Source of the DNA: Polyangia bacterium
Lineage (GTDB): Bacteria; Myxococcota_A; Polyangia; Palsa-1104
Direction: 5' to 3'
Length of the DNA stretch: 64,000 nucleotides
Assembly: GCA_039923495.1 (NCBI GenBank)
Contig: JBDTCO010000064.1
Span: 2 to 64,001 of the forward strand
Of the stretch, positions 1 to 64,000 are shown piece by piece. Numbering within the stretch: the stretch's first letter is position 1; the number at the start of each line of letters is the position of its first letter. The translations under genes and the position numbers were made by a program. The notes under the pieces were generated by a model that made no database searches, had not been told where the DNA came from, and saw only the letters and a list, made by a program, of their open reading frames with translations.

Positions 1-343
1 GTCCCGGCTCGGACTCGACTACGCGCACGCCAACACGCTCGAGATCGCGGGCGGCAAGCTCACCGGTCGCGTGCTCGGTACGATCGTGAACGCGGCACGA
101 AAGGCCGAGCTGCTCGAAGAGATCGCGCGCGCCGAGGGGCTCGTGCTCGATCAGGTCGTCGCGGTCGGCGACGGTGCCAACGACCTCCTCATGCTCGAGC
201 GCGCCGGCCTCGGCATCGCGTTCCGCGCCAAGAAGAAGCTGCGCGAGGCCGCGTCCGCGTCCATCACGCGCGGTGGGCTCGACGCCATCCTCTCGTTGCT
301 CGGCCTGTCCGCGCGCGATCTGCGCGAGCTCACGCGGGTTTGA
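1..343 (+). CDS. serB: Phosphoserine phosphatase SerB, C-terminal part (5' end outside window)
   Basis: Reading frame is open from base 2. Translation ...GKLTGRVLGTIVNAARKAELL...VAVGDGANDLLMLERAGLGIAFRAKKKLREAA is the HAD-family SerB C-terminus with the DGANDL motif. Confidence 0.8.
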   Translation, partial: SRLGLDYAHANTLEIAGGKLTGRVLGTIVNAARKAELLEEIARAEGLVLDQVVAVGDGANDLLMLERAGLGIAFRAKKKLREAASASITRGGLDAILSLLGLSARDLRELTRV

Positions 344-372
344 CCCATCCCGAGATGGCGGTCTACGATGAG

Positions 373-1206
373 CGCATGCGAATGCCGACCAGGTGGATTC
401 CCTGCTCGGCGCTCGCGTTGTTGCTGTGGGGCTGCAACGTGCCGGTGTTCGTGGACGAGAACCGTCCGCTCGAGGCGCTGCAGCCCGCCGGCACGATGCC
501 CGGCGACGACGTCATGTACAGCGACACGGATCTGTTCGTGGTGCCGATCCGCAAGCCGACCGCGAAGGAAGCGGCCAAGCTCGTCGAGCAGCAGACGAAG
601 CTCGGGCTGCCGATGCCGGTGCCGTGGGTCGGCGAGCGCGACCTCGACCTCGAGATCCTGTGGACGATGAAGAACCTCGAGACCACGCCCATCGGTGCGA
701 ACGTGGTCGTCGATGGCGGCAACGAGTTCGGCGACTACGACAAGGCGCTCTACGGCGATCCGACCGCTGCCGCCGCGGATCAGCCGGTCCTGCCCGACGT
801 GATGGGCTCGCTGCAGCTCGTCAACATCGAGGCGGGCGGAACCCGCTCGGGGATCTTCCGCGAGGATCAGCTGCGCGAAGCGGGGCTCGATCTCGAGGTC
901 ATCACGCGGTACCCACCGGCCGGTGGCGGCACGAACACGCCGTTCATCGTGCTCGAGCGCAACTCGACCGCGTCCACGGTGGGCCTCGACGGCATCCCGA
1001 AGGGTGACGTCACGCCTGCGATGGTGCGCATCCGCATCTTCTTCCGCGCGACAGGCCATGCGGTCCTCGACTACTCGGTGCGCGTGCGCGAAAAGGGCAC
1101 GCCCGGCGACAAGCTGGCGCAGAAGGACGCCACCGATCTCTACGTGTCCACCGACTCCACCTTGGCGCCGCCCGTGACCCCGATGCCCGTGGATAGCGGC
1201 ACGTGA
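373..1206 (+). CDS. Hypothetical lipoprotein
   Basis: ORF 340..1206. MRMPTRWIPCSALALLLWGC carries a lipobox (LWGC). Start 373 or 379 is uncertain. No family recognised. Confidence 0.55.
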   Translation, partial: RMRMPTRWIPCSALALLLWGCNVPVFVDENRPLEALQPAGTMPGDDVMYSDTDLFVVPIRKPTAKEAAKLVEQQTKLGLPMPVPWVGERDLDLEILWTMKNLETTPIGANVVVDGGNEFGDYDKALYGDPTAAAADQPVLPDVMGSLQLVNIEAGGTRSGIFREDQLREAGLDLEVITRYPPAGGGTNTPFIVLERNSTASTVGLDGIPKGDVTPAMVRIRIFFRATGHAVLDYSVRVREKGTPGDKLAQKDATDLYVSTDSTLAPPVTPMPVDSGT

Positions 1207-1820
1207 CGCGCGTCCTCGTCGCAGCCGGCCTGCTGGTTTTTTCCGTCGCTGGCGTCACGGGCCTGGCAAGCGTCGCGCACGCGCAGGTCATCTCGGAGCA
1301 GGCGCCGCCGGTGTTTCCGGACCCCAAGCATTTCGCGCGCGGCTTCTATGCGCAGGGTGAGCTCGGCGCGCTCGTGTACGTCGGCCGCGCCGGCAAGTTT
1401 GCGGGACCCGGTCCTGCGTTCTCGGTGCGGCTCGGTTACGACATCCTACGCTGGCTCTCGATCCAGGCGCACGTGCTCGGCTCGAGTGGACAGGTCAACA
1501 TCCCGGGTCCCACCGATGGGCAGTCGTTCCAGACGCTCGTGTACGGCGGCGAGCTGCATGGGCAGGTGCAGATCCGTCGCGTCGGTCTCTACGCCGAGGC
1601 GGGTGCTGCTGCCGCACACATCCCGTCGAACGTGCTCGACGATGCCGGCATCACCGGTGGCCACAAGATCAGCCTCGCCGTGGTCGCGGGCGGTGGCCTC
1701 GACTTCCACACGCTCAACCGTCACTTCTCGTTCGGCGTCGGCGCGGATTACCTGTGGCTCGCCAGCTTCAGCAAGTCGAGCGCGGTGACCGCGCAGGCCT
1801 TCCTCAAGTACACGCGGTAA
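1203..1820 (+). CDS. Outer-membrane beta-barrel-like protein (secreted)
   Basis: 4-nt overlap with the upstream lipoprotein gene. Signal peptide ...ASVAHA|Q. Alternating Gly/aromatic beta-strand pattern. Confidence 0.55.
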   Translation: MTRVLVAAGLLVFSVAGVTGLASVAHAQVISEQAPPVFPDPKHFARGFYAQGELGALVYVGRAGKFAGPGPAFSVRLGYDILRWLSIQAHVLGSSGQVNIPGPTDGQSFQTLVYGGELHGQVQIRRVGLYAEAGAAAAHIPSNVLDDAGITGGHKISLAVVAGGGLDFHTLNRHFSFGVGADYLWLASFSKSSAVTAQAFLKYTR

Positions 1821-1823
1821 GAG

Positions 1824-3665
1824 CTACGCCCGGCGGCGGCGCAGGACGGGCGCGAGCGACGGTGTGAGCTCGATGGGCCCGAGGTCGACCTCGACGCGAT
1901 CCTTGCCGAGCGCCTTGGCGCGGTAGAGCGCGAGGTCGGCGCGGCCGAGCACGTTCGACGCGAGCTGCCCGGAGTCGGAGCTGGTGTCGCTGAACGCGGC
2001 GACCCCGATGGACACGCTGACGTGGCCGATGTCGACGAACACGTGGCTCGAGACCGCGTCGCGGATGCGCTCGGCGACGACGTGCGCGTCGGTGAGCGGC
2101 GTGCGCGGCAGGATGAAGACGAGCTCCTCGCCGCCGTAGCGCGCGGCGAGATCGACGTTGCGGAGCTGCGCTTGCGCGAGGCGTGCGACCTCGCGGAGTG
2201 CGCGGTCACCGGCGAGGTGGCCTCGGCTATCGTTGAGCTTCTTGAAGTTGTCGATGTCGAGGAGCAGCACGCAGAAGCCCGTCTCGAAGCGGCGCGCGCG
2301 CTCGATCTCCTCGCCGAGGCGGGAGTCGAAGTAGCGACGGCAGTAGAGGCCGGTGAGCCCGTCGAAGTTGGCGAGCGCGTGCAGGCGCGCGTTCTCGAGC
2401 GCGCTCGTGGCCTGACCCGCGACCGCCTCGATGAGGCGCGCCTCGTTGGCGCCGAAGGGGGCATCGTGGCGGCTCTCGATGACGAGGACGCCGAGTGACT
2501 CGCCGTAGCGACGCAGCGGCGCGACGAGGCGCGACTGCGTTGCCCCCGGGGCTGCGTCGAGGTGCTCGTCGACGTGCAGCACCGCGGCGTCGTCCCACTC
2601 GCAGCGTGGCACGGACGTGCATCGCACGCGCTGACGGCCACGTTCGAGCGCGTGACGCTCGACCTGCGGATAGCCCTCGACGGTGGCGGGAGCGGTGAGT
2701 CGCAGCTCGATGGTGCAGGCAAAAGGCAGCGCGCGGTGCGTCTCGCGAAGCAGCGCCGAGACGATACCTGGCACCTCGAGCTCGGCCGCCATGGACTGCG
2801 CGGTGCGCGACAGCGTGGCGAGCTCGCGGACGCGACCGCGCAGCGCAGCCGTGATGCGCGCGATGCGATAGAAGCCGAAGTTGACGAAGAGGTAGGTGAC
2901 GCCGAGGAGGACGAAGGCGGCAGGGTGGTGCTCGTCCCAGATGTGGACGATGACGGCGCCGATCGGCAGCAGCGTGGCCTCGGCGGCGAGCGCGACGAGG
3001 ACGCGACGGCACGTGGGGCGCAGCGGCTGACCGCGGAGCAACGAGTGCGCGAGCTGCACGATAGCGTGCGCGCCGAGGAAGGAGAGCCCGAACGCGGCGA
3101 CCATGCCCATGCGCTCGTCGGCGTTGCGGAGGTGTGCCCCGAACACCGCCGCGCAGCCGATGAGCAGGCCCCCTGCGACACCACCGGTGTACAGCGCGCG
3201 ACGTGCGATACCGACAGGGCTCAGCTTCTCGACGACGCCCTCGTGAGAGCGAGCGCGCGCGCCGGCGATGCCGCGCACGACCGTGTCGACGGTCATGCTG
3301 ATGGCGAGCCCGGCGGCCACGAGCGGCGCTCCGACGGAGAGCGTACCGGCGACGAGAATTGCGCCGTCGAGCGAGAGTGCCGTTGACGGCGGCAGGCGGG
3401 GGACGAGGCCCGACAGCGGGAACGCGAGCAGGCGCGCGCCGATGCTGACCGCGAGGAAGAGCGCCGCGCCGACGAGCCCTCCGAGCAGCGTGGGTGTCTC
3501 GAGAGAGCCGAGCGTCACCGTCGGTGGCGCGAGCACTCCGCTCAGTCCGAGCACGATCGCCGTCCAGCCGAGGAAGGCCAAAGCCGTCTCGACGCCCACC
3601 CGCACCATGTCCCGCTTGGCTCTCATCACCGTACGCAGACCCGAGGCTTCGTCGCCGAACCGCAC
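1824..3665 (-). CDS. Membrane-anchored GAF-GGDEF diguanylate cyclase
   Basis: N-terminal multi-TM region; a GAF-like middle region; C-terminal GGDEF domain (RYGGEEL, DIDNFKKLND). Start may instead be at MRAKRDM (3626). Confidence 0.85.
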   Translation of the reverse strand: MRFGDEASGLRTVMRAKRDMVRVGVETALAFLGWTAIVLGLSGVLAPPTVTLGSLETPTLLGGLVGAALFLAVSIGARLLAFPLSGLVPRLPPSTALSLDGAILVAGTLSVGAPLVAAGLAISMTVDTVVRGIAGARARSHEGVVEKLSPVGIARRALYTGGVAGGLLIGCAAVFGAHLRNADERMGMVAAFGLSFLGAHAIVQLAHSLLRGQPLRPTCRRVLVALAAEATLLPIGAVIVHIWDEHHPAAFVLLGVTYLFVNFGFYRIARITAALRGRVRELATLSRTAQSMAAELEVPGIVSALLRETHRALPFACTIELRLTAPATVEGYPQVERHALERGRQRVRCTSVPRCEWDDAAVLHVDEHLDAAPGATQSRLVAPLRRYGESLGVLVIESRHDAPFGANEARLIEAVAGQATSALENARLHALANFDGLTGLYCRRYFDSRLGEEIERARRFETGFCVLLLDIDNFKKLNDSRGHLAGDRALREVARLAQAQLRNVDLAARYGGEELVFILPRTPLTDAHVVAERIRDAVSSHVFVDIGHVSVSIGVAAFSDTSSDSGQLASNVLGRADLALYRAKALGKDRVEVDLGPIELTPSLAPVLRRRRA

Positions 3666-3897
3666 GACGGATCCGCGGAAAACGTGATGAACCTAGCGCC
3701 ATTGCTGCGATGCGTCAAGGGGCCGTGCGTCGCGTAAGTGCGGGGCGAAGTGACGGCCACACGCATGTCGGCGAGGGTGAAGGGGCTCAAAGGAAATTCG
3801 GGAGTGAAGAGTCTGCAGCCGGGAAGCCTGCGCGGCCCGGAGCGGTACGGAGCGGCTCTGCGCGGCCGGACGGCCGCCCGGCCTCTCTGCGATCGAG

Positions 3898-3939
3898 GAC
3901 GAATCCTAGTAGACGAATCCTAGTAGACGAATCCTAGTA
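3898..3939. repeat. Perfect tandem direct repeat, 3 x 14 bp (gacgaatcctagta), followed by ATCGATAACGAT inverted motif
   Basis: Read directly from the sequence, ~230 bp upstream of the GGDEF start, inside an ~830-bp lower-GC non-coding region. Coordinates +/-2. Confidence 0.7.
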
Positions 3940-4492
3940 ATCGATAACGATTACACCGCGATCTTCAGCGGGCGGCTCGGGTGCGACGCTCGGGCGGTAC
4001 ATCGGCATATCGAAGGGAATCTCGAGCACGGGGCGGCCGCGCTCGATGCTCTCACGCTCGGCTTCTTCGCGCCTTCGAATCTCTTCGATGATCCATGGGT
4101 CGAGCATGGGCCCTCATTTCCCTGAGCACCTGCATTGGTGCTCTCTCCTCTATTGGTGCAACCGATGCGCCATGGAGTCAAGCTCGTGACCGTCGGATCA
4201 CGAGCGAAAACCGCGAGTCATCCCGGTAGCCTAGAGGCGCTCGGTTGGACCCACATGGACCCACGAGGTCAGATGGCATGGGGCAACCGAGACACGCTGT
4301 GTCGTCGTCGAGTGGCGGATGTGACCTGGGGGAGGCGAGCACGACGCGAAAGGATTCATGATCCCGAAGGCTTGTCCCGAACTTCCGGGTCGTGCGGCGC
4401 TGGGGTCATAAATCGTCAGCAGGTCTGACTTCTTTGCGATGCGCGCCACGCGAGATCGTCCGGCTGACATCCTCCGGGGAGGGACGTAGATC

Positions 4493-5119
4493 TCAGGGGA
4501 GCTCGCTCACCAGCCAGCCGCCCGGGTTCTCGACGAGGCCAACGAAGCGCCCGTCGCCGAGCAGCAGCCGGGCCGAGCCGCCGTTGACGTCCTGCTCGAT
4601 GATCGGAAGCGCGATCCCGTCGTGGACGGCGAGCCGCGCCTCGATGATCCGGCTCGACTCGGCGAGGGAGGCCGGGAACGGCACGATCGGGCTCGTCGAG
4701 AGCCGGAGCCGCGCACGCAGCAGGAGTGACGTGAGCGCCACCACCGCCTCGCGACGCTCCTCGTGGACCGCGCGCACGAATGCCCGCAGCGTGCGCTCGG
4801 GTGTGTCGTGGTGGTCGATGTCGAGCGGGTCTGTGGTGAGCGCGAGCGTCCCTGGCGTGGGGCCCGCCAGAGTCATTTCGTCGACCCGGAGCACGTAGCG
4901 CGCTCCGCCGGTGCGGGAGGGCGGTCCGCCCACGAGCGGACGACGTACGGCCGCTGCAGCGAACGTGGGGAGATCGTGCGTCGCGCGATAGCGTGCGCTC
5001 GTCAGCGCATACGCCGCCTCGATCCGACCCGCGCGCAGGTTTGCCTCGTACGTCGCGAGCACGCGCGCGGGCGTCGGCGCGCAGCCAGCGAGCAGTGCCG
5101 CGACCGCGACGGCGCGCAT
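4493..5119 (-). CDS. Hypothetical lipoprotein, immediately downstream of the MMPL exporter gene
   Basis: C-terminal 208 codons of track ORF 4493..6739; the upstream part of that ORF is Arg-rich antisense noise. MRAVAVAALLAGC lipobox. ATG lies 2 nt after the MMPL stop. Confidence 0.7.
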   Translation of the reverse strand: MRAVAVAALLAGCAPTPARVLATYEANLRAGRIEAAYALTSARYRATHDLPTFAAAAVRRPLVGGPPSRTGGARYVLRVDEMTLAGPTPGTLALTTDPLDIDHHDTPERTLRAFVRAVHEERREAVVALTSLLLRARLRLSTSPIVPFPASLAESSRIIEARLAVHDGIALPIIEQDVNGGSARLLLGDGRFVGLVENPGGWLVSELP

Positions 5120-5121
5120 CG

Positions 5122-7480
5122 CTACTTGTAGCAGTCGGGCTTGTCGCGGAAGACCATCCACAGCGCGGCCGGCAGCGCTGTGAAGTCGGCGATCATGGAG
5201 AGCACGAACGCCAGCGACGAGAGCAGCCCGAACTCCTGGATCGGCTTCAGCGTCGCGAGCGCGAAGGCCAGGAAGCCGCCGGCGTTGATGAGCGTCGCGA
5301 AGAAGATCGCGCGACCCGCGATGCGCAGCGTGTGCCGCAACGCCTGCTCGGTGGAGTGCGTCGTCCCGCCCGACTTCTGCCCCTCGAGGAAGTGATAGAA
5401 GAAGTGGATCTGATCGTTCTCGGACGTGCCGAGCACCGTCGAGGCGATGAGGATGGTGGCCACGTTCAGCGCGACGCCGCAGAGCCGCATGATCCCGAAC
5501 ATCACGAGGATCGCGAAGATCGACGGGATCATCGCCATGAGGCGCGCCGCGCCGTTGCGGAACAGGATGAGGAACGCGACGAAGATGACGCCGATGGTGA
5601 GCAGGAAGCTCTCCGTCAGCGTCGGGACGAGGCTGTAGGCAATCTTCGCCTGGAGTGGACCCTTGCCGACGATTCGCAGGTCGAAGTTGGCGAGCCCCGG
5701 GTTCGCCTTCTGCACGTCGGAGTAGATGTGTCGCAGCCGTGCCTCGAGGTGCTCGAACTGCTCGTGATCGCCGGTGGTGGTGATGATCGTGACGTGGGTG
5801 TTCGTCAGTGCCTCGTTGAAGAAGCGCCGCAGCATCGGCTCGGAGTTGAGCCGGGTCTCCACGATGGCGGCGGCGGCCTCGAGCCCGGCGTCGTCCGTGG
5901 GGAGCGTGTCGCTCCCGGTGGTGACGTAGCGCAGCGTCTGCAAGATCGCAGTGGGGCCGACGACCGATCCCACGCTGGGCTCGTGCTCGAGCGCGGTCTG
6001 CAGCGCGACGAGGCCGCGGAGCGTCGACGCATCGGTGACCGACGCGTTGTCGTTCTTCCCCACGAGCCACATCTCGCTGACCGCGAGACCCTTCACCTTC
6101 TTCTCGAGGAGGATGGTGTCGCGATACAGCGCGGACTTGTGGTTGAGGTTGTAGACCGCGGATGTCTCGAGCCGCATCGGCGACAGGACGTGCGGGATGC
6201 CGAACAGCGCCGCCGCGCCGAACGCCGACAAGACGAGGGAGCCCGGGACGAGCACCCAGCGGAAGCGATACGAGAAGACCGGCAGCACGTCGACGATCTT
6301 GTCGAACCACGGGAGCGACATCTTGCCGTCCTTCGACGTCGGCGCCCGCATGATCCGCTGCATGGAGGGGAACAGGGTGAACACCACGACCCACGTGAAC
6401 AGCAGCCCGACGGCGACCCACACGCCCATCGCGCGGATGGGGAGGATCTTCGAGATGACGAGCGCCGCGAAGCCGACCGCGGTGGCGAAGATGGACGCGG
6501 TGCAGGCAACAAACTTGTTCGAGAGCGCGAAGATCTGGTGCTCCTCGACGCTGACGCCGGCCGGTTTGTCGACGTAGCGAGAGTGCAGGTACACGAGCGT
6601 CGACGTGCAGGTTACGAGGATCGTCATCGGCACGAGGGCGGAGACGATGGACGTCACGCCGTGGGTGATGCCGATGAAGCCCTGCGTGAGCGCGACGGAG
6701 ACCCCGAGCGTGACGAGGAACGCGACGAGCGCGCGCCACGAGCGATACAGCGCCACGTTGAGGACGATGACGAACAGGAAGAAGAGCGGGAAGTAACGCA
6801 TCCCGGCTTCCTTCGTGTCCTGATCGAGGTATGCGGTGACGTAGGGCTCGCCGACCTTGCGAAGCGCGGTCAGCGGCGCGAGCGTCGCCTCGTAGGGGGC
6901 GAGCACGGCGTCGATCGCGTGGATGACCCTGTTGCGATCCTCCGGCGTCTTGACGTCGAGGACGAGTGGCATCGCGAGGAAGCCGTCGCCGATGAGCCCC
7001 TGCTTTCTGAACAGGTCGGTGCCGGTCGCGAACTTCTTGAACGCGGCCGCGCCCTCGTCGTTCGCCTGGAACTCCGGATGGCTGCGCACGTACACGGACA
7101 GCGCGGAGTTCAGCGAGACGGCGGGGATCTTCGAGATCTTGAGCTCGATTTCGCGGATGCGCGTGAGCGCCGCCGGTGCGAACGGATCGGGCGCTTCCGC
7201 GAGCAACACGACGTATTCACCGGCGCCGAAGACCTTCTCGAACGCACGCGACCCCTTCAGATCCGGGTCGCTGGCGACGATGAGGCGATCGAGGGCGTTG
7301 TTCTGCTTGACCGACACCGCGTAGAGCGCCGCCGGGATGCACAGGACCGCGTAGAACGCGACGATCCACCAGCGCTTCGCGATGATCGCACGGAAGATGC
7401 GGTGAAGGACGTCCTGCGTGTGCGCGCTGGCCCCCGGCACGCCTTCGGTCACACCGGTTGCGGTCGGCGTGGAGATGGGA
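5122..7480 (-). CDS. MMPL/RND-superfamily membrane exporter
   Basis: 837-aa ORF with 12 TM helices in two SSD-like bundles and two large periplasmic loops. True start uncertain, probably GTG near 7440-7500; it cannot be the ATG at 7635, which lies 9 bp from the divergent gene's start. Confidence 0.8.
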
Positions 7481-7525
7481 GGTTGCTTGTCGGACGGAAA
7501 GCTCAAGGGGGCCCGCGCTCGTTTC

Positions 7526-7558
7526 TGTACTGCGTGTGTACTGCGTGTGTACTGCGTC
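7526..7558. repeat. Perfect tandem direct repeat, 3 x 11 bp (tgtactgcgtg/c)
   Basis: Read directly in the divergent intergenic region between the MMPL gene and the GNAT gene. The 11-bp period equals one helical turn. Coordinates +/-2. Confidence 0.7.
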
Positions 7559-7643
7559 TGGTGGCCGAAGCAGCCGCATTTGAGCGGCAATGACCTGCGC
7601 GCGCAACCGGACCTGTCGCGGCACAGGTGATACATTCGATGCG

Positions 7644-9335
7644 ATGCGCGTCGAGATCGTCACCACCACCGAGCGACTCGAGGCGCTCGAGGGGCCGTGG
7701 AACGAGCTCGTGAAGGTCGCGGGCGCTTCCATGCTGTCGTCGCACTGGTTCCTTTCGCGGTGGTGGCGCGCTTTTGCGGGTGTGGACGAGCTCCGCGTGC
7801 TCACCGCACACCAGGGCGACGAGCTCGTGGCCGTGTGGCCGCTGCACCTTCGCGCGGCCCGTGGCGCGGCGTTCGGCGCACGCACGCTGTCGCCGCTCGG
7901 CGATCTTCGCGTCCAGGAGCACGCGCTCGTGTGTCGGCCGGGCGCGGAGACGCTCGTCGCCGCGGCGATGCTCTCGCGGCTCCTCGAGGCGAAGGACTGG
8001 GACGTCCTCGACGTACCGGAGGAGGCGGAGGCCGTAGTCGAGGGGCTCGCGCGCGTCGCGGATCAGGCGGGATTCTCCATTCAGCTCGAGACGAGGGGGT
8101 TCCGCGCAGTGGTCGATCTTCCGCCCCTCGCGACGCCCGCGTGGGACGAGCTCGTCCGCACGAAGCGGCCCACGCAGGAGGTGGCGGGCTCGGCCTACGC
8201 GCCCGCGCTCATCGACATCTTCTACGCCATCGACGAGCTGCACCGCCTGCTCAGGCGCGAGTGGACCGTGCGCGACCAGGCCAACCCCGTGCTCGATCCC
8301 GCGCTGCTCGTGTTCTTGAAGGAGGTGCTGCCCGAGCTCACGGCGCGCAAGCAGGGCCACGTGGGACTCGTCGCGCTGCCGGGCGTCGGAGCGATCGCCG
8401 CCGATGTGGTCGTCGCGGACGGCAACCGCCGCGTGCAGCTCCTTCGCGGCACCGATCCCGCGTATGCGCCAGCGGGCGCGAGCGAGCAGCTCGGCTGGGC
8501 ATCGCTCGCCGACGCTGCCAAGGCCGGCGCCACGGTCTTCGAGCTCGCGGATCCCGACTCGCCGCTGCGCACGCGCCAGGTCCCCGTCTCGCACCTGCAG
8601 ATCTGGAACGCGACCGCGGTCGGTCGACTGTCGCGCGGGGTCTCCGCGCTGCGGAAGAAGGGCCGCGCGCTCGCCACCACGCCGGGCCGCGGCACCATCG
8701 GTCGCGTGATCGACGCGCTCGCAGAGGTGCGCCCCGAATCGGCGCAGCGCCTCGCCGAGCGGCTCGGCTATAAGACGATGCACCTGTACCGCGGCGAGCT
8801 CTTCTCGCGCGGTGGGCAGGTCCCCGAGGGACTCACGCTGCAGATCCTCGATCTCGCCGGCTATCAGGCGCTCACCAACGAGGCACGCGACGCGCTCGTC
8901 GCTCGGCTCGAGCTGCCGGCCGGCTACACGTACGAGAAGTGGCGACGTGGCGATCTCGCGGTCGTCGCGCACATGGAGGGGCGTCCCGCGGGGATCGGCT
9001 GGTGCGCGCGCATGCCCGTGTTCGTCCCCGATATCGGACGCCCGGTGCGTCCGCTCGTCGGCGAGTGCTACATCCACGAGGTCTTCGTCCACCCCGACGA
9101 GCGCGGTCGGAAGATCGCGCCGAACATGCTCGAGCACCTCGCCCGCTGGCTGCGCACGCGCGACGTGTATCGCAGCTGGGCACTCATCGAGCGCACGAAC
9201 TCCTCGTCGGTGCGCGCCTTCGAGCGCGCCAACTACGTCGCGGTCGCCGACGTGGTCTATGTGCAGATGGGACTCGGTTCGCACCTGTTCGTCCGGCCGC
9301 CGGATCCCGAAGCGCGCGCGCTCCTCGGGCTGTAG
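7644..9335 (+). CDS. Two-domain acetyltransferase (FemAB/CelD-like Acetyltransf_6 N-domain plus GNAT C-domain)
   Basis: SHWFLSRWWRAF motif typical of BioF2/CelD-like N-acyltransferases. C-terminal HEVFVHPDERGRKIAPNMLEHL...SSVRAFERANY is a GNAT fold. Confidence 0.7.
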   Translation: MRVEIVTTTERLEALEGPWNELVKVAGASMLSSHWFLSRWWRAFAGVDELRVLTAHQGDELVAVWPLHLRAARGAAFGARTLSPLGDLRVQEHALVCRPGAETLVAAAMLSRLLEAKDWDVLDVPEEAEAVVEGLARVADQAGFSIQLETRGFRAVVDLPPLATPAWDELVRTKRPTQEVAGSAYAPALIDIFYAIDELHRLLRREWTVRDQANPVLDPALLVFLKEVLPELTARKQGHVGLVALPGVGAIAADVVVADGNRRVQLLRGTDPAYAPAGASEQLGWASLADAAKAGATVFELADPDSPLRTRQVPVSHLQIWNATAVGRLSRGVSALRKKGRALATTPGRGTIGRVIDALAEVRPESAQRLAERLGYKTMHLYRGELFSRGGQVPEGLTLQILDLAGYQALTNEARDALVARLELPAGYTYEKWRRGDLAVVAHMEGRPAGIGWCARMPVFVPDIGRPVRPLVGECYIHEVFVHPDERGRKIAPNMLEHLARWLRTRDVYRSWALIERTNSSSVRAFERANYVAVADVVYVQMGLGSHLFVRPPDPEARALLGL

Positions 9336-9345
9336 ACCCCTCGCG

Positions 9346-11190
9346 TTACTCCACGAGGTGCGGCTCGCCGACGAGATCGGCGACCTTGCGCGTCTCGTTG
9401 CCCGAGACGACCGTGACGACGAAGCGCAGCTCCTTGCCGGTGGCGGGGCAGGACAGGCGGACCGCGTGCGTTCCGGCGGAGAGCGAGACCTTCACGAGCG
9501 GCGTGTCGGCCTTCTTCTCGCCGTCGATGGTGACGTGGGCCCACGGGCGCGCGCCGAGCGTCAGCAGGCCGCGAGGCAAGGCATCGAGCCCGAGCGTCAC
9601 CGTCGCGGCGCGCGGGGGACCTCCCTGCAGCTCCTCCGGTTTGATGGTGCGCTCGGTCGCTGCGTAGTCGCGACGCTCGACATGGACGCGAGTCGGCTCG
9701 TCGAGCGGGATGTCGACGGTGACCGGGCTTGCGCCGAGCGAGCGGTCGCCGATGCGCACGTCGGCGCCTTCGGGATCGGTGCGGATGGTGAGCTTGCCGA
9801 CCTCCGCCGGGAGCACGAGCGAAACGGCGCGATGCTCGCCGGCGGCGACGTGTACCGTCTGCGTCGCGGTGGGACGATCGGGGAGCGTCGCAGCCAGCAC
9901 GTGCGCACCCGCCGAGAGTCGCAGGCTCCCATCCGGATCGCGAACGGCGGTCGCACCATCGACGGAGATCGTCGCGTTCGCGGGCACGACCGTGAGTGCC
10001 AGGGTGGCCGGCAGCGGCGCGGCCGCGACGATGGGCGGTGGCGAAGTGCCGACGGTGTCGCGCAGCCGCGAGCCCACGAACGCGGACACCACCACAAGCA
10101 GGATGCCGCCGCTCACGAGCAGCGGCATCGGGAGCGAGCGTGTCGCGCGCTCGTCGGTCGGCACGCGAACGGCCGCCTCGACGACGGGCGCTTCACCGGT
10201 CGCTGGCTCTGCGTCGATGAAGCGCGTCGCGAACGTGACCTCCCTGGTCGGGTACGTGCGCGTCCCCATCGCGGGCGTCGCGTTCGCGGCGCGCTGGCCC
10301 ATCGGCGCGGTCGTCGATCCGGGCGCCTCGCTGCGCTGCGGCACCGCCACTGCATCTGCAACTACGTCTGCAACTGCATCTACAACTGCATCTGGCGTCC
10401 GCTGCCGGACCAGGCGTGCGAGATCGGCCTGCATGGACGCCTCGGTGTCGCGCAGGTAGCGCGTGACCGGTGACAGCATTGCCTCGGCGCTGGCGTAACG
10501 GTCGGCGGAGCGAGGCGCCACGGCGCGCTCGATCACCTCGAGTAGTTGTGCAGGCGCATCCTCGGGGATCCCGCTGTCGCGGCGTCGGCCGGCAAGCATC
10601 TCCCACAGCAGCACGCCCACCGTGTAGAGATCGGAGCGGGCGTCGACCCGGTCGCCGCACTCCTGCTCGGGCGCGACGTAGCCGCGCGACCCACCGATGA
10701 TGGCACGACCGCTCACCTCGGCAGAGATCCCGAAGTCGAGCAGCTTGACCTCGCCATCACGGGAGCAGAGCACGTTGGCCGGCGAGAGGTCGCGATGCAC
10801 GATGCCGCGACGGTGCGCGTAGTCGAGCCCGCGCAGGATCTGCTCCGCTATGTACGCGGCGATCGGAGCGGGCAGCTTGCCCCCATCGACGAGCTTGGCG
10901 AGCGGCGGGCCATCCACGAGATCGAGCGCGAGGAAGTACGTGCCATCGACCATGCCGAGCTCGAACACCGGAACGATGTTCGCGTGCGTGAGCTGCACGG
11001 TCGTCTTCGCCTCCTTCACGAAGAGCTCGATGAACTCGGCCCGCGCTGCGAGCTCGGCGCGAATCTGCTTCACGACGAGCGTCTTCTCGAACCCGCCGGG
11101 CCCGCTGAGCTTGGCGCGGTAGACGACCGCCATCCCACCCTCGGCGATCTTCTCCACAAGGAGGTACTTGCCGAAGATGATCGGCTCCAC
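9346..11190 (-). CDS. Ser/Thr protein kinase with TM segment and C-terminal PEGA domains
   Basis: Hanks kinase motifs present: VVKQIR Lys, HRDLSPANVL, DFG, APE. TM helix present. PEGA-like repeats (TIRTDPEGADVRIGD; VTIDGE). 12-bp imperfect tandem repeats in the linker encode (DAVxDAVA). Confidence 0.9.
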   Translation of the reverse strand: MEPIIFGKYLLVEKIAEGGMAVVYRAKLSGPGGFEKTLVVKQIRAELAARAEFIELFVKEAKTTVQLTHANIVPVFELGMVDGTYFLALDLVDGPPLAKLVDGGKLPAPIAAYIAEQILRGLDYAHRRGIVHRDLSPANVLCSRDGEVKLLDFGISAEVSGRAIIGGSRGYVAPEQECGDRVDARSDLYTVGVLLWEMLAGRRRDSGIPEDAPAQLLEVIERAVAPRSADRYASAEAMLSPVTRYLRDTEASMQADLARLVRQRTPDAVVDAVADVVADAVAVPQRSEAPGSTTAPMGQRAANATPAMGTRTYPTREVTFATRFIDAEPATGEAPVVEAAVRVPTDERATRSLPMPLLVSGGILLVVVSAFVGSRLRDTVGTSPPPIVAAAPLPATLALTVVPANATISVDGATAVRDPDGSLRLSAGAHVLAATLPDRPTATQTVHVAAGEHRAVSLVLPAEVGKLTIRTDPEGADVRIGDRSLGASPVTVDIPLDEPTRVHVERRDYAATERTIKPEELQGGPPRAATVTLGLDALPRGLLTLGARPWAHVTIDGEKKADTPLVKVSLSAGTHAVRLSCPATGKELRFVVTVVSGNETRKVADLVGEPHLVE

Positions 11191-11237
11191 GAGGGCGCAA
11201 TCGTAGCACGCGTCTGCCGTGATACGTTGCTCGCCGG

Positions 11238-13232
11238 ATGACGCGGACCGCCGATGTGGTGCTCGGCGCTGGCCTGGTCGCCGGTGTCCTTTTTTGTGGC
11301 TGCGATGTGCCGCGCGAACTCACGCTCGTCCCCGCGCTGCCGCGGCCGTGCGGCGGCGCGAACACGGGTTCGCTGAGCGTGCGCGGCCTCGGCGACTTTG
11401 CACCGACGGCAAAGAGCGTCGCGACGTCGGCCACGGGCGCGGTGGACCTTGCCCTGTCGTTGCAGCGCAACACGCGGGTCATCACGCTCTCTGGTGTGGG
11501 TGGTGCATCAGTGCCGTTCGGTCGCACGGCGCCGCTCGCGCTGCCGGCGCTGTGGAGCGACGCGCACGTCGCGTCCATCGTATACGGGCCGCCGGACACG
11601 TTCTGCGACACGGCGTCGATGGTGTACGCGCGCGCCGGTCATCGCGCGACCCTGCTCGACGATGGGACCGTGGTGCTCACCGGCGGAATCAATCGCGATG
11701 GGTACGGCGTCGCGCCGATCGAGCGCTACCTTCCGGCCGGCGATGCGAGCTCGCCGATCGCGCGCTTCGAGCTCGCGGATCAAGGAGGCACCACACTGGA
11801 TGCGCGCTCCGTGCTCGGCCATGGGGCGACCGTGATGAACGATGGTCGCGTGCTGCTGACCGGGGGCGTGCCGGCCGGTGCCAGCACCGTCGCGTTCGAG
11901 GGCGCCGTCGTGCTCGATGCGCTGGGACGCGCCACTGGCAAGCCGCTGTTGCTCGGCGGCGGACCGCGCGCGTACCACGCGAGCGTCGCGCTCGCCGACG
12001 GTACGATCCTCCTGACGGGGGGCTGCCTCGAGGTCGACGGCAACGCGTGCGCGACCGGCCGCACGCTCGACACCGCCGTCCTCTACGATCCGGCGACCGA
12101 CGCGTTCACCGACGCACCGACCCTCACGGTCGCGCGCGCCGGTCACGCGGCGCTCCTGCGCAGCGATGGGCTCGTGCTGCTCGTGGGTGGGAACGGAGCG
12201 GACGGGAGCGTGCCACCCGTCGAGCTGTACGATCCGAGCGAGCAGCGCGGCTCGTTGCTCACGGGGCCGGTCGGGCACGCGGTGCGGCTCGACAGCGGGC
12301 TCGTCATCGGGGTGAACGATGCGGCAGGCCCGAGCGCGGTCGTCTCTGCGTGGAGCGGTCGCGACGACGCGACCGTCGCGCTGCCGTCGCTTCCGACCAG
12401 CCGGAGCGACGGCACGCTGACCGCGCTCGAGGACGGCAGCGTGCTGTTCGCCGGCGGCTGGGACGGCGCGTCGCTCGCGAGCACGAGCGTCGTGCTCGGC
12501 GGCGATCCGCTCGGTCCGTCGACGCTGCTCTCGGGTTTCCTCGCGCATGGCCACACCGCGACGCGGCTCCTCGACGGGACCGTCCTGCTCGCAGGCGGCT
12601 CGGACCTCACCGGCATGTCGAGCGCGCACGCCTCCGTGTTCCTGCGCTCGCTGCGTGGACCGTTCGACACGCCTGCCACGTTCGACTTCGGCGGGGGTGT
12701 CGCGCTCTCACCGAGTCGCGCGGATCACGTGAGCACCGTCGACGGCGCGCTCGTGGTGAGCACGGATGTGCAGGGTGACGTGCCGCTCGTCGACTACGCG
12801 CTCGTGGCCGGACCCGAGCTCGCGGGACCATCGGCGGCAGGGTTCTCGCTGTCAGTGCTCGCCGGTCGTAAGGCGCTCGGTACCGGCACAGCGGCGCTCC
12901 TGTTCGGCGCGCCGGCAAGCGGTCGCTACGTGGCCGTGCGCATCGCGGCGAACGCTGGGCCGACGGTGCTCGTGGTGGCGCCGGATCGCGCGGGGCGCCT
13001 CGACGCGAGCGTGCAGCCCGGCTGCGATGCGAGTGTCGTGGCGGACGGCGAGCTGCCGGCCGGGGGACTGTCGGCGTTCACCCTCACGGCCCGAGATGGC
13101 CGCATCGAGCTGCACACGGCGACGCGGCGGGTGCTCCGCTGCAGCGACGAAGGGTGGCCCGGGCGCGGCATGCTCGGGGTCGGTGCGGCGGATGGCGTCG
13201 TGGTGTTCGACAACGTCGCCATACTCCGCTGA
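11238..13232 (+). CDS. Kelch-repeat (beta-propeller) lipoprotein
   Basis: LFCGC lipobox. Repeated DGxVLLTGG / DGTILLTGG / DGLVLLVGG kelch-like blades. Confidence 0.75.
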   Translation: MTRTADVVLGAGLVAGVLFCGCDVPRELTLVPALPRPCGGANTGSLSVRGLGDFAPTAKSVATSATGAVDLALSLQRNTRVITLSGVGGASVPFGRTAPLALPALWSDAHVASIVYGPPDTFCDTASMVYARAGHRATLLDDGTVVLTGGINRDGYGVAPIERYLPAGDASSPIARFELADQGGTTLDARSVLGHGATVMNDGRVLLTGGVPAGASTVAFEGAVVLDALGRATGKPLLLGGGPRAYHASVALADGTILLTGGCLEVDGNACATGRTLDTAVLYDPATDAFTDAPTLTVARAGHAALLRSDGLVLLVGGNGADGSVPPVELYDPSEQRGSLLTGPVGHAVRLDSGLVIGVNDAAGPSAVVSAWSGRDDATVALPSLPTSRSDGTLTALEDGSVLFAGGWDGASLASTSVVLGGDPLGPSTLLSGFLAHGHTATRLLDGTVLLAGGSDLTGMSSAHASVFLRSLRGPFDTPATFDFGGGVALSPSRADHVSTVDGALVVSTDVQGDVPLVDYALVAGPELAGPSAAGFSLSVLAGRKALGTGTAALLFGAPASGRYVAVRIAANAGPTVLVVAPDRAGRLDASVQPGCDASVVADGELPAGGLSAFTLTARDGRIELHTATRRVLRCSDEGWPGRGMLGVGAADGVVVFDNVAILR

Positions 13233-13245
13233 GAGCCGGGCCCAG

Positions 13246-13938
13246 CTACTGCTTCTTCTTTTTCTTCGCCTTCGGATCCTTCGGCGCCGGCAGCTCGAGC
13301 TTCGTGACCGTCATGTCGACCGCCTGCTTGATGGCGGACGTCGCGGCTTCCATCATCAGCTTCTTGCCCTCGACGGCGTCGTCCTCGGTCTTGCGGATCT
13401 CCGCTGCGACGTTCGCGTCTCCGTCGCCGCCGATGGCCATGATCTTCTCGGGGAGCGTCGTCCCGAAGACCGCGAGGTGGATGCCGCGCTTCACGACGCG
13501 GAATGGCTTCCCCGCCGGGGGGGGCTCGAGACCGCTCGTCACCTCGAGCACGCGCAGCGACATGTCGAGCGCGCGATTGATGCCGTTCTTGTGGAGGCTG
13601 TCCTTGAACGCCTGCGGCTCGGTCGCAGGGTCCGCCGTCACGTCCGGCAGGCCGAGCACGAGCTCCGGATGCCGCGCGATCTCTTCGGCGAAGAGGCGCT
13701 TGAGCTCGGGGACAAGGCCACTTTTGACGCCGTCGGCCTCTTCGACACCTTCGATCACCACGAAGAACCGCTCGTGCCGCAGCTCGGGTGTCTTCACCGA
13801 GGCGCGGGCGCGCGGTGCAGCGCGTGCAACGTTTTCTCCGACGGTGGCGGTGCTCAGCAGCGCCGCTGCCGAAACGAGACCCAAGCTGACGACTCGACCC
13901 AAACCCATGCCCAACGCTGCCACAGCATCGGCACTCAA
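13246..13938 (-). CDS. Hypothetical secreted protein with Lys-rich tail
   Basis: ORF with a predicted signal peptide (LGLVSAAALLSTA). Good GC3 codon bias. No family recognised. Confidence 0.5.
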   Translation of the reverse strand: MSADAVAALGMGLGRVVSLGLVSAAALLSTATVGENVARAAPRARASVKTPELRHERFFVVIEGVEEADGVKSGLVPELKRLFAEEIARHPELVLGLPDVTADPATEPQAFKDSLHKNGINRALDMSLRVLEVTSGLEPPPAGKPFRVVKRGIHLAVFGTTLPEKIMAIGGDGDANVAAEIRKTEDDAVEGKKLMMEAATSAIKQAVDMTVTKLELPAPKDPKAKKKKKQ

Positions 13939-14025
13939 GGGCCAATTACTTGACCCGTAAGCAGAAACTCACGTACGTTGTACCGCGCTCTCGGACCGCC
14001 TTCGACCAAGGAGACATCGACCGGC

Positions 14026-16035
14026 ATGTTCTCAATCCTTGTTAGTGAGAAGGGTGGCGACTCCAAACGCCTCGACTTCGACAAACCTGAAGTCACGATC
14101 GGCCGCGTCCAGGGCAACGACATCATATTGCCGAAGGGCAATGTCTCGAAGCGCCACTCGCGCATCGTGCTCAAGGACGGCAAGTTCATTATTGTCGATC
14201 TGAAGAGCACCAACGGGACCTACGTCAACGGACGCAAGATCACGAGCCCGCTCGTCGTGAAGAACAGCGACAAGATCTATATCGGCGACTTCATCCTCGC
14301 GATCGAGGAGGCCGGTGCTGCTGCTCCTGCCGAAGAGGCAGCGCCGCCGTCGCGTCCCCGGACACAGCCGCCGGCCCAGAGCGCTCCGCCGCCTCCGCCG
14401 CGTCGCCCCATCGAAGAAGAGCAGGACGAGCCGCCCGCGCCTTCGATGGGTGATCACGATCCGGAGTCCGATTCGACGATGGGGCGTCAGGACGAGGACG
14501 AGGACGAGCCAGAGCCAGAGGAAGCACCACCTCCTCCAGCGCGCCGTCCCGTCAGCGCGCCGCCGCCCGCCGCTGCGATTCCCACGATGCGTCCGCAAGC
14601 ATCGCCCGTGGCGCCGCCGGTGCGTCCGTCTGCGACGCGCGACGTTCCGGCTATCGCCCCGGCGCGTCCGGCAGCGCCGCCGCGTGCGTCGGCGCCTGCG
14701 CCTGCCGCGGCCGCGCCGCCGCCTGCCGCTGTGCGTCCACGCCCCGTCAGTGCTCCGCCTGCTGCGCCCGCACGTCGTCCGGCTCCTGCCGTCGATGGGG
14801 GCGCCGATGCCTCGCGTCGCGGCCGCATCCTCGACGCGCTCCGTACTCTCTCGAGCAAGCTCGTGACCACGCTCGGCGGAGAACTCGAGTCGCTCCAAGG
14901 GGACGCGCTCCGCGATCGCGCCGAAGCGGTCGCCAACGATCTCGTCACCGAGCTTGCGCAGGATACCGGACTTCCCCCGGGCATCGAGCCGGACCAGCTC
15001 CTCCGCGACGCCGTCGGGGAAGTGGTGGGCCTCGGTCCGCTCGACGAGCTCCTGCTCGACGAGTCCGTCACCACCATCACCGTCGCTCGCCCCGACCGCA
15101 TCTTCGTCGATCGCAGCGGTCAAGGTCGGTCGCTCGCTCCGCGCTGGATCTCGTCCGGCAGCGCCGCGCATCGTATCCTCGACAGGGTCGCGCACCGCGC
15201 CGGTCGTCGCGCGGAGCTCGCCGATGCTCGCGAGCACGGCGGCCTGTTCGAGGCGCGCCTCGACGGTGGGTTCCTGCTCAGCGCCGCAGTGGGCCCGCTC
15301 TCTTCGGGCTCCGTCTCGATGGTCGTCCGGCGTAGCCGTCGCGATGCCTCGCGTCTCTCCGACCTCACGTCGCAAGGCGTGCTGTCGCAGGGCATGGCCG
15401 ACTTCCTCGACCTCGCTGTACGTGCGCGCCGGAACATTCTCATTGCCGGCGCCACGGGCAGCGGTCGCTCGACGCTGATGGGCGCTCTCGCTCGGTCCAC
15501 CGATGGGCAGCGGTTCGTGTTCGTCGAGGAGTCCGCCGAGATCGACGCTGGTGACCAGCCTTGGATCTCGCTCAGCGGCGCCGGTGGCGATGCGCGTCGC
15601 GCGTTCGCTGCAGCGCTCCGCCTCAAGCCGGAGCACGTCGTCGTTGGTGACATCCGTGGTGCCGAGGCGCTCGACGTCCTCAGCGCCGTGTCGGGTGGCA
15701 TCGATGGCGCGCTCCTCGGGATCGCTGCCACGTCCACGCGCGAGGCGCTTCGTCGCCTGGTGTCGTCGGCGCGGCTCGCGCCCGATGCCCCCACCGCTGC
15801 GGCGCTCGAGGCCGAGGTTCCGAACGGTGTGCACCTCGTCCTGCTGCTGACGCGTGCGGTGGACGGCGAGAGCCGCATCACCGAGATCGCCGAAGTGATC
15901 CCGGGCGAAGACGGCACCAGCGTCGCCACCGCGATCTTCAGTGCGCGTGGCGAGGGCGCCAACGTGCGGTTCACCGCATCGGGACACGTACCGGGCTGGG
16001 CCGAGGGCGCGCCCGCATCGATGTTCCGCGCCTGA
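14026..16035 (+). CDS. FHA-domain protein fused to a CpaF/TadA (VirB11-family) secretion-type ATPase, with degenerate Walker A
   Basis: AAGGAG RBS 11 nt upstream of the ATG. N-terminal FHA (TIGRVQGNDIIL...SKRHSRI). ~200-aa Pro/Ala-rich linker. C-terminal CpaF-like domain: NILIAGATGSGRSTLM, VVVGDIRGAEAL. Confidence 0.85.
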   Translation: MFSILVSEKGGDSKRLDFDKPEVTIGRVQGNDIILPKGNVSKRHSRIVLKDGKFIIVDLKSTNGTYVNGRKITSPLVVKNSDKIYIGDFILAIEEAGAAAPAEEAAPPSRPRTQPPAQSAPPPPPRRPIEEEQDEPPAPSMGDHDPESDSTMGRQDEDEDEPEPEEAPPPPARRPVSAPPPAAAIPTMRPQASPVAPPVRPSATRDVPAIAPARPAAPPRASAPAPAAAAPPPAAVRPRPVSAPPAAPARRPAPAVDGGADASRRGRILDALRTLSSKLVTTLGGELESLQGDALRDRAEAVANDLVTELAQDTGLPPGIEPDQLLRDAVGEVVGLGPLDELLLDESVTTITVARPDRIFVDRSGQGRSLAPRWISSGSAAHRILDRVAHRAGRRAELADAREHGGLFEARLDGGFLLSAAVGPLSSGSVSMVVRRSRRDASRLSDLTSQGVLSQGMADFLDLAVRARRNILIAGATGSGRSTLMGALARSTDGQRFVFVEESAEIDAGDQPWISLSGAGGDARRAFAAALRLKPEHVVVGDIRGAEALDVLSAVSGGIDGALLGIAATSTREALRRLVSSARLAPDAPTAAALEAEVPNGVHLVLLLTRAVDGESRITEIAEVIPGEDGTSVATAIFSARGEGANVRFTASGHVPGWAEGAPASMFRA

Positions 16036-16070
16036 ACTGGCTCGTGACCGTCCTCGAGGAGCGCTAGCCG

Positions 16071-17360
16071 ATGTGGCGGATCATCGCGCTCGACAAGGAC
16101 GGTCGCGAGGTAGCGCGTCTCGAGATCGCGACGGGCGAGCTCACCATCGGTCGCGATCAGGACCGCCAGATCCAGTTGCCGTCAGCGAGCGTGTCTCGTC
16201 GGCACGCGCGCCTGATGGTCAGTGGTGGGCAGTTGCTCATCGTCGACGAGGGCTCCGCGAACGGTGTTTCGGTCAACGGCACGCGTGTCACGAGTGCGAT
16301 GCCAGTCGACGGTCTCTCGAGGATCGAGATCTCCGAGTTCCGCATTGTCGTCGAGCCCCATGGTGCGCCGATGATGGGCGATCCGCCGACGCCTGCGGTG
16401 TCACCGATGGCGACCTCGCTCGTCACGGAGTCGATCCGGCTGGTCGCGCAGGGCGGCCCGTTCGACGGTCGTGTTTTCCCCGTCATCGGCGAGTGCACCG
16501 TGGGCCGCGCCACCGAGAACCAGATCGTGCTCGACGATCCGTCGCTGTCGCGCAAGCACGCACAGCTCCGCGGGCAGGGACGCCGCCTCGACGTGGCCGA
16601 TCTCGGCTCGTCCAACGGCACCTTCGTCAACGGTCGTAAGGTCGGGCGCGCCACCGCGACGCCCGGCGACACCGTCCGCTTCGGCGAGCTGAGCTTTCGC
16701 ATCGAAGACGAGCGAGGGCAGGGCAGAGCCGGCGGTGAGCTCACGAGCGGCCTCATGATCGCGCTGCTCGGCTCCGGCGCCCTCACCCTCGTCATCGTGC
16801 TCGTCGCGGGCGTCGTCCTCGTCCGCAGGCCGACGGCAGTCGCCGCACCCGCGAAGGACGCCATCGCGCGCATCTCGCGCCAGGCCGAGCAGCACCTCAA
16901 GCTCGGCAAGCAACTCTTCAACGACAAGAAGTGGAGCGATGCGAAGATCGAGCTCGATGCCACGATCGAGTCGGATCCCGCGAACACCGAGGCCCGCCGC
17001 TTGAAGGCGCTCGCCACGCGCGCGCCCGAGGACGAGCGCAACCTCGCCAGCGCTGCGTCCGCGCTCGCCATCGGCGACCGTCGAGGCCTCGAGACGGCGA
17101 TGAGGTTGCGCGACGAACTCCTCGTCGGCACGGCGGCCCGCAACTCGCTCGAGGCAAAGCTCGTCCCGCGCCTCCTGCAGTTCGGGCTCGCGCGCTTCGA
17201 TGAGAGAAACTTCGTCGACGCGGAGTGGGCCCTGTGCCGCGCGTTCGAGGTCAACAGCGTCCAGGCGCGCGCGGACGCTCGTGCGGGCCACGACATCCAC
17301 GACGCCGAGAAGAAGCTCGCCCACGAACGCGGCTCTCAACCGTGCCGCGCAGCTCGTTGA
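16071..17360 (+). CDS. Double-FHA-domain membrane protein with C-terminal helical/TPR-like region
   Basis: Two FHA cores (LTIGRDQDRQIQL...SRRHARL and CTVGRATENQIVL...SRKHAQL). One TM helix (LMIALLGSGALTLVIVLVAGVVLV). Confidence 0.85.
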   Translation: MWRIIALDKDGREVARLEIATGELTIGRDQDRQIQLPSASVSRRHARLMVSGGQLLIVDEGSANGVSVNGTRVTSAMPVDGLSRIEISEFRIVVEPHGAPMMGDPPTPAVSPMATSLVTESIRLVAQGGPFDGRVFPVIGECTVGRATENQIVLDDPSLSRKHAQLRGQGRRLDVADLGSSNGTFVNGRKVGRATATPGDTVRFGELSFRIEDERGQGRAGGELTSGLMIALLGSGALTLVIVLVAGVVLVRRPTAVAAPAKDAIARISRQAEQHLKLGKQLFNDKKWSDAKIELDATIESDPANTEARRLKALATRAPEDERNLASAASALAIGDRRGLETAMRLRDELLVGTAARNSLEAKLVPRLLQFGLARFDERNFVDAEWALCRAFEVNSVQARADARAGHDIHDAEKKLAHERGSQPCRAAR

Positions 17361-18316
17361 GCAAGCGCGCCGCCACCAAGTTCCTCGCGCGCCTGCGAGA
17401 AGCGTTGACGCGCTACGCGACGGGCGTGCACGACGTCGGCGACGCGGCGGACACCGCGACGATCGCCGCTGTGGAGCGACGCCTCTCGATCGTGTTGCCC
17501 GAGAGCATGACCGAGGTGTATCGCTTCGCGAACGGCATGTGGCTCTTCGACGACGTGGTGCGCCTGCTCCCGCTCGACGATGTGGAAGCGCGCGACGGCA
17601 GCCTGCGCTACGGCGTCACCGATGGCATCTCGCTGTGGGTCGACGCCGAAGGTCGCGCGTACGAGCTCGACGACGATGGCGATCGCGTGCTCGTCGCTGT
17701 CAGCATCGAGGAGGACCTCCTCGCTCGCATCGCGCGCGAGGGCCTGCTCATCGACGACGATGGGGAGTGGCGCGACGTCTTCGGTCCCGACGGCGAGTTG
17801 CTGCCCGCGGTGCAGCGAAAGCGCAACGAGATAGCGCGCAAGCGAGCGCCCACCTCCGCGCGCTGGTTGCTCGAGGCCGCCGAGCTCGCCCTCGAGATCG
17901 ATGGCGATCCGTCGCCATTCCTCGTCGAGGCGCGCGCGCTCGATCCGGTCGCGCCCGGGCCCGCGGAGCTACACGGCCTCTTGCTCTCGGGCCGCGGCGA
18001 GCTCGAAGCTGGTGCAGCGGCGCTGGCCGATGCAGCGACGCACAGCGGCCCCGTCCGTCAGGCGGAGCGCGCCGCCATCGCCGCCGAGGCCGCACAGCGC
18101 GCCGGTCAAACGGACGTGCGCGCGAAGATGGCCGCGCTCGCCATCGAACGCGAGCCAGGCATCGTCGCGCGCCTCGGCGAAGAGGCGGAGTCCGCGCTCC
18201 AGCACGGCCGCCTCGAAGACGGTGACAGGCTCGGCGCGCTCGCTCGCGCCGTCGCAGGCGACGCCGGCGGCGTGACGACGCGGCTGCGGCTGCGCGAGAA
18301 GCTGCGCTCGATCTGA
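17357..18316 (+). CDS. SMI1/KNR4 (SUKH-1) family protein
   Basis: TTG start overlaps the upstream stop (TTGA); a GTG at 17342 is the alternative. DVGDAADTATIAAVERRLSIVLPESMTEVYRFANGMWLFDD matches the SMI1/KNR4 signature. Confidence 0.6.
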   Translation: MSKRAATKFLARLREALTRYATGVHDVGDAADTATIAAVERRLSIVLPESMTEVYRFANGMWLFDDVVRLLPLDDVEARDGSLRYGVTDGISLWVDAEGRAYELDDDGDRVLVAVSIEEDLLARIAREGLLIDDDGEWRDVFGPDGELLPAVQRKRNEIARKRAPTSARWLLEAAELALEIDGDPSPFLVEARALDPVAPGPAELHGLLLSGRGELEAGAAALADAATHSGPVRQAERAAIAAEAAQRAGQTDVRAKMAALAIEREPGIVARLGEEAESALQHGRLEDGDRLGALARAVAGDAGGVTTRLRLREKLRSI

Positions 18317-18374
18317 CGCGGCTTCCGAAGCTGGGTCTCTGCGTCGACCGGTCACGCCCCAGAAGCCGAACGCG

Positions 18375-19538
18375 CTACAGAGGAACGCGATCGATCTGTG
18401 TCGGCGTGAAGTACTTCTTCAGCGACAGAAAAGGCTTCTCGAGCAGGTAGAACGACACGACCGCCAAGAATAGCGTGCCGAGGCTCATCACGATCATGTA
18501 AGCGCCGGTGAGGATGAGGCCGGCGCCGTCGGGCGCGATGCGGTTCATGATGGGGATGCCGACGTAGATGTTGAGCGGCATGTGGAAGATGTAGATGCCG
18601 TAGCTGTACGTGCCCAGCGCGCGGAGCGGAGCCCACGACAGGGGGCGGTGCCACGGCCTGACGCGGTACGCGGGGAGCACCGTGACGGCGACCAGCCACG
18701 CGAACACGATGCCGAGGATGGAGTACCCGTAGAGCTGGCTGCGGAGCTGGATGCGCGCGTAGTCGTGCGTGACGACGACGCCAATGACGGCGAGCGTGGC
18801 GAGCGCGACGCGGATCGGCCGTTGGTATCGTGCGACCCACGCGCGGATGCCGTCGTCGCGGATGCCGATGGCGACCATCGCGCCCATCGCGAGGGCGTCC
18901 ATGCGGCAGATCGTGAAGACGTAGACCTCCTCGGCGCCGACGCCGAGGTAGTCGCGGAGCACGATGCGCGAGGCGAGCGCGACGACGCTGAGGCCGATGC
19001 AGGCGGCGAACAGCCGTCGTGGCGAGAGCGTGTACACGAACAGCGGCCACACCAGGTAGAACTGCTCCTCGACGGAGAGCGACCAGAAGTGCGGGAACGC
19101 CGCAACGCCGCGCCCATACGGTGCGGCCCAGTTGGCGAGGTAGGTCCAGAGCCAGATCTGGTGCTCGGACCCCGCGGTCATCGTCGACGGCAGCGTGAAG
19201 ACGAGCGGCGCGAGCACGAACCACGCGAACAGCACGGCGTAGTAGAGCGGGAAGATGCGCAGCGTGCGGCGTCCGTAGAAGGCGCGGAAGAAGTTACTCG
19301 AGCGCCGCGTGTCGAGCAGGATGCCGGTGATGAGGAAGCCGGACAGCACGAAGAAGAGCTGAACGCCGGCCCAGCCTGCGTCGAGCGAGTCCTTGATGAG
19401 ACGCGCGGGCAGGGTGCCGTGCGTGCTGCCGATGTTCAGGTTGTGCGCGAGGACCAGAAGGATGGCGATGCCGCGCACCCCGTCGAGCGCCGGCACGTGG
19501 TCGGCCGACGTGGGTGGACGGGGTGCGGCGGTGGCCAT
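18375..19538 (-). CDS. Acyltransferase family 3 (OafA/YrhL-type) integral membrane protein
   Basis: ~10 TM helices. Conserved N-terminal LDGVRGIAILLV..H and FFVLSGFLIT motifs. Confidence 0.85.
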   Translation of the reverse strand: MATAAPRPPTSADHVPALDGVRGIAILLVLAHNLNIGSTHGTLPARLIKDSLDAGWAGVQLFFVLSGFLITGILLDTRRSSNFFRAFYGRRTLRIFPLYYAVLFAWFVLAPLVFTLPSTMTAGSEHQIWLWTYLANWAAPYGRGVAAFPHFWSLSVEEQFYLVWPLFVYTLSPRRLFAACIGLSVVALASRIVLRDYLGVGAEEVYVFTICRMDALAMGAMVAIGIRDDGIRAWVARYQRPIRVALATLAVIGVVVTHDYARIQLRSQLYGYSILGIVFAWLVAVTVLPAYRVRPWHRPLSWAPLRALGTYSYGIYIFHMPLNIYVGIPIMNRIAPDGAGLILTGAYMIVMSLGTLFLAVVSFYLLEKPFLSLKKYFTPTQIDRVPL

Positions 19539-19544
19539 CGCTCG

Positions 19545-20570
19545 TTACTTCTTGACCTCGACGTGACCACCGAACTTGTGGCGCATCGCGGACTGCACCT
19601 TGTCGGCGAACAGCCCGTTCCCCCGCGAGGTGAAGCGCGCGTAGAGCGCCGCGGAGAGCACCGGCACGGGCACGCCCTCGTCGATGGCGGCCTCGATGGT
19701 CCAGCGACCTTCGCCGGAGTCGGAGACGCGACCGCTGTAGCTCTCGAGCTTGGGGCTCTCGGCGAGCGCGGACGCGGTGAGGTCGAGCAGCCAGGAGGCG
19801 ACGACGCTGCCGCGACGCCACACCTCCGTGACGTCGGCGACGTTGATGTCGTACTGGAAGTACTGGGGGTCGCGGACGGGTGCGGTCTCCGCGTCGACGG
19901 TGTGGTCCTGCTTGCCGATGTTCGCGCCGTTGAGGATGTTCAGGCCCTCGGCGTAGGCCGCCATCATTCCGTACTCGATGCCGTTGTGGACCATCTTCAC
20001 GAAGTGGCCGGCGCCGACGGGGCCGCAGTGCAGGTAGCCCTTCTCTGCGGTGGGATCGAGCGTCGCCTTCGTGGTCTTGCGCTCGGGCGTGCGCTCGACG
20101 CTGCCCTCGCCGGGCGCGAGCGTGGCGAAGATCGGTTCGAGACGACCGACGACCTTCTTCTCGCCACCGATCATGAGGCAGTAACCACGCTCGAGGCCGA
20201 ACACGCCGCCCGACGTCCCGACGTCGACGTAGTGCAGCTTCTTCTCGAGCAGGCGCTTGGCGCGATCGACGTCGTCGCGGTAGTACGAGTTGCCACCGTC
20301 GATGATGCAGTCGTCGGGGCCCAGGAGCGGCTCGAGCTTCTCGATGGTCTTGTCGACGATACCGGCCGGCACCATGAGCCAGATGTGCCGCGGAGCAGCC
20401 ATCTTCTTGACGAGCTCTTCGACCGACGCAGCGCCGGTCGCGCCGTCGCCGACTGACGCGTCGATGGCCTTTTGTGAGAGGTCGGTGACCACGAGATCGT
20501 GGCCGCCCTTGATGAGGCGCTTCACCATGTTGGCGCCCATGCGCCCGAGTCCGATCATGCCGAGTTGCAT
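19545..20570 (-). CDS. gnd: 6-phosphogluconate dehydrogenase (decarboxylating), short Gnd/YqeC type
   Basis: [16 protein letters not shown] Rossmann motif plus the 6PGDH C-terminal domain. GGAGAA RBS upstream. Confidence 0.9.
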
Positions 20571-20666
20571 TGGTTCTCCAGTTGACGAGGTTCGACGCAC
20601 CCTAGCGCTGCTTGCCGAAAGGACATAGGGGTTGACGCCGGGCGGCCACTGTCGTCAATTCCTTCG

Positions 20667-21473
20667 ATGTCGCAGGGAGCGCCGACGAACCAGACGTATT
20701 CGACGATCACCGTCGAGGTGACCGAGCGGGTCGCGCTCGTCACCATCACGCGTGAAAAGGCGCTCAACGCCCTGAACGCGACGGTCATCGCCGAACTCAC
20801 GACCGCGCTGGGTGCGCTCGATGCGGATGCCGCCGTCGGTGCGGTCATCCTCACGGGCGCTGGCGAGAAGGCCTTCGTCGCGGGCGCGGACATCGCGGCC
20901 ATGGCGGACCTCTCGTCGCCGGCAGCACGCACGTTCGCCGAGGCGGGGCACGGCGTCGGCGATCTCATCGCGCGGATGGGCAAGCCCGTCATCGCGGCGG
21001 TCAACGGGTTCGCGCTCGGCGGGGGCTGCGAGCTCATGCTGGCGTGCGACTTCGCGTTCGCGTCGGAGCGCGCGAAGTTCGGGCAGCCCGAGGTCAACCT
21101 CGGCCTGATGCCCGGCTTCGGTGGAACGCAGCGTCTGCTGCGTCGTGTCGGGCCGGCGCGCGCGTCCGAGCTCGTGCTCACGGCCGATCTCATCGGCGCC
21201 GATGAGGCCCTGCGTATCGGCCTCGTGAACGCGGTCGTGCCGGCGGACAAGCTCCTCGAGCACGCGCGCGCGCAGGCCTTGAAGATAGCGAGCAAGGCGC
21301 CGCTCGCCGTCGCTGCGTCGAAACGTGCGCTGCGCCGCGCGGAGGAACTCTCCCTCGGCGCGGGCAACGAGCTCGAGCGCGAGCTGTTCGCGGGCCTGTT
21401 CTCGACCGCGGATCAGAAGGAGGGCACGCGCGCCTTCCTCGAGAAGCGCCCCGCAAAGTTCATCGGTCGCTGA
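20667..21473 (+). CDS. Enoyl-CoA hydratase/isomerase (crotonase family)
   Basis: ILTGAGEKAFVAGADI and AAVNGFALGGGCELMLACD crotonase motifs. Confidence 0.9.
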   Translation: MSQGAPTNQTYSTITVEVTERVALVTITREKALNALNATVIAELTTALGALDADAAVGAVILTGAGEKAFVAGADIAAMADLSSPAARTFAEAGHGVGDLIARMGKPVIAAVNGFALGGGCELMLACDFAFASERAKFGQPEVNLGLMPGFGGTQRLLRRVGPARASELVLTADLIGADEALRIGLVNAVVPADKLLEHARAQALKIASKAPLAVAASKRALRRAEELSLGAGNELERELFAGLFSTADQKEGTRAFLEKRPAKFIGR

Positions 21474-22615
21474 TGCACTCGAAGCTCACCGACGAGCAGG
21501 CGATGGTGCAGAAGACCGCCGCCGACTTCGCGAAGCACGAGGTGCTGCCGAAGGCGGCCGAGATCGATCGCGCGCACCGGCACCCGAAGGAGCTCGTCGC
21601 GCGCATGGCCGAGCTCGGGCTCATGGGCATCGCGGTCCCAGAGGAATACGGCGGCGCGGGGTTCGATGCGCTCTCGTACGCGCTCGCGCTCGAAGAGGTC
21701 TCGCGCGCGTGCGCGTCGACGGGTGTCATCATGAGCGTCAACAACTCGCTCGTGTGCGACCCGATCCTCAAGTTCGGCACCGAGGCGCAGAAGCGCGAGC
21801 TCCTCGTGCCGCTCGCATCGGGCAAGAAGCTCGGGTGTTTCGCGCTCTCCGAGCCCGAGGCGGGGTCCGACGCCGCGGCGCAGAAGACCACCGCGCGCCG
21901 CGATGGGGACGACTGGGTCGTGAGCGGAATCAAGAACTGGATCACGAACGGGCCCGTCGCCGACACGTGCGTGCTGCTCACGATGACCGACCGCGAGGCC
22001 GGCCACAGGGGCATCACGGCGTTCGTCCTGCCGATGGACACCAAGGGTGTGAGCACCGGACCCGCCGACAAAAAGCTCGGCATCCGCGGGTCGCAGTCGT
22101 GCCAGATCTTCCTCGACGAGGTGCGCCTCCCATCGTCGCTCGTGCTCGGCGAGGTCGGCGGTGGCTTCAAGGTCGCGATGTCCACGCTCGACGGTGGACG
22201 CATCGGTATCGCGGCGCAGGCGGTCGGCATCGGGCGCGCGTCGCTCGAGGACGCGGCCGAGTACGCGAAGGAGCGCAAGACCTTCGGCAAGCCCATCTCC
22301 CAGCATCAGGGCATCCAGTTCAAGCTCGCCGACATGGCGACCGAGGTCGACGCCGCGCGCCTCCTCACCTGGCGCGCCGCCGCGCTGAAGGACCGCGGCG
22401 CGCGCTACGGTCAGGAGGCCGCGATGGCGAAGCTGTTCGCGTCGGAGGCCGCCAACCGCGCCGCGAAGGAGTGCGTGCAGATCTTCGGTGGGAACGGCTA
22501 CGTCGAGGACTACCCCGCGGAGCGCCACTACCGCGACGCGAAGATCACCGAGATCTACGAAGGCACCAGCGAGATCCAGCGCATCGTCATCGCCAACCAG
22601 CTGCTCAAGGACTGA
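21473..22615 (+). CDS. Acyl-CoA dehydrogenase (short-chain/butyryl-CoA type)
   Basis: ATGA overlap with the hydratase gene. ACAD N, middle and C domains present. Catalytic Glu in YEGTSEIQR. Confidence 0.9.
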   Translation: MHSKLTDEQAMVQKTAADFAKHEVLPKAAEIDRAHRHPKELVARMAELGLMGIAVPEEYGGAGFDALSYALALEEVSRACASTGVIMSVNNSLVCDPILKFGTEAQKRELLVPLASGKKLGCFALSEPEAGSDAAAQKTTARRDGDDWVVSGIKNWITNGPVADTCVLLTMTDREAGHRGITAFVLPMDTKGVSTGPADKKLGIRGSQSCQIFLDEVRLPSSLVLGEVGGGFKVAMSTLDGGRIGIAAQAVGIGRASLEDAAEYAKERKTFGKPISQHQGIQFKLADMATEVDAARLLTWRAAALKDRGARYGQEAAMAKLFASEAANRAAKECVQIFGGNGYVEDYPAERHYRDAKITEIYEGTSEIQRIVIANQLLKD

Positions 22616-22626
22616 GAGAGATTCGC

Positions 22627-23058
22627 ATGCGACAAAACTACCTGTTCGTACTCGCCATCGGCGCGGCCACCGCCTTTTCCGGCGGCTGCGCGACCACGAA
22701 GGACGAGGTGAAAGTACAAAAGACCGCCGAGGACTCGCCGCCGCCGCAGGGGCCGACCGTCACGTCGGAGCAGAACGACGCGATCGATGCGCTCTTCCGT
22801 CGCAAGGCGCCCGAGCTGCAGTCGTGCTGGCAGGACGAGTACCAGCGCACGAAGAACCGCAAGCTCGAGGGCGACATCTCGGTGCAGATGCTCATCTCGC
22901 CACAGGGCCACGCGGGCGACGTGAAGATCGCGAGCTCGACCATCGGGGTGCCGGCGGTCGACGAGTGCGTCGTCAAGTCCATCGGCGCCTGGTCGTTCCC
23001 CGAGGGGCCGGCGCCCGCGCCGTACCGTCGCACCGTCCACCTCGGCGCAGAGTACTAG
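22627..23058 (+). CDS. Lipoprotein with AgmX/PglI-like (TonB-C-like) C-terminal domain
   Basis: AFSGGC lipobox. C-terminal domain is similar to the C-termini of the kinases at 32343 and 60517. Confidence 0.65.
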   Translation: MRQNYLFVLAIGAATAFSGGCATTKDEVKVQKTAEDSPPPQGPTVTSEQNDAIDALFRRKAPELQSCWQDEYQRTKNRKLEGDISVQMLISPQGHAGDVKIASSTIGVPAVDECVVKSIGAWSFPEGPAPAPYRRTVHLGAEY

Positions 23059-23067
23059 AGCAGGCCC

Positions 23068-23844
23068 GTGACCACGCTCGTCCTCGTCTGCGCGGCGCTC
23101 GCGCTGTCCGCCTGCGCGCGGCACGTGCCGCCGCCGAAGGTTCCGGAGGCGCCTGTCGCCGAGGAGCAGCCGACGTCTGCTCCAGCCGCAGCGCGAGAGG
23201 ACGGCATGCAGCTCGAGGGGCAGCTCGGTACGCTGTCGGGTGAGGACATCGCCGGCGCGTTCAAGACGCGATGGCCGGACGTCACGCGATGCTCGCGCTC
23301 GGCGCAGGACAAGCTCTATTACCTGCATGGCACGGTGCAGCTCAAGGTGCGCGTCGGTCCCGACGGGGCGGCGGAGAGCGCGTACGTCGAGCACTCGACG
23401 CTGGGGAGCTGGGAAGCGGAGCAGTGCGTGCTGCAGGTCGCACGCGGGCTCGTGTTCCCGTCGCCGCGCGGTGGCAAGGAGGCCGAGTTCTCGTACCCCA
23501 TCGAGGTGCGCGCGCGTCGGCCTTCTCCGATGGTCGACTGGGACGAGGCGCGCATCGCACCGACGGTGCTGCGCTCGAAGCACGACGTTGGAGTGTGCCG
23601 GGGTGACGCGCCGCGCGGCCCGCACAAGAAGCACGCGAAGCGGACCGCGCTCACCGTGCTGCCATCGAACCTGAGCCTCACGCTCTACGTGGCGCCGGGC
23701 GGCCACGTGTCGTCGCTCGGGCTCGCGGGCGAAGGTCCAATCGACGAGGCGTTCGCCAGCTGCCTCATGACCCACGCGCTGACCTGGAAGGTCGACGATC
23801 CACGCGGCCGAATCGCGAAGGCCACGTTCGCGGTGGTGCAATGA
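23068..23844 (+). CDS. Lipoprotein with two AgmX/PglI-like domains
   Basis: ALSAC lipobox. Two-domain layout inferred from the translation. 4-nt overlap with the downstream ACAD gene. Confidence 0.6.
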   Translation: MTTLVLVCAALALSACARHVPPPKVPEAPVAEEQPTSAPAAAREDGMQLEGQLGTLSGEDIAGAFKTRWPDVTRCSRSAQDKLYYLHGTVQLKVRVGPDGAAESAYVEHSTLGSWEAEQCVLQVARGLVFPSPRGGKEAEFSYPIEVRARRPSPMVDWDEARIAPTVLRSKHDVGVCRGDAPRGPHKKHAKRTALTVLPSNLSLTLYVAPGGHVSSLGLAGEGPIDEAFASCLMTHALTWKVDDPRGRIAKATFAVVQ

Positions 23845-25046
23845 GCCCGGCCTTCGTTTCATCCGGAGGCGGTGACTCGGCAAGAGGCCTGTTCGAGCTC
23901 GACGAGACGGAGCTGCTGGTCCAGAAGACGGCGCGCACGTTCGCCGAGCGCGTGCTCGCACCGAGGGCCGCCGAGCGCGATCGCACCGCAGCATTCCCCG
24001 TCGAGGAGCTGCGCCAGCTCGCGGAGCTCGGCCTGCTCGGCGTCAACATCCCGTCGGAGCTCGGCGGCGCGGAGGCGGGCCCCGTCGCATACGCGCTCGC
24101 GATGCAGGAGGTAGCGCGCGCGGATGCATCGGTCGCCGTCGCGATGGCCGTCACCAACATGGTCGGCGAGGTCATCTGCGCGTTCGGCACCGAGGAGCAG
24201 AAGCAGCGGGCCGTGCCGCGGCTCACATCGGGCGAGGCCATCGCGGGCGCGTTCGCGCTGTCCGAGGTTCAGGCAGGCAGCGATCCCGGTGGCATGGCCA
24301 CCACCGCCACGCGCACCGACCAGGGCTGGCGGCTCGACGGCTCGAAGCAGTGGATCACGTCGGGCGATCGCGCCGGCGTGATGATCGTGTGGGCGAAGAC
24401 CGCGGGTGCACGCTCGCTGTCGACGTTCCTGCTCGAGCGCGAGGTCGACGAGCAGGCCATGGCGAAGCCGCTCACAGGCATGGGCGTCGGCAAGCACGAG
24501 GACAAGATGGGCCTGCGCGGCTCGTCGACGGTGCCGCTCACGTTCGATGGCTGCGAGCTGCCGGAGGCGGCGCTCATGGGTCAGCTCGGCGAGGGGCTCA
24601 AGGTCGCGCTGCTCGCGCTCGACGGCGGTCGCATCGGCATCGCGTCGCAGGCCATCGGTATCGCGCGCGCTGCGTTCGACGTGGCGCGACGCTACGTGAA
24701 GGAGCGACACCAGTTCGGCAAGCCACTCGCCGACTTCCAGGCCACGCAGTTCCGCCTCGCCGACATGGCGACCGACCTCGACGCCGCGCACCTCCTCACG
24801 CTGCGCGCCGCGTACAACAAGGGCGCGGGCCTCGCGTTCTCGCGCGAGGCGTCGATGGCCAAGCTCTGGGCGACCGAGACGGCCGGTCGCGTGTGCGACG
24901 ACGCACTGCAGCTGCTCGGCGGCTACGGCTACACGCGCGATTTTCCCGTCGAGCGGTTCTATCGGGACGTCCGCGTCACGCGCATCTACGAGGGGACGAG
25001 CGAGATCCAGCGCCTCGTCATCGCGCGCGCGCTGCTCGGCCGCTGA
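23841..25046 (+). CDS. Acyl-CoA dehydrogenase
   Basis: ACAD fold throughout. YEGTSEIQRLVIARALLGR C-terminus. Confidence 0.9.
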   Translation: MSPAFVSSGGGDSARGLFELDETELLVQKTARTFAERVLAPRAAERDRTAAFPVEELRQLAELGLLGVNIPSELGGAEAGPVAYALAMQEVARADASVAVAMAVTNMVGEVICAFGTEEQKQRAVPRLTSGEAIAGAFALSEVQAGSDPGGMATTATRTDQGWRLDGSKQWITSGDRAGVMIVWAKTAGARSLSTFLLEREVDEQAMAKPLTGMGVGKHEDKMGLRGSSTVPLTFDGCELPEAALMGQLGEGLKVALLALDGGRIGIASQAIGIARAAFDVARRYVKERHQFGKPLADFQATQFRLADMATDLDAAHLLTLRAAYNKGAGLAFSREASMAKLWATETAGRVCDDALQLLGGYGYTRDFPVERFYRDVRVTRIYEGTSEIQRLVIARALLGR

Positions 25047-25921
25047 TGCGCTGGGGCGTGGCGGCGCTGCTCTGCTGCAGCACCGCGTGGGCGGGGCCAG
25101 ACGACGACATGGGGCGACGCCTGCAGCAGCTCCTGCGCGCGCACCAGGCCGACGTGTTCGCGTGCGTCGCGAAGCAGCCCGAGCCCGCGAGCGGTGAAGC
25201 GTTGCTGCGTATCGTCGTCGGTGGGGATCACGTGCCCGAGGTGCTGAAGGCCGACGCCGCCGTGCAGCGGACGGCCGAGTGCGTGGCGCTGGCCGCGCGC
25301 AGCTGGGACCTCTCGTCGCTCGGCGCGAGCGTGGGCGATCAGGTCGTGTTCCCGCTCGCGTTCGCGCCCGAGAAGCCTGGCGCAGGCAACGTCGCGCTCT
25401 TCGCGACGATGCGCCTCGAGAAGCTCGCGCCGGGGCAGACCCTCGACCTCGGCGCAGACCGCAGCACCGCGCTGCTCGTCGTGTCGGGCAAACTCGACGG
25501 CCTCGCACCAGGGACGCTGCTCTACAGCGTCGGCAAGGCAGCCTCGCTCGCCGCGCGTCGCGCCACGGTGATCCTGCACATCGATGCGCCGTCGCGTGGT
25601 GGCTCCACGACAACGCGCGTGCGGCTCGGCGCGCACGCGACCCGCATGCTCGTCGAGGGCGACGCGTTCGACGTGCGTGAGCTATGCCTCCGCAAGGGGG
25701 ACGCCGTCACCGCGCCCGCGGGCCACGAAGATACGCTGCTCTACGTCGAGCATGGACGCGCCACGGTGACGCTCGGCAGCGATCGTGCGGAGAGCCGCGC
25801 GGGGGACGTGCTCACCGTGCCGCGTGGGACCAGCCGCACGATCGCGGTGACGAGAGACCTGTGTCTCCTCGAGGCAGAGACGCACGTGCGACCCGTCACG
25901 AGCGCGCCGGCCGGGCCCTGA
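25046..25921 (+). CDS. Secreted cupin-like protein
   Basis: ATG overlaps the ACAD stop (TGATG). Signal peptide present. beta-rich C-terminus with a cupin-like pattern. Confidence 0.5.
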   Translation: MRWGVAALLCCSTAWAGPDDDMGRRLQQLLRAHQADVFACVAKQPEPASGEALLRIVVGGDHVPEVLKADAAVQRTAECVALAARSWDLSSLGASVGDQVVFPLAFAPEKPGAGNVALFATMRLEKLAPGQTLDLGADRSTALLVVSGKLDGLAPGTLLYSVGKAASLAARRATVILHIDAPSRGGSTTTRVRLGAHATRMLVEGDAFDVRELCLRKGDAVTAPAGHEDTLLYVEHGRATVTLGSDRAESRAGDVLTVPRGTSRTIAVTRDLCLLEAETHVRPVTSAPAGP

Positions 25922-25979
25922 TACAGTGGGATGATAGGTAACACCCGCTCGTCCCTTGGTCTCTGCTCGGTAGGTACTC

Positions 25980-26729
25980 ATGTCTGACAACGTCTTCCTC
26001 CGCCTCGGCCTTGCGGCTCTTGGCCTCACCGGTTGTAACCTCGTCGCTGCGACGGGCTTGCAGACCGACTACTCGTTGGATGCGATCGCGTACGCGTCGC
26101 CCACGTTCGGCGATCCGACCGTGATGGCCACGATGCCGACCATCGCGTGCTCCGCCACCGACGATACGTGTAGCGCACAGGGCGCGGCGCTCGGCGCCAG
26201 TAACGTGACCGTGAGCTGCGACACTCAGCTGGGCGCGTGCATCGCGACGGCCGAGATCCGCGTGTCGGAGACCATCGACGTCGCCAAGCAGACGTCATTC
26301 CCGTCGCAGGCGATCCAGTTCGGCGTCGACGCCGTCGAGGTCAAGCGCCTCACGTACTGGATCAACAAGAACCAGCTGAACCTGCCCACGCCGGTGATCG
26401 ACTTCTACGTCGCGCCGACGGCTGCGCACGACGAGACGGACCCTGCGGCGACGCTGCTCACGAGCATCGCGACCATTGCCGCCGGTAGCAACGTCTGCGG
26501 CGATCCCGCGTACGTGGCCGGCGATCCGAACGCGTCGGGTTCACCGGTGTGCTCGGCCCCGCTGCCGTCGCCTGGCAAGAGCGCGCTGTCCGCCTTCGTG
26601 AAGGACTACAAGACGCCGTTCCAGATCATCGCGCACACCAGGATCGTCGCGCACCCGGGTGACCTCGTGCCGTCGGGCAGCATCAGCTTCGATGCGCGTC
26701 CGACGGTCGGCCTCAAGATCCTCGACTGA
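25980..26729 (+). CDS. Hypothetical lipoprotein (Cys-rich N-region)
   Basis: LTGC lipobox. No family recognised. Confidence 0.6.
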   Translation: MSDNVFLRLGLAALGLTGCNLVAATGLQTDYSLDAIAYASPTFGDPTVMATMPTIACSATDDTCSAQGAALGASNVTVSCDTQLGACIATAEIRVSETIDVAKQTSFPSQAIQFGVDAVEVKRLTYWINKNQLNLPTPVIDFYVAPTAAHDETDPAATLLTSIATIAAGSNVCGDPAYVAGDPNASGSPVCSAPLPSPGKSALSAFVKDYKTPFQIIAHTRIVAHPGDLVPSGSISFDARPTVGLKILD

Positions 26730-26740
26730 ACAGGCAGCGG

Positions 26741-27538
26741 TTAGAACCGCCTCACGTCCTTGCGGTGAAACGGGCGCCACTCGGGTGTCTTGAGGCCACC
26801 TTTGTCGAGCGCGGCCTCGTCGAACCATGGCGTGCCGTCCGCCGCTTTGAGGAGGTGGATCTGCTGCGCAGGCATGTAGCTCTGCGCGAGCATCAGCTTG
26901 CGCTTGCCGCCCGGGTCCACGACCTCGTCGACGACGAGGATCGCGTGCCCCGGATACCCGCCCTGGATGAGCACGTCACCTGGCTGCGCGGGCGCTGTGG
27001 CCTGGGCCATCTCGGCCTGGAGCGACGCGCTGCCCGCCTCGGAGAAGAGCGTCGTGAGGTAGCGGTGGAAGCGCTTGCGGTTCGGATCGGGGATGCGCGG
27101 ATCGAAGAGCATCGTGTGCAGCTTCTTCTTCGGGTCCGGATGGAAGACGATGGTCTGGCCGCGCGCGAGCAGGAACTCGGAGCGCAGGCGCATCACCGCG
27201 TCGGCGCACTGCTGCAGGTCGCGATCGCCCACGTCGATCGCCACGACGGCCAGATGCACGTCCTGGCGCGGCTTCTCCTTGCCGTCGAAGAGGCGGACCG
27301 CGGTGCCGGCAGGCTCGAGCGGGAGCTCGCGCAGCCACGCTCCGAACTCGCCGCGTGCGAGCGGCACGCGCGTGTAGCCCGGCGGGGCAGGGAAGCGATG
27401 CGACAGCGCCTCGTGAGACGTGTCGCCCGGTATCATCCACGGATAGCCGAGCGGCGCTGCCGACGCGGCTCCCGAGAGCGGCAGCGACAAGAGCAGGAGC
27501 GGCAACAGCAGTTGGAACGCGGAGGCAGCACGCCGCAT
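26741..27538 (-). CDS. Secreted hypothetical protein, co-operonic with comEA
   Basis: Signal peptide present. Lies 4 nt downstream of comEA on the same strand. Confidence 0.6.
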   Translation of the reverse strand: MRRAASAFQLLLPLLLLSLPLSGAASAAPLGYPWMIPGDTSHEALSHRFPAPPGYTRVPLARGEFGAWLRELPLEPAGTAVRLFDGKEKPRQDVHLAVVAIDVGDRDLQQCADAVMRLRSEFLLARGQTIVFHPDPKKKLHTMLFDPRIPDPNRKRFHRYLTTLFSEAGSASLQAEMAQATAPAQPGDVLIQGGYPGHAILVVDEVVDPGGKRKLMLAQSYMPAQQIHLLKAADGTPWFDEAALDKGGLKTPEWRPFHRKDVRRF

Positions 27539-27542
27539 CGAG

Positions 27543-27977
27543 CTACTTCGCCTTCGGCGTGACGACGCGGCTCTGCATCTTCTTGTAGACGTCCTTCGGC
27601 AGGATCTTCTTGAGCTGGCGCTTGTTCTTGTAGGGACGGCCCGCGATGATCTTGCCGGCGTACTCGTCGTTGATGCCGGGGAGCTTCTTCAGCTCCTCGC
27701 CCGTGGCGCGGTTGATGTCGATGTTGGCGACGGCCTCGTCCTCACGGATCTCCGTGGCGGGGTCGGCCTTGCTCGTCGGGTCGGCGTCCCCGCTGTGCTG
27801 CGGAGCCGACGATGGGTCGACCTTGCCGACGCTGTTTGCGCCCGCCTTCCTGTCGTCGGGCATGCCCGGGCGGTCCGCGGTGCGCTCTCCCCCTGCGCCC
27901 GTCTGGCTCTGGGCGGATGCGGCGACCGGGATGGCGCCGCAGAGAACGAACAGCGAGAGGCGAACGAAGCGGGTCAT
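27543..27977 (-). CDS. comEA: ComEA-family helix-hairpin-helix DNA-binding protein
   Basis: Signal peptide plus C-terminal tandem HhH (INRATGEELKKLPGI...AGKIIAGRPY). Confidence 0.8.
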   Translation of the reverse strand: MTRFVRLSLFVLCGAIPVAASAQSQTGAGGERTADRPGMPDDRKAGANSVGKVDPSSAPQHSGDADPTSKADPATEIREDEAVANIDINRATGEELKKLPGINDEYAGKIIAGRPYKNKRQLKKILPKDVYKKMQSRVVTPKAK

Positions 27978-28044
27978 GGGTTCCTCCGAAGACGAATCGT
28001 GTTAGGAAAGCCGGATACTACTACCGACGAGGGACGATCCCTCG

Positions 28045-29076
<1,032 letters not shown>

Positions 29077-29086
29077 ACTGCGGCTG

Positions 29087-30715
29087 ATGTTCCGCGTCAA
29101 CCTCACCGCGAAGCTCGCCGCCAGCTACCTTTTGGTTGCAGCGCTGATCGTCGGACCGACGCTGCTCTTTTTGCGCGCGACGTTCCTGTCGACGCTCGAG
29201 CGGCTCGAGGCGGGCGTGCTCGAGCCCCGCGCCGAGGCGCTGCGCGACGAGCTCCAGAAGGTGCCCATCGATCACCTCGACGAGGTCGACGTCGCGGTGC
29301 ACCGCTTCGCGACGCTGCTGCAGCTGCGCGTCACGATCATCCAGCCCGATGGACGGCCGCTCGCGGACTCCGAGGTGCCGCTCGAGCGCATCGCTGATCT
29401 GCAGAACCACCTCGATCGACCCGAGGTGCAAAAGGCTCTCCACGGCGAGTTCGGCTACGACAGCCGCATGTCGCTCACGGTGCACGACGAGCTCATCTAC
29501 GGCGCCGTCCCGCTGCCGGCGCGCGGTCCCGTGAGGCTCGTCGTGCGCGTCGCGCGTCGCGTCGTCAGCCTGCGCGAGGGTGCGACGAGCGCGCTGCTCA
29601 CGATGCGCCTCTCGACCGGTGTGGGCGTCACGGTGGCGCTCTTGCTCTCTCTCGGTGCTGCCGTCTACGTGTCGCGACCGCTGCGGCGCATGCGCGACAC
29701 GGCGCGCGCGTTCGCGGAGGGACGCTGGGTCGACGTACCGCGCGTCGAGACACGTGACGAGCTCGAGGACCTCTCCATCGCGCTCGACGATCTCGGGCGC
29801 AAGCTGCAGCACCAGCTCATCCTCCACGGCGCCAACGAGTCGCTCCTCACGCAGACGATCCGCGCGCTCCCGCGGCCGGCGCTGCTGCTCGATCCCGACT
29901 TCAAGCCGCTCGAGGTGAACGGTGCGCTGCGCGAGGTCGGCGAGCTCACGCCGGCCAACGAGGGCGAGGCGCTGACCGCGCTCCTCAAGGCGCCGAGCCT
30001 CGAGGCCGCGCGTCGCATCGCGGTCGAAAAGGGGCTGCCGGTCGAGCTCAACCTGCCGCTGCCCGGACGCCCCGCGGAAGGGCACGTGCCCGGGACGTTG
30101 GTGCCGCTCACGCGTCCGGTGGGTGGCCCGTTCTGGCTGCTCATCATCGGCCTCGACGAGCCGTTCGACGAGGAACGCGGGGTCGCGGCCCCGCTCGAGC
30201 TGCTCGATCGCGTCGATCGCGCCATCGATTCGCTCGTGCAGAGCGCACCCGGGTCGCGGCACGAGCTCGCCGAGCTGCGCGTGCGCACTGACGAGCTGGC
30301 GGTCGTCGCGGGGCGTCCGGCCCCCGTCGGCGTCGAGCCGGTCGCCATCGGCGCCATCATCACGCGTGCCATCGCCGAGGTCGCGGCGCTGTTCCCGGAT
30401 CGTGCTCTCGTCACCTACGTGCCGGCGGATCCAGCGGTGAATGCCACGATGGTCGCGGAGTCCGATCGCCTCGCCGAGCGTGCCGTCCGCGCGCTGCTGC
30501 GTGCCGGTGTCGCGGCCACGCCGGCCAATCGCACCGTCGAGCTCACCCTCGAGATCCAGCCCGCGCAGGTGCAGCTCGAGATCCGTGGCGCCGCCTCCGA
30601 GCTCGGCGAGACCGGCCGGCTACTCGTCGCGTTCGCACAGGCGGTCGGCGGGAGCGCGGGGCGTCGCCCCACCGGCGAGCGCTCGGTCGTGCGGCTCATG
30701 CTGCCGAGGGCCTGA
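29087..30715 (+). CDS. Membrane sensor histidine-kinase-like protein with HAMP domain
   Basis: ATG lies 10 nt after the DHS stop. Two TM helices, HAMP region, putative H-box SRHELAELRV and a degenerate HATPase_c region. Confidence 0.65.
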   Translation: MFRVNLTAKLAASYLLVAALIVGPTLLFLRATFLSTLERLEAGVLEPRAEALRDELQKVPIDHLDEVDVAVHRFATLLQLRVTIIQPDGRPLADSEVPLERIADLQNHLDRPEVQKALHGEFGYDSRMSLTVHDELIYGAVPLPARGPVRLVVRVARRVVSLREGATSALLTMRLSTGVGVTVALLLSLGAAVYVSRPLRRMRDTARAFAEGRWVDVPRVETRDELEDLSIALDDLGRKLQHQLILHGANESLLTQTIRALPRPALLLDPDFKPLEVNGALREVGELTPANEGEALTALLKAPSLEAARRIAVEKGLPVELNLPLPGRPAEGHVPGTLVPLTRPVGGPFWLLIIGLDEPFDEERGVAAPLELLDRVDRAIDSLVQSAPGSRHELAELRVRTDELAVVAGRPAPVGVEPVAIGAIITRAIAEVAALFPDRALVTYVPADPAVNATMVAESDRLAERAVRALLRAGVAATPANRTVELTLEIQPAQVQLEIRGAASELGETGRLLVAFAQAVGGSAGRRPTGERSVVRLMLPRA

Positions 30716-32289
30716 TGTCGAGTGTGATGCAGGCGGCCGGCTCCGTGCTCGGCACGCCGAGCGCACGCACTGCGCTGAACCTCACGCGGCACGATCACGA
30801 ACAGATCGAGGTGCAGCACACGCACGACCTGTTGCCCTTGTCGCGCACACGTCCGCTCGACGTCGAGCTGTACTTCTTCATCCCGCGCAACGTCGGCGTG
30901 CGCGCCGATAATTATCCGCGCGACGAGTTCTATGGCGATCTGACGCACTTCATGCGGCTCGATCTGCCGGACCTTTCGCTGGAGGAGCTCGCGCAGGATC
31001 GCTCGGGTCGCTCGCCGCTCGTGGCGCTGCACGAGCAACTCGTGCAGCTCAGCCTCGGCACCGTGCGCGCGCCTCCGCTCGGCGTGGAGGTCAAGCTCTT
31101 CGGCCACATCTTCACGGAGGCCGTCCGCGATCGCACGCAGCTCCTGCTCGACGAGCAGGCCACGCTGCCGCTGCGTCCGCTCGCCGATCGCTGGCGCTAC
31201 CTCGACGAGGTCGAGCGCTTCGCGAAGGAGGCCCGCGTCGCGCTCGGTGCGTTGCGTCGTGCCGAGAGGATGGCCGAGCCGTTCGCGCACGGCGTGAACG
31301 TGCTGACCGTGTTCCGGGCCACCGACGAGTACGCGAGCCTGTTCCTCGATGGCGCGCTCGCGATCCTCGCGCAGGCCGCGCGCGAGGAGTCTCGCTTCTA
31401 CGACGGCTCGGGCTTTGTCGCGCGCACGGCGCAGGCGCTCGCACGCCACGCCGCTGCGGAGAGCGACTACCGACGGCGCGCGGGCTACCTCAACCTCGAC
31501 TTGCGCCCTGGCGGCAGCGAGTACTTCGCGTACCGACAGTCGTTCCTGAAGAAGACGGTCCAGCAGGCGCTCTACGTCGAGAGCGGCAAGACCGAGAGCG
31601 ATCGCTTCGTGCGCAACGCCGCCAGCATGGTCGGCGCCGGGATGGCGGCGGTGTGGAGCCTCGTCGCGCAGCTGCCGAGCGGCATCGGCAACCTCTCGCC
31701 GGCGACGAAGGCGGCGCTCGTGGCCATCCCCATCGCTGCGTACGTCGCGAAGGACCGCATCAAGGAGCTGACGCGCGACTACATCTCACGGCGCGTGCGC
31801 GGCTACGATCAACGCGTCGAGATCCAGCCGGGTGCGCTCGCCGACGCGGGCCTCGGGCGCGTCGCTGGCCACATCGAGGAGATCACGAAGTTCATGTTGC
31901 CGGCCGACGTGCCCGACGAGGTACGCGCCATGCGCGTCGCGCTCCGCACGGTGCGCAACGCGGACACGGCCGGCGAGTCGGTGCTCACGTACCGCCGCAA
32001 GCTCGGCCTCGGCCTCGTCGGTGTCGCGCCAGAAGGCCTCGCGTTCCGGCAGATCCTGCGGCTCAACCTGCGGCACTTCTTCACGCGTCTCGACGAAGCG
32101 GAGCAACGCGAGAGCCACTACGCCGCGACGGAGGGCCGGTTCGTCCACGTCTCGCTGCCGAAGGTCTATCACATCAACCTCATCGCTCGCGTGACGTCGG
32201 GCGGTCGTCGGATCCTGCTCAAGCGCTGGCGCATCGTCCTCAACAAGGAGGGCATCGTGCGCCTGGAGAACGTGCTCTCGGAGGAGTAA
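30715..32289 (+). CDS. Hypothetical 524-aa protein translationally coupled to the HAMP kinase
   Basis: ATG overlaps the kinase stop (TGATG). Long ORF with GC3-rich codon usage. No family recognised. Confidence 0.6.
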   Translation: MSSVMQAAGSVLGTPSARTALNLTRHDHEQIEVQHTHDLLPLSRTRPLDVELYFFIPRNVGVRADNYPRDEFYGDLTHFMRLDLPDLSLEELAQDRSGRSPLVALHEQLVQLSLGTVRAPPLGVEVKLFGHIFTEAVRDRTQLLLDEQATLPLRPLADRWRYLDEVERFAKEARVALGALRRAERMAEPFAHGVNVLTVFRATDEYASLFLDGALAILAQAAREESRFYDGSGFVARTAQALARHAAAESDYRRRAGYLNLDLRPGGSEYFAYRQSFLKKTVQQALYVESGKTESDRFVRNAASMVGAGMAAVWSLVAQLPSGIGNLSPATKAALVAIPIAAYVAKDRIKELTRDYISRRVRGYDQRVEIQPGALADAGLGRVAGHIEEITKFMLPADVPDEVRAMRVALRTVRNADTAGESVLTYRRKLGLGLVGVAPEGLAFRQILRLNLRHFFTRLDEAEQRESHYAATEGRFVHVSLPKVYHINLIARVTSGGRRILLKRWRIVLNKEGIVRLENVLSEE

Positions 32290-32342
32290 CCAGAGCCGCG
32301 CGCGCTGGTAGTGGCCGTGGTCCTCGCGTAACATCTGCCGAC

Positions 32343-34259
32343 GTGGCGGGTTCAGGGGAGAAACCACCGGGTGCGAGCGCGTTCGACGCCACGTACGTGG
32401 CGGAACTCGATCCGGTGGCAATCGCCGACTCCGTCGAGGACGCGTCGTTCGTCGGTGGCATCATCGCGGAGCGTTACCGCGTCATCCGCGTGATCGGTCG
32501 CGGCGGGATGGGCACCGTCTACGAGTGTGAGCACGTCCAGCTACACAAGCGCGTCGCGCTGAAGGTCCTCGCGCACGCGGTCCGCAAGGACCCGGAGACC
32601 GCCTCGCGCTTTCTCACGGAGGCCCGAGCCGCGGCGCAGATCGGGCACCCGAACATCGTCGACATCTTCGATCTCGGCGAGCTCCCCACCGGTGGGACGT
32701 TCATCGCCATGGCGTTGCTCGACGGTCACGATCTCGACCGCGAGCTCAAGATCAGGGGCGCGATGCCGTTTCATCGCGCGCGCTCCATCGTCAGTCAGGT
32801 CTGCCGTGCCCTCGCTGCGGCCCACGCGCTCGGCATCGTGCACCGCGACATGAAGCCCGCGAACGTCTTCCTCGCGCGCGACGCGGACGGGATCGAGCAC
32901 GTGAAGGTGCTCGACTTCGGCATCGCACACGTGCAGGACGCGGACGCGGACGCAGTCGGGCTCACGCAGACGGGCACGATCCTCGGTACGCCGGCGTTCA
33001 TGTCGCCGGAGCAGGGGCGGGGTACCGGCCTCGACCATCGCACCGATATTTATTCGGTGGGCTGCATCCTCTACATGCTCCTCACGAACGAGATGGTGTT
33101 CCAGGGGCCGACGGCGATGGCCGTGATCGCCCGCCACATGGTGGAAGCGCCGGTGCCGCCATCGCAGCGCGTGCCCGAGACGCACATCCCGCCCGAACTC
33201 GACGCCGTCGTGCTGCGCGCGCTCGCGAAGGATCCGGCCGAGCGCTACCAGACGATGAAGGAGCTCTGGGGGGCGCTCGAGGGGTTGAACGCCGAACCGG
33301 AGAGCTGGAGCGAGGCGACGTCGGGACGCTTCGGATCGGTGCGGGATCTGGCGGAGATGGTGCCTCCAGAACAGGAGGCGCCGATCGTCATCGACACCGC
33401 CGCGCTGCCGCCTGTCTCCCGTCGTTCGTTCCCGCTCGCACTCGCAGCCGGCGGGGCGCTCGTCGCGTCCGCGCTCGGGCTCGGCCTCTGGTGGCAAACG
33501 CGTGCGCCGGTGCAGCCGCGCGTTGTGCACGTCCTCGAGCAGGTCGCGCTCGACGTGACCTCCAACCAGCCGGACGCGAAGGCGACGATCCGGGGTGTGA
33601 CGTATCCACTGCCGCTCCACACGCGACTGTCGCGTAGCGGTAACGCGGAGATGGTGGAGGTGTCAGCACCGTGCTGTGCACCGTCGAGATCGTGGACCAC
33701 GCTGGATCGCGACCGTGGCCTCGACGTCGCCCTTTCGCCCGTCGCGCCCGGGGTCGCACCGATCCCGCCGCTGCCGCTGCGTCATGGGACGCCGCATGGA
33801 ACGCGGCTCATCCCGGCAGCAAAAGAACCAACCGCTTCGGTCGTGCAGCCGCCCGTCGTGTCGGCACCGCCCGTGGTCGTAGCGGCGCCCTTCGTCCCGC
33901 AGCCGCTGCCGGTCGTCGCGCCGAAGCCGGTGGTCGCGCCGAAGCCGGTGGTCGCGCCGAAGCCGGTCGTCGCGCCGATGCCGCCGCTCGTCATCGCGTC
34001 GCAGCTGATGCAGCGCCTCGTGCACGCGCACCAGGCTGCCGTCGACTCGTGCATCGCGGAAGACCCGTCCGCGAGCGGCAAGCTCGGGTATCGCATGGTC
34101 ATCGCCGCGGACGGCAAAGTGGTTTCGGCTCAGCTGGTCGAGGCTGCCCGTCGGTATCCGTCCATCGAGTACTGTCTCGCGCACGCGCTGCCGCAGTGGA
34201 GCGTTGCGCCAGCGCCCGGGCGACGGGCCGAGGGCCGCGTCGTCATCGATCTAGACTGA
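32343..34259 (+). CDS. Ser/Thr protein kinase with TM segment, Pro-rich (PKPVVA)n linker and AgmX/PglI-like C-terminal domain
   Basis: Intact Hanks motifs (VALKVL, HRDMKPANV, DFG, SPE). GTG start inferred; an in-frame GTG slightly downstream is also possible. 18-bp x4 tandem repeat at ~33920-33995. Confidence 0.85.
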   Translation: MAGSGEKPPGASAFDATYVAELDPVAIADSVEDASFVGGIIAERYRVIRVIGRGGMGTVYECEHVQLHKRVALKVLAHAVRKDPETASRFLTEARAAAQIGHPNIVDIFDLGELPTGGTFIAMALLDGHDLDRELKIRGAMPFHRARSIVSQVCRALAAAHALGIVHRDMKPANVFLARDADGIEHVKVLDFGIAHVQDADADAVGLTQTGTILGTPAFMSPEQGRGTGLDHRTDIYSVGCILYMLLTNEMVFQGPTAMAVIARHMVEAPVPPSQRVPETHIPPELDAVVLRALAKDPAERYQTMKELWGALEGLNAEPESWSEATSGRFGSVRDLAEMVPPEQEAPIVIDTAALPPVSRRSFPLALAAGGALVASALGLGLWWQTRAPVQPRVVHVLEQVALDVTSNQPDAKATIRGVTYPLPLHTRLSRSGNAEMVEVSAPCCAPSRSWTTLDRDRGLDVALSPVAPGVAPIPPLPLRHGTPHGTRLIPAAKEPTASVVQPPVVSAPPVVVAAPFVPQPLPVVAPKPVVAPKPVVAPKPVVAPMPPLVIASQLMQRLVHAHQAAVDSCIAEDPSASGKLGYRMVIAADGKVVSAQLVEAARRYPSIEYCLAHALPQWSVAPAPGRRAEGRVVIDLD

Positions 34260-34262
34260 CGC

Positions 34263-36275
34263 TCAGCGCGTGGCGTAGCTCAGCCGCAGGTACACCTCGC
34301 GCGAAGCGAGCGGGTACGGCGCGTGGCCCCCGTCGTACGGCTGCGCGACGCGGTAGAGCTGGCCGAGCGCATTTCGCACGCCGGCGGTGAGCTCGAGCCC
34401 GCGGATGCCGAGGTTGCGGTAGGACAGGTTCGCGCCGAGCAGCACCGTGTTCGGCTCCGCAGCGGCGCGTTTCTCCCCGTCGGGTCCCGGCGCGAGCAGC
34501 TCGTAGCGCGGGCTGAGATAGACGACGGTGATGCCGGTGTGCACGTGGTCGCGCCACAGCATCGCGCCGATGGAGAGCGTGAGCTTGTGCGCGGGCGCCG
34601 CGAGCAAGAGGTCGCTGTGGCCGGGCACTGCGTACGTCGCGACATCGTTCTGGTTGGCCGCCGTGTAGAACGAGTAGCCGAGCGTGCCGGTCATCCACGC
34701 GTACCGCGTCTTGAGCTGCGCCTCGATGCCGCCGGTCCCCGTGTTCCCCGCGTTGGAGTAGCGCTCGACGAGCGTCGTGGCATCGCTGCCGAAGACGATC
34801 GCGCGCGTGATGCGGAGAAAGTACCCGTCGAGCGTGAATGCCCAGTGTCCCGAGAGCTGCACGCCGACCTCGGCCTCGGCGGTGTGGGTCCGCTCGGGCC
34901 GCAGCCCAGGGCTGATGCGCAGGTTCTCGAAGGCGGGACCGCGGAACGCGAGGCTGTAGAGGAGCTTGAAGTTGAAGCGGCCGACGACTCGCGTGAAGCC
35001 GACGCGCGGCACGACCGAGTTGCCGTACGCGGTGTTGTACTCGTAGCGGCCACCAACGGTGATGTTCGCCACCTTGTTGCGCCAGAACACCTGCGCATAT
35101 GCGGCCAGGTTGCCGTAGTCGACGCGCGGCGAGCTGCCGAAGAGCTGCTGGAAGCCGCTGAGCGTTGGGTCGTTGAGCTGCGCGTGGTCCCAGTAGCCCT
35201 CGAAGCCGAGGAGGATGTTCACGTCCTTTCGCGCGTCGATGCTGACGCCGATGCCACCGAGGAGACGAAGCGCGCTCTTGTCGTAAAAGGCGGAGCTCGT
35301 CTTGTCGAGCGTCTGCCACGGCGTCTGGTGCTTGAACGAGAAGCGCGGCAGCAGCGTGACCTTGTGGCCGACGTTCTTCTCGTAGCGGACATCTGCGTAG
35401 TAGCTGCGGAATCGCTGGTTCACCGGCGTGGGCAGCACGAGCCCGGCGCCATCCTGCGTCTGCATCACGTTGTCCTCGAACAGGAAGCGGGCGCTGAGGC
35501 CGCGATACGTGAGCGCGGTGTTGAGCAGGAACGTCTGCCTCTCCGACCCGCTACGGAGCGAGTACGAGGCGCCCTGGTCATCGTAATACGTGCGGTCGCT
35601 CTGGAGCCCCTTCAGGAACGCGACGTCCATCTTCACCGCCAGGCCGGGCACCTTCTTCAGCTCGGCGCCACCCGAGGCCGTGGCCATGAAGCGACCCCAG
35701 CCGTTCTCCATCTGACCGTAGTAGGTCGAAGCCGCGATGCCGTTGAGCTCCGCGGGTGCGCGCGTCGTGATCTTCACGACGGCCAGCTCGGCGTAGCCGC
35801 CGTAGATCGCCGAGCCCGGTCCGCGGATGACCTCGATGCGCTGGATGATCGACGCGGGCACGCGCATCCCGAGCGAGGTGGTCGAGTAGAGCGTCTCGTT
35901 GAGCTCGTGGCCATCGAGCAGGAAGAGCACCTTGCCTTCGTGTGCCCACTCGCCGCGAAAACTCACGCCGACGACGCCGCTGACGTCCACGCCCACCGAG
36001 AAGCCGGGCACGAGCTGCAGGAGGTCGAGCAGATCGCGCGCACCGGACGACACGATCTCCTCACGATCGAGCACCGAGACGATGCCGGGCGCGTCGCGCA
36101 TCGTGAGCGGCGTGTGTGAGGTGACACGCACCTCCTCGTTGGCCGGCTCGGGGAGCGGTTCGACGACGCCGACGACCTCTTCCGGCGGTACGATGGGCTG
36201 GAGGTCACCCGCGGGCTGCGCGAATGCAGACGCGCCACAGAACAGCGCGATGACGACGACCGGGAACCGGGTCAC
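34263..36275 (-). CDS. TonB-dependent outer-membrane receptor
   Basis: Signal peptide. Plug domain (DAPGIVSVLDREEI...RIEVIRGPGSAIYG). Long beta-barrel region. Confidence 0.85.
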   Translation of the reverse strand: MTRFPVVVIALFCGASAFAQPAGDLQPIVPPEEVVGVVEPLPEPANEEVRVTSHTPLTMRDAPGIVSVLDREEIVSSGARDLLDLLQLVPGFSVGVDVSGVVGVSFRGEWAHEGKVLFLLDGHELNETLYSTTSLGMRVPASIIQRIEVIRGPGSAIYGGYAELAVVKITTRAPAELNGIAASTYYGQMENGWGRFMATASGGAELKKVPGLAVKMDVAFLKGLQSDRTYYDDQGASYSLRSGSERQTFLLNTALTYRGLSARFLFEDNVMQTQDGAGLVLPTPVNQRFRSYYADVRYEKNVGHKVTLLPRFSFKHQTPWQTLDKTSSAFYDKSALRLLGGIGVSIDARKDVNILLGFEGYWDHAQLNDPTLSGFQQLFGSSPRVDYGNLAAYAQVFWRNKVANITVGGRYEYNTAYGNSVVPRVGFTRVVGRFNFKLLYSLAFRGPAFENLRISPGLRPERTHTAEAEVGVQLSGHWAFTLDGYFLRITRAIVFGSDATTLVERYSNAGNTGTGGIEAQLKTRYAWMTGTLGYSFYTAANQNDVATYAVPGHSDLLLAAPAHKLTLSIGAMLWRDHVHTGITVVYLSPRYELLAPGPDGEKRAAAEPNTVLLGANLSYRNLGIRGLELTAGVRNALGQLYRVAQPYDGGHAPYPLASREVYLRLSYATR

Positions 36276-39114
36276 CGCGAGAACAGCCTCTTCGAGAGCT
36301 TGCGGAGCTCGGCGTAGATGAACGGGAGGATCGACATGGCGAACACGAGGGCGACGTCACCGCCCGTCAGCGCCGAGGTCTTGAAGAGCGGGCGCAGCCC
36401 CGGTGTATAGATGGTCACGGCCTCGAGGACGACGCCGATGAGCGCCGCACCGATGAGCGCGCGGTTCGTGAAGAGGCCCTGCTCCACGAGCAGCGCGCGC
36501 TCCGAGCGACACGCGAACGAGTAGAAGAGGGGACCGACCGCGAGGATGGCGAACACCATGGCGCGAGCGTGCGCGAGCTCCTCCGCGGACGCAGCGTGGT
36601 GTGGGTCCTTCATCGAGCGCAGGAACACATAGATGGCGGTGGCGGCCATCACCGCACCCACGCCGATCATCTCGAGGTAGTCGTGCAGGCCAAGGATGGC
36701 GCCGCCCGGCTTGCGTGGCGGCTGCTGCATCTGGTTCTTCTCGCGAGGGTCGACGCCGAGCGCGAGGGCCGGTAGGCCGTTGGTGATGAGGTTGATCCAC
36801 AGGATCTGGATCGGTGCGAGCGGCGACTCCCAGCCGAGCAGCGCCGAGGCCAGCACGAAGAGCACCGCGCCGGTGTTCGACGACAGGAGAAAGATGATGA
36901 ACTTGCGGATGTTCGCGTAGATGGTGCGACCTTCTTCGACGGCCGCGATGATGGTCGCGTAGTTGTCATCCGACAGGACGAGCGCGGCGGCCTCCTTCGT
37001 GACATCGGTGCCCGTCTTGCCCATCGCGATCCCGATGGACGCGGCCTTCACGGCCGGTGCGTCGTTCACGCCGTCGCCGGTCATCGCGCACAGGATTCCG
37101 CGCGCCCGGAGCGCCATCACGATGCGCAGCTTGTGCTCGGCGGTGGCGCGCGCCACGACGCGCACGCGGTCGACCTGCTCCTCGACGCGCTGCTGGTCCA
37201 TGGCGTCGAGATCGTGGCCCGTGAGGATGAGGTCGCCTTCTTCCCACAGGCCGATCTCGATGGCGATCGCGCGCGCGGTGGCGGGATGATCACCCGTGAT
37301 CATCATCGTGCGGATGCCGGCCGCGCGCGCCTCGGCGATTGCGGGGATGACCTCGGGTCGCGGCGGATCGACGATGGCCACGAGGCCGACGAGGGTGAGG
37401 TGCTCCTCCCAGCTCGCGTTCGGCGTGCACGGGCCGATGGGCATGTCGAAGCCGTCGCGACGGGCGAGCGCGATGACGCGCATCGTCGCATCGGCCCACG
37501 TGCGAGCCTGTGCGAGCAGCGCTTCCTTGTGCGACTCGTCGAGGTCGACACGCTGGCCGTCGTGGAACGTGTGCGTCGTCCGTTCGAGGACGGCCTCGAG
37601 CGCGCCACGCACGTACGATCGCACGCTCGTGGCCTGCACCTGCACGAGGACCGAGGCCATGCGACGTTGCGATGTGAACGGCTGCTCACCGAGCACGTGA
37701 CCGTTCGCGTTGATTCCGGTGCGACGCGCGAAGATCAGCATCGCGGCGTCCGTCGCATCGCCCTGGACCTCGAAGGTGCCGTCGGCGCCATCGGACAGAT
37801 GCGCACCGCGCGCGAAGGCCGCGGCCTCGGCCAGGCGCCGCAGATCGTGGTCGCTGTCGTTCGCACAGCCGGGCTCGACGACGCGACCATCGGCCGTGGC
37901 GACCGATCCTTCGAGCTTGCGGGCCGCGCCGGTGACGATGTAGCGGATGCTGCCCGCCCACGTCTCGCGCACGGTCATCGCGTTCTGCGTGAGCGTGCCC
38001 GTCTTGTCGGTGCAGATGACCTGCACGGAGCCGAGGGTCTCGACGGCAGGTAGCCGCCGAACCAGCGCATTGCGCTTCGCCATGCGCTGCGTCCCCAGCG
38101 CGAGCACGATGGTGGTGACGGCGGGTAGACCCTCGGGGATCGCAGCGACGGCGAGCGCGACAGCAACGAGGAAGAGCTCGCGCGCCGTCTGGTGCGAGAG
38201 CGCCATGCCCGCGACGAAGACGAGCGCGGAGATGACGATGCAGCCGATGACGACGCGCTTGCCGAACGCGTCGAGCGCCTTCTCGAGCGGCGTCTTCTCC
38301 GGCTTGACGCGCGCGAGCATACCGGCGATGGCGCCGAGCTCGGTGTGCACACCGGTGTTGGCGACGATGCCGCGACCGCGACCGCGCGCGACCTTGGTGC
38401 CGAGGAAGAGCATCGTGCGACGCTCGGCCAGCGCAGTGCCGCGCTCGAGCTGCACCTCGGCTTCCTTGGAGACGGGGACGCTTTCGCCGGTGAGCGCGGC
38501 TTCTTCTACCTCGAGATCGTGACCGGAGATCAGGCGGACGTCGGCGCCGATGCGATCGCCGTCCTCGATGAGCACGATGTCGCCAGGCACGAGCTCGACG
38601 GCAGCGAGCTCGACGGGCTTGCCGTCGCGTAGCACGCGTGCCAGCGGAGCGACCATCTGGCGGAGCGCATCCATCGCCTTCTCGGCGCGCCTCTCCTGCA
38701 CGATCCCGAGCACGGCGTTGATCACGACGATGGCCAGGATCGCGATGGAGTCGCCGAACCGCTCGACGAACGTGGAGCCCGGTAGCGGTACGAACAGGCC
38801 GAGCCCACCGGCGATGGCCGCAGCCCCGAGCAGCGCGAGCACGGTGAAGTCGCTGACCTGCGCGACGAGCTTCTTCCACCACGGCTCGGGCGGCTCCTCG
38901 GGCAGCGAGTTCGGCCCGACGCGCTCGAGGCGCTCCTTGGCGGCTGCCGCCGTGAGGCCCAGCTTCAGATCCGACTGCCAGTAGTCGGCGACGGCCTGGG
39001 CGGGGACGTGGTGCCACGCGAGCCGAGGCGCGTTGCCATCGGGTGCGCTGGGCAGGCCACTTCGCGCTGCGGTCGGTGAGTCCGTTGGCTCGACGGTACC
39101 GGCGGCAGACATGG
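36272..39114 (-). CDS. Cation-transporting P-type ATPase (Ca2+/SERCA-PMCA-like, type II)
   Basis: [10 protein letters not shown] phosphorylation site. TGDHPATA and [15 protein letters not shown] motifs. 10 TM helices. GAAGGA RBS before the ATG at 39114. 4-nt overlap with the TBDR gene. Confidence 0.9.
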
Positions 39115-39186
39115 GATGTCCTTCTAACACGAACGTCGTCGTCGTTCTGCCTCCCTGGCAACGTCGCGTTTGGGCATAGTGCGGCC

Positions 39187-40050
39187 GTGATCTACGCGCA
39201 GGCGCGCAAGTTCGTGAAGCTGCTGGTCCAGGCAACCCTGCGCCACAACGTCGTCGATCTCGGGGCACAGCTCGCGTACTGGTCGCTGCTCGCGCTGTTC
39301 CCGTTCGTCATCTTCCTGCTCACGGTCATCGGCTACCTGCCGGTGCTGGGGCTCGACGAGCAGCTGATGACGTGGGTCGCGCCGTTCATGCCGCCGTCTG
39401 CGCTGACGCTCGTCTGGCAGACCGTGCACGAAATCGTGGGTCAGCAGCGCGGCGGTCTGCTCGCGATCTCGCTCATCGGTGCACTCTGGTCGGCGGCCGG
39501 CGGCGCGAGCGCGATGCAGGTCGCGCTCAACCGCGCCTACAACGTCCACGAGACGCGCCCGTACTGGCGGCGCAAGAGCGAGGCGATGGTGTTCACGCTC
39601 GGTGCCACCGTCCTGCTCGGAGTAGCAGTCGTTGGCGCCACCGTCGGGCCGGAGCTCGTGAGGCTGGTGCTCGACGTGTTCGGTGTGGCGTCGAGCTACG
39701 GCGGCTTCGAGCACGTCTGGGCCTGGGTCCGCTACCCACTTTCGCTGGGTGCGCTCGTCGGCTTGTTGCTGGCGACGTACACGTTCCTCCCTTCCGTCCG
39801 TCATGGCTGGGACCTCGGCTCATACGGCTCTGTCGCGGCCGTGCTGTCGTGGCTCCTCACCACGTGGCTGTTCCGCGAGTTCGTCGGGCTCTTCAACTCC
39901 TACGCCCGCAGCTACGGCGCGCTCGCGGCGGTCGTCATCCTCATGACGTGGATCTATCTCTCGGGGATCGCCTTCATCATGGGTGCCGAGGTCAACGCGG
40001 TGCTTGCGCGGATGCGCAACGAGAACCACGAGGGTGAGCCGTCGACGTGA
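39187..40050 (+). CDS. YihY/BrkB-family membrane protein
   Basis: 6 TM helices. LAYWSLLALFP and AAGGASAMQVALNRAY motifs. GTG start inferred. Confidence 0.7.
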   Translation: MIYAQARKFVKLLVQATLRHNVVDLGAQLAYWSLLALFPFVIFLLTVIGYLPVLGLDEQLMTWVAPFMPPSALTLVWQTVHEIVGQQRGGLLAISLIGALWSAAGGASAMQVALNRAYNVHETRPYWRRKSEAMVFTLGATVLLGVAVVGATVGPELVRLVLDVFGVASSYGGFEHVWAWVRYPLSLGALVGLLLATYTFLPSVRHGWDLGSYGSVAAVLSWLLTTWLFREFVGLFNSYARSYGALAAVVILMTWIYLSGIAFIMGAEVNAVLARMRNENHEGEPST

Positions 40051-40092
40051 CGGACCGTCTCGACGGTTGACCGATCGCAGCGTTGTGGCTAC

Positions 40093-40917
40093 ATGACGGA
40101 GATGGGCACCGCCCCCACGAAGATCGTCGTTCGCGTGATCCTGATCACCGCGTGCGCGCTCGTCTGCGTCGGCTGGCTCGGGACGATCGCAGCGATGGGG
40201 CAGGGTGGTCCTCGCACGAGCGCCGCAGTGGCGCTCGTGCTCCTGCTTTCGGCCGGCGCGTACCTCGCGTGGGTCTACCTGCCCGACGTCGATCTGCCCG
40301 GTCGCTCGCCCCGCCGTGGGCTGCCGTCCTCGGGCGCGCCGCGCGTCGCGCTCACCTTCGACGATGGTCCCAACGGCGCCGATACCGCGGCCATCCTCGA
40401 CGCGCTCCGCGAGCACGGCGCTCGTGCCACGTTCTTCGTCGTCGGTGAAGCCGTGCGCCAGTACCCCGAGCTCGTGCGCCGCATGGCCGACGAGGGTCAT
40501 GTCGTCGGGAGCCACACCGATGCGCACCGCAAGCTCGCGTGGCTATCGGCAGCCGACGTCGCGCGGGAGCTCGACGGCGCGCGCGAGGCCATCGTGTCCG
40601 CAGGCGCACCCGAGCCGCGCTGGTTTCGTGCGCCGCACGGCTTCAAGTCGCCGTTCCTGCCGTCGGCGCTCGCGCAGCGCGACCTGCGCCTCGTCGCCTG
40701 GAGCCACGGCGTGTGGGACACCGATCGTCCCGGCGTCGAGGTCATCGCCCAGCGCGCGATCGGCTGCCTGGACGACGGTGAGATCCTCCTCCTGCACGAT
40801 GGCACCCTCGGCGCCGATCGCACCCAGACCGCAGCAGCGCTTCGTCGCATCCTGACCGTTGCTCGTGACCGTGGCGTGTCGCTCGTCACCGTTCCCGAGA
40901 TCATGAATGCCGGCTGA
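40093..40917 (+). CDS. Polysaccharide deacetylase (CE4/NodB homology), membrane-anchored
   Basis: N-terminal TM anchor. VALTFDDGP, HTDAH and LLLHD CE4 motifs. Confidence 0.85.
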   Translation: MTEMGTAPTKIVVRVILITACALVCVGWLGTIAAMGQGGPRTSAAVALVLLLSAGAYLAWVYLPDVDLPGRSPRRGLPSSGAPRVALTFDDGPNGADTAAILDALREHGARATFFVVGEAVRQYPELVRRMADEGHVVGSHTDAHRKLAWLSAADVARELDGAREAIVSAGAPEPRWFRAPHGFKSPFLPSALAQRDLRLVAWSHGVWDTDRPGVEVIAQRAIGCLDDGEILLLHDGTLGADRTQTAAALRRILTVARDRGVSLVTVPEIMNAG

Positions 40918-41857
40918 GCGTCGGTCGAGGCTGCGCCTCGCGCTGCAGGTGCTGTCGGCCGCGGTGCTCATCGGCCTCGCCGCGCTGCTCTTCGAGAACG
41001 TGCAGTGGCGCGAGTTCGGCGCCGCCCTCGCTCGCGCGTCGTGGCCGCTCGTCCTCGCCGCGGCGGCGCTCAACTTCGTCAACCTCGCGTGCAAGACGGC
41101 GCGGTGGCGCGTGTTGCTCGGTGGGCGCGTCGCGTACTGGCGGCTCTACCACTACCTCGTGACGTCGTACGCGGCCTCAGCGGTCCTGCCCGCGCGTGCC
41201 GGCGAGGCGCTGCGGGTGGTGCTCCTGCGTCGTCGCGACGGCCTCCCGCTCTCCGATGCGGTCGGCCCGCTCGTCGTCGAGAAGCTCTTCGAGGTGCTCG
41301 GGCTGCTCGTGATCGTGCTGCCCCTGCCGTTCGTCATGCCGCTGCCGCACTGGGCGCGCCTGTCCATCGAGGTCATCGCTGTCGGTGGATTGTCGTCGCT
41401 CGTCGTCGCGGTCGTGCTCGCGCGCGTGCTGGGGCGGGCCGAGAGCTCGAGGTGGCACGCGCTCGCGAGCGGGCTCTCGTCGATGCGCTCGCCGATGCCA
41501 ATCGCGCTCGCGGCGCTGTACAGCGTGCTCGCGTACGCGGTCGACGCTGCGATGGTGTGGCTCGTGCTGCGCGCGCTGTCGATCCACGTGCCGTGGGCCA
41601 CGCCTGCGCTCGTGCTCCTGGGCGGCAACCTCGCCATCGCGGTGCCGTCGACGCCCGGGCAGCTTGGTGCGCTCGAGGCCGGCATCATCGCCGGCCTGTC
41701 CGTCGTCGGCGTTCCGCTCTCGGACGCGCTCGCGTTCGGGCTCGTCTATCACCTCATGCAGCTCCTCCCGGTCGTGCTCGTGGGCGCGACCGGGCTCCGC
41801 CTCGTCGCCGACGTCAAGGACGAGCTTGCAACACCCGCAGAGGCCTCTTCCCGATGA
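40907..41857 (+). CDS. UPF0104/flippase-like membrane protein (lysyl-PG-synthase TM-domain family, TIGR00374-like)
   Basis: 8 TM helices. Overlaps the CE4 gene by 11 nt. Confidence 0.7.
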   Translation: MPAERRSRLRLALQVLSAAVLIGLAALLFENVQWREFGAALARASWPLVLAAAALNFVNLACKTARWRVLLGGRVAYWRLYHYLVTSYAASAVLPARAGEALRVVLLRRRDGLPLSDAVGPLVVEKLFEVLGLLVIVLPLPFVMPLPHWARLSIEVIAVGGLSSLVVAVVLARVLGRAESSRWHALASGLSSMRSPMPIALAALYSVLAYAVDAAMVWLVLRALSIHVPWATPALVLLGGNLAIAVPSTPGQLGALEAGIIAGLSVVGVPLSDALAFGLVYHLMQLLPVVLVGATGLRLVADVKDELATPAEASSR

Positions 41858-44349
41858 AGAACACCGACTCGCTCCGTCCTCCCGCGCCGTGGATCGTTCG
41901 CTACGCGCGCTTTCTGCACGCGCGCACCACCGCGGTGATCCTGATCTGCCTCGCGCTGACCGGTATCGCGGTCGGGCTCTCGTCGCGGCTGACCATCTCC
42001 ACCGAGTGGTATGCCGTGCTGCCGCGTGGCTATCCGTCCGTCGAGGACCTCCACAAGCTCATGGCCCGCATCGGTTCGACGGCCTCGCTCACCGTCGGCG
42101 TCGAGTCCCCGGATCGTGAAGCGAACCAGAAGTTCGCCGATGCCTTCGTCGTCGCGCTGCAGAAGGAGATGGGCCCGCAGATCGCGAACGTCGACTACAA
42201 GGTCGATGCGCTCACGCGCTTTTATCGCAAGCACGCCGCGGTGTACCTGCCCGAGAAGGACCTCCTCGCCATCGACGAGGACCTGAAGGCCGGCATCACC
42301 GAGAAGAAGCTCGCGGCCTCACCCGTCCCGTACGACCTCGACCTCGATGACGAGCCGCCCGCGGCCGCGAAGAAGGGCGGGCTCGGCGACATCACCAGGC
42401 GGCTCGACGAGGCGCAGGGCGACCTGAAGCGCTTCGTGAACGGCTACTACGCGTCTCCGGACGGCAAGCTCATCGCAATCTTCATCCGGCCGCGTGCATC
42501 GGGTGCCGATGCGAAGGTCGCGCGCGCCTTCGTCGAGCACGTGCGGCAGGTCGGCGAGAGCCTCCATCCGGCGTCGTTCAACCCCGCGATGAAGTTCTCG
42601 TTCACCGGTGCCTACTACGTCGGGCTCGACGAGCAGGACGCCGTGAAGCGTGATCTCGTGTCGACGGCTGGCCTGTGCATCGGGCTCATCGGCGTTGCGG
42701 TCACCATCTACTTCCGGCGCATCCGCGTCATCGCGCTCCTCGGCGCCACGCTCGTCTGCGGCTGCGCGTGGGCATTCGGGCTCGCCGCCGTCGCGGTCGG
42801 CTACCTCAACATCCAGACGGCGTTCCTTGGATCGATCATCATGGGGACCGGCATCAACTACGGCGTCATCCTCCTCGCGCGCTACCTCGAGGAGCGACGC
42901 CGCGGTGCCGAGCCGGAGGACTCGCTCGCCCGCGCGCTCGGTGGCACGTGGCTCGCCACGCTCACGGCCGCGGGTACGACGGCGGTCTCGTTCGGCACGC
43001 TCCTCATCGCGCAGATCTCGTCGTTCCGTCACTTCGCGATCATCGGTGGCGGCGGCATCCTGTTCTGCTGGCTGCTATCGTTCACGCTGCTGCCCGCGCT
43101 GCTCGTCATGTCGGAGCGCCTCTCGCCGACCGTGCGCCACACCGGTGGCGGCGCGCACTGGCCGAGCTTCCTCGTGGAGCTACCGCTCAAGTTTCCGCGG
43201 ACGGTGCTCGTGATCGCACTCGCGTTCTCGGCGGTCTCGGTCGTGGTGTTCGTGCGCTTCCTGCCGGACGCGCTCGAGACCGACAGCCGCAACCTGCGCA
43301 ACAAGGAGCACGGCGAGACGAGCACTGCGCGTCTCGACAAACGTGTAGCCGATATTCGTAAGCAATCGATGACGCCGGCGTTCGTCGTCACCGACAGCCT
43401 CGAGGAGGCCAAGGAGGTCTGCGCGAAGATGGACGACTGGGTCGCGCGCGAAGGCGAGGCCAAGGCGCCCATCAAGACCTGCAGATCCATCTATTCGATG
43501 CTGCCGAAGGACGCCGCGAAGAAGCTCGTCATCGCGCACCGGATCGCCGATCGCATCGACGCGCTACCGGTCGATGCGCTCTCACCCGAGGACAGGAAGA
43601 CTGTCGATGAGCTGCGCTCCGAGATCGTCTTCGAGGACGTGCAGCTCAAGGATCTGCCCGAGGAGCTCGTGCGGCCGTTCCGCGAGGTCTCGGGCGAGGT
43701 GGGCCGCCTCGTCGCCATCTACCCACCCAACGGTCGCGATCTCGCCGTGCAGGAGTACCTCTTCGCCTTCACCGACGCGATCCGTCGGATCGACCTCGGT
43801 CACGGTCGGGTCGTCACTTCGTCGGGGGACGCGGTCATCTTCTCCGACATCCTTCGCATGATCACGCACGATGCACCGCGCACCACCGCGCTCGCGTTCG
43901 TGTGCGTGATCCTCTTCGTGTTCCTCGCGCTACGAGGGGGCCGTTCGACCGCACACGTGACCGGCGCGCTCGTCATCGGCGTGCTGTGGATGGTCGGCAT
44001 CGCCTCGATGGACAAGGTGAAGATCAACTTCTTCAACTTCGTCGCGCTGCCCACCACCTTTGGCATCGCGGTCGACTACACCATCAACCTCTACACCCGC
44101 TTCCACGACGCGAAGGTGAGCGACGACGCAGAGGGCAGGCTCTCGCGTCTGCGCATCGCGCTCCGCGAGACCGGCGGCGCCATCTTCCTGTGCTCGGTCA
44201 CCACCATCATCGGCTATGGGACGCTCATCATCGCCGACAACCGCGCGCTCGTGTCCTTCGGCAAGCTCGCGATCCTCGGCGAGGTCACCTGCGTGATCGC
44301 GGCGCTCATCCTTTTGCCCGCGACGCTGCTCCTCGACAAGAAATCCTAG
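41854..44349 (+). CDS. MMPL/RND-superfamily membrane exporter (second copy)
   Basis: ATGA overlap with the upstream gene. 831 aa. Two TM bundles plus two periplasmic domains. Confidence 0.85.
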   Translation: MKNTDSLRPPAPWIVRYARFLHARTTAVILICLALTGIAVGLSSRLTISTEWYAVLPRGYPSVEDLHKLMARIGSTASLTVGVESPDREANQKFADAFVVALQKEMGPQIANVDYKVDALTRFYRKHAAVYLPEKDLLAIDEDLKAGITEKKLAASPVPYDLDLDDEPPAAAKKGGLGDITRRLDEAQGDLKRFVNGYYASPDGKLIAIFIRPRASGADAKVARAFVEHVRQVGESLHPASFNPAMKFSFTGAYYVGLDEQDAVKRDLVSTAGLCIGLIGVAVTIYFRRIRVIALLGATLVCGCAWAFGLAAVAVGYLNIQTAFLGSIIMGTGINYGVILLARYLEERRRGAEPEDSLARALGGTWLATLTAAGTTAVSFGTLLIAQISSFRHFAIIGGGGILFCWLLSFTLLPALLVMSERLSPTVRHTGGGAHWPSFLVELPLKFPRTVLVIALAFSAVSVVVFVRFLPDALETDSRNLRNKEHGETSTARLDKRVADIRKQSMTPAFVVTDSLEEAKEVCAKMDDWVAREGEAKAPIKTCRSIYSMLPKDAAKKLVIAHRIADRIDALPVDALSPEDRKTVDELRSEIVFEDVQLKDLPEELVRPFREVSGEVGRLVAIYPPNGRDLAVQEYLFAFTDAIRRIDLGHGRVVTSSGDAVIFSDILRMITHDAPRTTALAFVCVILFVFLALRGGRSTAHVTGALVIGVLWMVGIASMDKVKINFFNFVALPTTFGIAVDYTINLYTRFHDAKVSDDAEGRLSRLRIALRETGGAIFLCSVTTIIGYGTLIIADNRALVSFGKLAILGEVTCVIAALILLPATLLLDKKS

Positions 44350-44479
44350 CGGCGACGGCGGCGCAGGTCGTCGAGCGCTGCGTTCACCGCGATGCGCGCG
44401 GATGGCGCGACGAGCGGGATGCCCGCGCCGGGAGGAACGCTGCCGACGCCGCGTAGAGCTCAGATGACGACCGCCGGCT

Positions 44480-46261
44480 TCAAGGGCAGTGCACGGGGCG
44501 CGGCATCGGCACGTCGACGCGACGACGGACGAGGTCGAAGAGGCCGGGCTCGCTCGGGAGCAGGACCCCTCCATGGGCGTGCAGCGCCTCCTCGAGGACC
44601 GCGCGTACCGTGCCGAGCGTGAGCGATGGCGTCGCGGGCCGGACGAGCATCCCGTCGCCACCGCTCGCGAGGAAGTCGACGGTGCCGATGCGATAGTGGG
44701 CTGCGCGGTCGATGGGCTTGCCGTTCGTGAGCGTCAGTGTCGTCTTTTCGTGACCGGCCTCGCACACGCAGACGACGTGTAGCCCCGAGTACGAGAGCGC
44801 GCCGAAGGGGCTCGCGAGGTTGTGCTCGGCGAGCGCGTACAGCTCGGCACCGGTGAGGTCGATGGCGATGACGACGTTGTCGAACGGGAACGTCTCGTAC
44901 AGCGCGCCGTACGTCAGCGGGCCGACGGGGAGCGAGGCGCGGATGCCGCCCGCGTTCATGATGCCGACGTCGGCCTTCGTGGCGCGACGCAGCGCATCCG
45001 CGAAGAAGTTCCCGAGCGGGCTCTCGCTCGAGTACTCGGTGGGAAGACCGACGGGCAGCGTGACGCCGACGGGTCGATCGGCGAGCGCGTGCGCGCGAGC
45101 GAGATCCGCGGCGATCGCCGCGGTCACGGCAGCGTCCGGCGACACGAGCCCGAAGTACGAGGCCTGGTGCGCCGTCGCGTCGTCGGGCGGCGCGCAGCGC
45201 TCGTGATCGTCGTAGCGGGCGCACACCTCGATGGAGCGCTCGATCTCGAAGCGACCCGTCGGCGTTGCGCTCTTTCCGTGGCCGCTCACATGCAACGTGA
45301 CGTGCGAGAGGTAGTGCCCGTTCTGACCGGACTGGATGACCGGGATGCCGTCGATGATCATCGTGTTTGGCTGGTGCGTGTGGCCGGCGACGATCGCCGA
45401 GACGCGGATGCCGCCCTTGCGTGCCTCGGTGGCGAACGCGTGCGCGAGCACCTCGATCTCGGAGTCGCGCGTGCAGTGGTCGAGGGCATCGTGGTCGCGA
45501 TCGGTGAGCGCGCGCTGCGAGCGATCGCACTCCGCGCCGGCGTGCACGGTCACGACGATGACGCGGGCACCATGGGCGCGGGCTTGCCGCGCCGCGGCGA
45601 GGAGCGCGGGTGCCAGCGGGCCCACGACGAGCCCCTCGAGGTTCGCGCGGATCGTCGTCTCGAAGAGGCTCTCGCTGGTGCCGCCGACGATGCCGACCGG
45701 GATGCCGTCGACGTTCCTGATGATGTACGTGGGGAACGGGTGCGTGCCATCGGCGAGCGTGATGTTGGCGCCGAGCAGCGGGAAGGTCGCTTCCTTCATC
45801 CGTGACTTCAGCGCGCCGCGCGGATCTTCGCCCGCGGCCGTGGGCGTGGGCGCGGGACCGGCGGGGCCGTAGTCGAACTCGTGGTTGCCGACCGCCGCGG
45901 CTGCATAGCCGAGCTGGTCGAGGCCGCGCAGCATCGACGCACCCTCGGTCTGGTTGGACGCGAGCGTGCCCTGGAACAGATCGCCGCCGTCGACGAGGAG
46001 CACGCGGCCGGGGTAGTGCGCACGTGCGTTCGCGAGGAAGCCGCCGAGCAGCGCGAGCCCGCCACCGAGGATCGGGTGCGCGGGATCTGCGCTCACGCCG
46101 TGCCGCCACAGGGATGGCTCGAGGTGCCCATGGATGTCGGTGGTGGCGTAGAGCTCGATCGACTTGTCGGCCGCCCGATCAGCAACGCGATCGGCGGCCC
46201 GCGCGGCAGGCAGGCCGAGCACGCAAGCGAGAGCGAACGAAGTCACGGCCGCGCGACGCAT
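44480..46261 (-). CDS. Secreted bifunctional metallophosphatase/5'-nucleotidase (UshA-like)
   Basis: Real protein starts at MRRAAVTSF... (residue 338 of track ORF 44480..47272). DIHGH, GNHEFD and GHTH metallophosphoesterase motifs plus a 5'-NT C-domain. Confidence 0.85.
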   Translation of the reverse strand: MRRAAVTSFALACVLGLPAARAADRVADRAADKSIELYATTDIHGHLEPSLWRHGVSADPAHPILGGGLALLGGFLANARAHYPGRVLLVDGGDLFQGTLASNQTEGASMLRGLDQLGYAAAAVGNHEFDYGPAGPAPTPTAAGEDPRGALKSRMKEATFPLLGANITLADGTHPFPTYIIRNVDGIPVGIVGGTSESLFETTIRANLEGLVVGPLAPALLAAARQARAHGARVIVVTVHAGAECDRSQRALTDRDHDALDHCTRDSEIEVLAHAFATEARKGGIRVSAIVAGHTHQPNTMIIDGIPVIQSGQNGHYLSHVTLHVSGHGKSATPTGRFEIERSIEVCARYDDHERCAPPDDATAHQASYFGLVSPDAAVTAAIAADLARAHALADRPVGVTLPVGLPTEYSSESPLGNFFADALRRATKADVGIMNAGGIRASLPVGPLTYGALYETFPFDNVVIAIDLTGAELYALAEHNLASPFGALSYSGLHVVCVCEAGHEKTTLTLTNGKPIDRAAHYRIGTVDFLASGGDGMLVRPATPSLTLGTVRAVLEEALHAHGGVLLPSEPGLFDLVRRRVDVPMPRPVHCP

Positions 46262-46303
46262 CGGTCGAATAACTAGCACGAAGGATCGTGCTAGCGTCGG
46301 GCC

Positions 46304-47716
46304 GTGAACGCCCGGAAGCAGAGCTCTTCGCGTGCACGCCGCAGCACAGCCGATCCCGTCACGGTGGTCGCCGAGGTGCGGCGCGCCGTCTCGCTCGCGC
46401 TCGGGGAGGGTGGGCTCCGTCCGTCGAACGGTCACGTGCTGCTCGCGCTGTCCGGCGGTCCCGACTCGCGCGTGCTCCTCGACGTGCTCGTCGCGCTGAA
46501 GGAGGAGCACCAGCTCGCGCTCGACGTGTGTGTCGTCGATCATGGCCTCCGCAATGGCTCTGCGCGCGAGGCGCAGGGCGCGCTCGAGGTCGCGCATCAC
46601 CTCGGCGTCGCGGGCACGGTGGAGCGCGTGAACCTCGTCGACAAGTCGCCGCGTGGCGCGCGCGATGCCCGCTACGGGGCGCTCGCTCGCGCGGCCGTCG
46701 CGTGCGGCGCCGAGGCCATCGTGCTCGGCCACACCGCATCGGATCAGGCAGAGACCCTCATCGACCACCTGCTCCGCGGTGCGGGCTCGCGCGGGCTGGG
46801 TGCGATGGCGCCCAGGCGCATGCTCGGCGCGCTGGCCGACGCGGGCGTGGCGACGGAGCACCTCTGCCTCGTGCGTCCGCTGCTCGAGGTCACGCGCGCG
46901 GAGGTCGAGGCATACGTCGAGCACGAGGGTCTCGGGGTGGTCCGCGATCCCACCAACGAGGACCTGCGCTACCGCCGCAGTCGCATCCGCCAGCGCGTGC
47001 TCCCGTTGCTGCGCGCAGAGCGCCCCGATCTCGATCGCGCGCTCGTGCGCCTGTCCGAGCGCCTGCGCCTCGACGCGGAGTACCTCGACGGCGAGGCCGC
47101 GCGAGCGAGGGCCACTTTCACCGTGCCCGGCGGTCTCGTCGACCTCGAGGGCATGAGCGGCCTGCACCTCGCGCTCCAGGCACGCATCCTCCGCGAGATG
47201 TGCGAGGAGGTCGGCGTGCCCGGTGATCGCGTACCGCTCGATGCGCTGCTGCGCCTGTGTCGCGGGCGCCACGGCACCTCGCAGATCGATCTACCGCAGG
47301 GGCAGGTCGCGGAGCGCCGCTACAGCCGGCTGCGAATCGGTGAGCCACACCTCGTGCAGCCTGCACCGGACGAGGTGCCGGTGCGCGCCGCCGGGACGTA
47401 CGAGCTCGGCGCGCTCATCGTGCGCGTGCCGAAGAAGCTGCTGTCGTCCGGCGCCACGCTCGTGTTCCGCAGGCCGCGCGCGGGCGACCGGGTGGACAAG
47501 GGCAAGCTCTCCGATCTGCTGGTGGACAAGAAGGTCGCGCGGCCGGAGCGCGGGCGATTGTGGGCGCTGGCCGAGCAATCGGGCGCCGGGATCCCGGGCA
47601 GGGTCCGCTGGGTGGGCCTCGCGGCCGAGGGACCCGGGGCTGGCGGACTGGCCTGGGAATGGCCATCTTCGGGGCTACGGCCACGTGCCATCCGAGGGCG
47701 TCGCGCAGGGGAGTAG
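46304..47716 (+). CDS. tilS: tRNA(Ile)-lysidine synthetase
   Basis: SGGPDS PP-loop motif. Substrate-binding and C-terminal domains present. Confidence 0.85.
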
Positions 47717-47808
47717 CGCGCGTTGACGCGTGTAGAATCCATGCGATAACTTGCAGTTCGCGCAGCCGTGCTCACTTCAGCGGCCGCGCAAGATCGAGAG
47801 AGGTTCCG

Positions 47809-49740
<1,932 letters not shown>

Positions 49741-49792
49741 CGCCGTTCTCCTCGCCCGGTGCGGCGGTCGCCTCATCGGTGGACCGCTGTGC

Positions 49793-50563
49793 ATGGGGAT
49801 CCTCAACCTCACGCCCGACTCGTTCTCCGATGGCGGTCGTGGTCCGGATGCGAGCATCGCGCTCGCTCGCTCGTGGGGCAGCAACGTCGATATCGTCGAC
49901 GTCGGCGGCGAGTCGACGCGACCGCACGCGACGCCGGTCTCGCTCGAAGAGGAGCTCGCGCGGGTACTTCCGGTCGTCCGTGCGCTCGCTCCCCAGCTCA
50001 CGATCAGCATCGACACGTACAAGGCCGAGGTCGCCGCACAGACCATCGCTGCGGGTGCCGAGATCATCAACGACGTCTCGGGTGGCCTCATGGATCCGGC
50101 GCTCCTGGACGTCGTCGCGAGTACTGGCGCGTACGTGATCCTCGGTCACACGCGCGGCACGTCGGCCACGATGAACGACCTCGCCGATTATCGTGACGTG
50201 GTGGCCGAGGTGCGCGACGAGCTCGGCGCGCGCGTCGCGGCCGCGGGTGCGGCGGGGGTCGCTCCAGAACGAATCTTCGTCGATCCGGGCCTCGGCTTCG
50301 CGAAGCGCGCCGAGCACAACCTCACGCTGCTCGCACATCTCCACGAGCTCCGCACGCTGGGCTTTCCAATCGTGGTGGGACTCTCGCGCAAGCGCTTCCT
50401 CGCCGAGGTCGGCGGCATCTGGGCGATGGACGACCGCGAAGAGGCGACGGCTGCTGCGGGTGCGATCGCGGTGTGGAACGGCGCGGACGTGATCCGTGTT
50501 CACGACGTGACGAGACAGGCGCGATCGCTGCGCGTGGCAGGCGCGATCGTACGAAGCGGCTAG
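49793..50563 (+). CDS. folP: Dihydropteroate synthase
   Basis: MGILNLTPDSFSDGG...DVGGESTRP pterin-binding signature. Confidence 0.85.
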   Translation: MGILNLTPDSFSDGGRGPDASIALARSWGSNVDIVDVGGESTRPHATPVSLEEELARVLPVVRALAPQLTISIDTYKAEVAAQTIAAGAEIINDVSGGLMDPALLDVVASTGAYVILGHTRGTSATMNDLADYRDVVAEVRDELGARVAAAGAAGVAPERIFVDPGLGFAKRAEHNLTLLAHLHELRTLGFPIVVGLSRKRFLAEVGGIWAMDDREEATAAAGAIAVWNGADVIRVHDVTRQARSLRVAGAIVRSG

Positions 50564-50772
50564 GATCCGCCACACCGACCCGGCCGTGCCGGTGCACGTG
50601 GTGAGACGGTGTCGTCGATGGCCCAGCAGAGCATTGCGCCGACGGGCTGGATGACGCTCGAGCTGCAGCTGGACGGTTTCGCGGTGGGCTCGAACGTGTG
50701 ATCGGACGCTGGAACGAGCGCCAGGACCGCTTTGTCAGGCCGCGCGGACCTCCTCGGGGCTACCATGAGCCC

Positions 50773-51759
50773 GTGCTGTCGAATGCACTGGACTGGTTGC
50801 ACGCGCTGACGCCACGCGAGGCCGTCGTGACGGTGCTCGACGTGCTCGTCGTGCAGTACATCGTCTATCGCGTGCTGACGCTGCTGCGCGGCACGCGCGC
50901 CGCGCAGATGCTGCTCGGGCTCACCGCTGTCGGTGCGGCGATCTTCGCGGCGAAGCAGCTCGAGCTCACCACGCTGTCGTGGCTGCTCGATCACGTGCTC
51001 AGCTTTTCCATCGTGTTCCTCATTGTCGTGTTCCAGCACGATCTGCGGCGCGCCCTCATGCGAATGGGCCAGGGGCTGTGGTTCACGTCGAGGACCTACG
51101 AGCGCACCGAGGTCTTCGAGGAGGTCATCCGTGCGGCCGAGCGTCTCGCGCTCCTGCGCACCGGCGCGCTCATCGTCATCGAGCGCGACGCAGACCTCAC
51201 CGATCACCTCACCGAGCAGGGCATCGAGGTCCGCGCCAAGGTCTCCGAAGAGCTGCTCGTCGCCATCTTCCTGCCCGACGCAGAGAACAAGCTCCACGAC
51301 GGTGCGGTCATCATCAAGGAGCTACGCATCTCGCAGGCCGCCGCCGTGCTGCCGCTGTCCGCCAACGCGCGCCTCGACAAGGCGCTCGGCACGCGACACC
51401 GCGCAGCCATCGGCGTCACCGAGGAGACCGACGCCGTGTCGGTCGTCGTCTCCGAGGAGCGCGGCACTATCTCGCTGTGCTTCGGCGGCAACGTCGCGCG
51501 CGATCTGGACGCGGCCACGCTGCGCAAGGCGCTGCTCGGGCTCTTCCAGAAGGACAACAAGCTCGCGCGACGTCGTCGCACCGCCACGCAGCCCGTGCGC
51601 AAGACCGGTCAGTACGACACCGCGCGTTCCCGTCCGAGCCAGCGCATGCCGATCGTCCGAGCGCCGCGCATCGACACCGACCCCGACGGTGACGGCTCGA
51701 CCACCAGCACCGCCGACGTCGAGGTGAAGAGCATCGTCCCCGACACGGAGAGCCACTGA
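50773..51759 (+). CDS. cdaA: Diadenylate cyclase CdaA (DisA_N/DAC domain, membrane-anchored)
   Basis: 3 TM helices. DAC motifs (DGAVII, RHRAA, TDAVSVVVSEERG). GTG start inferred by alignment to the CdaA N-terminus. Confidence 0.8.
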   Translation: MLSNALDWLHALTPREAVVTVLDVLVVQYIVYRVLTLLRGTRAAQMLLGLTAVGAAIFAAKQLELTTLSWLLDHVLSFSIVFLIVVFQHDLRRALMRMGQGLWFTSRTYERTEVFEEVIRAAERLALLRTGALIVIERDADLTDHLTEQGIEVRAKVSEELLVAIFLPDAENKLHDGAVIIKELRISQAAAVLPLSANARLDKALGTRHRAAIGVTEETDAVSVVVSEERGTISLCFGGNVARDLDAATLRKALLGLFQKDNKLARRRRTATQPVRKTGQYDTARSRPSQRMPIVRAPRIDTDPDGDGSTTSTADVEVKSIVPDTESH

Positions 51760-52694
51760 TGCGCGCCGCGGTCTGGCGGGCGCTGACCCACGACATCCCG
51801 CTCAAGCTCGCCGCGCTGGTCATCGCCATCGCGCTGTTCGTCGTCGTGCGCAGCGACAAGGACTCGGCGACTGGTGTGTTCGTGCGCGTCATCTACACGC
51901 TGCCGACCGATCGCGTGCTCGTCTCGGACCCGGTGTCGGAGGTGAAGCTCGCGATCCGCGGCCCGTGGACCAAGATCCAGAAGCTCGACGAGCGCGAGCT
52001 CGAGCCCATCCGCATCGATCTGTCGCGCACGAAGGAGTCGGTGCTCCACTTCTCGGAGAGCATGGTCAGCCTGCCCGCCGGTCTGCGCGTCGTGTCGATG
52101 GTGCCGACCCAGACCAAGCTCGACTTCGAGCCGCGCGCCGAGCGAGACGTCCCCGTGCAGCCGCTCCTCGAAGGGCAGCCGCGCGACGGCTTTCGCGTCG
52201 CTTCGATCACGGTGGAGCCGGATCACGTGCGCATCGCCGGCCCGAAGCGGGTCATCGCTCACATCGAGCGGGTGACGACGAGGCCGTTCCGCATCGAGGA
52301 CGCCACCGGCGCCGTGCGCGATAGCATCTCGCTCGAGGCGCCGCCGCGCACCGTGCAGTACCTGAACGCGGGCTCGGTCACGGTCACTGCCGACGTTCGG
52401 CCCGCCATCGTCGAGCGCTCGCTGGACGGCGTGAAGATCGGGGTCGCGGGGCTGACGCACCTCGATGCCGACGTCGACCCGAAGGTGGCGCAGGTCATCC
52501 TGCGCGGTCCGTTCGATCTCGTGCGGCGCGTGTCGCCCACCTCTATTCAGCTCGTGCTCGATGCTCGGCTCGAGGACGGTCGGCCGCCCGCGCTCTACAA
52601 GAAGCGCATCGACGTGACGGGGCTCCCATCGGGTGTCGCCGCCGAGGTCAGGCCGGATACCGCGCTGCTTTCTACGCGGCACCACCGGGAGTAG
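51759..52694 (+). CDS. cdaR: CdaR (YbbR-domain regulator of CdaA)
   Basis: ATGA overlap with cdaA. N-terminal TM helix. Repeated YbbR-like beta domains. Confidence 0.75.
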
Positions 52695-52695
52695 G

Positions 52696-54075
52696 ATGAC
52701 GGCCACGATGGCCACAGCTGCGAGCTCGCGACGACTCTTCGGTACCGACGGCGTGCGCGGTGTCGCCAACGTCGAACCCATGACCCCGGAGACGGCGATG
52801 CGGCTCGGTCGCGCTGTCGCCTACCACTTTCGCCACAAGTCGCGCCGCGGCCGTATCGTCATCGGCAAGGACACGCGGCTCTCGGGCTACATGTTCGAGC
52901 AGGCCATCGCGGCCGGCATCTGCTCGATGGGCGCGGATGTCATGATCTGCGGCCCGCTGCCGACGCCGGGGATCGCCTTCATCACCTCGTCGATGCGCGC
53001 CGACGCGGGCATCGTCATCTCGGCCTCGCACAATCCGTATCAGGACAACGGGATCAAGATCTTCGCGGCTGACGGCTTCAAGCTGCCCGACGAGGTCGAG
53101 ATGCACCTCGAGGAGCTCATCACCGGCACGGAGCTCGACAAGCACACGCCATCCTCGGCGCACATCGGCCGGGCCACGAAGATCGAGGACTCGCGCGGGC
53201 GCTACACCGTGTTCCTGAAGAGCGTGTTCCCGCGCCACCTCACGCTCGACGGGCTGCGTATCGTCGTCGATACCGCCAACGGCGCCGCATACAAGGTCGC
53301 GCCGTGGGTGTTCCAGGAGCTCGGCGCCGAGGTCATCCAGGTAGGCGACGAGCCGAACGGCACCAACATCAACGAGGACTGCGGCGCGCTGCACCCCGGC
53401 AAGATGTGCGAGATGGTGAAGCGCTACCGCGCCAACCTCGGCATCGCGGTCGACGGGGACGCCGATCGCGTCATCGTCGCGGACGAGAACGGCGAAGAGG
53501 TCGACGGCGACACCATCATGGCGATGGTCGGGCTCCGCATGCTCGAGCGCAAGGAGCTGAAGAAGGACACCATCGTCGCCACGGTCATGTCCAACCTCGG
53601 CCTCGAGCGCGCGGTGGACAAAGCGGGTGGCAAGCTCGTGCGCACGTCGGTCGGCGACCGCTACGTCGTCGAGGAGATGCGCAAGCACGGCTACAACTTC
53701 GGCGGTGAGCAGTCGGGACACCTCGTGTTCCTCGATCACATGACGACCGGCGACGGCGTGCTCGCGGCGTTGCAGGTCCTCGCGGTCATGCTCGAGAGCG
53801 GCAAACCGCTGTCGGAGCTGCGCCAGGTGATGACGCGTTATCCGCAGGTCCTCGTGAACCTGAAGGTCAGGGAGAAGCGCCCGCTCGAGACGCTCACCGA
53901 CGTGAGCAAGCTCGTCTCGCAGGTGGAGGCCAAGCTCGGCAAGGAGGGGCGCGTGCTCGTGCGCTACTCCGGCACCGAACACAAGGCGCGCGTCATGGTC
54001 GAAGGTCCCGACGAGGCCGTCATCCGGGGCTACGCCGAGGAGATCGGTCGCGCCCTCGAGCGGGGATGCGGTTGA
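52696..54075 (+). CDS. glmM: Phosphoglucosamine mutase
   Basis: [11 protein letters not shown]. Active-site SASHNP. GGGAG RBS. Confidence 0.9.
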
Positions 54076-54617
54076 TGACGAAGGTAGTAGTCGCGCTGAG
54101 CCTCCTGCTCGTCTTCTGTGCGAACGACGGCTGCGCGAACGGCGGGACCACTGTGAGCCACGGCAAGCCGCAGAACATCTGCCCCGACAACCCCACGTAC
54201 TGCGCGGGCAGCTGCTGTGGCGCGCTCTGCGTCGACACCACGAGTGACTCCAAGAACTGCGGCGGCTGCGACATCGTCTGCTCCGTCGGCACGTCGTGTG
54301 TGAGCGGGGCGTGCGGCTGCCCACCCACGGGCTCGACCTGCGGTGCCGGCCAGAGCTGCTGCGGCGACAACGGCTGCAAGAGCCTCAACTCCGACATCAA
54401 CAACTGCGGCGGCTGCGGCATCGTGTGCAACGGGACCTGCACCGCGGGGAGCTGCAGCGGCACCACCGTGGATGCCGGCAGCGCGGTCGACATGGCCTCG
54501 CCCGTCTCCGGCGGCTGCACGTGCACGTCGACCTGCCTTCTGGGTTGCGTCGGCAACAACTGCTGTCTCGAGGGCGTGATCGCGGGTAGCTGCTCGCCCG
54601 ATCCCAACTGCCCGTGA
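54066..54617 (+). CDS. Secreted Cys-rich repeat protein (two NCGGCxIVC modules)
   Basis: Signal/lipobox [11 protein letters not shown]. ~40 Cys in 183 aa. Internal duplication ([16 protein letters not shown] / [17 protein letters not shown]). Confidence 0.55.
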
Positions 54618-54628
54618 AAGTCCGCGCC

Positions 54629-55363
54629 ATGAAGTTGCACATCAATGTCGATCACGTCGCGACGCTGCGTCAGGCACGCGGCACGCGGTACCCCGACCCG
54701 TCCTGGGCCTCGTCGCTGTGCGAGCTCGCGGGCGCGGACGGCATCACGATCCACCTGCGCGAAGATCGACGGCATATCCAGGATCGCGACGTCCTCGTGA
54801 TGCGCGAGACCTGCCGCGGCGTGCTCAACCTCGAGATGGCCGCGACCGACGAGATGGTCGGTATCGCGCTTGCTACGAAGCCGGACGTCGTCACGCTCGT
54901 GCCCGAGAAGCGCGAGGAGCGCACGACCGAGGGTGGGCTCGACGTCACCTCGGCTGCGACGGCGAAGGCCGTGCGCGCGCTCGCGGCCGCGGGCATCCCG
55001 GTGAGCCTCTTCATCGATCCGACGGAGGCCGCGGTGCGCGCGACGCACGCGCTCGGCTGCCCGCGTATCGAGCTGCATACCGGCGACTACTGCGAGGCGT
55101 GGACCCCGCGCGACGAGGCGAACCACGGCGACGCTGCCGGTGAGCTCGCCCGCCTGCGCACCGCGGCGGAGCTCGGACAGTCACTTGGCCTGCACGTCGC
55201 CGCAGGTCACGGCCTCGACTACGGCAACGTCGGACCCATCGCGGCGATCCCGGCCATCGTCGAGCTCAACATCGGTCACGCGATCGTGGCGCGCGCGGTG
55301 CTCGTCGGAATGGAGCGCGCGGTCCGGGAGATGCGAGTCGCGATGCTGGAGGCGCGGGCGTGA
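54629..55363 (+). CDS. pdxJ: Pyridoxine 5'-phosphate synthase
   Basis: [18 protein letters not shown]...[12 protein letters not shown] aligns to the PdxJ N-terminus. Confidence 0.9.
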
Positions 55364-55737
55364 TCGTCGGTATCGGCATCGACCTGTGCCCGATCTCACG
55401 CATGAGAGACGCCATCGCCAGGCACGGTGGCCGCTTCGAGGCGCGCGTGTTTACCGACGGTGAGCGCGCCGACTGCAACGTCTCTCAGGAGCCGGCGCAG
55501 CACTACGCTGCGCGCTTCGCCGCGAAGGAGGCCGCGGTCAAAGCATGCTCCGTACTGCGCGGTCAGAGCTGGCATGACGTCGAGGTGATCCGCGAGGCGG
55601 ACGGACGCCCGCGGCTGCGTCTCCACGGCCCCGCGGCAGAGGCCGTCGCGGCGCTCGGTGTCGCGCGCATGCACGTCTCGCTCACGCACGCGGCCGACGC
55701 TGCGGTCGCCGTCGTCATCGCCGAATCGGAGGACTGA
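55360..55737 (+). CDS. acpS: Holo-[acyl-carrier-protein] synthase
   Basis: MIVGIGIDL start. 4'-phosphopantetheinyl transferase fold. 4-nt overlap with pdxJ. Confidence 0.85.
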
Positions 55738-55738
55738 C

Positions 55739-57268
55739 ATGCAGCCACTCGTCACAGTCGCAGAGATGCGGAGCTTCGATCGTCACACCATCGACGAGGT
55801 CGGTGTACCGTCCCTCGCGCTCATGGAGACGGCCGGGCGTGCCGTCGCTGCCGAGGCCGAAAAGCACGGCGATCACTTCGTCGTCGTCGCGGGTACGGGC
55901 AACAACGGCGGCGACGGGCTCGTCGCCGCGCGCACCCTCGTCGCGCGAGGGCTCCACGCGGTCGTCGTGATGATCGGCGAAGAGGGCAAGCTGAGCGATG
56001 ACGCGAAGGTGTGCCTCAAGGGCTGTCAGCACCTCGACGTCTCGTGGGGCCTCGATGCACTCGAGCTGAAGCTCGCGTCACACCCGCACGCGGTGCTCGT
56101 CGACGCGCTGTTCGGCACGGGGCTGTCGAGGGCGATCGAGGGTGACGCTGCTGTCGCCATCGAGAAGATGAACGCGCACGAGACTCCCATCGTCGCTGTC
56201 GACGTCCCCTCGGGGCTCGACTCGGATCGCGGGGTCGCGACCGGCCCGATCGTTCGCGCGACTACGACCGTGACGTTCGGCTACGCCAAGCGCGGTCTCT
56301 ACGCGGCGCCGGGCTTCACGTTCGCGGGCGAGATCATCGTTGCCGACATCGGTCTCGCGGCGTCGCTCGCGGACGACGTGAAGGTGCGCCTCCTCGACGA
56401 GAGCATCCTCGCGCCGTTTCGCGTGCGCGATCCGCTCGGTCACAAGGGCACGCACGGCCACGTGTTCCTCCTCGCCGGCTCCGTCGGCAAGATCGGCGCA
56501 TCGCTGCTCGCGGGTCGTGCGGCGCTGCGGGCGGGCGCGGGGCTGGTCACGCTCGCGACGCCGCTGTCGGCGCAGGCCCGCGTCGACGGCAAGCTGGCCG
56601 AGCTCATGACGTTTGGCTATCCCGGTGCAGATCCCGAAGGGGGGCACGGGCTCGACGTCGGCAAGGCGGTCGCGGCGCTCGTCGCCGAGGTGAACGGCAA
56701 GCGCGTCGTCGCCATCGGTCCGGGGGTCTCGACCGCGCCGGCGTTCGCCGAGGTCATCGAGAAGCTCGTGTACGCGGCCATCGCGGAGGGCGTGACGGTG
56801 GTGCTCGACGCCGATGGTCTCAACCACCTCGCGCACCGTCCGAGCATCCTCGCGGGGCGGCCGGGATCGGGCACCGTGGTGCTCACGCCGCATCCGGGCG
56901 AGGCCGCGCGCCTCCTCGGCACGACGGTCCGGGACATCGAGGCCGACCGCTACGCAGCGGTGAAGGCGCTCGTGAAGAAGTACGACGCGATCGTGGCGCT
57001 CAAGGGCGCACGCACGCTGGTGGCCTCGCCGGATGGTCGCGTGCTGCTGTGCGCGGCCGGTGGTCCCGTGCTCGGCGTCGGCGGCACGGGCGACGTCCTG
57101 ACGGGCGCCACCGCGGCCCTGTGCGCAAACCGCAACGCACCGGTGTTCGAGAGCGTCGCCGCGGCGGTGTTTCTGCACGCGACCGCGGCGGATCTGCTCG
57201 CGGCCGAGACCTCGCGCGGCGTGCTGGCCGGCGAGATTGCGGATGCGCTACCGCACGCGCTTGGTTGA
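55739..57268 (+). CDS. nnr: Bifunctional NAD(P)H-hydrate repair enzyme (YjeF N/C epimerase-dehydratase)
   Basis: GTGNNGGDG N-domain motif. GPGLG C-domain motif. Confidence 0.85.
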   Translation: MQPLVTVAEMRSFDRHTIDEVGVPSLALMETAGRAVAAEAEKHGDHFVVVAGTGNNGGDGLVAARTLVARGLHAVVVMIGEEGKLSDDAKVCLKGCQHLDVSWGLDALELKLASHPHAVLVDALFGTGLSRAIEGDAAVAIEKMNAHETPIVAVDVPSGLDSDRGVATGPIVRATTTVTFGYAKRGLYAAPGFTFAGEIIVADIGLAASLADDVKVRLLDESILAPFRVRDPLGHKGTHGHVFLLAGSVGKIGASLLAGRAALRAGAGLVTLATPLSAQARVDGKLAELMTFGYPGADPEGGHGLDVGKAVAALVAEVNGKRVVAIGPGVSTAPAFAEVIEKLVYAAIAEGVTVVLDADGLNHLAHRPSILAGRPGSGTVVLTPHPGEAARLLGTTVRDIEADRYAAVKALVKKYDAIVALKGARTLVASPDGRVLLCAAGGPVLGVGGTGDVLTGATAALCANRNAPVFESVAAAVFLHATAADLLAAETSRGVLAGEIADALPHALG

Positions 57269-57400
57269 GCTCATTGCCAGGTTGTCACGGGAGCGAGCGA
57301 GTCCCCGGACCAAAGTGCAAGATGGCAGCGCACGAGGGGTGGTCGCGCCCATGCGGTCGCGGGTTTGGCCGGGGGCACGCGCCTTGCTGAATCCCTCGGC

Positions 57401-58009
57401 ATGGAAACCTTTCAAGCCCATCTCGTCCCCGAATTGCCCCGACTGACCGCCATCGCGCGACGCCTGTGCCGCGATCCGGAAGACCTCGTGCAGGAGACCA
57501 TCGCGCGGGCGCTGCGGTTCCAGACGGGTTTCCGTATTGGCAGCGACCTGCGTGCGTGGCTGACGCGCATCCTGTTCAACCTGCACGCCGGCGAGCGTCG
57601 CCGCGGGGCACGCTATGCGCGCGCTCGTGCCGCGTATGCAGTCGAGCCGCACGCGGCGGTGGTGGAGCCGTCCGTGGCCGCCGAGCTGCGCGGCTGCTGC
57701 CCACGCCTGGCGGCGCAGGACCTGGAGCTCATCGTGCGCGCCGATTTCGACGGCTACACGTACGCCGAGATGGCCACCGATCTGCACGTGCCGATCGGCA
57801 CCGTGATGTCGCGCCTGTTCCGCGCGCGTCGTCGCGTAAAGGGTGCGATGACGGACGTGCCTGCTCAGCGCAGAGGCGTGTCGTCGGCGAAGACGTCGAG
57901 CGCGCCCGTCGGCACGCCTTCGTCGCGCACGACGCCGCGATCGTCCGCGACGAAGGTCACGACGAGGCCGTCGGCGAGGCCGATGCGCGCGGTCGTCGCC
58001 GGGCGCTGA
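57401..58009 (+). CDS. ECF-type RNA polymerase sigma-70 factor
   Basis: Sigma region 2 (DLVQETIARAL) and region 4 (YTYAEMATDLHVPIGTVMSRLFRAR). The ORF tail overlaps the convergent HEAT gene. Confidence 0.75.
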   Translation: METFQAHLVPELPRLTAIARRLCRDPEDLVQETIARALRFQTGFRIGSDLRAWLTRILFNLHAGERRRGARYARARAAYAVEPHAAVVEPSVAAELRGCCPRLAAQDLELIVRADFDGYTYAEMATDLHVPIGTVMSRLFRARRRVKGAMTDVPAQRRGVSSAKTSSAPVGTPSSRTTPRSSATKVTTRPSARPMRAVVAGR

Positions 58010-60183
58010 AGCCGCAGCAAGAGGTAGTCGGCACCACCGCGCGGTGCCGCACGACGCCTGCCGACGACGAGCGCGTTGTCGCGAACGCGCGGGTCCGGAT
58101 CGTGCGCGAGACGCAGCAACACCTCGGGTGACAGCACGCGCTGCCTGCGACCGAGCGCCGCGAGCGCGTTGGCGCGGACCGCAGCGCTGGGATCGGCGAG
58201 GTGCGCGTCGAGCGCGCGATCCGCTTCGTTCCACGCGACCGGGTGCTTCACCTTGCCGAGCGCCCACGCGGCCGTGAGCCGTACGCCCGGGTCGGAGTCG
58301 ACGAGCGCCCCGACGAGCGCGCGCTCCGCTGCGCTGCTGTCGCCGGCGAGCGCCATGTCGCCGAGCGCCGCGTAGAGGCGAGCACGACGGAGCGGACGAC
58401 GCTGCAGCTTCGGCACGAGCCGCAGCAGGCGATCGGCGCTGCTGGCATCGCGCATCGCCCCGAGCAACTCGAGCGCGCCGGCTGATCCCGCCTGGTCGGA
58501 GCCCGCGAGCGAGAGACAGACCTCGCGGGCGACGGTGTTCACGTGACCGCGCAGGGGACCGAGCAGCGCGAGGCTCGCCGGGTCGCGTGCGCGCTCGACG
58601 CCACCCTTGAGCAAGGCGAGCAGCACGGGCACGAGCGCGCCTGCACCGGCATCGTCGGAGAGCGCGAGCGCGGCCGTCATCGCGGTGGCTGCGTCGTTGG
58701 CCGAAAGAGCCGCGACGAGCGCGTGGCGCGAGGCAGCGTCCCGTCGCTGGCCGAGCGCTGCGAGGCTCGCTCGCACGAGGGACTGATCGTCGTCCTGCGC
58801 CGCGCGCAGCAGCGTGGACTCGCGCGCCGACGACGTGCGGACGAGCGAGAGCAGCGCGCCGTGCTGCACGCCGCGATCGGGATCGGCCAGCGCAGCTTCG
58901 AGCGGCGCTGCGGCGCGCGTGTCGCCGAGCTCACCGAGCGCCGCGGCTGCAGCACGTCGAGCGGCGACGCCGGGATCGCCGAGGCGACCCGCGAGCCACG
59001 CCACGAGCTCGTCGCGCACGGGACCCTTCGGTGGTCGCGCGCGCACGAGCTGCGCGTCGAAGCGGCCGTCGGAGGCAAGGCGCGTCAGCGCGAGTACGAG
59101 CATGGTGACCGCGGTGTCGCCGTCGTGCATGAGCTCGCCCGCGACGAGCAGCGCTCCGTCGCCGGGGCGCTCGCCGAGCGCGGGCAAGAGACCTGCGAGG
59201 AGCGGCGCGGCAGCGGCACCCGACACGCGCAGGCCCTCGAGCGCGGCGGTGCGGTTCAGATCGTTGCGGGCTGCGCGCACGAGCGCTTCGCCCGCCCGCG
59301 CCCGCAGCGCACGCACGATCGCGTCGTCGCTGGGCGCACCGGCGATGCGACCGAGCGCGAGCGCCACCGGTCCCGCGAGCGGCTCGCGCGGCACGTTCAG
59401 CATCGGGACGAGACGTGGCACGGCGGTCTCCGCAGCGAGCAGCCCGAGCGTCGAGATGGCCGCCGCGCGGACCTCTTCTGCGCTGTCGTCGACAAGGCGC
59501 AGCACCGCCGAGGCCGCACGCCTGTCACCGAGCGTGCCGAGCGCGCGTGCGACCGCGAGCCTCACTTCCGGAGACGCGTCGTCGACGTGCGCCGCGAGGC
59601 CGTGCAGCGCGAACGGATCGCCGATCTTCTCGAGGGACTCGGCGGCTGCGCGACGCAGCTCGGGGTTCTCGTCGGACAGAGCGCCGACGATGGCCTCGGT
59701 CGTCGCGGCCTTGCCTGCGGCCGTGGGCGTGCGTTCCGTCAGCGCGTGCAGGGCCGCGAGTCGCACCGCGATCTCCGGGTCGGCGAGCGCACGTCCGAGC
59801 GCGACCTCGACGTCACGCCGCGCAGGACCGTGCAGCTTGCCGAGCGCGCTGACGGCCGTCTCGCGGAGCTTCCCATCGGCGTCGGTGGCCTCGCCGAGGA
59901 GGCGCTGCGTGGCATCCGGAAGACCGAGCTGCCCCGCGGCGATGGTCGCGGCCACGCGCACGGCGAGCTCGGGATCGTCGAGCGCGCGAGCGAGCAGGGG
60001 CCGCGCAGCCTCGGCATCCAGCGTCGCGAGCTCGCGCGCTGCCCTCGCTCGCCGATCGGCGTCGGGCGCAGCCAGCTCCGTGGAGAGCCGTGTGACCGCA
60101 GGGGGGTCGGCGAGCGCAACCGCCGCTCCGAAAGAGAAAGACAGCGACAGTGCAGCCACGAGAGGCCGCAGCGCTGCGCGCAT
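57865..60183 (-). CDS. Secreted HEAT/PBS-lyase-repeat protein
   Basis: Signal peptide present. More than 15 repeats of the form DPxxxVRxxAxxALGxLG. Confidence 0.7.
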   Translation of the reverse strand: MRAALRPLVAALSLSFSFGAAVALADPPAVTRLSTELAAPDADRRARAARELATLDAEAARPLLARALDDPELAVRVAATIAAGQLGLPDATQRLLGEATDADGKLRETAVSALGKLHGPARRDVEVALGRALADPEIAVRLAALHALTERTPTAAGKAATTEAIVGALSDENPELRRAAAESLEKIGDPFALHGLAAHVDDASPEVRLAVARALGTLGDRRAASAVLRLVDDSAEEVRAAAISTLGLLAAETAVPRLVPMLNVPREPLAGPVALALGRIAGAPSDDAIVRALRARAGEALVRAARNDLNRTAALEGLRVSGAAAAPLLAGLLPALGERPGDGALLVAGELMHDGDTAVTMLVLALTRLASDGRFDAQLVRARPPKGPVRDELVAWLAGRLGDPGVAARRAAAAALGELGDTRAAAPLEAALADPDRGVQHGALLSLVRTSSARESTLLRAAQDDDQSLVRASLAALGQRRDAASRHALVAALSANDAATAMTAALALSDDAGAGALVPVLLALLKGGVERARDPASLALLGPLRGHVNTVAREVCLSLAGSDQAGSAGALELLGAMRDASSADRLLRLVPKLQRRPLRRARLYAALGDMALAGDSSAAERALVGALVDSDPGVRLTAAWALGKVKHPVAWNEADRALDAHLADPSAAVRANALAALGRRQRVLSPEVLLRLAHDPDPRVRDNALVVGRRRAAPRGGADYLLLRLQRPATTARIGLADGLVVTFVADDRGVVRDEGVPTGALDVFADDTPLR

Positions 60184-60185
60184 GC

Positions 60186-60467
60186 TCAGGCCCGGAAGCC
60201 CGCGTTGAGCGTCGTCTTGGTCGCGTTGCCCGTCTTGAGCGCCACGAAGCGATCCGCCGGCAGGTAGAAGCGCTCGCCCTTGTGTGTGAGCACGACCACG
60301 ACGTCGGGGCCGAGCTCGATGCGGCTGGCGCGCGAGACCTGCAAGGTCTCCTCGCCGACGCTGGCGTAGAGCGTCACGTCCAGCTCCTCGGAGAACAGGT
60401 ACGCGGCGCCGTCCTTCCGCACGCCGGGCAGATCGTTGAGCACGTTCTCGAGCTTGAGGTGAGCCAT
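60186..60467 (-). CDS. Small hypothetical protein (93 aa)
   Basis: ORF ends 3 nt upstream of the HEAT gene start. Coding-like GC3 bias. Confidence 0.45.
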   Translation of the reverse strand: MAHLKLENVLNDLPGVRKDGAAYLFSEELDVTLYASVGEETLQVSRASRIELGPDVVVVLTHKGERFYLPADRFVALKTGNATKTTLNAGFRA

Positions 60468-60516
60468 GCGCCGACTCTACGACCGGCTGCCCGTCGGGGC
60501 AACCGTGGTGGCCGAC

Positions 60517-62421
60517 CTACTTGAAGCCGAACGAAAAGGAAGCGTGGGTCTTCGAGCCGTTGAACTTCGGGAAGGCAATAGCCTGCATCTTGCCGTAGAT
60601 GCAGCTCGCGAACGCGCCCGTGGTCTGGCCATTGACCTTGACGCCCTGCACGGAGCCGGACCCCTTGATGATGAAGTCGAGGTCGACGTTGCGGAGGCTC
60701 GAGTTGCGCGAACGCTCCTCCATCATGCAGCCAGTGAGCAGTCTGAAGTTCTGCGTCATGACGCGCTGAACGGTCGGACCGTCGAGCGTCTCGTCGCCGC
60801 CGCTCTCGGACGCATCGCCGAGCACGGTGGTATCGTCGAAGACGTTCTTGCCATTCACCATCTTGCCGGCGCCCCTGTGCTTGCCTGGCGTCTTCTTCTC
60901 CGGCGGATCGACCTTCATCGTGACGTCGAACTTGAAGTCGGGATCGGAGCGCTCCTTGACGATGACGACCTTCGCCTTCTGGTGCTGCACGAACCAGAAG
61001 AGGCCCGCGCCGCCGCCGAGCGCGACGAGCAGCAGGATGGCGAGCAGTCCGACCACGCGACCGCGGTGCTTGTCGCGCGACGCGGACTCCATGCGGAGGC
61101 GCTCGTTCTCGGCGTTCATCGCGTCCGCCTGCAGCGCCATCTCGCGCAGCAGCGGGTGATCCTTCACGCGACGACGCTCACCATTCTCGGTGTCGACGAT
61201 GGTGTGCTCGCCCTGGATCTTGCCCTGTTCGATCTGCGCCTTGACGTCGCGCAGTGTGAACGGACCAAAGTCGAGCTTGTCCTTCTGGACGAGCCAGCGC
61301 TCGTGCGACTCGTCGACGCTGGAGAGCGCCGTGTCGACGTTGAATGATGCAGGCACGGGGCGCGGGGCTGCCGGCATGCCCGGCGAGCTCATCGGCGCTG
61401 CGCTCGCCGAGCGTGGCGGTGGCGGTGCGGAGGCGTGCGGAGGCGGCAGCTTCGGGATGCTCTGCGACGAAGCGCCCTGCGGAATCTTGGGCACCGCCGA
61501 CGACGAAGGAGCGGTCGCTGCCTTCGGAACAGACTGCGAGCTCGCGCTCACCGCACCCGGTGCACCGGCCGGCGCGATGTCCGGGCCGACCGCGTGCTGC
61601 AGCGCTTCCTTCAGCGTACCCATGTCGGGATAGCGGTTGGTCGGCTCGATGCGCAGCGCGGTGTCGAGGAACATGTCGATGGGCCGCGTGATGCCCTGCG
61701 CGATCGTGCTCGCCACGGCGACCGGCTGTGTCGGCGGCTGACCCGTGAGGATCTCGTAGAGCAGCGCGCCGGTGGAGTAGACGTCGGCGCGACGATCGAC
61801 GCGATCGGGCGAGCCGAGCGCTTCGGGCGCGAGGTTCGGCACCGCCTGCGCGACGACGCTCTTGCCACCCGACAGCAGGATCGCGCGTGCGACGCCGAGC
61901 TCGAGCACCTTCACGCGGCCTGCCGCCGTGATGTGCACCGAGCGCATCGACAGGCCGCCGTGCACAGAGCCGGCGTGGCTGTGCAGCGCCTGCAGCCCAT
62001 TGGCCAGGTGCGCGATGACGTTGTACGCGCCCTTCAGCGAGAACGGTTTGCCGGCAGCGCGCTTCTTCTCGTGCATCTCGGCGAGCGACTGCCCGTCGAG
62101 GTACTCGTAGACGACGTACGTTACGGTGCCGCGCTGCGAGAGCTCGTCGCCGAAGTCGAGCGGGACGGCGAGGTTCTTGTGGTCGAGGCCCGCGAGCTGC
62201 TCGATCTCCCGACGCACGGCCCCGCGCAGGCGCTGGTCACCGAACAGGCGCGAGTCGAGGATCTCGATGCTGACGAACGTCTGGTCCGCGCGGCGCTTCG
62301 CCTTGTAGAGGACGCCGAACGCGGACTCGCTCTGCGGCTCGATGATTTCGTAGCGGCCGCCGAGCACCGTTCCAGGAGAGACGGGCTGTTCGCCGCGAGA
62401 GGGGTTGCCTTGTGGATCCAT
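60517..62421 (-). CDS. Predicted pseudokinase (Ser/Thr-kinase fold lacking catalytic residues) with TM segment and AgmX/PglI-like C-terminal domain
   Basis: Kinase-like fold, but FVSIEIL replaces VAIK, HGGLSMRSV replaces HRDLKPxN, and ELGVA replaces DFG. Pro/Ser-rich linker and a TM helix. Confidence 0.75.
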   Translation of the reverse strand: MDPQGNPSRGEQPVSPGTVLGGRYEIIEPQSESAFGVLYKAKRRADQTFVSIEILDSRLFGDQRLRGAVRREIEQLAGLDHKNLAVPLDFGDELSQRGTVTYVVYEYLDGQSLAEMHEKKRAAGKPFSLKGAYNVIAHLANGLQALHSHAGSVHGGLSMRSVHITAAGRVKVLELGVARAILLSGGKSVVAQAVPNLAPEALGSPDRVDRRADVYSTGALLYEILTGQPPTQPVAVASTIAQGITRPIDMFLDTALRIEPTNRYPDMGTLKEALQHAVGPDIAPAGAPGAVSASSQSVPKAATAPSSSAVPKIPQGASSQSIPKLPPPHASAPPPPRSASAAPMSSPGMPAAPRPVPASFNVDTALSSVDESHERWLVQKDKLDFGPFTLRDVKAQIEQGKIQGEHTIVDTENGERRRVKDHPLLREMALQADAMNAENERLRMESASRDKHRGRVVGLLAILLLVALGGGAGLFWFVQHQKAKVVIVKERSDPDFKFDVTMKVDPPEKKTPGKHRGAGKMVNGKNVFDDTTVLGDASESGGDETLDGPTVQRVMTQNFRLLTGCMMEERSRNSSLRNVDLDFIIKGSGSVQGVKVNGQTTGAFASCIYGKMQAIAFPKFNGSKTHASFSFGFK

Positions 62422-62529
62422 CGACACGAGGCGGCGATGGTACGGGGGGCGAGACTGCCGCGTCAACGCGCGCGTTTGCCCTCGTTGCGGGCGAGACCGC
62501 GCGGGCGACTTCAGCGCCTACTTCCGCGC

Positions 62530-63018
62530 CTACTTAAGCACTACCGGCAAGTTCTTCGCCTGGGCGATCCACGCGACCAGATGGGCCTGGCTGGGGGGAT
62601 TCTCGCTGAGCTTCCGCAGCGCGTTCGCCTTCATGATCGCGTCCTCCGTGAGCGCGGCGTCCGCCTTCTGCAGGGCGGCGACCGTCGGTACGCCGACCGC
62701 GGTGAGGAGCCGCGCCACGTCGGGACCGACGCCGCGGACGCGCATGAGGTCGCAAAGCTTCACCCAGCCGTCGAGCACGCGCGGCGAGACGTGGATCTGC
62801 ACAGCGAGCGCCTTGCGATCGCGCGGATCGCTCGCCTTCTCGAGGAGCGCGAAGGTGGTGGCGATGCCGGCGGTGCGCAGCCGGGCGGCCTCGTCCGCGG
62901 GGATGACCACGGGGACCTCCTCGAGCGCGTAGTTCGAGGCATGAGCGATGCTGCTCGATGCGCAGACGATGGACAGGCAGAGGGGGACGAGGAAAAACTT
63001 CACGGACTGGACGAGCAT
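62530..63018 (-). CDS. Secreted DUF4332-like (HhH-type) protein
   Basis: Signal peptide (FFLVPLCLSIVCASSSIAHA). Helix-hairpin-helix-like segments. Confidence 0.55.
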   Translation of the reverse strand: MLVQSVKFFLVPLCLSIVCASSSIAHASNYALEEVPVVIPADEAARLRTAGIATTFALLEKASDPRDRKALAVQIHVSPRVLDGWVKLCDLMRVRGVGPDVARLLTAVGVPTVAALQKADAALTEDAIMKANALRKLSENPPSQAHLVAWIAQAKNLPVVLK

Positions 63019-64000
63019 GGGGCCCTCCCTAGGAGTAGCTGGGACTGCGCGAGCGTGGCGGGATCTGAGTGCGCCGAGGCCAGCCGCTGCGCGGTACGAG
63101 CTTCGGTGCAGGCTGCGTCGTTGCCGAGCCGCGAGAGCAGCGATGCCAGGGCCTGACGGATGACGGGATCTTCTGGCGCGAGGGTCTTCGCGCGGTGCAT
63201 GTGGGCGAGCGCCTCGAGGCGATGGCCTCGCTTCTCCGCGACCTCGGCGGTGAGGCGCTCGAGCCGTGGCGTCTCGCCGTCGTGGTGGAGCGCCGTGAGG
63301 CGCGTCGCCGCCGCGTCGAGCTGGCCAGTGGCGATGAGCTCGTCCACGTCGGTGAGGAGCGCTCGGGGTGCGGACGGTGTCTCGGCCACTGCGGAGCGTT
63401 GACGCAGCCGGCTCACCCCGAGCGCACCTGCGGCGAGCACGATGAACGTCGCCACCGCGATCCACACGCCCGCGTTGCTGCGCGCCGGCTGCAGCTCGGA
63501 GTCGTAGATCGACGGCTCGACGATGGCCTCCTGCCCGGTCGGCTCGAGCGCGCCGACCTTCCCGGGCACGGTACGCTTGTCGCGCGAGCCGACTACCGAG
63601 ACGGGTGTAGCGGTCGACGTGGGTCCCGTCGCCTCGCCGCGCTGCACGAGCGGGAGCAGCGCCTCCGCAACCGCGCCGGCCGACGCGTAGCGGTCCTTGG
63701 GCCGCTTCTCCAGGCAGCGCAGGATGATGGTCTCGAGCGCAGGTGGGATGTCGGGCGCGAGCTCGTGCGGCGGCTTCGGGATCTCGCGGACATGCTTCGT
63801 CAGCGTCTGGACGAACGTGTCGCCACGGAACGGCAGCACGCCCGTCGTCATGCGATAGAGCAGCACGCCGAGCGAGTAGAGATCCGTGCGTGCGTCGAGC
63901 GGCTCGCCCTGCGCCTGCTCCGGTGCCATGTACTCGGGCGTTCCGAAGACGGTGCCGTCGCGCGTGATCGAGTGGCTCTTCCCCGAGTCCGACGCGAGCT
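63000..64000 (-). CDS. Ser/Thr protein kinase, C-terminal part (5' end beyond window)
   Basis: Frame is open to the window edge. GTPEYMAPEQ activation segment, TM helix and TPR-like tail. Confidence 0.8.
   Translation of the reverse strand, partial: LASDSGKSHSITRDGTVFGTPEYMAPEQAQGEPLDARTDLYSLGVLLYRMTTGVLPFRGDTFVQTLTKHVREIPKPPHELAPDIPPALETIILRCLEKRPKDRYASAGAVAEALLPLVQRGEATGPTSTATPVSVVGSRDKRTVPGKVGALEPTGQEAIVEPSIYDSELQPARSNAGVWIAVATFIVLAAGALGVSRLRQRSAVAETPSAPRALLTDVDELIATGQLDAAATRLTALHHDGETPRLERLTAEVAEKRGHRLEALAHMHRAKTLAPEDPVIRQALASLLSRLGNDAACTEARTAQRLASAHSDPATLAQSQLLLGRAPCSSSP

Follow-up and report, generated by a model that had tools for sequence, protein, structure and literature searches.

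A myxobacterial gene cluster that may couple amino-sugar lipid deacetylation and flipping to an HpnN-type RND exporter

Introduction

What process, if any, joins a membrane-anchored deacetylase, a flippase-like membrane protein and an RND transporter that are encoded side by side in a myxobacterium? The question arises from four genes in the window, the whole 64 kb stretch of DNA analysed here. An initial annotation read them, a yihY gene included, as a system that deacetylates a GlcNAc-bearing lipid or polymer before export. Here, we compared the cluster with 83 non-redundant loci carrying RND homologues, denoting GT4 glycosyltransferase, CE4 deacetylase and UPF0104 protein as S, D, and F, respectively. 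On balance, we favour a reading in which the cluster contributes D and F to an S-D-F pathway for amino-sugar lipids, and its HpnN-type RND transporter serves as the dedicated exporter of that pathway.

Results

Third-position GC frame analysis and the ORF listing placed four genes on the + strand at 39187-44349, in the order yihY/BrkB, membrane-anchored CE4 deacetylase, UPF0104, and RND transporter; all four Pfam assignments passed the curated cut-offs. The gap between yihY and the CE4 gene was 42 nt, the CE4 and UPF0104 genes overlapped by 11 nt, and the UPF0104 stop and RND start overlapped by 4 nt (ATGA), in agreement with the tight or overlapping spacing first noted. The left neighbour is a divergent P-type Ca-ATPase gene on the minus strand with a likely start ATG at 39112, and the right neighbour is a convergent 5'-nucleotidase-like gene with its end at 44480. 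For yihY and the Ca-ATPase gene, start codons were assigned more precisely by aligning the N-termini with those of homologues at loci L001, L003, L083, and L084. Between the divergently oriented Ca-ATPase gene and yihY lies a 74-bp intergenic region (39113..39186, strand unassigned), the sole candidate promoter region for the cluster. No sigma-70 consensus was found in it, a negative that carries little weight in a myxobacterium of 69% GC, and a scan with low power at this GC content detected no terminator-like site within the cluster. This arrangement suggested that the genes may be co-transcribed.

The gene for D (40093..40917, + strand) encodes a membrane-anchored CE4/NodB-type de-N-acetylase of 274 aa (Pfam Polysacc_deac_1, 1.2e-32); the NCBI record (protein P0121) starts at 40102 and gives 271 aa. 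Its NodB motifs TFDDG, HTDAH, RAPHG, and LLH were intact and aligned with the peptidoglycan GlcNAc deacetylase 5o6y. An N-terminal two-helix hairpin (TM residues 11-29 and 45-63) was present in all lineages. Among 75 homologues, the K+R values were 1.7 for the N-terminus and 4.8 for the post-TM2 segment, versus 1.0 for the loop. Because the TM hairpin is even-numbered and the charge bias is positive-inside, the catalytic domain is predicted to face the cytoplasm; this topology comes from a hydropathy and charge heuristic rather than a trained predictor.

The gene for F (40907..41857, + strand) encodes a UPF0104/MprF-flippase-domain-like membrane protein of 316 aa (Pfam LPG_synthase_TM, 1.1e-45) without an aminoacyl-synthase domain. 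It scored 80.3 against TIGR00374 'flippase-like domain' (cut-off 43.2) and matched the MprF model over residues 15-288 (1.4e-8); its NCBIfam match to HpnL (1e-9) scored 38 against an equivalog cut-off of 196. The pLDDT of its AlphaFold2 model was 93, and the only significant PDB fold matches of the model were six MprF structures (probability 1.00, query-normalised TM-score of approximately 0.6). F is predicted to be the flippase for the modified lipid. Single-ORF CE4::UPF0104 fusions, with both domains above the Pfam cut-offs, were found in two separate lineages (L004 and L025), and the CE4 domain lay 15-20 residues ahead of UPF0104 TM1. Several UPF0104 relatives are labelled 'glycosyltransferase 2 family protein' by JGI.

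The last gene (41854..44349, + strand) encodes an HpnN/HAE3-like RND (MMPL-domain) transporter of 831 aa (Pfam MMPL, 1.7e-34). Its NCBIfam matches were HpnN (2e-63), BstA (1.2e-58), and HAE3 (5e-43), all under the equivalog cut-offs (215 vs 752 for HpnN and 199 vs 1400 for BstA). In the profile search, the best PDB match was HpnN 5khn (4e-49), versus 5e-23 for MmpL4. Judged by sequence, the protein is nearest to the HpnN/HAE3 branch and not to the mycobacterial MmpLs; the label 'MMPL exporter' initially given to it holds at the level of the Pfam family and is refined to HpnN/HAE3-like by NCBIfam and the profile search. Its predicted role is to draw the lipid, once flipped, out of the inner membrane in the direction of the outer membrane. 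No gene for a periplasmic or outer-membrane partner of the transporter was found in the window. Downstream of its relatives there is often a gene for a Wzi-like outer-membrane beta-barrel, which in P0031 is fused to the RND gene.

The first gene of the cluster, yihY (39187..40050, + strand), encodes a yihY/BrkB-family inner-membrane protein of 287 aa (Pfam Virul_fac_BrkB, 1.1e-57), which scored 118.2 against TIGR00765 (cut-off 73.15) and whose GTG start was backed by N-terminal alignment with homologues. It lies upstream of the CE4 gene only in the window, L003 (RND identity 88%), L001 (67%), and L083 (60%), and overlaps it by 4 nt in L083. These yihY-linked loci (4/83) all showed Ca-ATPase synteny, and yihY was missing from L084 and all remaining loci in the neighbourhoods of the 83 RND loci and L084. 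In L084, where CE4 was 62% identical, the same ATPase gene adjoins CE4-UPF0104, with neither yihY nor RND. The initially proposed membership of yihY in the system is not supported beyond the window's clade, to which its linkage is confined, and the gene is probably a passenger or an accessory specific to this clade.

We also searched for the enzyme that would provide the sugar. A Pfam search of approximately 46 ORFs found no glycosyltransferase of any family in the window, tblastn of a relative's GT4 against the whole 64 kb gave no match, and no glycosyltransferase was found within 8-10 kb at L001, L083, and L084. The system encoded in the window is thus incomplete, and its first pathway step is missing locally. 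Outside the window's clade, CE4 and UPF0104 are accompanied by a GT4 (S); within the window's clade, no S is linked, and yihY is present in its place. The relatives' GT4 scored 43-62 bits against the GpgS model NF053787 (cut-off 480), which indicates that it is not a GpgS orthologue, and its donor and acceptor specificity is not readable from sequence. The polymer offered initially as an alternative substrate lost its basis, as no processive GT2 synthase was found in the window or the related loci examined. Related loci also carry PAP2_3 (AUR1-like) and inositol-1-phosphate synthase genes, neither of which was found in the window; these hint at an inositol-phospholipid or inositol-phosphoceramide as the acceptor.

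Neighbourhood comparison showed that CE4, UPF0104, and RND genes recur together, as initially anticipated. Among the 83 RND loci, UPF0104 was present in 17, CE4 in 14, PAP2 in 17, a Wzi-like gene in 11, and GT4 in 19 (15 of which were strong orthologue-level matches); CE4 and UPF0104 were adjacent in 12, and approximately 60 of the RND homologues had no nearby S, D, or F. The trio or pair occurred beside RND homologues of 33-88% identity, at 33-70% GC and in at least five gene orders. Linkage of this HpnN-like RND to S-D-F came up repeatedly among Myxococcota and Bdellovibrionota-like genomes, often with PAP2_3 and Wzi-like genes alongside; all linked loci were from uncultured MAGs. CE4-UPF0104-RND was kept in L003, L001, and L083, and the ATGA overlap was present in the window, L001, and L083. 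The contig of P0013 (RND 56%) carries CE4-UPF0104-RND plus a divergent GT4. The order is GT4, CE4::UPF0104 fusion, RND on one strand in L004 (RND 42%) and GT4-PAP2-GT4-CE4-UPF0104-PAP2-RND in L007 (RND 40%); one same-strand block made up of S, D, F, PAP2, and RND was common, as in these two loci. Other orders and orientations were observed in L002, L014, L024, L025, L035, and L036 (RND 33-37%). In the RND tree, the linked loci clustered in a few clades, the window's clade included.

These results indicated that CE4 and UPF0104 are strongly coupled and that the linkage of CE4, UPF0104, and RND goes well beyond chance and simple synteny. The linkage of RND to S, D, or F persists through at least five orders and 33-70% GC, a pattern difficult to account for unless co-inheritance is selected. 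The RND gene itself appears to be dispensable for the D-F pair, since no RND lies near the pair in L084 or in L086, the latter with GT4-CE4-UPF0104 (CE4 52% identical).

Discussion

Here, we propose a four-step model. A glycosyltransferase, a GT4 in related loci and not encoded in the window, would place HexNAc, probably GlcNAc from UDP-GlcNAc, on a membrane lipid at the cytoplasmic face. The hairpin-anchored CE4 would then deacetylate it on the same face to yield a cationic or zwitterionic HexN-lipid, and UPF0104, with its MprF flippase fold, would carry this lipid to the periplasmic leaflet. Finally, RND would use the proton-motive force to pull the lipid from the inner membrane and pass it toward the outer membrane, by analogy with HpnN for hopanoids and BstA for sterols. 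The substrate class, the cytoplasmic side of deacetylation, and the direction and destination of transport are inferred.

The D-F module may instead act alone, like HexDF or GpgDF, with RND and yihY as independent neighbours that share an operon in some lineages and with RND exporting another lipid, e.g. inositol-phosphoceramide made by the relatives' PAP2_3 enzyme. The D-F pairs of L084 and L086, the majority of RND homologues without D-F, the restriction of yihY linkage to one clade, and the many Oligoflexia/Bdellovibrionota loci in which RND adjoins inositol-1-phosphate synthase and PAP2 without S, D, or F are all consistent with this. Nevertheless, the ATGA overlap of RND with UPF0104, the frequent single same-strand blocks, and a linkage that survives so many gene orders and GC contents make it rather unlikely.

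A polyprenyl route, in which CE4 deacetylates Und-P-HexNAc and UPF0104 flips it so that the amino sugar reaches lipid A, LPS or another surface glycan, is improbable in our judgement. It has a precedent in ArnD, a CE4-fold enzyme that deformylates Und-P-Ara4FN at the cytoplasmic face before flipping, and the Bordetella LgmABC and Francisella NaxD pathways follow the same logic; the JGI names of UPF0104 relatives also hint at GT2 associations. However, neither ArnC-like GT2 nor ArnT-like GT-C was found in the window or among the recurrent gene families of related loci, the linked GT4 is of a type typical of soluble or peripheral enzymes with lipid or small-molecule acceptors, and the route has no place for an RND lipid exporter. 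Slightly less probable still is a glycosylated triterpenoid, hopanoid or sterol, with CE4 replacing the YdjC-type HpnK and RND equivalent to HpnN or BstA. The conversion of GlcNAc-BHT to GlcN-BHT in hopanoid biosynthesis, the HpnN, BstA, and HpnL matches, the HpnN structure as the best PDB relative, and the amine-oxidase/desaturase-like and 3-beta-HSD-like genes immediately downstream in L083 point to it. The scores were far under the equivalog cut-offs, the linked glycosyltransferase is GT4 and HpnI is GT2, and no squalene/oxidosqualene cyclase, hpnH, hpnI, or hpnJ was found in the window or among recurrent neighbours. We give very little credence to CE4 being an ordinary extracytoplasmic deacetylase of peptidoglycan or exopolysaccharide in a mixed set of envelope genes. 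Its closest solved structures are indeed peptidoglycan GlcNAc deacetylases and chitin or xylan esterases, and its NCBIfam matches, all under cut-off, are NodB, PdaB, and PgdA; the predicted cytoplasmic domain, the fusions to the UPF0104 N-terminus, the 12 loci with UPF0104 adjacency, and the absence of a polysaccharide synthase argue against it.

The preferred model, S-D-F coupled to RND export, shares features with several known systems. ArnD-ArnE/F and LgmABC also combine cytoplasmic CE4-fold N-deacylation of a lipid-linked sugar with a dedicated flippase that moves the cationic product outward, but they use an undecaprenyl phosphate carrier, a GT2 synthase, an EamA/SMR-type heterodimer flippase, and a final GT-C transferase, none of which was found here. 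In HexSDF of Clostridioides difficile, a hexosamine glycolipid is produced by a synthase together with a polysaccharide deacetylase and a flippase of the MprF-like type (Pannullo et al. 2023, PMC10128005). A polysaccharide-deacetylase-family D and an F with only the MprF-like flippase domain are likewise co-encoded, and the route with the glycosyltransferase passes through an N-acetylated intermediate (PMC10128005). It differs in having its own S, HexS, which is MGDG-synthase/MurG-like rather than GT4; in its monoderm host, which entails neither an outer-membrane export step nor RND; and in HexD, which the authors' model places outside the cell (PMC10128005), whereas the window's CE4 is predicted to be cytoplasmic.

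In Pseudomonas aeruginosa, GpgSDF turns GlcNAc-PG into GlcN-PG by means of a GT4 and a deacetylase together with a UPF0104 protein (Khan, Palmer & Guan 2025, PMC12713373). It shares with the window and its relatives a diderm host, a GT4 synthase, a UPF0104 flippase, and a deacetylase proposed to be cytosolic and to act ahead of flipping (PMC12713373). In contrast, GpgD is a soluble COG3233-type protein whereas the window's CE4 is TM-anchored, gpgSDF is not accompanied by RND, PAP2, Wzi or yihY genes, and, given the low GpgS scores of the relatives' GT4, the acceptor at the window need not be PG. HexSDF and GpgSDF, both characterised by experiment, and the predicted cytoplasmic CE4 fit the initial proposal of deacetylation of a GlcNAc-bearing lipid ahead of its export. 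Of that interpretation, the CE4/UPF0104/RND linkage stands and lipid deacetylation is the favoured reading, while the membership of yihY, the polymer, and a wholly undescribed combination are unsupported or overstated: synthase-deacetylase-UPF0104 flippase operons have been published, and novelty seems limited to the RND linkage and the yihY variant. How the GpgSDF product might reach the outer membrane was left open by its authors (PMC12713373). If our model is true, an HpnN-type exporter may supply this unassigned step, the transport of an amino-sugar lipid to the outer membrane.

Such a role is known for BstA-BstB-BstC and HpnN, in which an HAE3/HpnN-type RND draws specialised lipids out of the inner membrane and sends them on to the outer membrane. 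The window differs in its probable glycolipid substrate and in carrying no partner gene, although a Wzi-like gene often lies next to RND in the relatives. The hpnI/hpnK/hpnL/hpnN set pairs a synthase of GlcNAc-BHT and a deacetylase with HpnL, a UPF0104-like protein to which no function has been assigned, and with HpnN, an RND transporter of inner-membrane lipids. It uses a GT2 HpnI instead of GT4 and a YdjC-type HpnK instead of CE4, and the window has no nearby hopanoid biosynthesis genes. HpnN and HpnL are nonetheless the nearest named families to the window's RND and UPF0104, under the equivalog cut-offs throughout, and the set follows the same four-part logic as a non-orthologous parallel.

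Gene organization of the cluster

Since the GC content of the window is 69%, genes were called by third-position GC, and their families were assigned with Pfam. Four genes lie on the forward strand: yihY, encoding a YihY/BrkB-family membrane protein (39187–40050), and the genes for a CE4 deacetylase (40093–40917), a UPF0104 protein (40907–41857), and an RND transporter with an MMPL domain (41854–44349). yihY and the CE4 gene are 42 nt apart, the CE4 and UPF0104 genes overlap by 11 nt, and the UPF0104 and RND genes overlap by 4 nt (ATGA). The initial annotation had described four tightly spaced or overlapping genes on the same strand at 39187–44349, which these coordinates confirmed, and its four family names were supported by Pfam scores far over the curated cut-offs. 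A scan of positions 38700–44700 found neither a promoter nor a terminator and was uninformative at this GC content; hence, co-transcription of the four genes is predicted from their overlaps.

Upstream of yihY, a gene for a P-type Ca-ATPase (PMR1/SERCA-like) is encoded divergently (36272–39112, reverse strand). Homologue alignment placed its start at the ATG at 39112, leaving 74 bp to the GTG of yihY. This divergent gene is paired with the cluster throughout the window's clade (L001, L003, L083, and L084) with a shared upstream region of 40–150 bp, and a shared regulation is possible. Downstream, the cluster is followed by a convergent 5'-nucleotidase-like gene and, at a distance of about 3 kb, by ftsH, folP (pterin-binding), cdaA (DAC), ybbR, and glmM (phosphoglucosamine mutase) at 47560–54075 on the forward strand. 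glmM feeds UDP-GlcNAc synthesis, and the five genes form a widespread housekeeping arrangement; their position near the cluster is probably a coincidence.

Elsewhere in the window, a membrane O-acyltransferase gene (Acyl_transf_3; 18375–19538, reverse strand) lies beside a 6-phosphogluconate-dehydrogenase-like gene and fatty-acid beta-oxidation genes (20667–25046; an enoyl-CoA hydratase and two acyl-CoA dehydrogenases). Also encoded in the 64 kb are four Ser/Thr protein kinases (9346–11190, 31653–34259, 60517–62466, and 63000–63929), one with a PEGA domain, as well as FHA-domain and GGDEF/GAF proteins; such a set is typical of myxobacterial genomes.

CE4 deacetylase and UPF0104 protein

The CE4 protein matched PF01522 with 112.9 bits (cut-off 23.1). 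All four NodB motifs of the family, TFDD, H(S/T)xxH, RxP(Y/H), and LxH, are intact (TFDDG at 85, HTDAH at 138, RAPHG at 176, and LLH at 230, numbered from the NCBI start of P0121) and align with those of 5o6y, a solved peptidoglycan GlcNAc deacetylase. With its catalytic motifs conserved and its gene overlapping that of the UPF0104 protein, the CE4 protein corresponds to D, the de-N-acetylase of S-D-F operons, in which S is a glycosyltransferase and F a UPF0104 flippase. Two hydrophobic helices are located at its N-terminus, and this hairpin was kept in every lineage examined. Among 75 CE4 homologues, the mean number of Lys and Arg residues was 1.7 in the N-terminus, 1.0 in the inter-helix loop, and 4.8 in the segment after the second helix. 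By the positive-inside rule, this bias predicts that the catalytic domain is cytoplasmic.

The UPF0104 protein (316 aa) contains LPG_synthase_TM as its sole domain (Pfam, 1.1e-45) and lacks an aminoacyl-PG synthase domain. Sequence searches of the PDB with the single sequence or a 32-sequence profile gave no match. Only a fold search with the AlphaFold2 model (pLDDT 93) was successful: the matches were six MprF structures, in their transmembrane region, and nothing else, with a probability of 1.00 and a TM-score of approximately 0.6 over the whole query. The protein is therefore an MprF-flippase-domain protein, as F is in S-D-F operons. MprF possesses 14 TM helices and a cytosolic C-terminal synthase domain, and this architecture suggests that the N-terminus of the UPF0104 protein faces the cytoplasm.

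When the ORFs of 21 related loci were clustered all against all, the CE4 and UPF0104 proteins fell into one family, because two loci encode both as a single protein: 577 aa in L004 (8109–9842) and 604 aa in L025 (7001–8815), both domains exceeding the Pfam cut-offs. In these fusions the CE4 domain lies 15–20 residues before the first TM helix of the UPF0104 domain. Both came from the fetched loci; among 97 UPF0104 homologues in the protein database, no fusion with a CE4 or glycosyltransferase domain was found. Functional coupling of D and F is highly probable.

RND transporter

The best NCBIfam matches of the RND transporter were HpnN (2e-63), BstA (1.2e-58), and HAE3, none of which came near its equivalog cut-off. 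Its scores were 214.7 and 104.3 bits with the HpnN models TIGR03480 (cut-off 751.85) and NF052374 (cut-off 1100), 198.8 bits with the BstA sterol transporter model NF045600 (cut-off 1400), and 119.6 bits with the mycobacterial MmpL model TIGR00833 (cut-off 874.7). When a 25-sequence profile was searched against the PDB, HpnN (5khn, 4e-49) ranked above MmpL4 (5e-23) and MmpL5, indicating that HpnN is the nearest solved relative. The designation "MMPL exporter" given initially is accordingly valid for the generic Pfam MMPL domain but not in the sense of a mycobacterial-type MmpL. Whether the transporter acts on the same lipid as D and F is, in our estimate, evenly balanced.

A second MMPL/RND-family gene is located at 5122–7635 on the reverse strand. 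Its product (837 aa; Pfam MMPL, 2e-17) is approximately 27% identical to the RND transporter of the cluster, and its divergent neighbour (7590–9335, forward strand) encodes a double-GNAT protein with FemAB-like Acetyltransf_6 and Acetyltransf_1 domains. The two could be another lipid or aminoacyl-lipid synthesis/export pair.

Conservation of the gene neighbourhood

The order yihY-CE4-UPF0104-RND was found in L001 (67% RND identity) and in L083 (60%), where all three junctions are 4-nt overlaps. On the contig of the database protein P0013 (56%), a divergent glycosyltransferase gene of family GT4 is followed by CE4-UPF0104-RND, and in L002 (37%) GT4-CE4-UPF0104 on one strand faces PAP2-RND-Wzi on the other. 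A scan of GTDB species genomes, screened by tblastn, provided 80 further RND loci, and genes within 9 kb of the RND gene were counted over 83 non-redundant loci. UPF0104 was present in 17 of these, CE4 in 14, and both in 12; GT4 occurred in 19 (15 with orthologue-level E-values), a PAP2_3-type gene in 17, and a Wzi-like gene and an inositol-1-phosphate synthase gene in 11 each. The linked loci range in GC content from 33 to 70% and show at least five distinct gene orders; in the RND tree they gather in a few clades, including that of the window. CE4-UPF0104-RND is a real conserved module.

The conservation of yihY was local: it lies near the RND gene in 4/83 loci. All four share the Ca-ATPase synteny, and the linkage is therefore not independent of common descent. 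The product is a genuine YihY/BrkB member (PF03631, 196 bits against a cut-off of 33.7; TIGR00765, 118.2 against 73.15). It matched no PDB entry, and no established function of the family was found in the literature, where the matches were a retracted paper on YhjD and a 2026 preprint that proposes a structural relationship to CysZ and to the mitochondrial ADP/ATP carrier. Participation of yihY in the system is doubtful. The initial functional proposal, which had counted yihY as a member, was essentially right for the other three genes.

A gene for a Wzi-like (Caps_assemb_Wzi) outer-membrane barrel directly follows the RND gene in 9–11 loci, including those of the database proteins P0031 and P0033, L002 (10537–12198), L010, L019, L023, L024, L026, L028, and L032. 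P0031 itself combines both in one 1350-aa product (MMPL, 1–830; Wzi, 949–1324). Joining an inner-membrane transporter to an outer-membrane barrel would be unusual in topological terms, and the product may be an artefact of gene calling.

Several loci depart from this arrangement. GT4 and UPF0104 genes adjoin the RND gene without CE4 in L019, L026, L027, and L074; these look like S-F-RND variants, which would export a non-deacetylated glycolipid. In L083, genes for an amine-oxidase/desaturase-like flavoprotein and a 3-beta-HSD/epimerase-family protein lie just downstream of RND (12448–15265, reverse strand), neither of which is conserved in the window; members of both families are also known from triterpenoid and sugar-nucleotide metabolism. 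L085 was rejected as a member of the module, as its CE4 homologue adjoins an alpha-amylase-family gene and the vicinity contains no UPF0104 gene; CE4 matches at 58% identity do not all belong to the module.

Glycosyltransferase and acceptor lipid

No glycosyltransferase of any family was detected by Pfam in about 46 ORFs of the window, and tblastn of the 64 kb with a relative's GT4, PAP2, Wzi-like protein, and inositol-1-phosphate synthase gave no match. By these searches, the S gene of S-D-F operons is missing from the window. In L002, L004, L007, L014, L024, L025, L035, L036, L086, and the P0013 contig, GT4 adjoins CE4-UPF0104. In the clade of the window, genes for D, F, and the exporter occur together, but that for S is not among them.

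The GT4 proteins of the relatives scored 43–62 bits with the GpgS model NF053787 (cut-off 480) and were rejected as GpgS orthologues. Their best matches were generic GT4 families (such as BshA, MSMEG_0565, stp2, EpsE, and Mgs), all below the cut-offs, and a search for GpgS, PIG-A, MshA, and BshA signatures yielded only non-specific sub-threshold matches. Hence, the acceptor lipid need not be that of GpgS.

The PAP2_3 protein of L002 showed a distant match (7e-16, far below the cut-off) to the model of the Bacteroides phosphoinositol-dihydroceramide synthase, an AUR1-like enzyme, and Myxococcus xanthus was reported to contain ceramide phosphoinositol. Inositol-1-phosphate synthase genes, moreover, lie only a few kb from many RND homologues. 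In the lineages of the relatives, a GlcN-inositol-phospholipid or GlcN-inositol-phosphoceramide is therefore conceivable. For the window, this idea was rejected as unsupported, since inositol-1-phosphate synthase and PAP2_3 occur only in distant loci and the 64 kb contain neither by tblastn. Separately, eight loci from Oligoflexia/Bdellovibrionota MAGs (L045, L060, L065, L067, L069, L075, L077, and L079) carry myo-inositol-1-phosphate synthase 0.1–4 kb from RND, often with a weak PAP2 match and with no GT4, CE4, or UPF0104 nearby. This suggests a wider association of the RND family with inositol-lipid metabolism.

Proposed pathway and alternative explanations

Beyond gene linkage and fold, we infer the following pathway, whose substrate is probably an amino-sugar lipid. 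At the inner face of the inner membrane, a GT4 enzyme, unlinked in the window, would attach HexNAc to a membrane lipid. The hairpin-anchored CE4 protein, identified by its domain and placed by its predicted topology, would deacetylate the lipid in the cytoplasm, and the UPF0104 protein, judging from its fold, may flip the resulting HexN-lipid to the periplasmic leaflet. The HpnN-like RND transporter, to which linkage and family point, would then extract the lipid toward the outer membrane, where in the relatives the Wzi-like barrel may serve as its partner.

Among the alternatives, the one to which we assign the greatest weight, though we consider it unlikely, is that D and F alone constitute the module and that RND and yihY are unrelated neighbours. 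D and F do occur without RND: in L084 (CE4 62% identical), the same divergent Ca-ATPase gene is followed by CE4-UPF0104 without yihY and RND, and L086 (CE4 52% identical) has a plain GT4-CE4-UPF0104 operon. An ArnD-type route acting on an Und-P-aminosugar is improbable, as an ArnC-like GT2 and an ArnT-like GT-C were absent from the scans of the window and from the families recurring in the 21 related loci. Slightly less probable still is a hopanoid or sterol glycoside route; the transporter finds its closest models in HpnN and BstA, but all scores are sub-threshold, and the ORF scans of the window contained no cyclase or hpn genes. Least of all do we expect a conventional periplasmic CE4 enzyme acting on peptidoglycan or polysaccharide; both the predicted topology and the D::F fusions conflict with this very improbable reading.

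The preferred amino-sugar lipid pathway can be taken further, although only tentatively. The S-D-F genes of Myxococcota/Bdellovibrionota-like bacteria, wired to an HpnN-type RND and often accompanied by a Wzi-like barrel and an AUR1-like PAP2_3 protein, might form a self-contained, previously undescribed pathway for the synthesis and outer-membrane installation of a cationic glycolipid. The window would then hold a reduced variant that recruited yihY and whose synthase is unlinked. Possible candidates for the lipid are a GPI-like GlcN-inositol-phospholipid and a GlcN-inositol-phosphoceramide.

To our knowledge, inner-to-outer membrane transport in diderms is understood for few lipid classes, namely LPS, lipoproteins, hopanoids, sterols, and mycolates. 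S-D-F with an HpnN-like RND, joined in the relatives by the Wzi-like barrel, is a testable candidate for outer-membrane delivery of amino-sugar lipids. Because cationic surface lipids change resistance to cationic antimicrobials, the pathway may be relevant to how predatory and soil bacteria defend their envelope.

Comparison with known systems

The initial annotation had proposed that a GlcNAc-bearing lipid is deacetylated before export, which agrees with the biochemistry of two published systems. In C. difficile HexSDF, a synthase, a polysaccharide deacetylase, and an MprF-like flippase produce hexosamine-hexose-diradylglycerol via an acetylated intermediate (PMC10128005). In P. aeruginosa GpgSDF, GlcN-PG is made from PG by way of GlcNAc-PG, and the proteins involved are a GT4, a deacetylase of COG3233, and a UPF0104 protein (PMC12713373). 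The D protein of the window belongs to CE4, as annotated for HexD, and differs in this respect from GpgD of COG3233. The authors of the GpgSDF study proposed that deacetylation is cytosolic and stated that whether and how the product reaches the outer membrane is not known (PMC12713373).

The initial annotation had also not recognized the combination of genes as a described system. That it is undescribed holds for the additions of RND and yihY but not for the S-D-F core, which is published in both systems. The S-D-F logic is already known; what makes this module a new form of it are the linkage to an HpnN-like RND, a CE4 anchored by TM helices, the fusions of D and F, and an arrangement with yihY but no synthase. 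These results overturn no concept and extend a young one.

The hopanoid genes hpnI (GlcNAc-BHT synthase), hpnK (deacetylase), hpnL (UPF0104-like), and hpnN (RND) offer a further parallel, and the present cluster leads us to hypothesize that HpnL flips glucosaminyl-BHT ahead of HpnN. hpnI/K/L/N and S-D-F-RND follow the same four-part logic with non-orthologous components.

What the first reader, a model, noticed from the sequence alone, without database searches (positions are those of the whole stretch)
60517..62421. Membrane pseudokinase with AgmX/PglI-like extracytoplasmic domain
The kinase fold is clear, but all three catalytic signatures are lost: beta3 Lys (VSIE in place of VAIK), the catalytic loop (HGGLSMRSV in place of HRDLKPxN) and the Mg-binding DFG (ELGVA). 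It is probably a catalytically dead scaffold. It sits in a same-strand row of another kinase, a DUF4332 protein, a 93-aa ORF and a secreted HEAT-repeat protein.
Basis: seen in the sequence. Interest (0 to 1): 0.6.

Follow-up and report, generated by a model that had tools for sequence, protein, structure and literature searches.

The report
Dead-kinase membrane adaptor with GltJ-like module
This gene encodes a membrane protein whose kinase-like head has lost its catalytic residues and sits on a protein-binding (GYF) domain, a membrane helix and a TonB-like periplasmic tail; it belongs to a conserved, undescribed family in uncultured myxobacteria that most likely links partners across the cell envelope rather than phosphorylating anything.

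Summary
ORF 60517..62421 (-) encodes a 634-aa protein with a clear Hanks-kinase fold (Pfam E 2e-20; PknB E 1e-25). The beta3 Lys is Glu53, HRDxKxxN is H154-G-G-L-S-M-R-S161, DFG is E174-L-G, and there is no Gly-rich loop.

This is a family trait, not a one-off decay. None of 120 full-length relatives, and none of 78 species-level genomic loci, keeps the HRD Asp. The domain is under purifying selection (dN/dS 0.12).

- a Pro-rich cytoplasmic linker;
- a GYF domain, the most conserved block, whose best PDB match is the Myxococcus GltJ GYF;
- a helix, then one TM segment (N-in);
- a periplasmic linker;
- a TonB-CTD-like AgmX/PglI tail with an invariant Cys pair.

The conserved neighbours are a novel 93-aa protein (63/79 loci) and a secreted ~800-aa HEAT solenoid (48/58). 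DUF4332 (39/77) and the active kinase (20/66) are less constant.

Best reading: a non-catalytic trans-envelope adaptor built like GltJ/GltG, docking periplasmic partners with its tail and cytoplasmic partners with GYF and the dead kinase. It is a new variant of known kinds and of moderate interest.

The parts
60517..62421 (-). Whole gene: 634-aa membrane pseudokinase (ATG 62421, stop 60517-60519)
   Evidence: GC3 0.88. 100% identical to P0001, annotated 'protein kinase', Polyangia MAG.
61567..62373 (-). Cytoplasmic Hanks-type kinase-fold domain (aa 17-285), catalytically degenerate: E53 for beta3 Lys, H154-G-G for HRD, S158 and S161 for the catalytic-loop Lys and Asn, E174-L-G for DFG, no GxGxxG
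   Evidence: Pfam E 2.3e-20. PknB alignment. Family tally: 0/120 keep the HRD Asp and 0/78 loci do. dN/dS 0.12 against the L001 ortholog.
61348..61566 (-). Pro/Ala/Ser-rich low-complexity cytoplasmic linker (aa 286-358; 19 Pro in 73 residues)
   Evidence: composition. In the family the linker has a median of 23% Pro against 7% for whole proteins, and 90/120 members have at least 15% Pro. It is the fastest-evolving segment (61% identity, dN/dS 0.30).
61147..61314 (-). GYF domain of the bacterial GltJ type (aa 370-425). The core 'ERWLVQKDKLDFGPF' is the most conserved block of the family.
   Evidence: Invariant W376, K380, L383, D384, G386, P387, F388. AF2 model pLDDT 87. Best PDB fold match is 7z3c, the GltJ GYF (prob 1.0, E 0.011), followed by Smy2, GIGYF and CD2BP2 GYFs. 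7z3c is also the top sequence-profile hit, though not significant (E 0.59). Pfam GYF_2 is sub-threshold (E 0.028). dN/dS 0.07.
61057..61146 (-). Charged helix (aa 426-455) linking GYF to the membrane and ending in RDKHRGR (positive-inside)
   Evidence: Helix 63-79 of the model, equal to aa 426-442. Sequence.
60988..61056 (-). Single transmembrane helix (aa 456-478, VVGLLAILLLVALGGGAGLFWFV). The topology is N-in, C-out.
   Evidence: This is the only segment with a 19-residue Kyte-Doolittle mean above 1.6 (peak 2.48). Basic residues lie on the N-terminal side. It has no His and no SHLS-type motif.
60784..60987 (-). Periplasmic linker (aa 479-546) with the conserved motifs MKVDPP and LGDASEGGGDETL
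   Evidence: Family consensus, with L534 and G535 nearly invariant. Low pLDDT in the model, i.e. probably disordered when alone. dN/dS 0.12.
60520..60783 (-). Periplasmic TonB-CTD-like AgmX/PglI C-terminal domain (aa 547-634) with an invariant Cys pair (C565, C607) and an FPxF motif
   Evidence: NF033768: 36.5 bits against a cut-off of 40. 32/34 relatives match, and some exceed the cut-off. AF2 pLDDT 81.5. The top 15 PDB fold hits are all TonB or TolA C-terminal domains (FusB 7zc8 E 4e-3, TonB-BtuB 2gsk). dN/dS 0.06.
60186..60467 (-). Conserved partner gene: 93-aa cytoplasmic protein of an undescribed family (C-terminal AGF(G)R motif)
   Evidence: GC3 0.95. A homolog lies just downstream of the pseudokinase in 63/79 loci. 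There are 514 clusters at E <= 0.001; the 120 listed are stand-alone 92-107 aa proteins, and any named source is Polyangia. No Pfam or PDB match.
57865..60183 (-). Conserved partner gene: secreted 772-aa HEAT-repeat solenoid
   Evidence: HEAT_2 E 8.5e-51. Found downstream on the same strand in 48/58 loci. Signal-peptide-like N-termini in the window and in the L003, L005 and L006 orthologs.
62530..63018 (-). Partner gene in about half of the loci: secreted DUF4332 protein (162 aa; signal peptide ...IAHA|SNYALEE)
   Evidence: PF14229 E 1.5e-24. Found upstream in 39/77 loci. Signal peptides in the orthologs. Start refined.
63000..64000 (-). 3' two-thirds of an upstream membrane Ser/Thr kinase, cut by the window end. 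Its L001 ortholog is Zn-ribbon, canonical kinase, TM, TPR-like domain.
   Evidence: Pkinase C-lobe E 1.7e-14. The 67%-identical ortholog in L001 has GQGGMG, VAVK, HRDLKPDN, DFG and APE. A kinase gene lies upstream in 20/66 loci.
62437..62466 (-). Promoter-like site TTGACG-18-TACCAT just upstream of the ATG. Its TTG is the start codon of the longer mechanical ORF.
   Evidence: 1 found against 0.1 expected in shuffles. This is a consensus match only.

Best explanation
The protein is a non-catalytic, single-pass inner-membrane adaptor that connects periplasmic and cytoplasmic partners. It has the same layout as the Myxococcus gliding proteins GltJ and GltG: cytoplasmic interaction domains, one TM helix, a disordered periplasmic linker and a TonB-CTD-like domain.

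Shown:
- The N-terminal domain has the kinase fold but lacks the catalytic base in every relative. In this member it also lacks the ATP- and Mg-binding residues, so canonical phosphotransfer is not possible.
- The domain is nevertheless under purifying selection.
- A GltJ-type GYF domain follows a Pro-rich linker.
- The tail has a TonB/TolA C-terminal-domain fold with a conserved Cys pair.
- A small cytoplasmic protein and a secreted HEAT solenoid are the constant neighbours.

Inferred:
- The periplasmic tail, plus the conserved linker motifs, docks onto the co-encoded secreted HEAT solenoid and perhaps the DUF4332 protein. This would parallel the predicted docking of the GltG and GltJ TonB-CTDs onto the periplasmic TPR solenoid GltD.
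- In the cytoplasm, the GYF domain binds a proline-rich sequence, either of a partner or of its own linker (autoinhibition).
- The dead kinase domain serves as a docking or allosteric surface. In the clades that have one, including this window, the partner would be the adjacent active Zn-ribbon kinase.
- The net function would be to relay an envelope or periplasmic state to cytoplasmic signalling proteins, or to tether them to an envelope complex.
For: - Kinase fold and loss of K/D/N/D.
- Family-wide loss of the HRD Asp: 0/120 and 0/78 species-level loci.
- Purifying selection in every domain: dN/dS 0.06-0.15 in the folded parts.
- GYF fold with GltJ GYF as the best PDB match; it is the most conserved block.
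- Pro-rich linker in 90/120 members. The GltJ GYF binds the AglZ proline-rich sequence (PMC11135422).
- Single TM helix with positive-inside rule.
- TonB/TolA-CTD fold of the tail and AgmX/PglI HMM matches in 32/34 relatives.
- The GltG and GltJ TonB-CTDs are predicted to dock on the periplasmic solenoid GltD (PMC11761067).
- Conserved neighbours: small protein 63/79, HEAT 48/58 always on the same strand, DUF4332 39/77. The HEAT and DUF4332 proteins carry signal peptides.
- Tight spacing in the window (2, 49 and 108 nt gaps; a 19-nt overlap).
- Family size: 216 clusters at 50% identity with E <= 1e-30, and 142 species-level genomes, the 80 listed all being Polyangia, Haliangiales or Kofleriaceae MAGs.
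Against: - No interaction was tested or modelled; partner assignment rests on gene neighbourhood and on analogy with AlphaFold models of the Glt complex.
- Part of the synteny is shared with housekeeping genes (YjeF, AcpS, PdxJ, GlmM). It could therefore reflect conserved gene order among related genomes rather than function. However, the pseudokinase-small-HEAT triad persists in L004, where those genes are absent.
- The window's tail scores just below the NF033768 cut-off.
- The fold-search E-values are modest (4e-3 and 1e-2).
- 33/120 relatives keep the beta3 Lys and 81/120 keep the DFG Asp, so nucleotide binding may matter in some clades.
- No ExbBD, TolQR or Agl motor genes, and no glt genes, were found among the large ORFs of the window.
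Confidence: 0.55

Rival explanations
1. Kinase-pseudokinase pair. The dead kinase domain mainly acts as an allosteric activator, inhibitor or phospho-substrate of the adjacent active Zn-ribbon/TPR membrane kinase. The pair forms a receptor complex whose output may be the neighbouring ECF sigma factor.
For: An active-looking kinase lies immediately upstream on the same strand. All 8 loci whose pseudokinase keeps both the beta3 Lys and the DFG Asp have such a kinase upstream. An ECF sigma gene abuts the HEAT gene in 19/50 loci, including this one. Membrane pseudokinases that work with active kinases are known, for example M. tuberculosis MviN in the ActPs3 family (mechanism from established knowledge, Gee et al. 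2012).
Against: Only 20/66 loci have a kinase within 3 kb upstream, and the largest clade has none. The pseudokinase and the neighbouring kinase are only about 30% identical, no closer than to PknB. No Thr is conserved in the activation segment. The sigma adjacency co-varies with housekeeping synteny. This model is not exclusive of the best explanation.
Confidence: 0.25
2. It is a bona fide component of a gliding (Agl-Glt-like) machine: a GltJ/GltG paralogue energised by a TolQR-like AglRQS motor.
For: It has the same GYF-TM-linker-TonB-CTD layout as GltJ. The GltJ and GltG NCBIfam models hit the tail in 27 and 21 of 34 relatives.
Against: Equivalog scores are 23-24 bits against cut-offs of 450 and 650, and only the tail matches. 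There is no Zn-ribbon or FHA domain. No agl or glt genes, and no TolQR or ExbBD genes, were found among the large ORFs of the window or in the annotated flanks of 5 related loci. The TM helix has no conserved His or SHLS motif.
Confidence: 0.1
3. The kinase-like domain keeps an unconventional enzymatic activity: atypical phosphotransfer, AMPylation as in SelO, or glutamylation as in SidJ.
For: Several 'pseudokinases' have turned out to be enzymes (references listed in PMC8141879). Part of the family keeps the beta3 Lys (33/120) and the DFG Asp (81/120).
Against: This member lacks the Gly-rich loop, the beta3 Lys, the catalytic-loop Asp, Lys and Asn, and the DFG Asp all at once. No acidic residue occurs in aa 148-173. 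Nothing other than His-Gly is conserved across the family in the catalytic loop.
Confidence: 0.05
4. It is a decaying gene or an annotation artefact.
For: All catalytic motifs are lost.
Against: The reading frame is intact, with GC3 0.88. dN/dS is 0.12. The same substitutions are conserved across more than 100 divergent relatives.
Confidence: 0.01

Closest known systems
GltJ (AgmX) of the Myxococcus xanthus Agl-Glt gliding machinery
   Same: A cytoplasmic GYF domain of the bacterial type: GltJ GYF (PDB 7z3c) is the best fold match and the top, non-significant, sequence-profile hit. After it come a single TM helix, a disordered periplasmic linker and a C-terminal TonB-CTD-like AgmX/PglI domain. 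In both proteins the GYF domain goes with proline-rich sequence, in AglZ for GltJ and in cis here.
   Different: The N-terminus is a 270-aa pseudokinase instead of a Zn-ribbon plus MglA-binding linker. The periplasmic linker is much shorter (about 68 aa). There is no glt or agl gene context. The GltJ equivalog model scores 23 bits against 450. The partners here are a HEAT solenoid, DUF4332 and a 93-aa protein.
GltG (PglI) of M. xanthus
   Same: Cytoplasmic signalling-type interaction domains belonging to the Ser/Thr-phosphorylation world (FHA there, a kinase fold here), then a TM helix, a linker and a TonB-CTD. The GltG tail is predicted to dock on the periplasmic alpha-solenoid GltD, as is proposed here for the HEAT protein.
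   Different: GltG has two FHA domains and no GYF. Its TM helix contacts the AglR motor. The equivalog score here is 24 bits against 650.
MviN (MurJ) pseudokinase domain of Mycobacterium tuberculosis (ActPs3 family of the bSTK atlas)
   Same: A bacterial membrane protein carrying a cytoplasmic Hanks-fold pseudokinase that acts as a docking scaffold rather than as an enzyme.
   Different: In MviN the pseudokinase is fused to a 14-TM flippase, lacks the activation loop and is Actinobacteria-specific. Here the activation segment and APE are intact, and the fusion partner is a GYF-TM-TonB-CTD module.
PknB-type receptor Ser/Thr kinases
   Same: The closest sequence relatives of the kinase-like domain (E 1e-25, about 30% identity). 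The topology is the same: cytoplasmic N-terminal kinase domain, single TM helix, extracytoplasmic C-terminal domain.
   Different: PknB is catalytically active and has PASTA sensor domains. Here the catalytic residues are absent and the outside domain is TonB-CTD-like.
TonB / TolA energy-transducing proteins
   Same: The fold of the C-terminal periplasmic domain. All of the best 15 PDB matches are TonB or TolA CTDs.
   Different: There is no N-terminal SHLS-type anchor and no Pro-rich periplasmic rod (the Pro-rich stretch is cytoplasmic). No ExbBD or TolQR genes are nearby. The protein has a large cytoplasmic N-terminal region.

Membership tests
Hanks-type protein kinase fold (Pfam PF00069) | Significant profile match spanning the N- and C-lobes | tested here: met
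   E 2.3e-20, 73.5 bits against a cut-off of 31.7. PknB alignment over aa 19-271.
Catalytically competent Hanks kinase | beta3 Lys (VAIK) | tested here: not met
   E53. In the family: K 33, R 38, H 18, L 10, Q 8, E 5 of 120.
Catalytically competent Hanks kinase | Catalytic-loop Asp (HRD), plus the loop Lys and Asn | tested here: not met
   H154-G155-G156, S158, S161. Asp is present in 0/120 relatives and 0/78 loci.
Catalytically competent Hanks kinase | DFG Asp and the Gly-rich loop | tested here: not met
   E174-L-G, and S-E-S-A-F-G in place of GxGxxG. 81/120 relatives keep the Asp.
Pseudokinase (kinase fold lacking at least one of K/D/D) | Kinase fold retained, at least one catalytic-triad residue missing, and the sequence conserved rather than decaying | tested here: met
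   dN/dS 0.12.
AgmX/PglI C-terminal domain (NCBIfam NF033768) | HMM score at or above the curated cut-off (40 bits) | tested here: inconclusive
   The window protein scores 36.5 bits, E 4e-9. 32/34 relatives match at E < 1e-3. P0053 (42.8), P0055 (41.2) and P0011 (40.1) pass the cut-off.
AgmX/PglI C-terminal domain (NCBIfam NF033768) | Extreme C-terminal location beyond a TM helix, a conserved Cys pair, and a TonB-CTD-like fold | tested here: met
   aa 547-634 after the TM helix at 456-478. C565 and C607 invariant. Fold hits to TonB CTDs.
GltJ (NCBIfam NF033761 equivalog) | Full-length match at or above 450 bits, and an N-terminal Zn-ribbon | tested here: not met
   23.1 bits, tail only. The N-terminus is a kinase fold.
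GltJ (NCBIfam NF033761 equivalog) | GYF domain followed by a TM helix and a TonB-CTD | tested here: met
GltJ (NCBIfam NF033761 equivalog) | Encoded with, or functioning with, agl/glt genes | tested here: not met
   None was found among 20 large ORFs of the window or in the annotated flanks of L001-L006. Genome-wide presence was not testable.
GYF domain (Pfam GYF_2 PF14237) | Profile match above the gathering score | tested here: not met
   14.6 bits against 25.8, E 0.028. Only 2/34 relatives reach E < 0.01.
GYF domain (Pfam GYF_2 PF14237) | GYF fold (beta-beta-alpha-beta-beta) | tested here: met
   Model pLDDT 87. Of the top 13 PDB hits, 10 are annotated GYF domains, led by GltJ GYF with prob 1.0; ranks 2-4 are TIC/TOC-TIC complex chains.
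TonB/TolA family | C-terminal domain fold | tested here: met
   FusB, TonB-BtuB, TonB-FoxA and TolA, with prob 0.9-0.99.
TonB/TolA family | N-terminal anchor with an SHLS/His motif, and an ExbBD or TolQR partnership | tested here: not met
   The TM helix is central, with no conserved His. No motor genes nearby.
Published bacterial pseudokinase families (CP1, DYD, ActPs1-3, DLHK, GLW; bSTK atlas) | Family-specific constraint patterns | not testable with these tools
   No models are available. The text describes no Myxococcota pseudokinase family and no GYF or TonB fusion.

The most novel reading that the evidence does not exclude
The pseudokinase, the 93-aa protein, the secreted HEAT solenoid and, in many genomes, DUF4332 together form a previously unrecognised trans-envelope system of Polyangia. 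It would be an evolutionary re-use of the GltJ-type GYF-TM-TonB-CTD connector in which a dead kinase replaces the Zn-ribbon switch. The GYF domain would be autoinhibited by the protein's own proline-rich linker and released by a periplasmic event, or by phosphorylation from a partner kinase. This would couple envelope mechanics or state to Ser/Thr signalling.
Probability: 0.2. Interest if true: 0.65.

Novelty: new variant of a known kind. Interest (0 to 1): 0.4.

Why it matters
Bacterial pseudokinases are barely characterised, and myxobacteria encode many of them: 11 of 99 STPKs in M. xanthus (PMC6791715). This family gives a clean, deeply conserved case in which the catalytic base has been absent throughout its history while the fold is kept under selection. 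The fold is hard-wired to two protein-interaction modules whose closest characterised counterparts are in the gliding focal-adhesion machine.

It shows that the GltJ-type connector (GYF, TM, TonB-CTD) is a reusable cassette outside motility gene clusters. It also nominates concrete partners to test: the HEAT solenoid, DUF4332, the 93-aa protein and, in some clades, an active kinase.

Practically, these proteins are annotated in public records simply as 'protein kinase' or 'serine/threonine protein kinase', which is misleading.

Tried and rejected
- Gap-adjusted rescue of the catalytic residues. A MAFFT alignment of 120 relatives with PknB, and the HMMER alignment to PknB, both place Glu, Gly and Glu at the K, D and D positions. 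No acidic residue lies near the catalytic loop and there is no WNK-type Lys after F35. Rejected.
- Recent decay or pseudogene. Rejected by dN/dS and by family conservation.
- The word-indexed search with the C-terminal-half profile returned only fragments of the same family and did not reach GltJ. The exhaustive representative search showed the top 150 to be the same family: the full-length hits carry the module in their C-terminal half, and the shorter ones are mostly C-terminal fragments.
- The 93-aa protein has no Pfam, PDB-sequence or named homolog.
- Literature searches for a pseudokinase-GYF or pseudokinase-TonB fusion found nothing. Perez et al. 2008 was not held.
- ECF sigma as the output. 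It is adjacent in only 19/50 loci and co-varies with housekeeping synteny, so it is kept as a lead only.
- No motor or gliding genes were found among the large ORFs scanned in the rest of the window.
Full report
**1. The observation**

The ORF on the minus strand, 60517..62421 from its ATG, encodes 634 aa. A mechanical extension reaches a TTG at 62466. Its third-position GC is 0.88, typical of real genes in this ~70% GC window. An identical protein exists in public data as 'MAG: protein kinase [Polyangia bacterium]' on a 64.9-kb contig.

Pfam Pkinase matches aa 34-246 at E 2.3e-20. phmmer against solved structures gives M. tuberculosis PknB at E 1.2e-25, aligned from aa 19 to 271.

In that alignment the catalytic residues read as follows, with coordinates verified:
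- PknB K40 (VAVK) faces E53 (VSIE).
- IHRDVKPAN faces V-H154-G-G-L-S-M-R-S161.
- DFG faces E174-L-G.
- The Gly-rich loop GFGGMS faces SESAFG.

The alphaC Glu, APE, DVYSxG and the alphaH-I Arg are kept, so the scaffold of the fold is intact. No Asp or Glu occurs in aa 148-173, and there is no WNK-type Lys in the Gly-loop.

The C-terminal 88 residues match the NCBIfam AgmX/PglI C-terminal domain (E 4e-9; 36.5 bits, just under the 40-bit cut-off) and the tails of the GltG and GltJ models.

**2. It is a family, and the family is dead by design**

About 67 full-length relatives came back from the first protein search. An exhaustive profile search with the C-terminal half found 216 clusters (50% identity) at E <= 1e-30. 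Most of the best 150 are 550-690 aa proteins carrying that module in their C-terminal half; the shorter ones are mostly C-terminal fragments. A scan of one genome per species found relatives in 142 genomes. The 80 listed are all MAGs labelled Polyangia, Myxococcales, Haliangiales or Kofleriaceae, with none from a cultured strain.

I aligned 120 full-length members with PknB:

| PknB position | Residues in 120 members |
|---|---|
| HRD Asp | D 0; A 60, G 34, L 12 |
| HRD Arg | G 116 |
| HRD His | kept in 118 |
| Catalytic-loop Lys | never Lys |
| Catalytic-loop Asn | N 19 |
| beta3 Lys | K 33, R 38, H 18, L 10, Q 8, E 5 |
| DFG Asp | D 81, E 23 |

The same picture holds in 78 species-level loci. 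All have H-G-x apart from one poorly aligned locus (L062, H-A-P), and none has the Asp. Arg dominates at beta3 in the largest clade, Tyr or Phe in the Kofleriaceae clade, and Lys in one clade. Glu or Gln occurs in the window's small clade (window, L001, L002, L007), which is among the most degraded, with E/Q at beta3 and ELG for DFG.

Against its 84%-identical ortholog (L001), dN/dS by domain is as follows:

| Domain | dN/dS |
|---|---|
| Kinase-like | 0.12 |
| Pro-rich linker | 0.30 |
| GYF | 0.07 |
| Tail | 0.06 |

The dead kinase domain is being maintained, not lost.

**3. The rest of the anatomy**

The most conserved block of the whole family is not in the kinase domain. It is 'ERWL[IV]QKDKLDFGPF', with W376, K380, L383, D384, G386, P387 and F388 invariant. 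Pfam sees it only weakly as GYF_2 (E 0.028; 2/34 relatives below 0.01).

An AlphaFold2 model of aa 364-443, built from 39 sequences, has pLDDT 87 and a beta-beta-alpha-beta-beta-alpha order. Its best PDB match is the solution structure of the GltJ GYF domain of Myxococcus xanthus (7z3c; prob 1.0, E 0.011). Ranks 2-4 are chloroplast TIC/TOC-TIC complex chains, followed by the Smy2, GIGYF and CD2BP2 GYF domains. 7z3c is also the top sequence-profile hit, although not significantly (E 0.59).

Upstream of the GYF domain lies a 73-residue linker with 19 Pro. In the family this linker has a median of 23% Pro, against 7% for whole proteins, and 90/120 members have at least 15%.

Downstream, a charged helix ends in RDKHRGR. 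The only hydrophobic segment follows (aa 456-478), which gives an N-in, C-out topology.

The periplasmic part has two pieces:
- a 68-residue linker with the conserved motifs MKVDPP and LGDASEGGGDETL; it has low pLDDT when modelled alone;
- an 88-residue domain (pLDDT about 89 in the folded part) with an invariant Cys pair (C565, C607).

The 15 best PDB matches of that domain are all TonB or TolA C-terminal domains, including FusB 7zc8 at E 4e-3 and the TonB-BtuB and TonB-FoxA complexes. 32/34 relatives hit the AgmX/PglI model and several exceed its cut-off. The GltJ and GltG equivalog models match only this tail.

**4. Surroundings**

In the window the row on the minus strand is:
- kinase (>64000..63000);
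- DUF4332 (63018..62530, overlapping the kinase stop by 19 nt);
- a 108-nt gap containing a promoter-like TTGACG-18-TACCAT;
- pseudokinase;
- a 49-nt gap;
- the 93-aa ORF;
- a 2-nt gap;
- the HEAT protein (60183..57865).

The HEAT gene's 3' end overlaps a convergent ECF sigma gene by 145 nt.

The upstream kinase is cut by the window end. Its 67%-identical ortholog in L001 is Zn-ribbon, canonical kinase (GQGGMG, VAVK, HRDLKPDN, DFG, APE), TM, then a TPR-like domain. The HEAT and DUF4332 proteins and their orthologs begin with signal-peptide-like sequences.

Across 86 related loci plus the window, counted with iterated HMM searches on all ORFs:

| Neighbour | Loci with it / loci with enough flank |
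|---|---|
| 93-aa protein, just downstream | 63/79 |
| HEAT protein, downstream, always same strand | 48/58 |
| DUF4332, upstream | 39/77 |
| Kinase-domain gene within 3 kb upstream | 20/66 |
| ECF sigma abutting the HEAT gene | 19/50 |

The triad of pseudokinase, small protein and HEAT persists where the flanking housekeeping genes (YjeF, AcpS, PdxJ, GlmM, CdaA) are replaced, as in L004. It is therefore more than inherited gene order.

The rest of the window holds unrelated genes: GGDEF-GAF, MMPL, a PEGA kinase, an FHA protein, acyl-CoA dehydrogenases, a TonB-dependent receptor, a P-type ATPase and FtsH. No Tol, Exb, Agl or Glt genes were found among the 20 large ORFs scanned.

**5. How it most likely works**

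Shown:
- a kinase fold that cannot carry out canonical phosphotransfer;
- a GltJ-type GYF domain next to proline-rich sequence;
- one TM helix;
- a TonB-CTD-like periplasmic domain;
- conserved co-encoded partners, two of them exported.

From the literature:
- GltJ (AgmX) is Zn-ribbon, linker, GYF, TM, disordered linker and TonB-C. Its GYF domain binds the proline-rich sequence of AglZ through its beta-sheet.
- Bacterial GYF proteins in general are proposed to signal between outside and inside (PMC11135422).
- GltG is FHA, FHA, TM, linker and TonB-CTD.
- The TonB-CTDs of both GltG and GltJ are predicted to dock on the periplasmic alpha-solenoid GltD (PMC11761067).

Inferred: this protein is a non-catalytic trans-envelope adaptor of the same design.
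- The tail and the conserved linker motifs bind the secreted HEAT solenoid, and possibly DUF4332.
- The GYF domain binds a proline-rich ligand. Its own linker is an obvious candidate, which would give an autoinhibited state.
- The dead kinase domain provides a docking or allosteric surface. In this clade the candidate is the neighbouring active kinase.

I put 0.55 on this composite. About 0.85 applies to 'catalytically inactive, selected for a non-enzymatic role', and less to the specific partners.

**6. Rivals**

- A dedicated kinase-pseudokinase pair, possibly feeding the ECF sigma, is plausible for this clade. It cannot be the family-wide logic, because most loci lack the kinase (0.25; not exclusive of the best explanation).
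- A true gliding-machine component is unlikely given the scores, the architecture and the context (0.1).
- Cryptic enzymatic activity is very unlikely for this member, which lacks every nucleotide- and metal-binding residue (0.05).
- Gene decay is refuted.

**7. Comparison and novelty**

Pseudokinases are known in myxobacteria: 11 of 99 M. xanthus STPKs (PMC6791715). A 2025 atlas of bacterial STKs defines seven pseudokinase families. None is Myxococcota-specific, and none is described with GYF or TonB-like domains. Searches for a pseudokinase-GYF combination in bacteria found nothing.

The parts are all known kinds. The combination, its strict association with a dead catalytic loop, and its partner set appear undescribed. 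I therefore class it as a new variant of a known kind, not a categorically new thing.

Interest is moderate (0.4). It is a tidy, testable family and a useful annotation correction. However, a pseudokinase in a kinase-rich myxobacterial lineage will not surprise specialists, and all carriers found are uncultured.

**8. Limits**

- No interaction was modelled or measured.
- Signal peptides and topology are heuristic.
- The window's tail is marginally below the curated NCBIfam cut-off.
- The synteny counts use stop-to-stop ORFs and HMMs trained within the session.

Noticed in passing
window 60186..60467 (-); L003 13788..14045, L004 11862..12074, L006 6676..6906: The 93-aa ORF belongs to a large undescribed family. 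There are 514 clusters at E <= 0.001; the 120 listed are stand-alone 92-107 aa proteins, and any named source is Polyangia. The family has a near-invariant C-terminal AGF(G)R motif and no Pfam or PDB match. In 59 of 63 loci it lies on the strand opposite to the pseudokinase. Only the window's small clade (window, L001, L002, L007) has it co-directional, which implies a local inversion.
   Followed up: partly
window 57365..58009 (+) against 57865..60183 (-): An ECF sigma-70 gene converges on the HEAT gene and overlaps its 3' end by 145 nt. The same overlap is seen in L001. A sigma gene abuts the HEAT gene in 19/50 related loci, and no anti-sigma gene is evident next to it here. It could be a kinase-regulated ECF sigma, or just conserved synteny.
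   Followed up: partly
window 62530..63018 (-): The DUF4332 protein carries a signal peptide (…IAHA|SNYALEE, conserved in the orthologs), so this helix-hairpin-helix-like domain of unknown function is apparently exported. Its start overlaps the stop of the upstream kinase by 19 nt, which suggests translational coupling.
   Followed up: partly
L001 7905..9485 (ortholog of window 63000..>64000): The neighbouring active kinase starts with a Zn-ribbon (CPTC…CPLDG) and ends with a TM helix and a TPR-like periplasmic region. The Zn-ribbon is the element that GltJ has and the pseudokinase lacks.
   Followed up: no
window 62437..62466 (-): This is the only sigma-70-like promoter match in 57.5-64 kb (TTGACG-18-TACCAT; 0.1 expected by chance). 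It sits 15 nt upstream of the pseudokinase ATG. Its TTG is the start codon of the longer mechanical ORF, which favours the ATG at 62421 and a very short leader.
   Followed up: no
window 54066..54617 (+): A 183-aa Cys-rich (CGGC/GxC repeats) secreted-looking ORF lies between glmM and pdxJ. A 181-aa gene with no Pfam hit lies at the same position in L001.
   Followed up: no
L003 11984..13780; L005 12094..14826: In some relatives extra genes are inserted between the pseudokinase and the HEAT gene: a 7TM-HD (7TMR-HD) phosphohydrolase in L003 (the same ~1.8-kb spacing in several other loci suggests the same insertion there), and a 910-aa unknown protein plus a TPR protein in L005.
   Followed up: no
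window 9349..11319 (-), 16068..17357 (+), 1827..3692 (-): Other signalling genes in the window are a Ser/Thr kinase with a PEGA domain, a double-FHA protein and a GAF-GGDEF cyclase. This fits a kinase-rich myxobacterial genome. No link to the finding was established.
   Followed up: no
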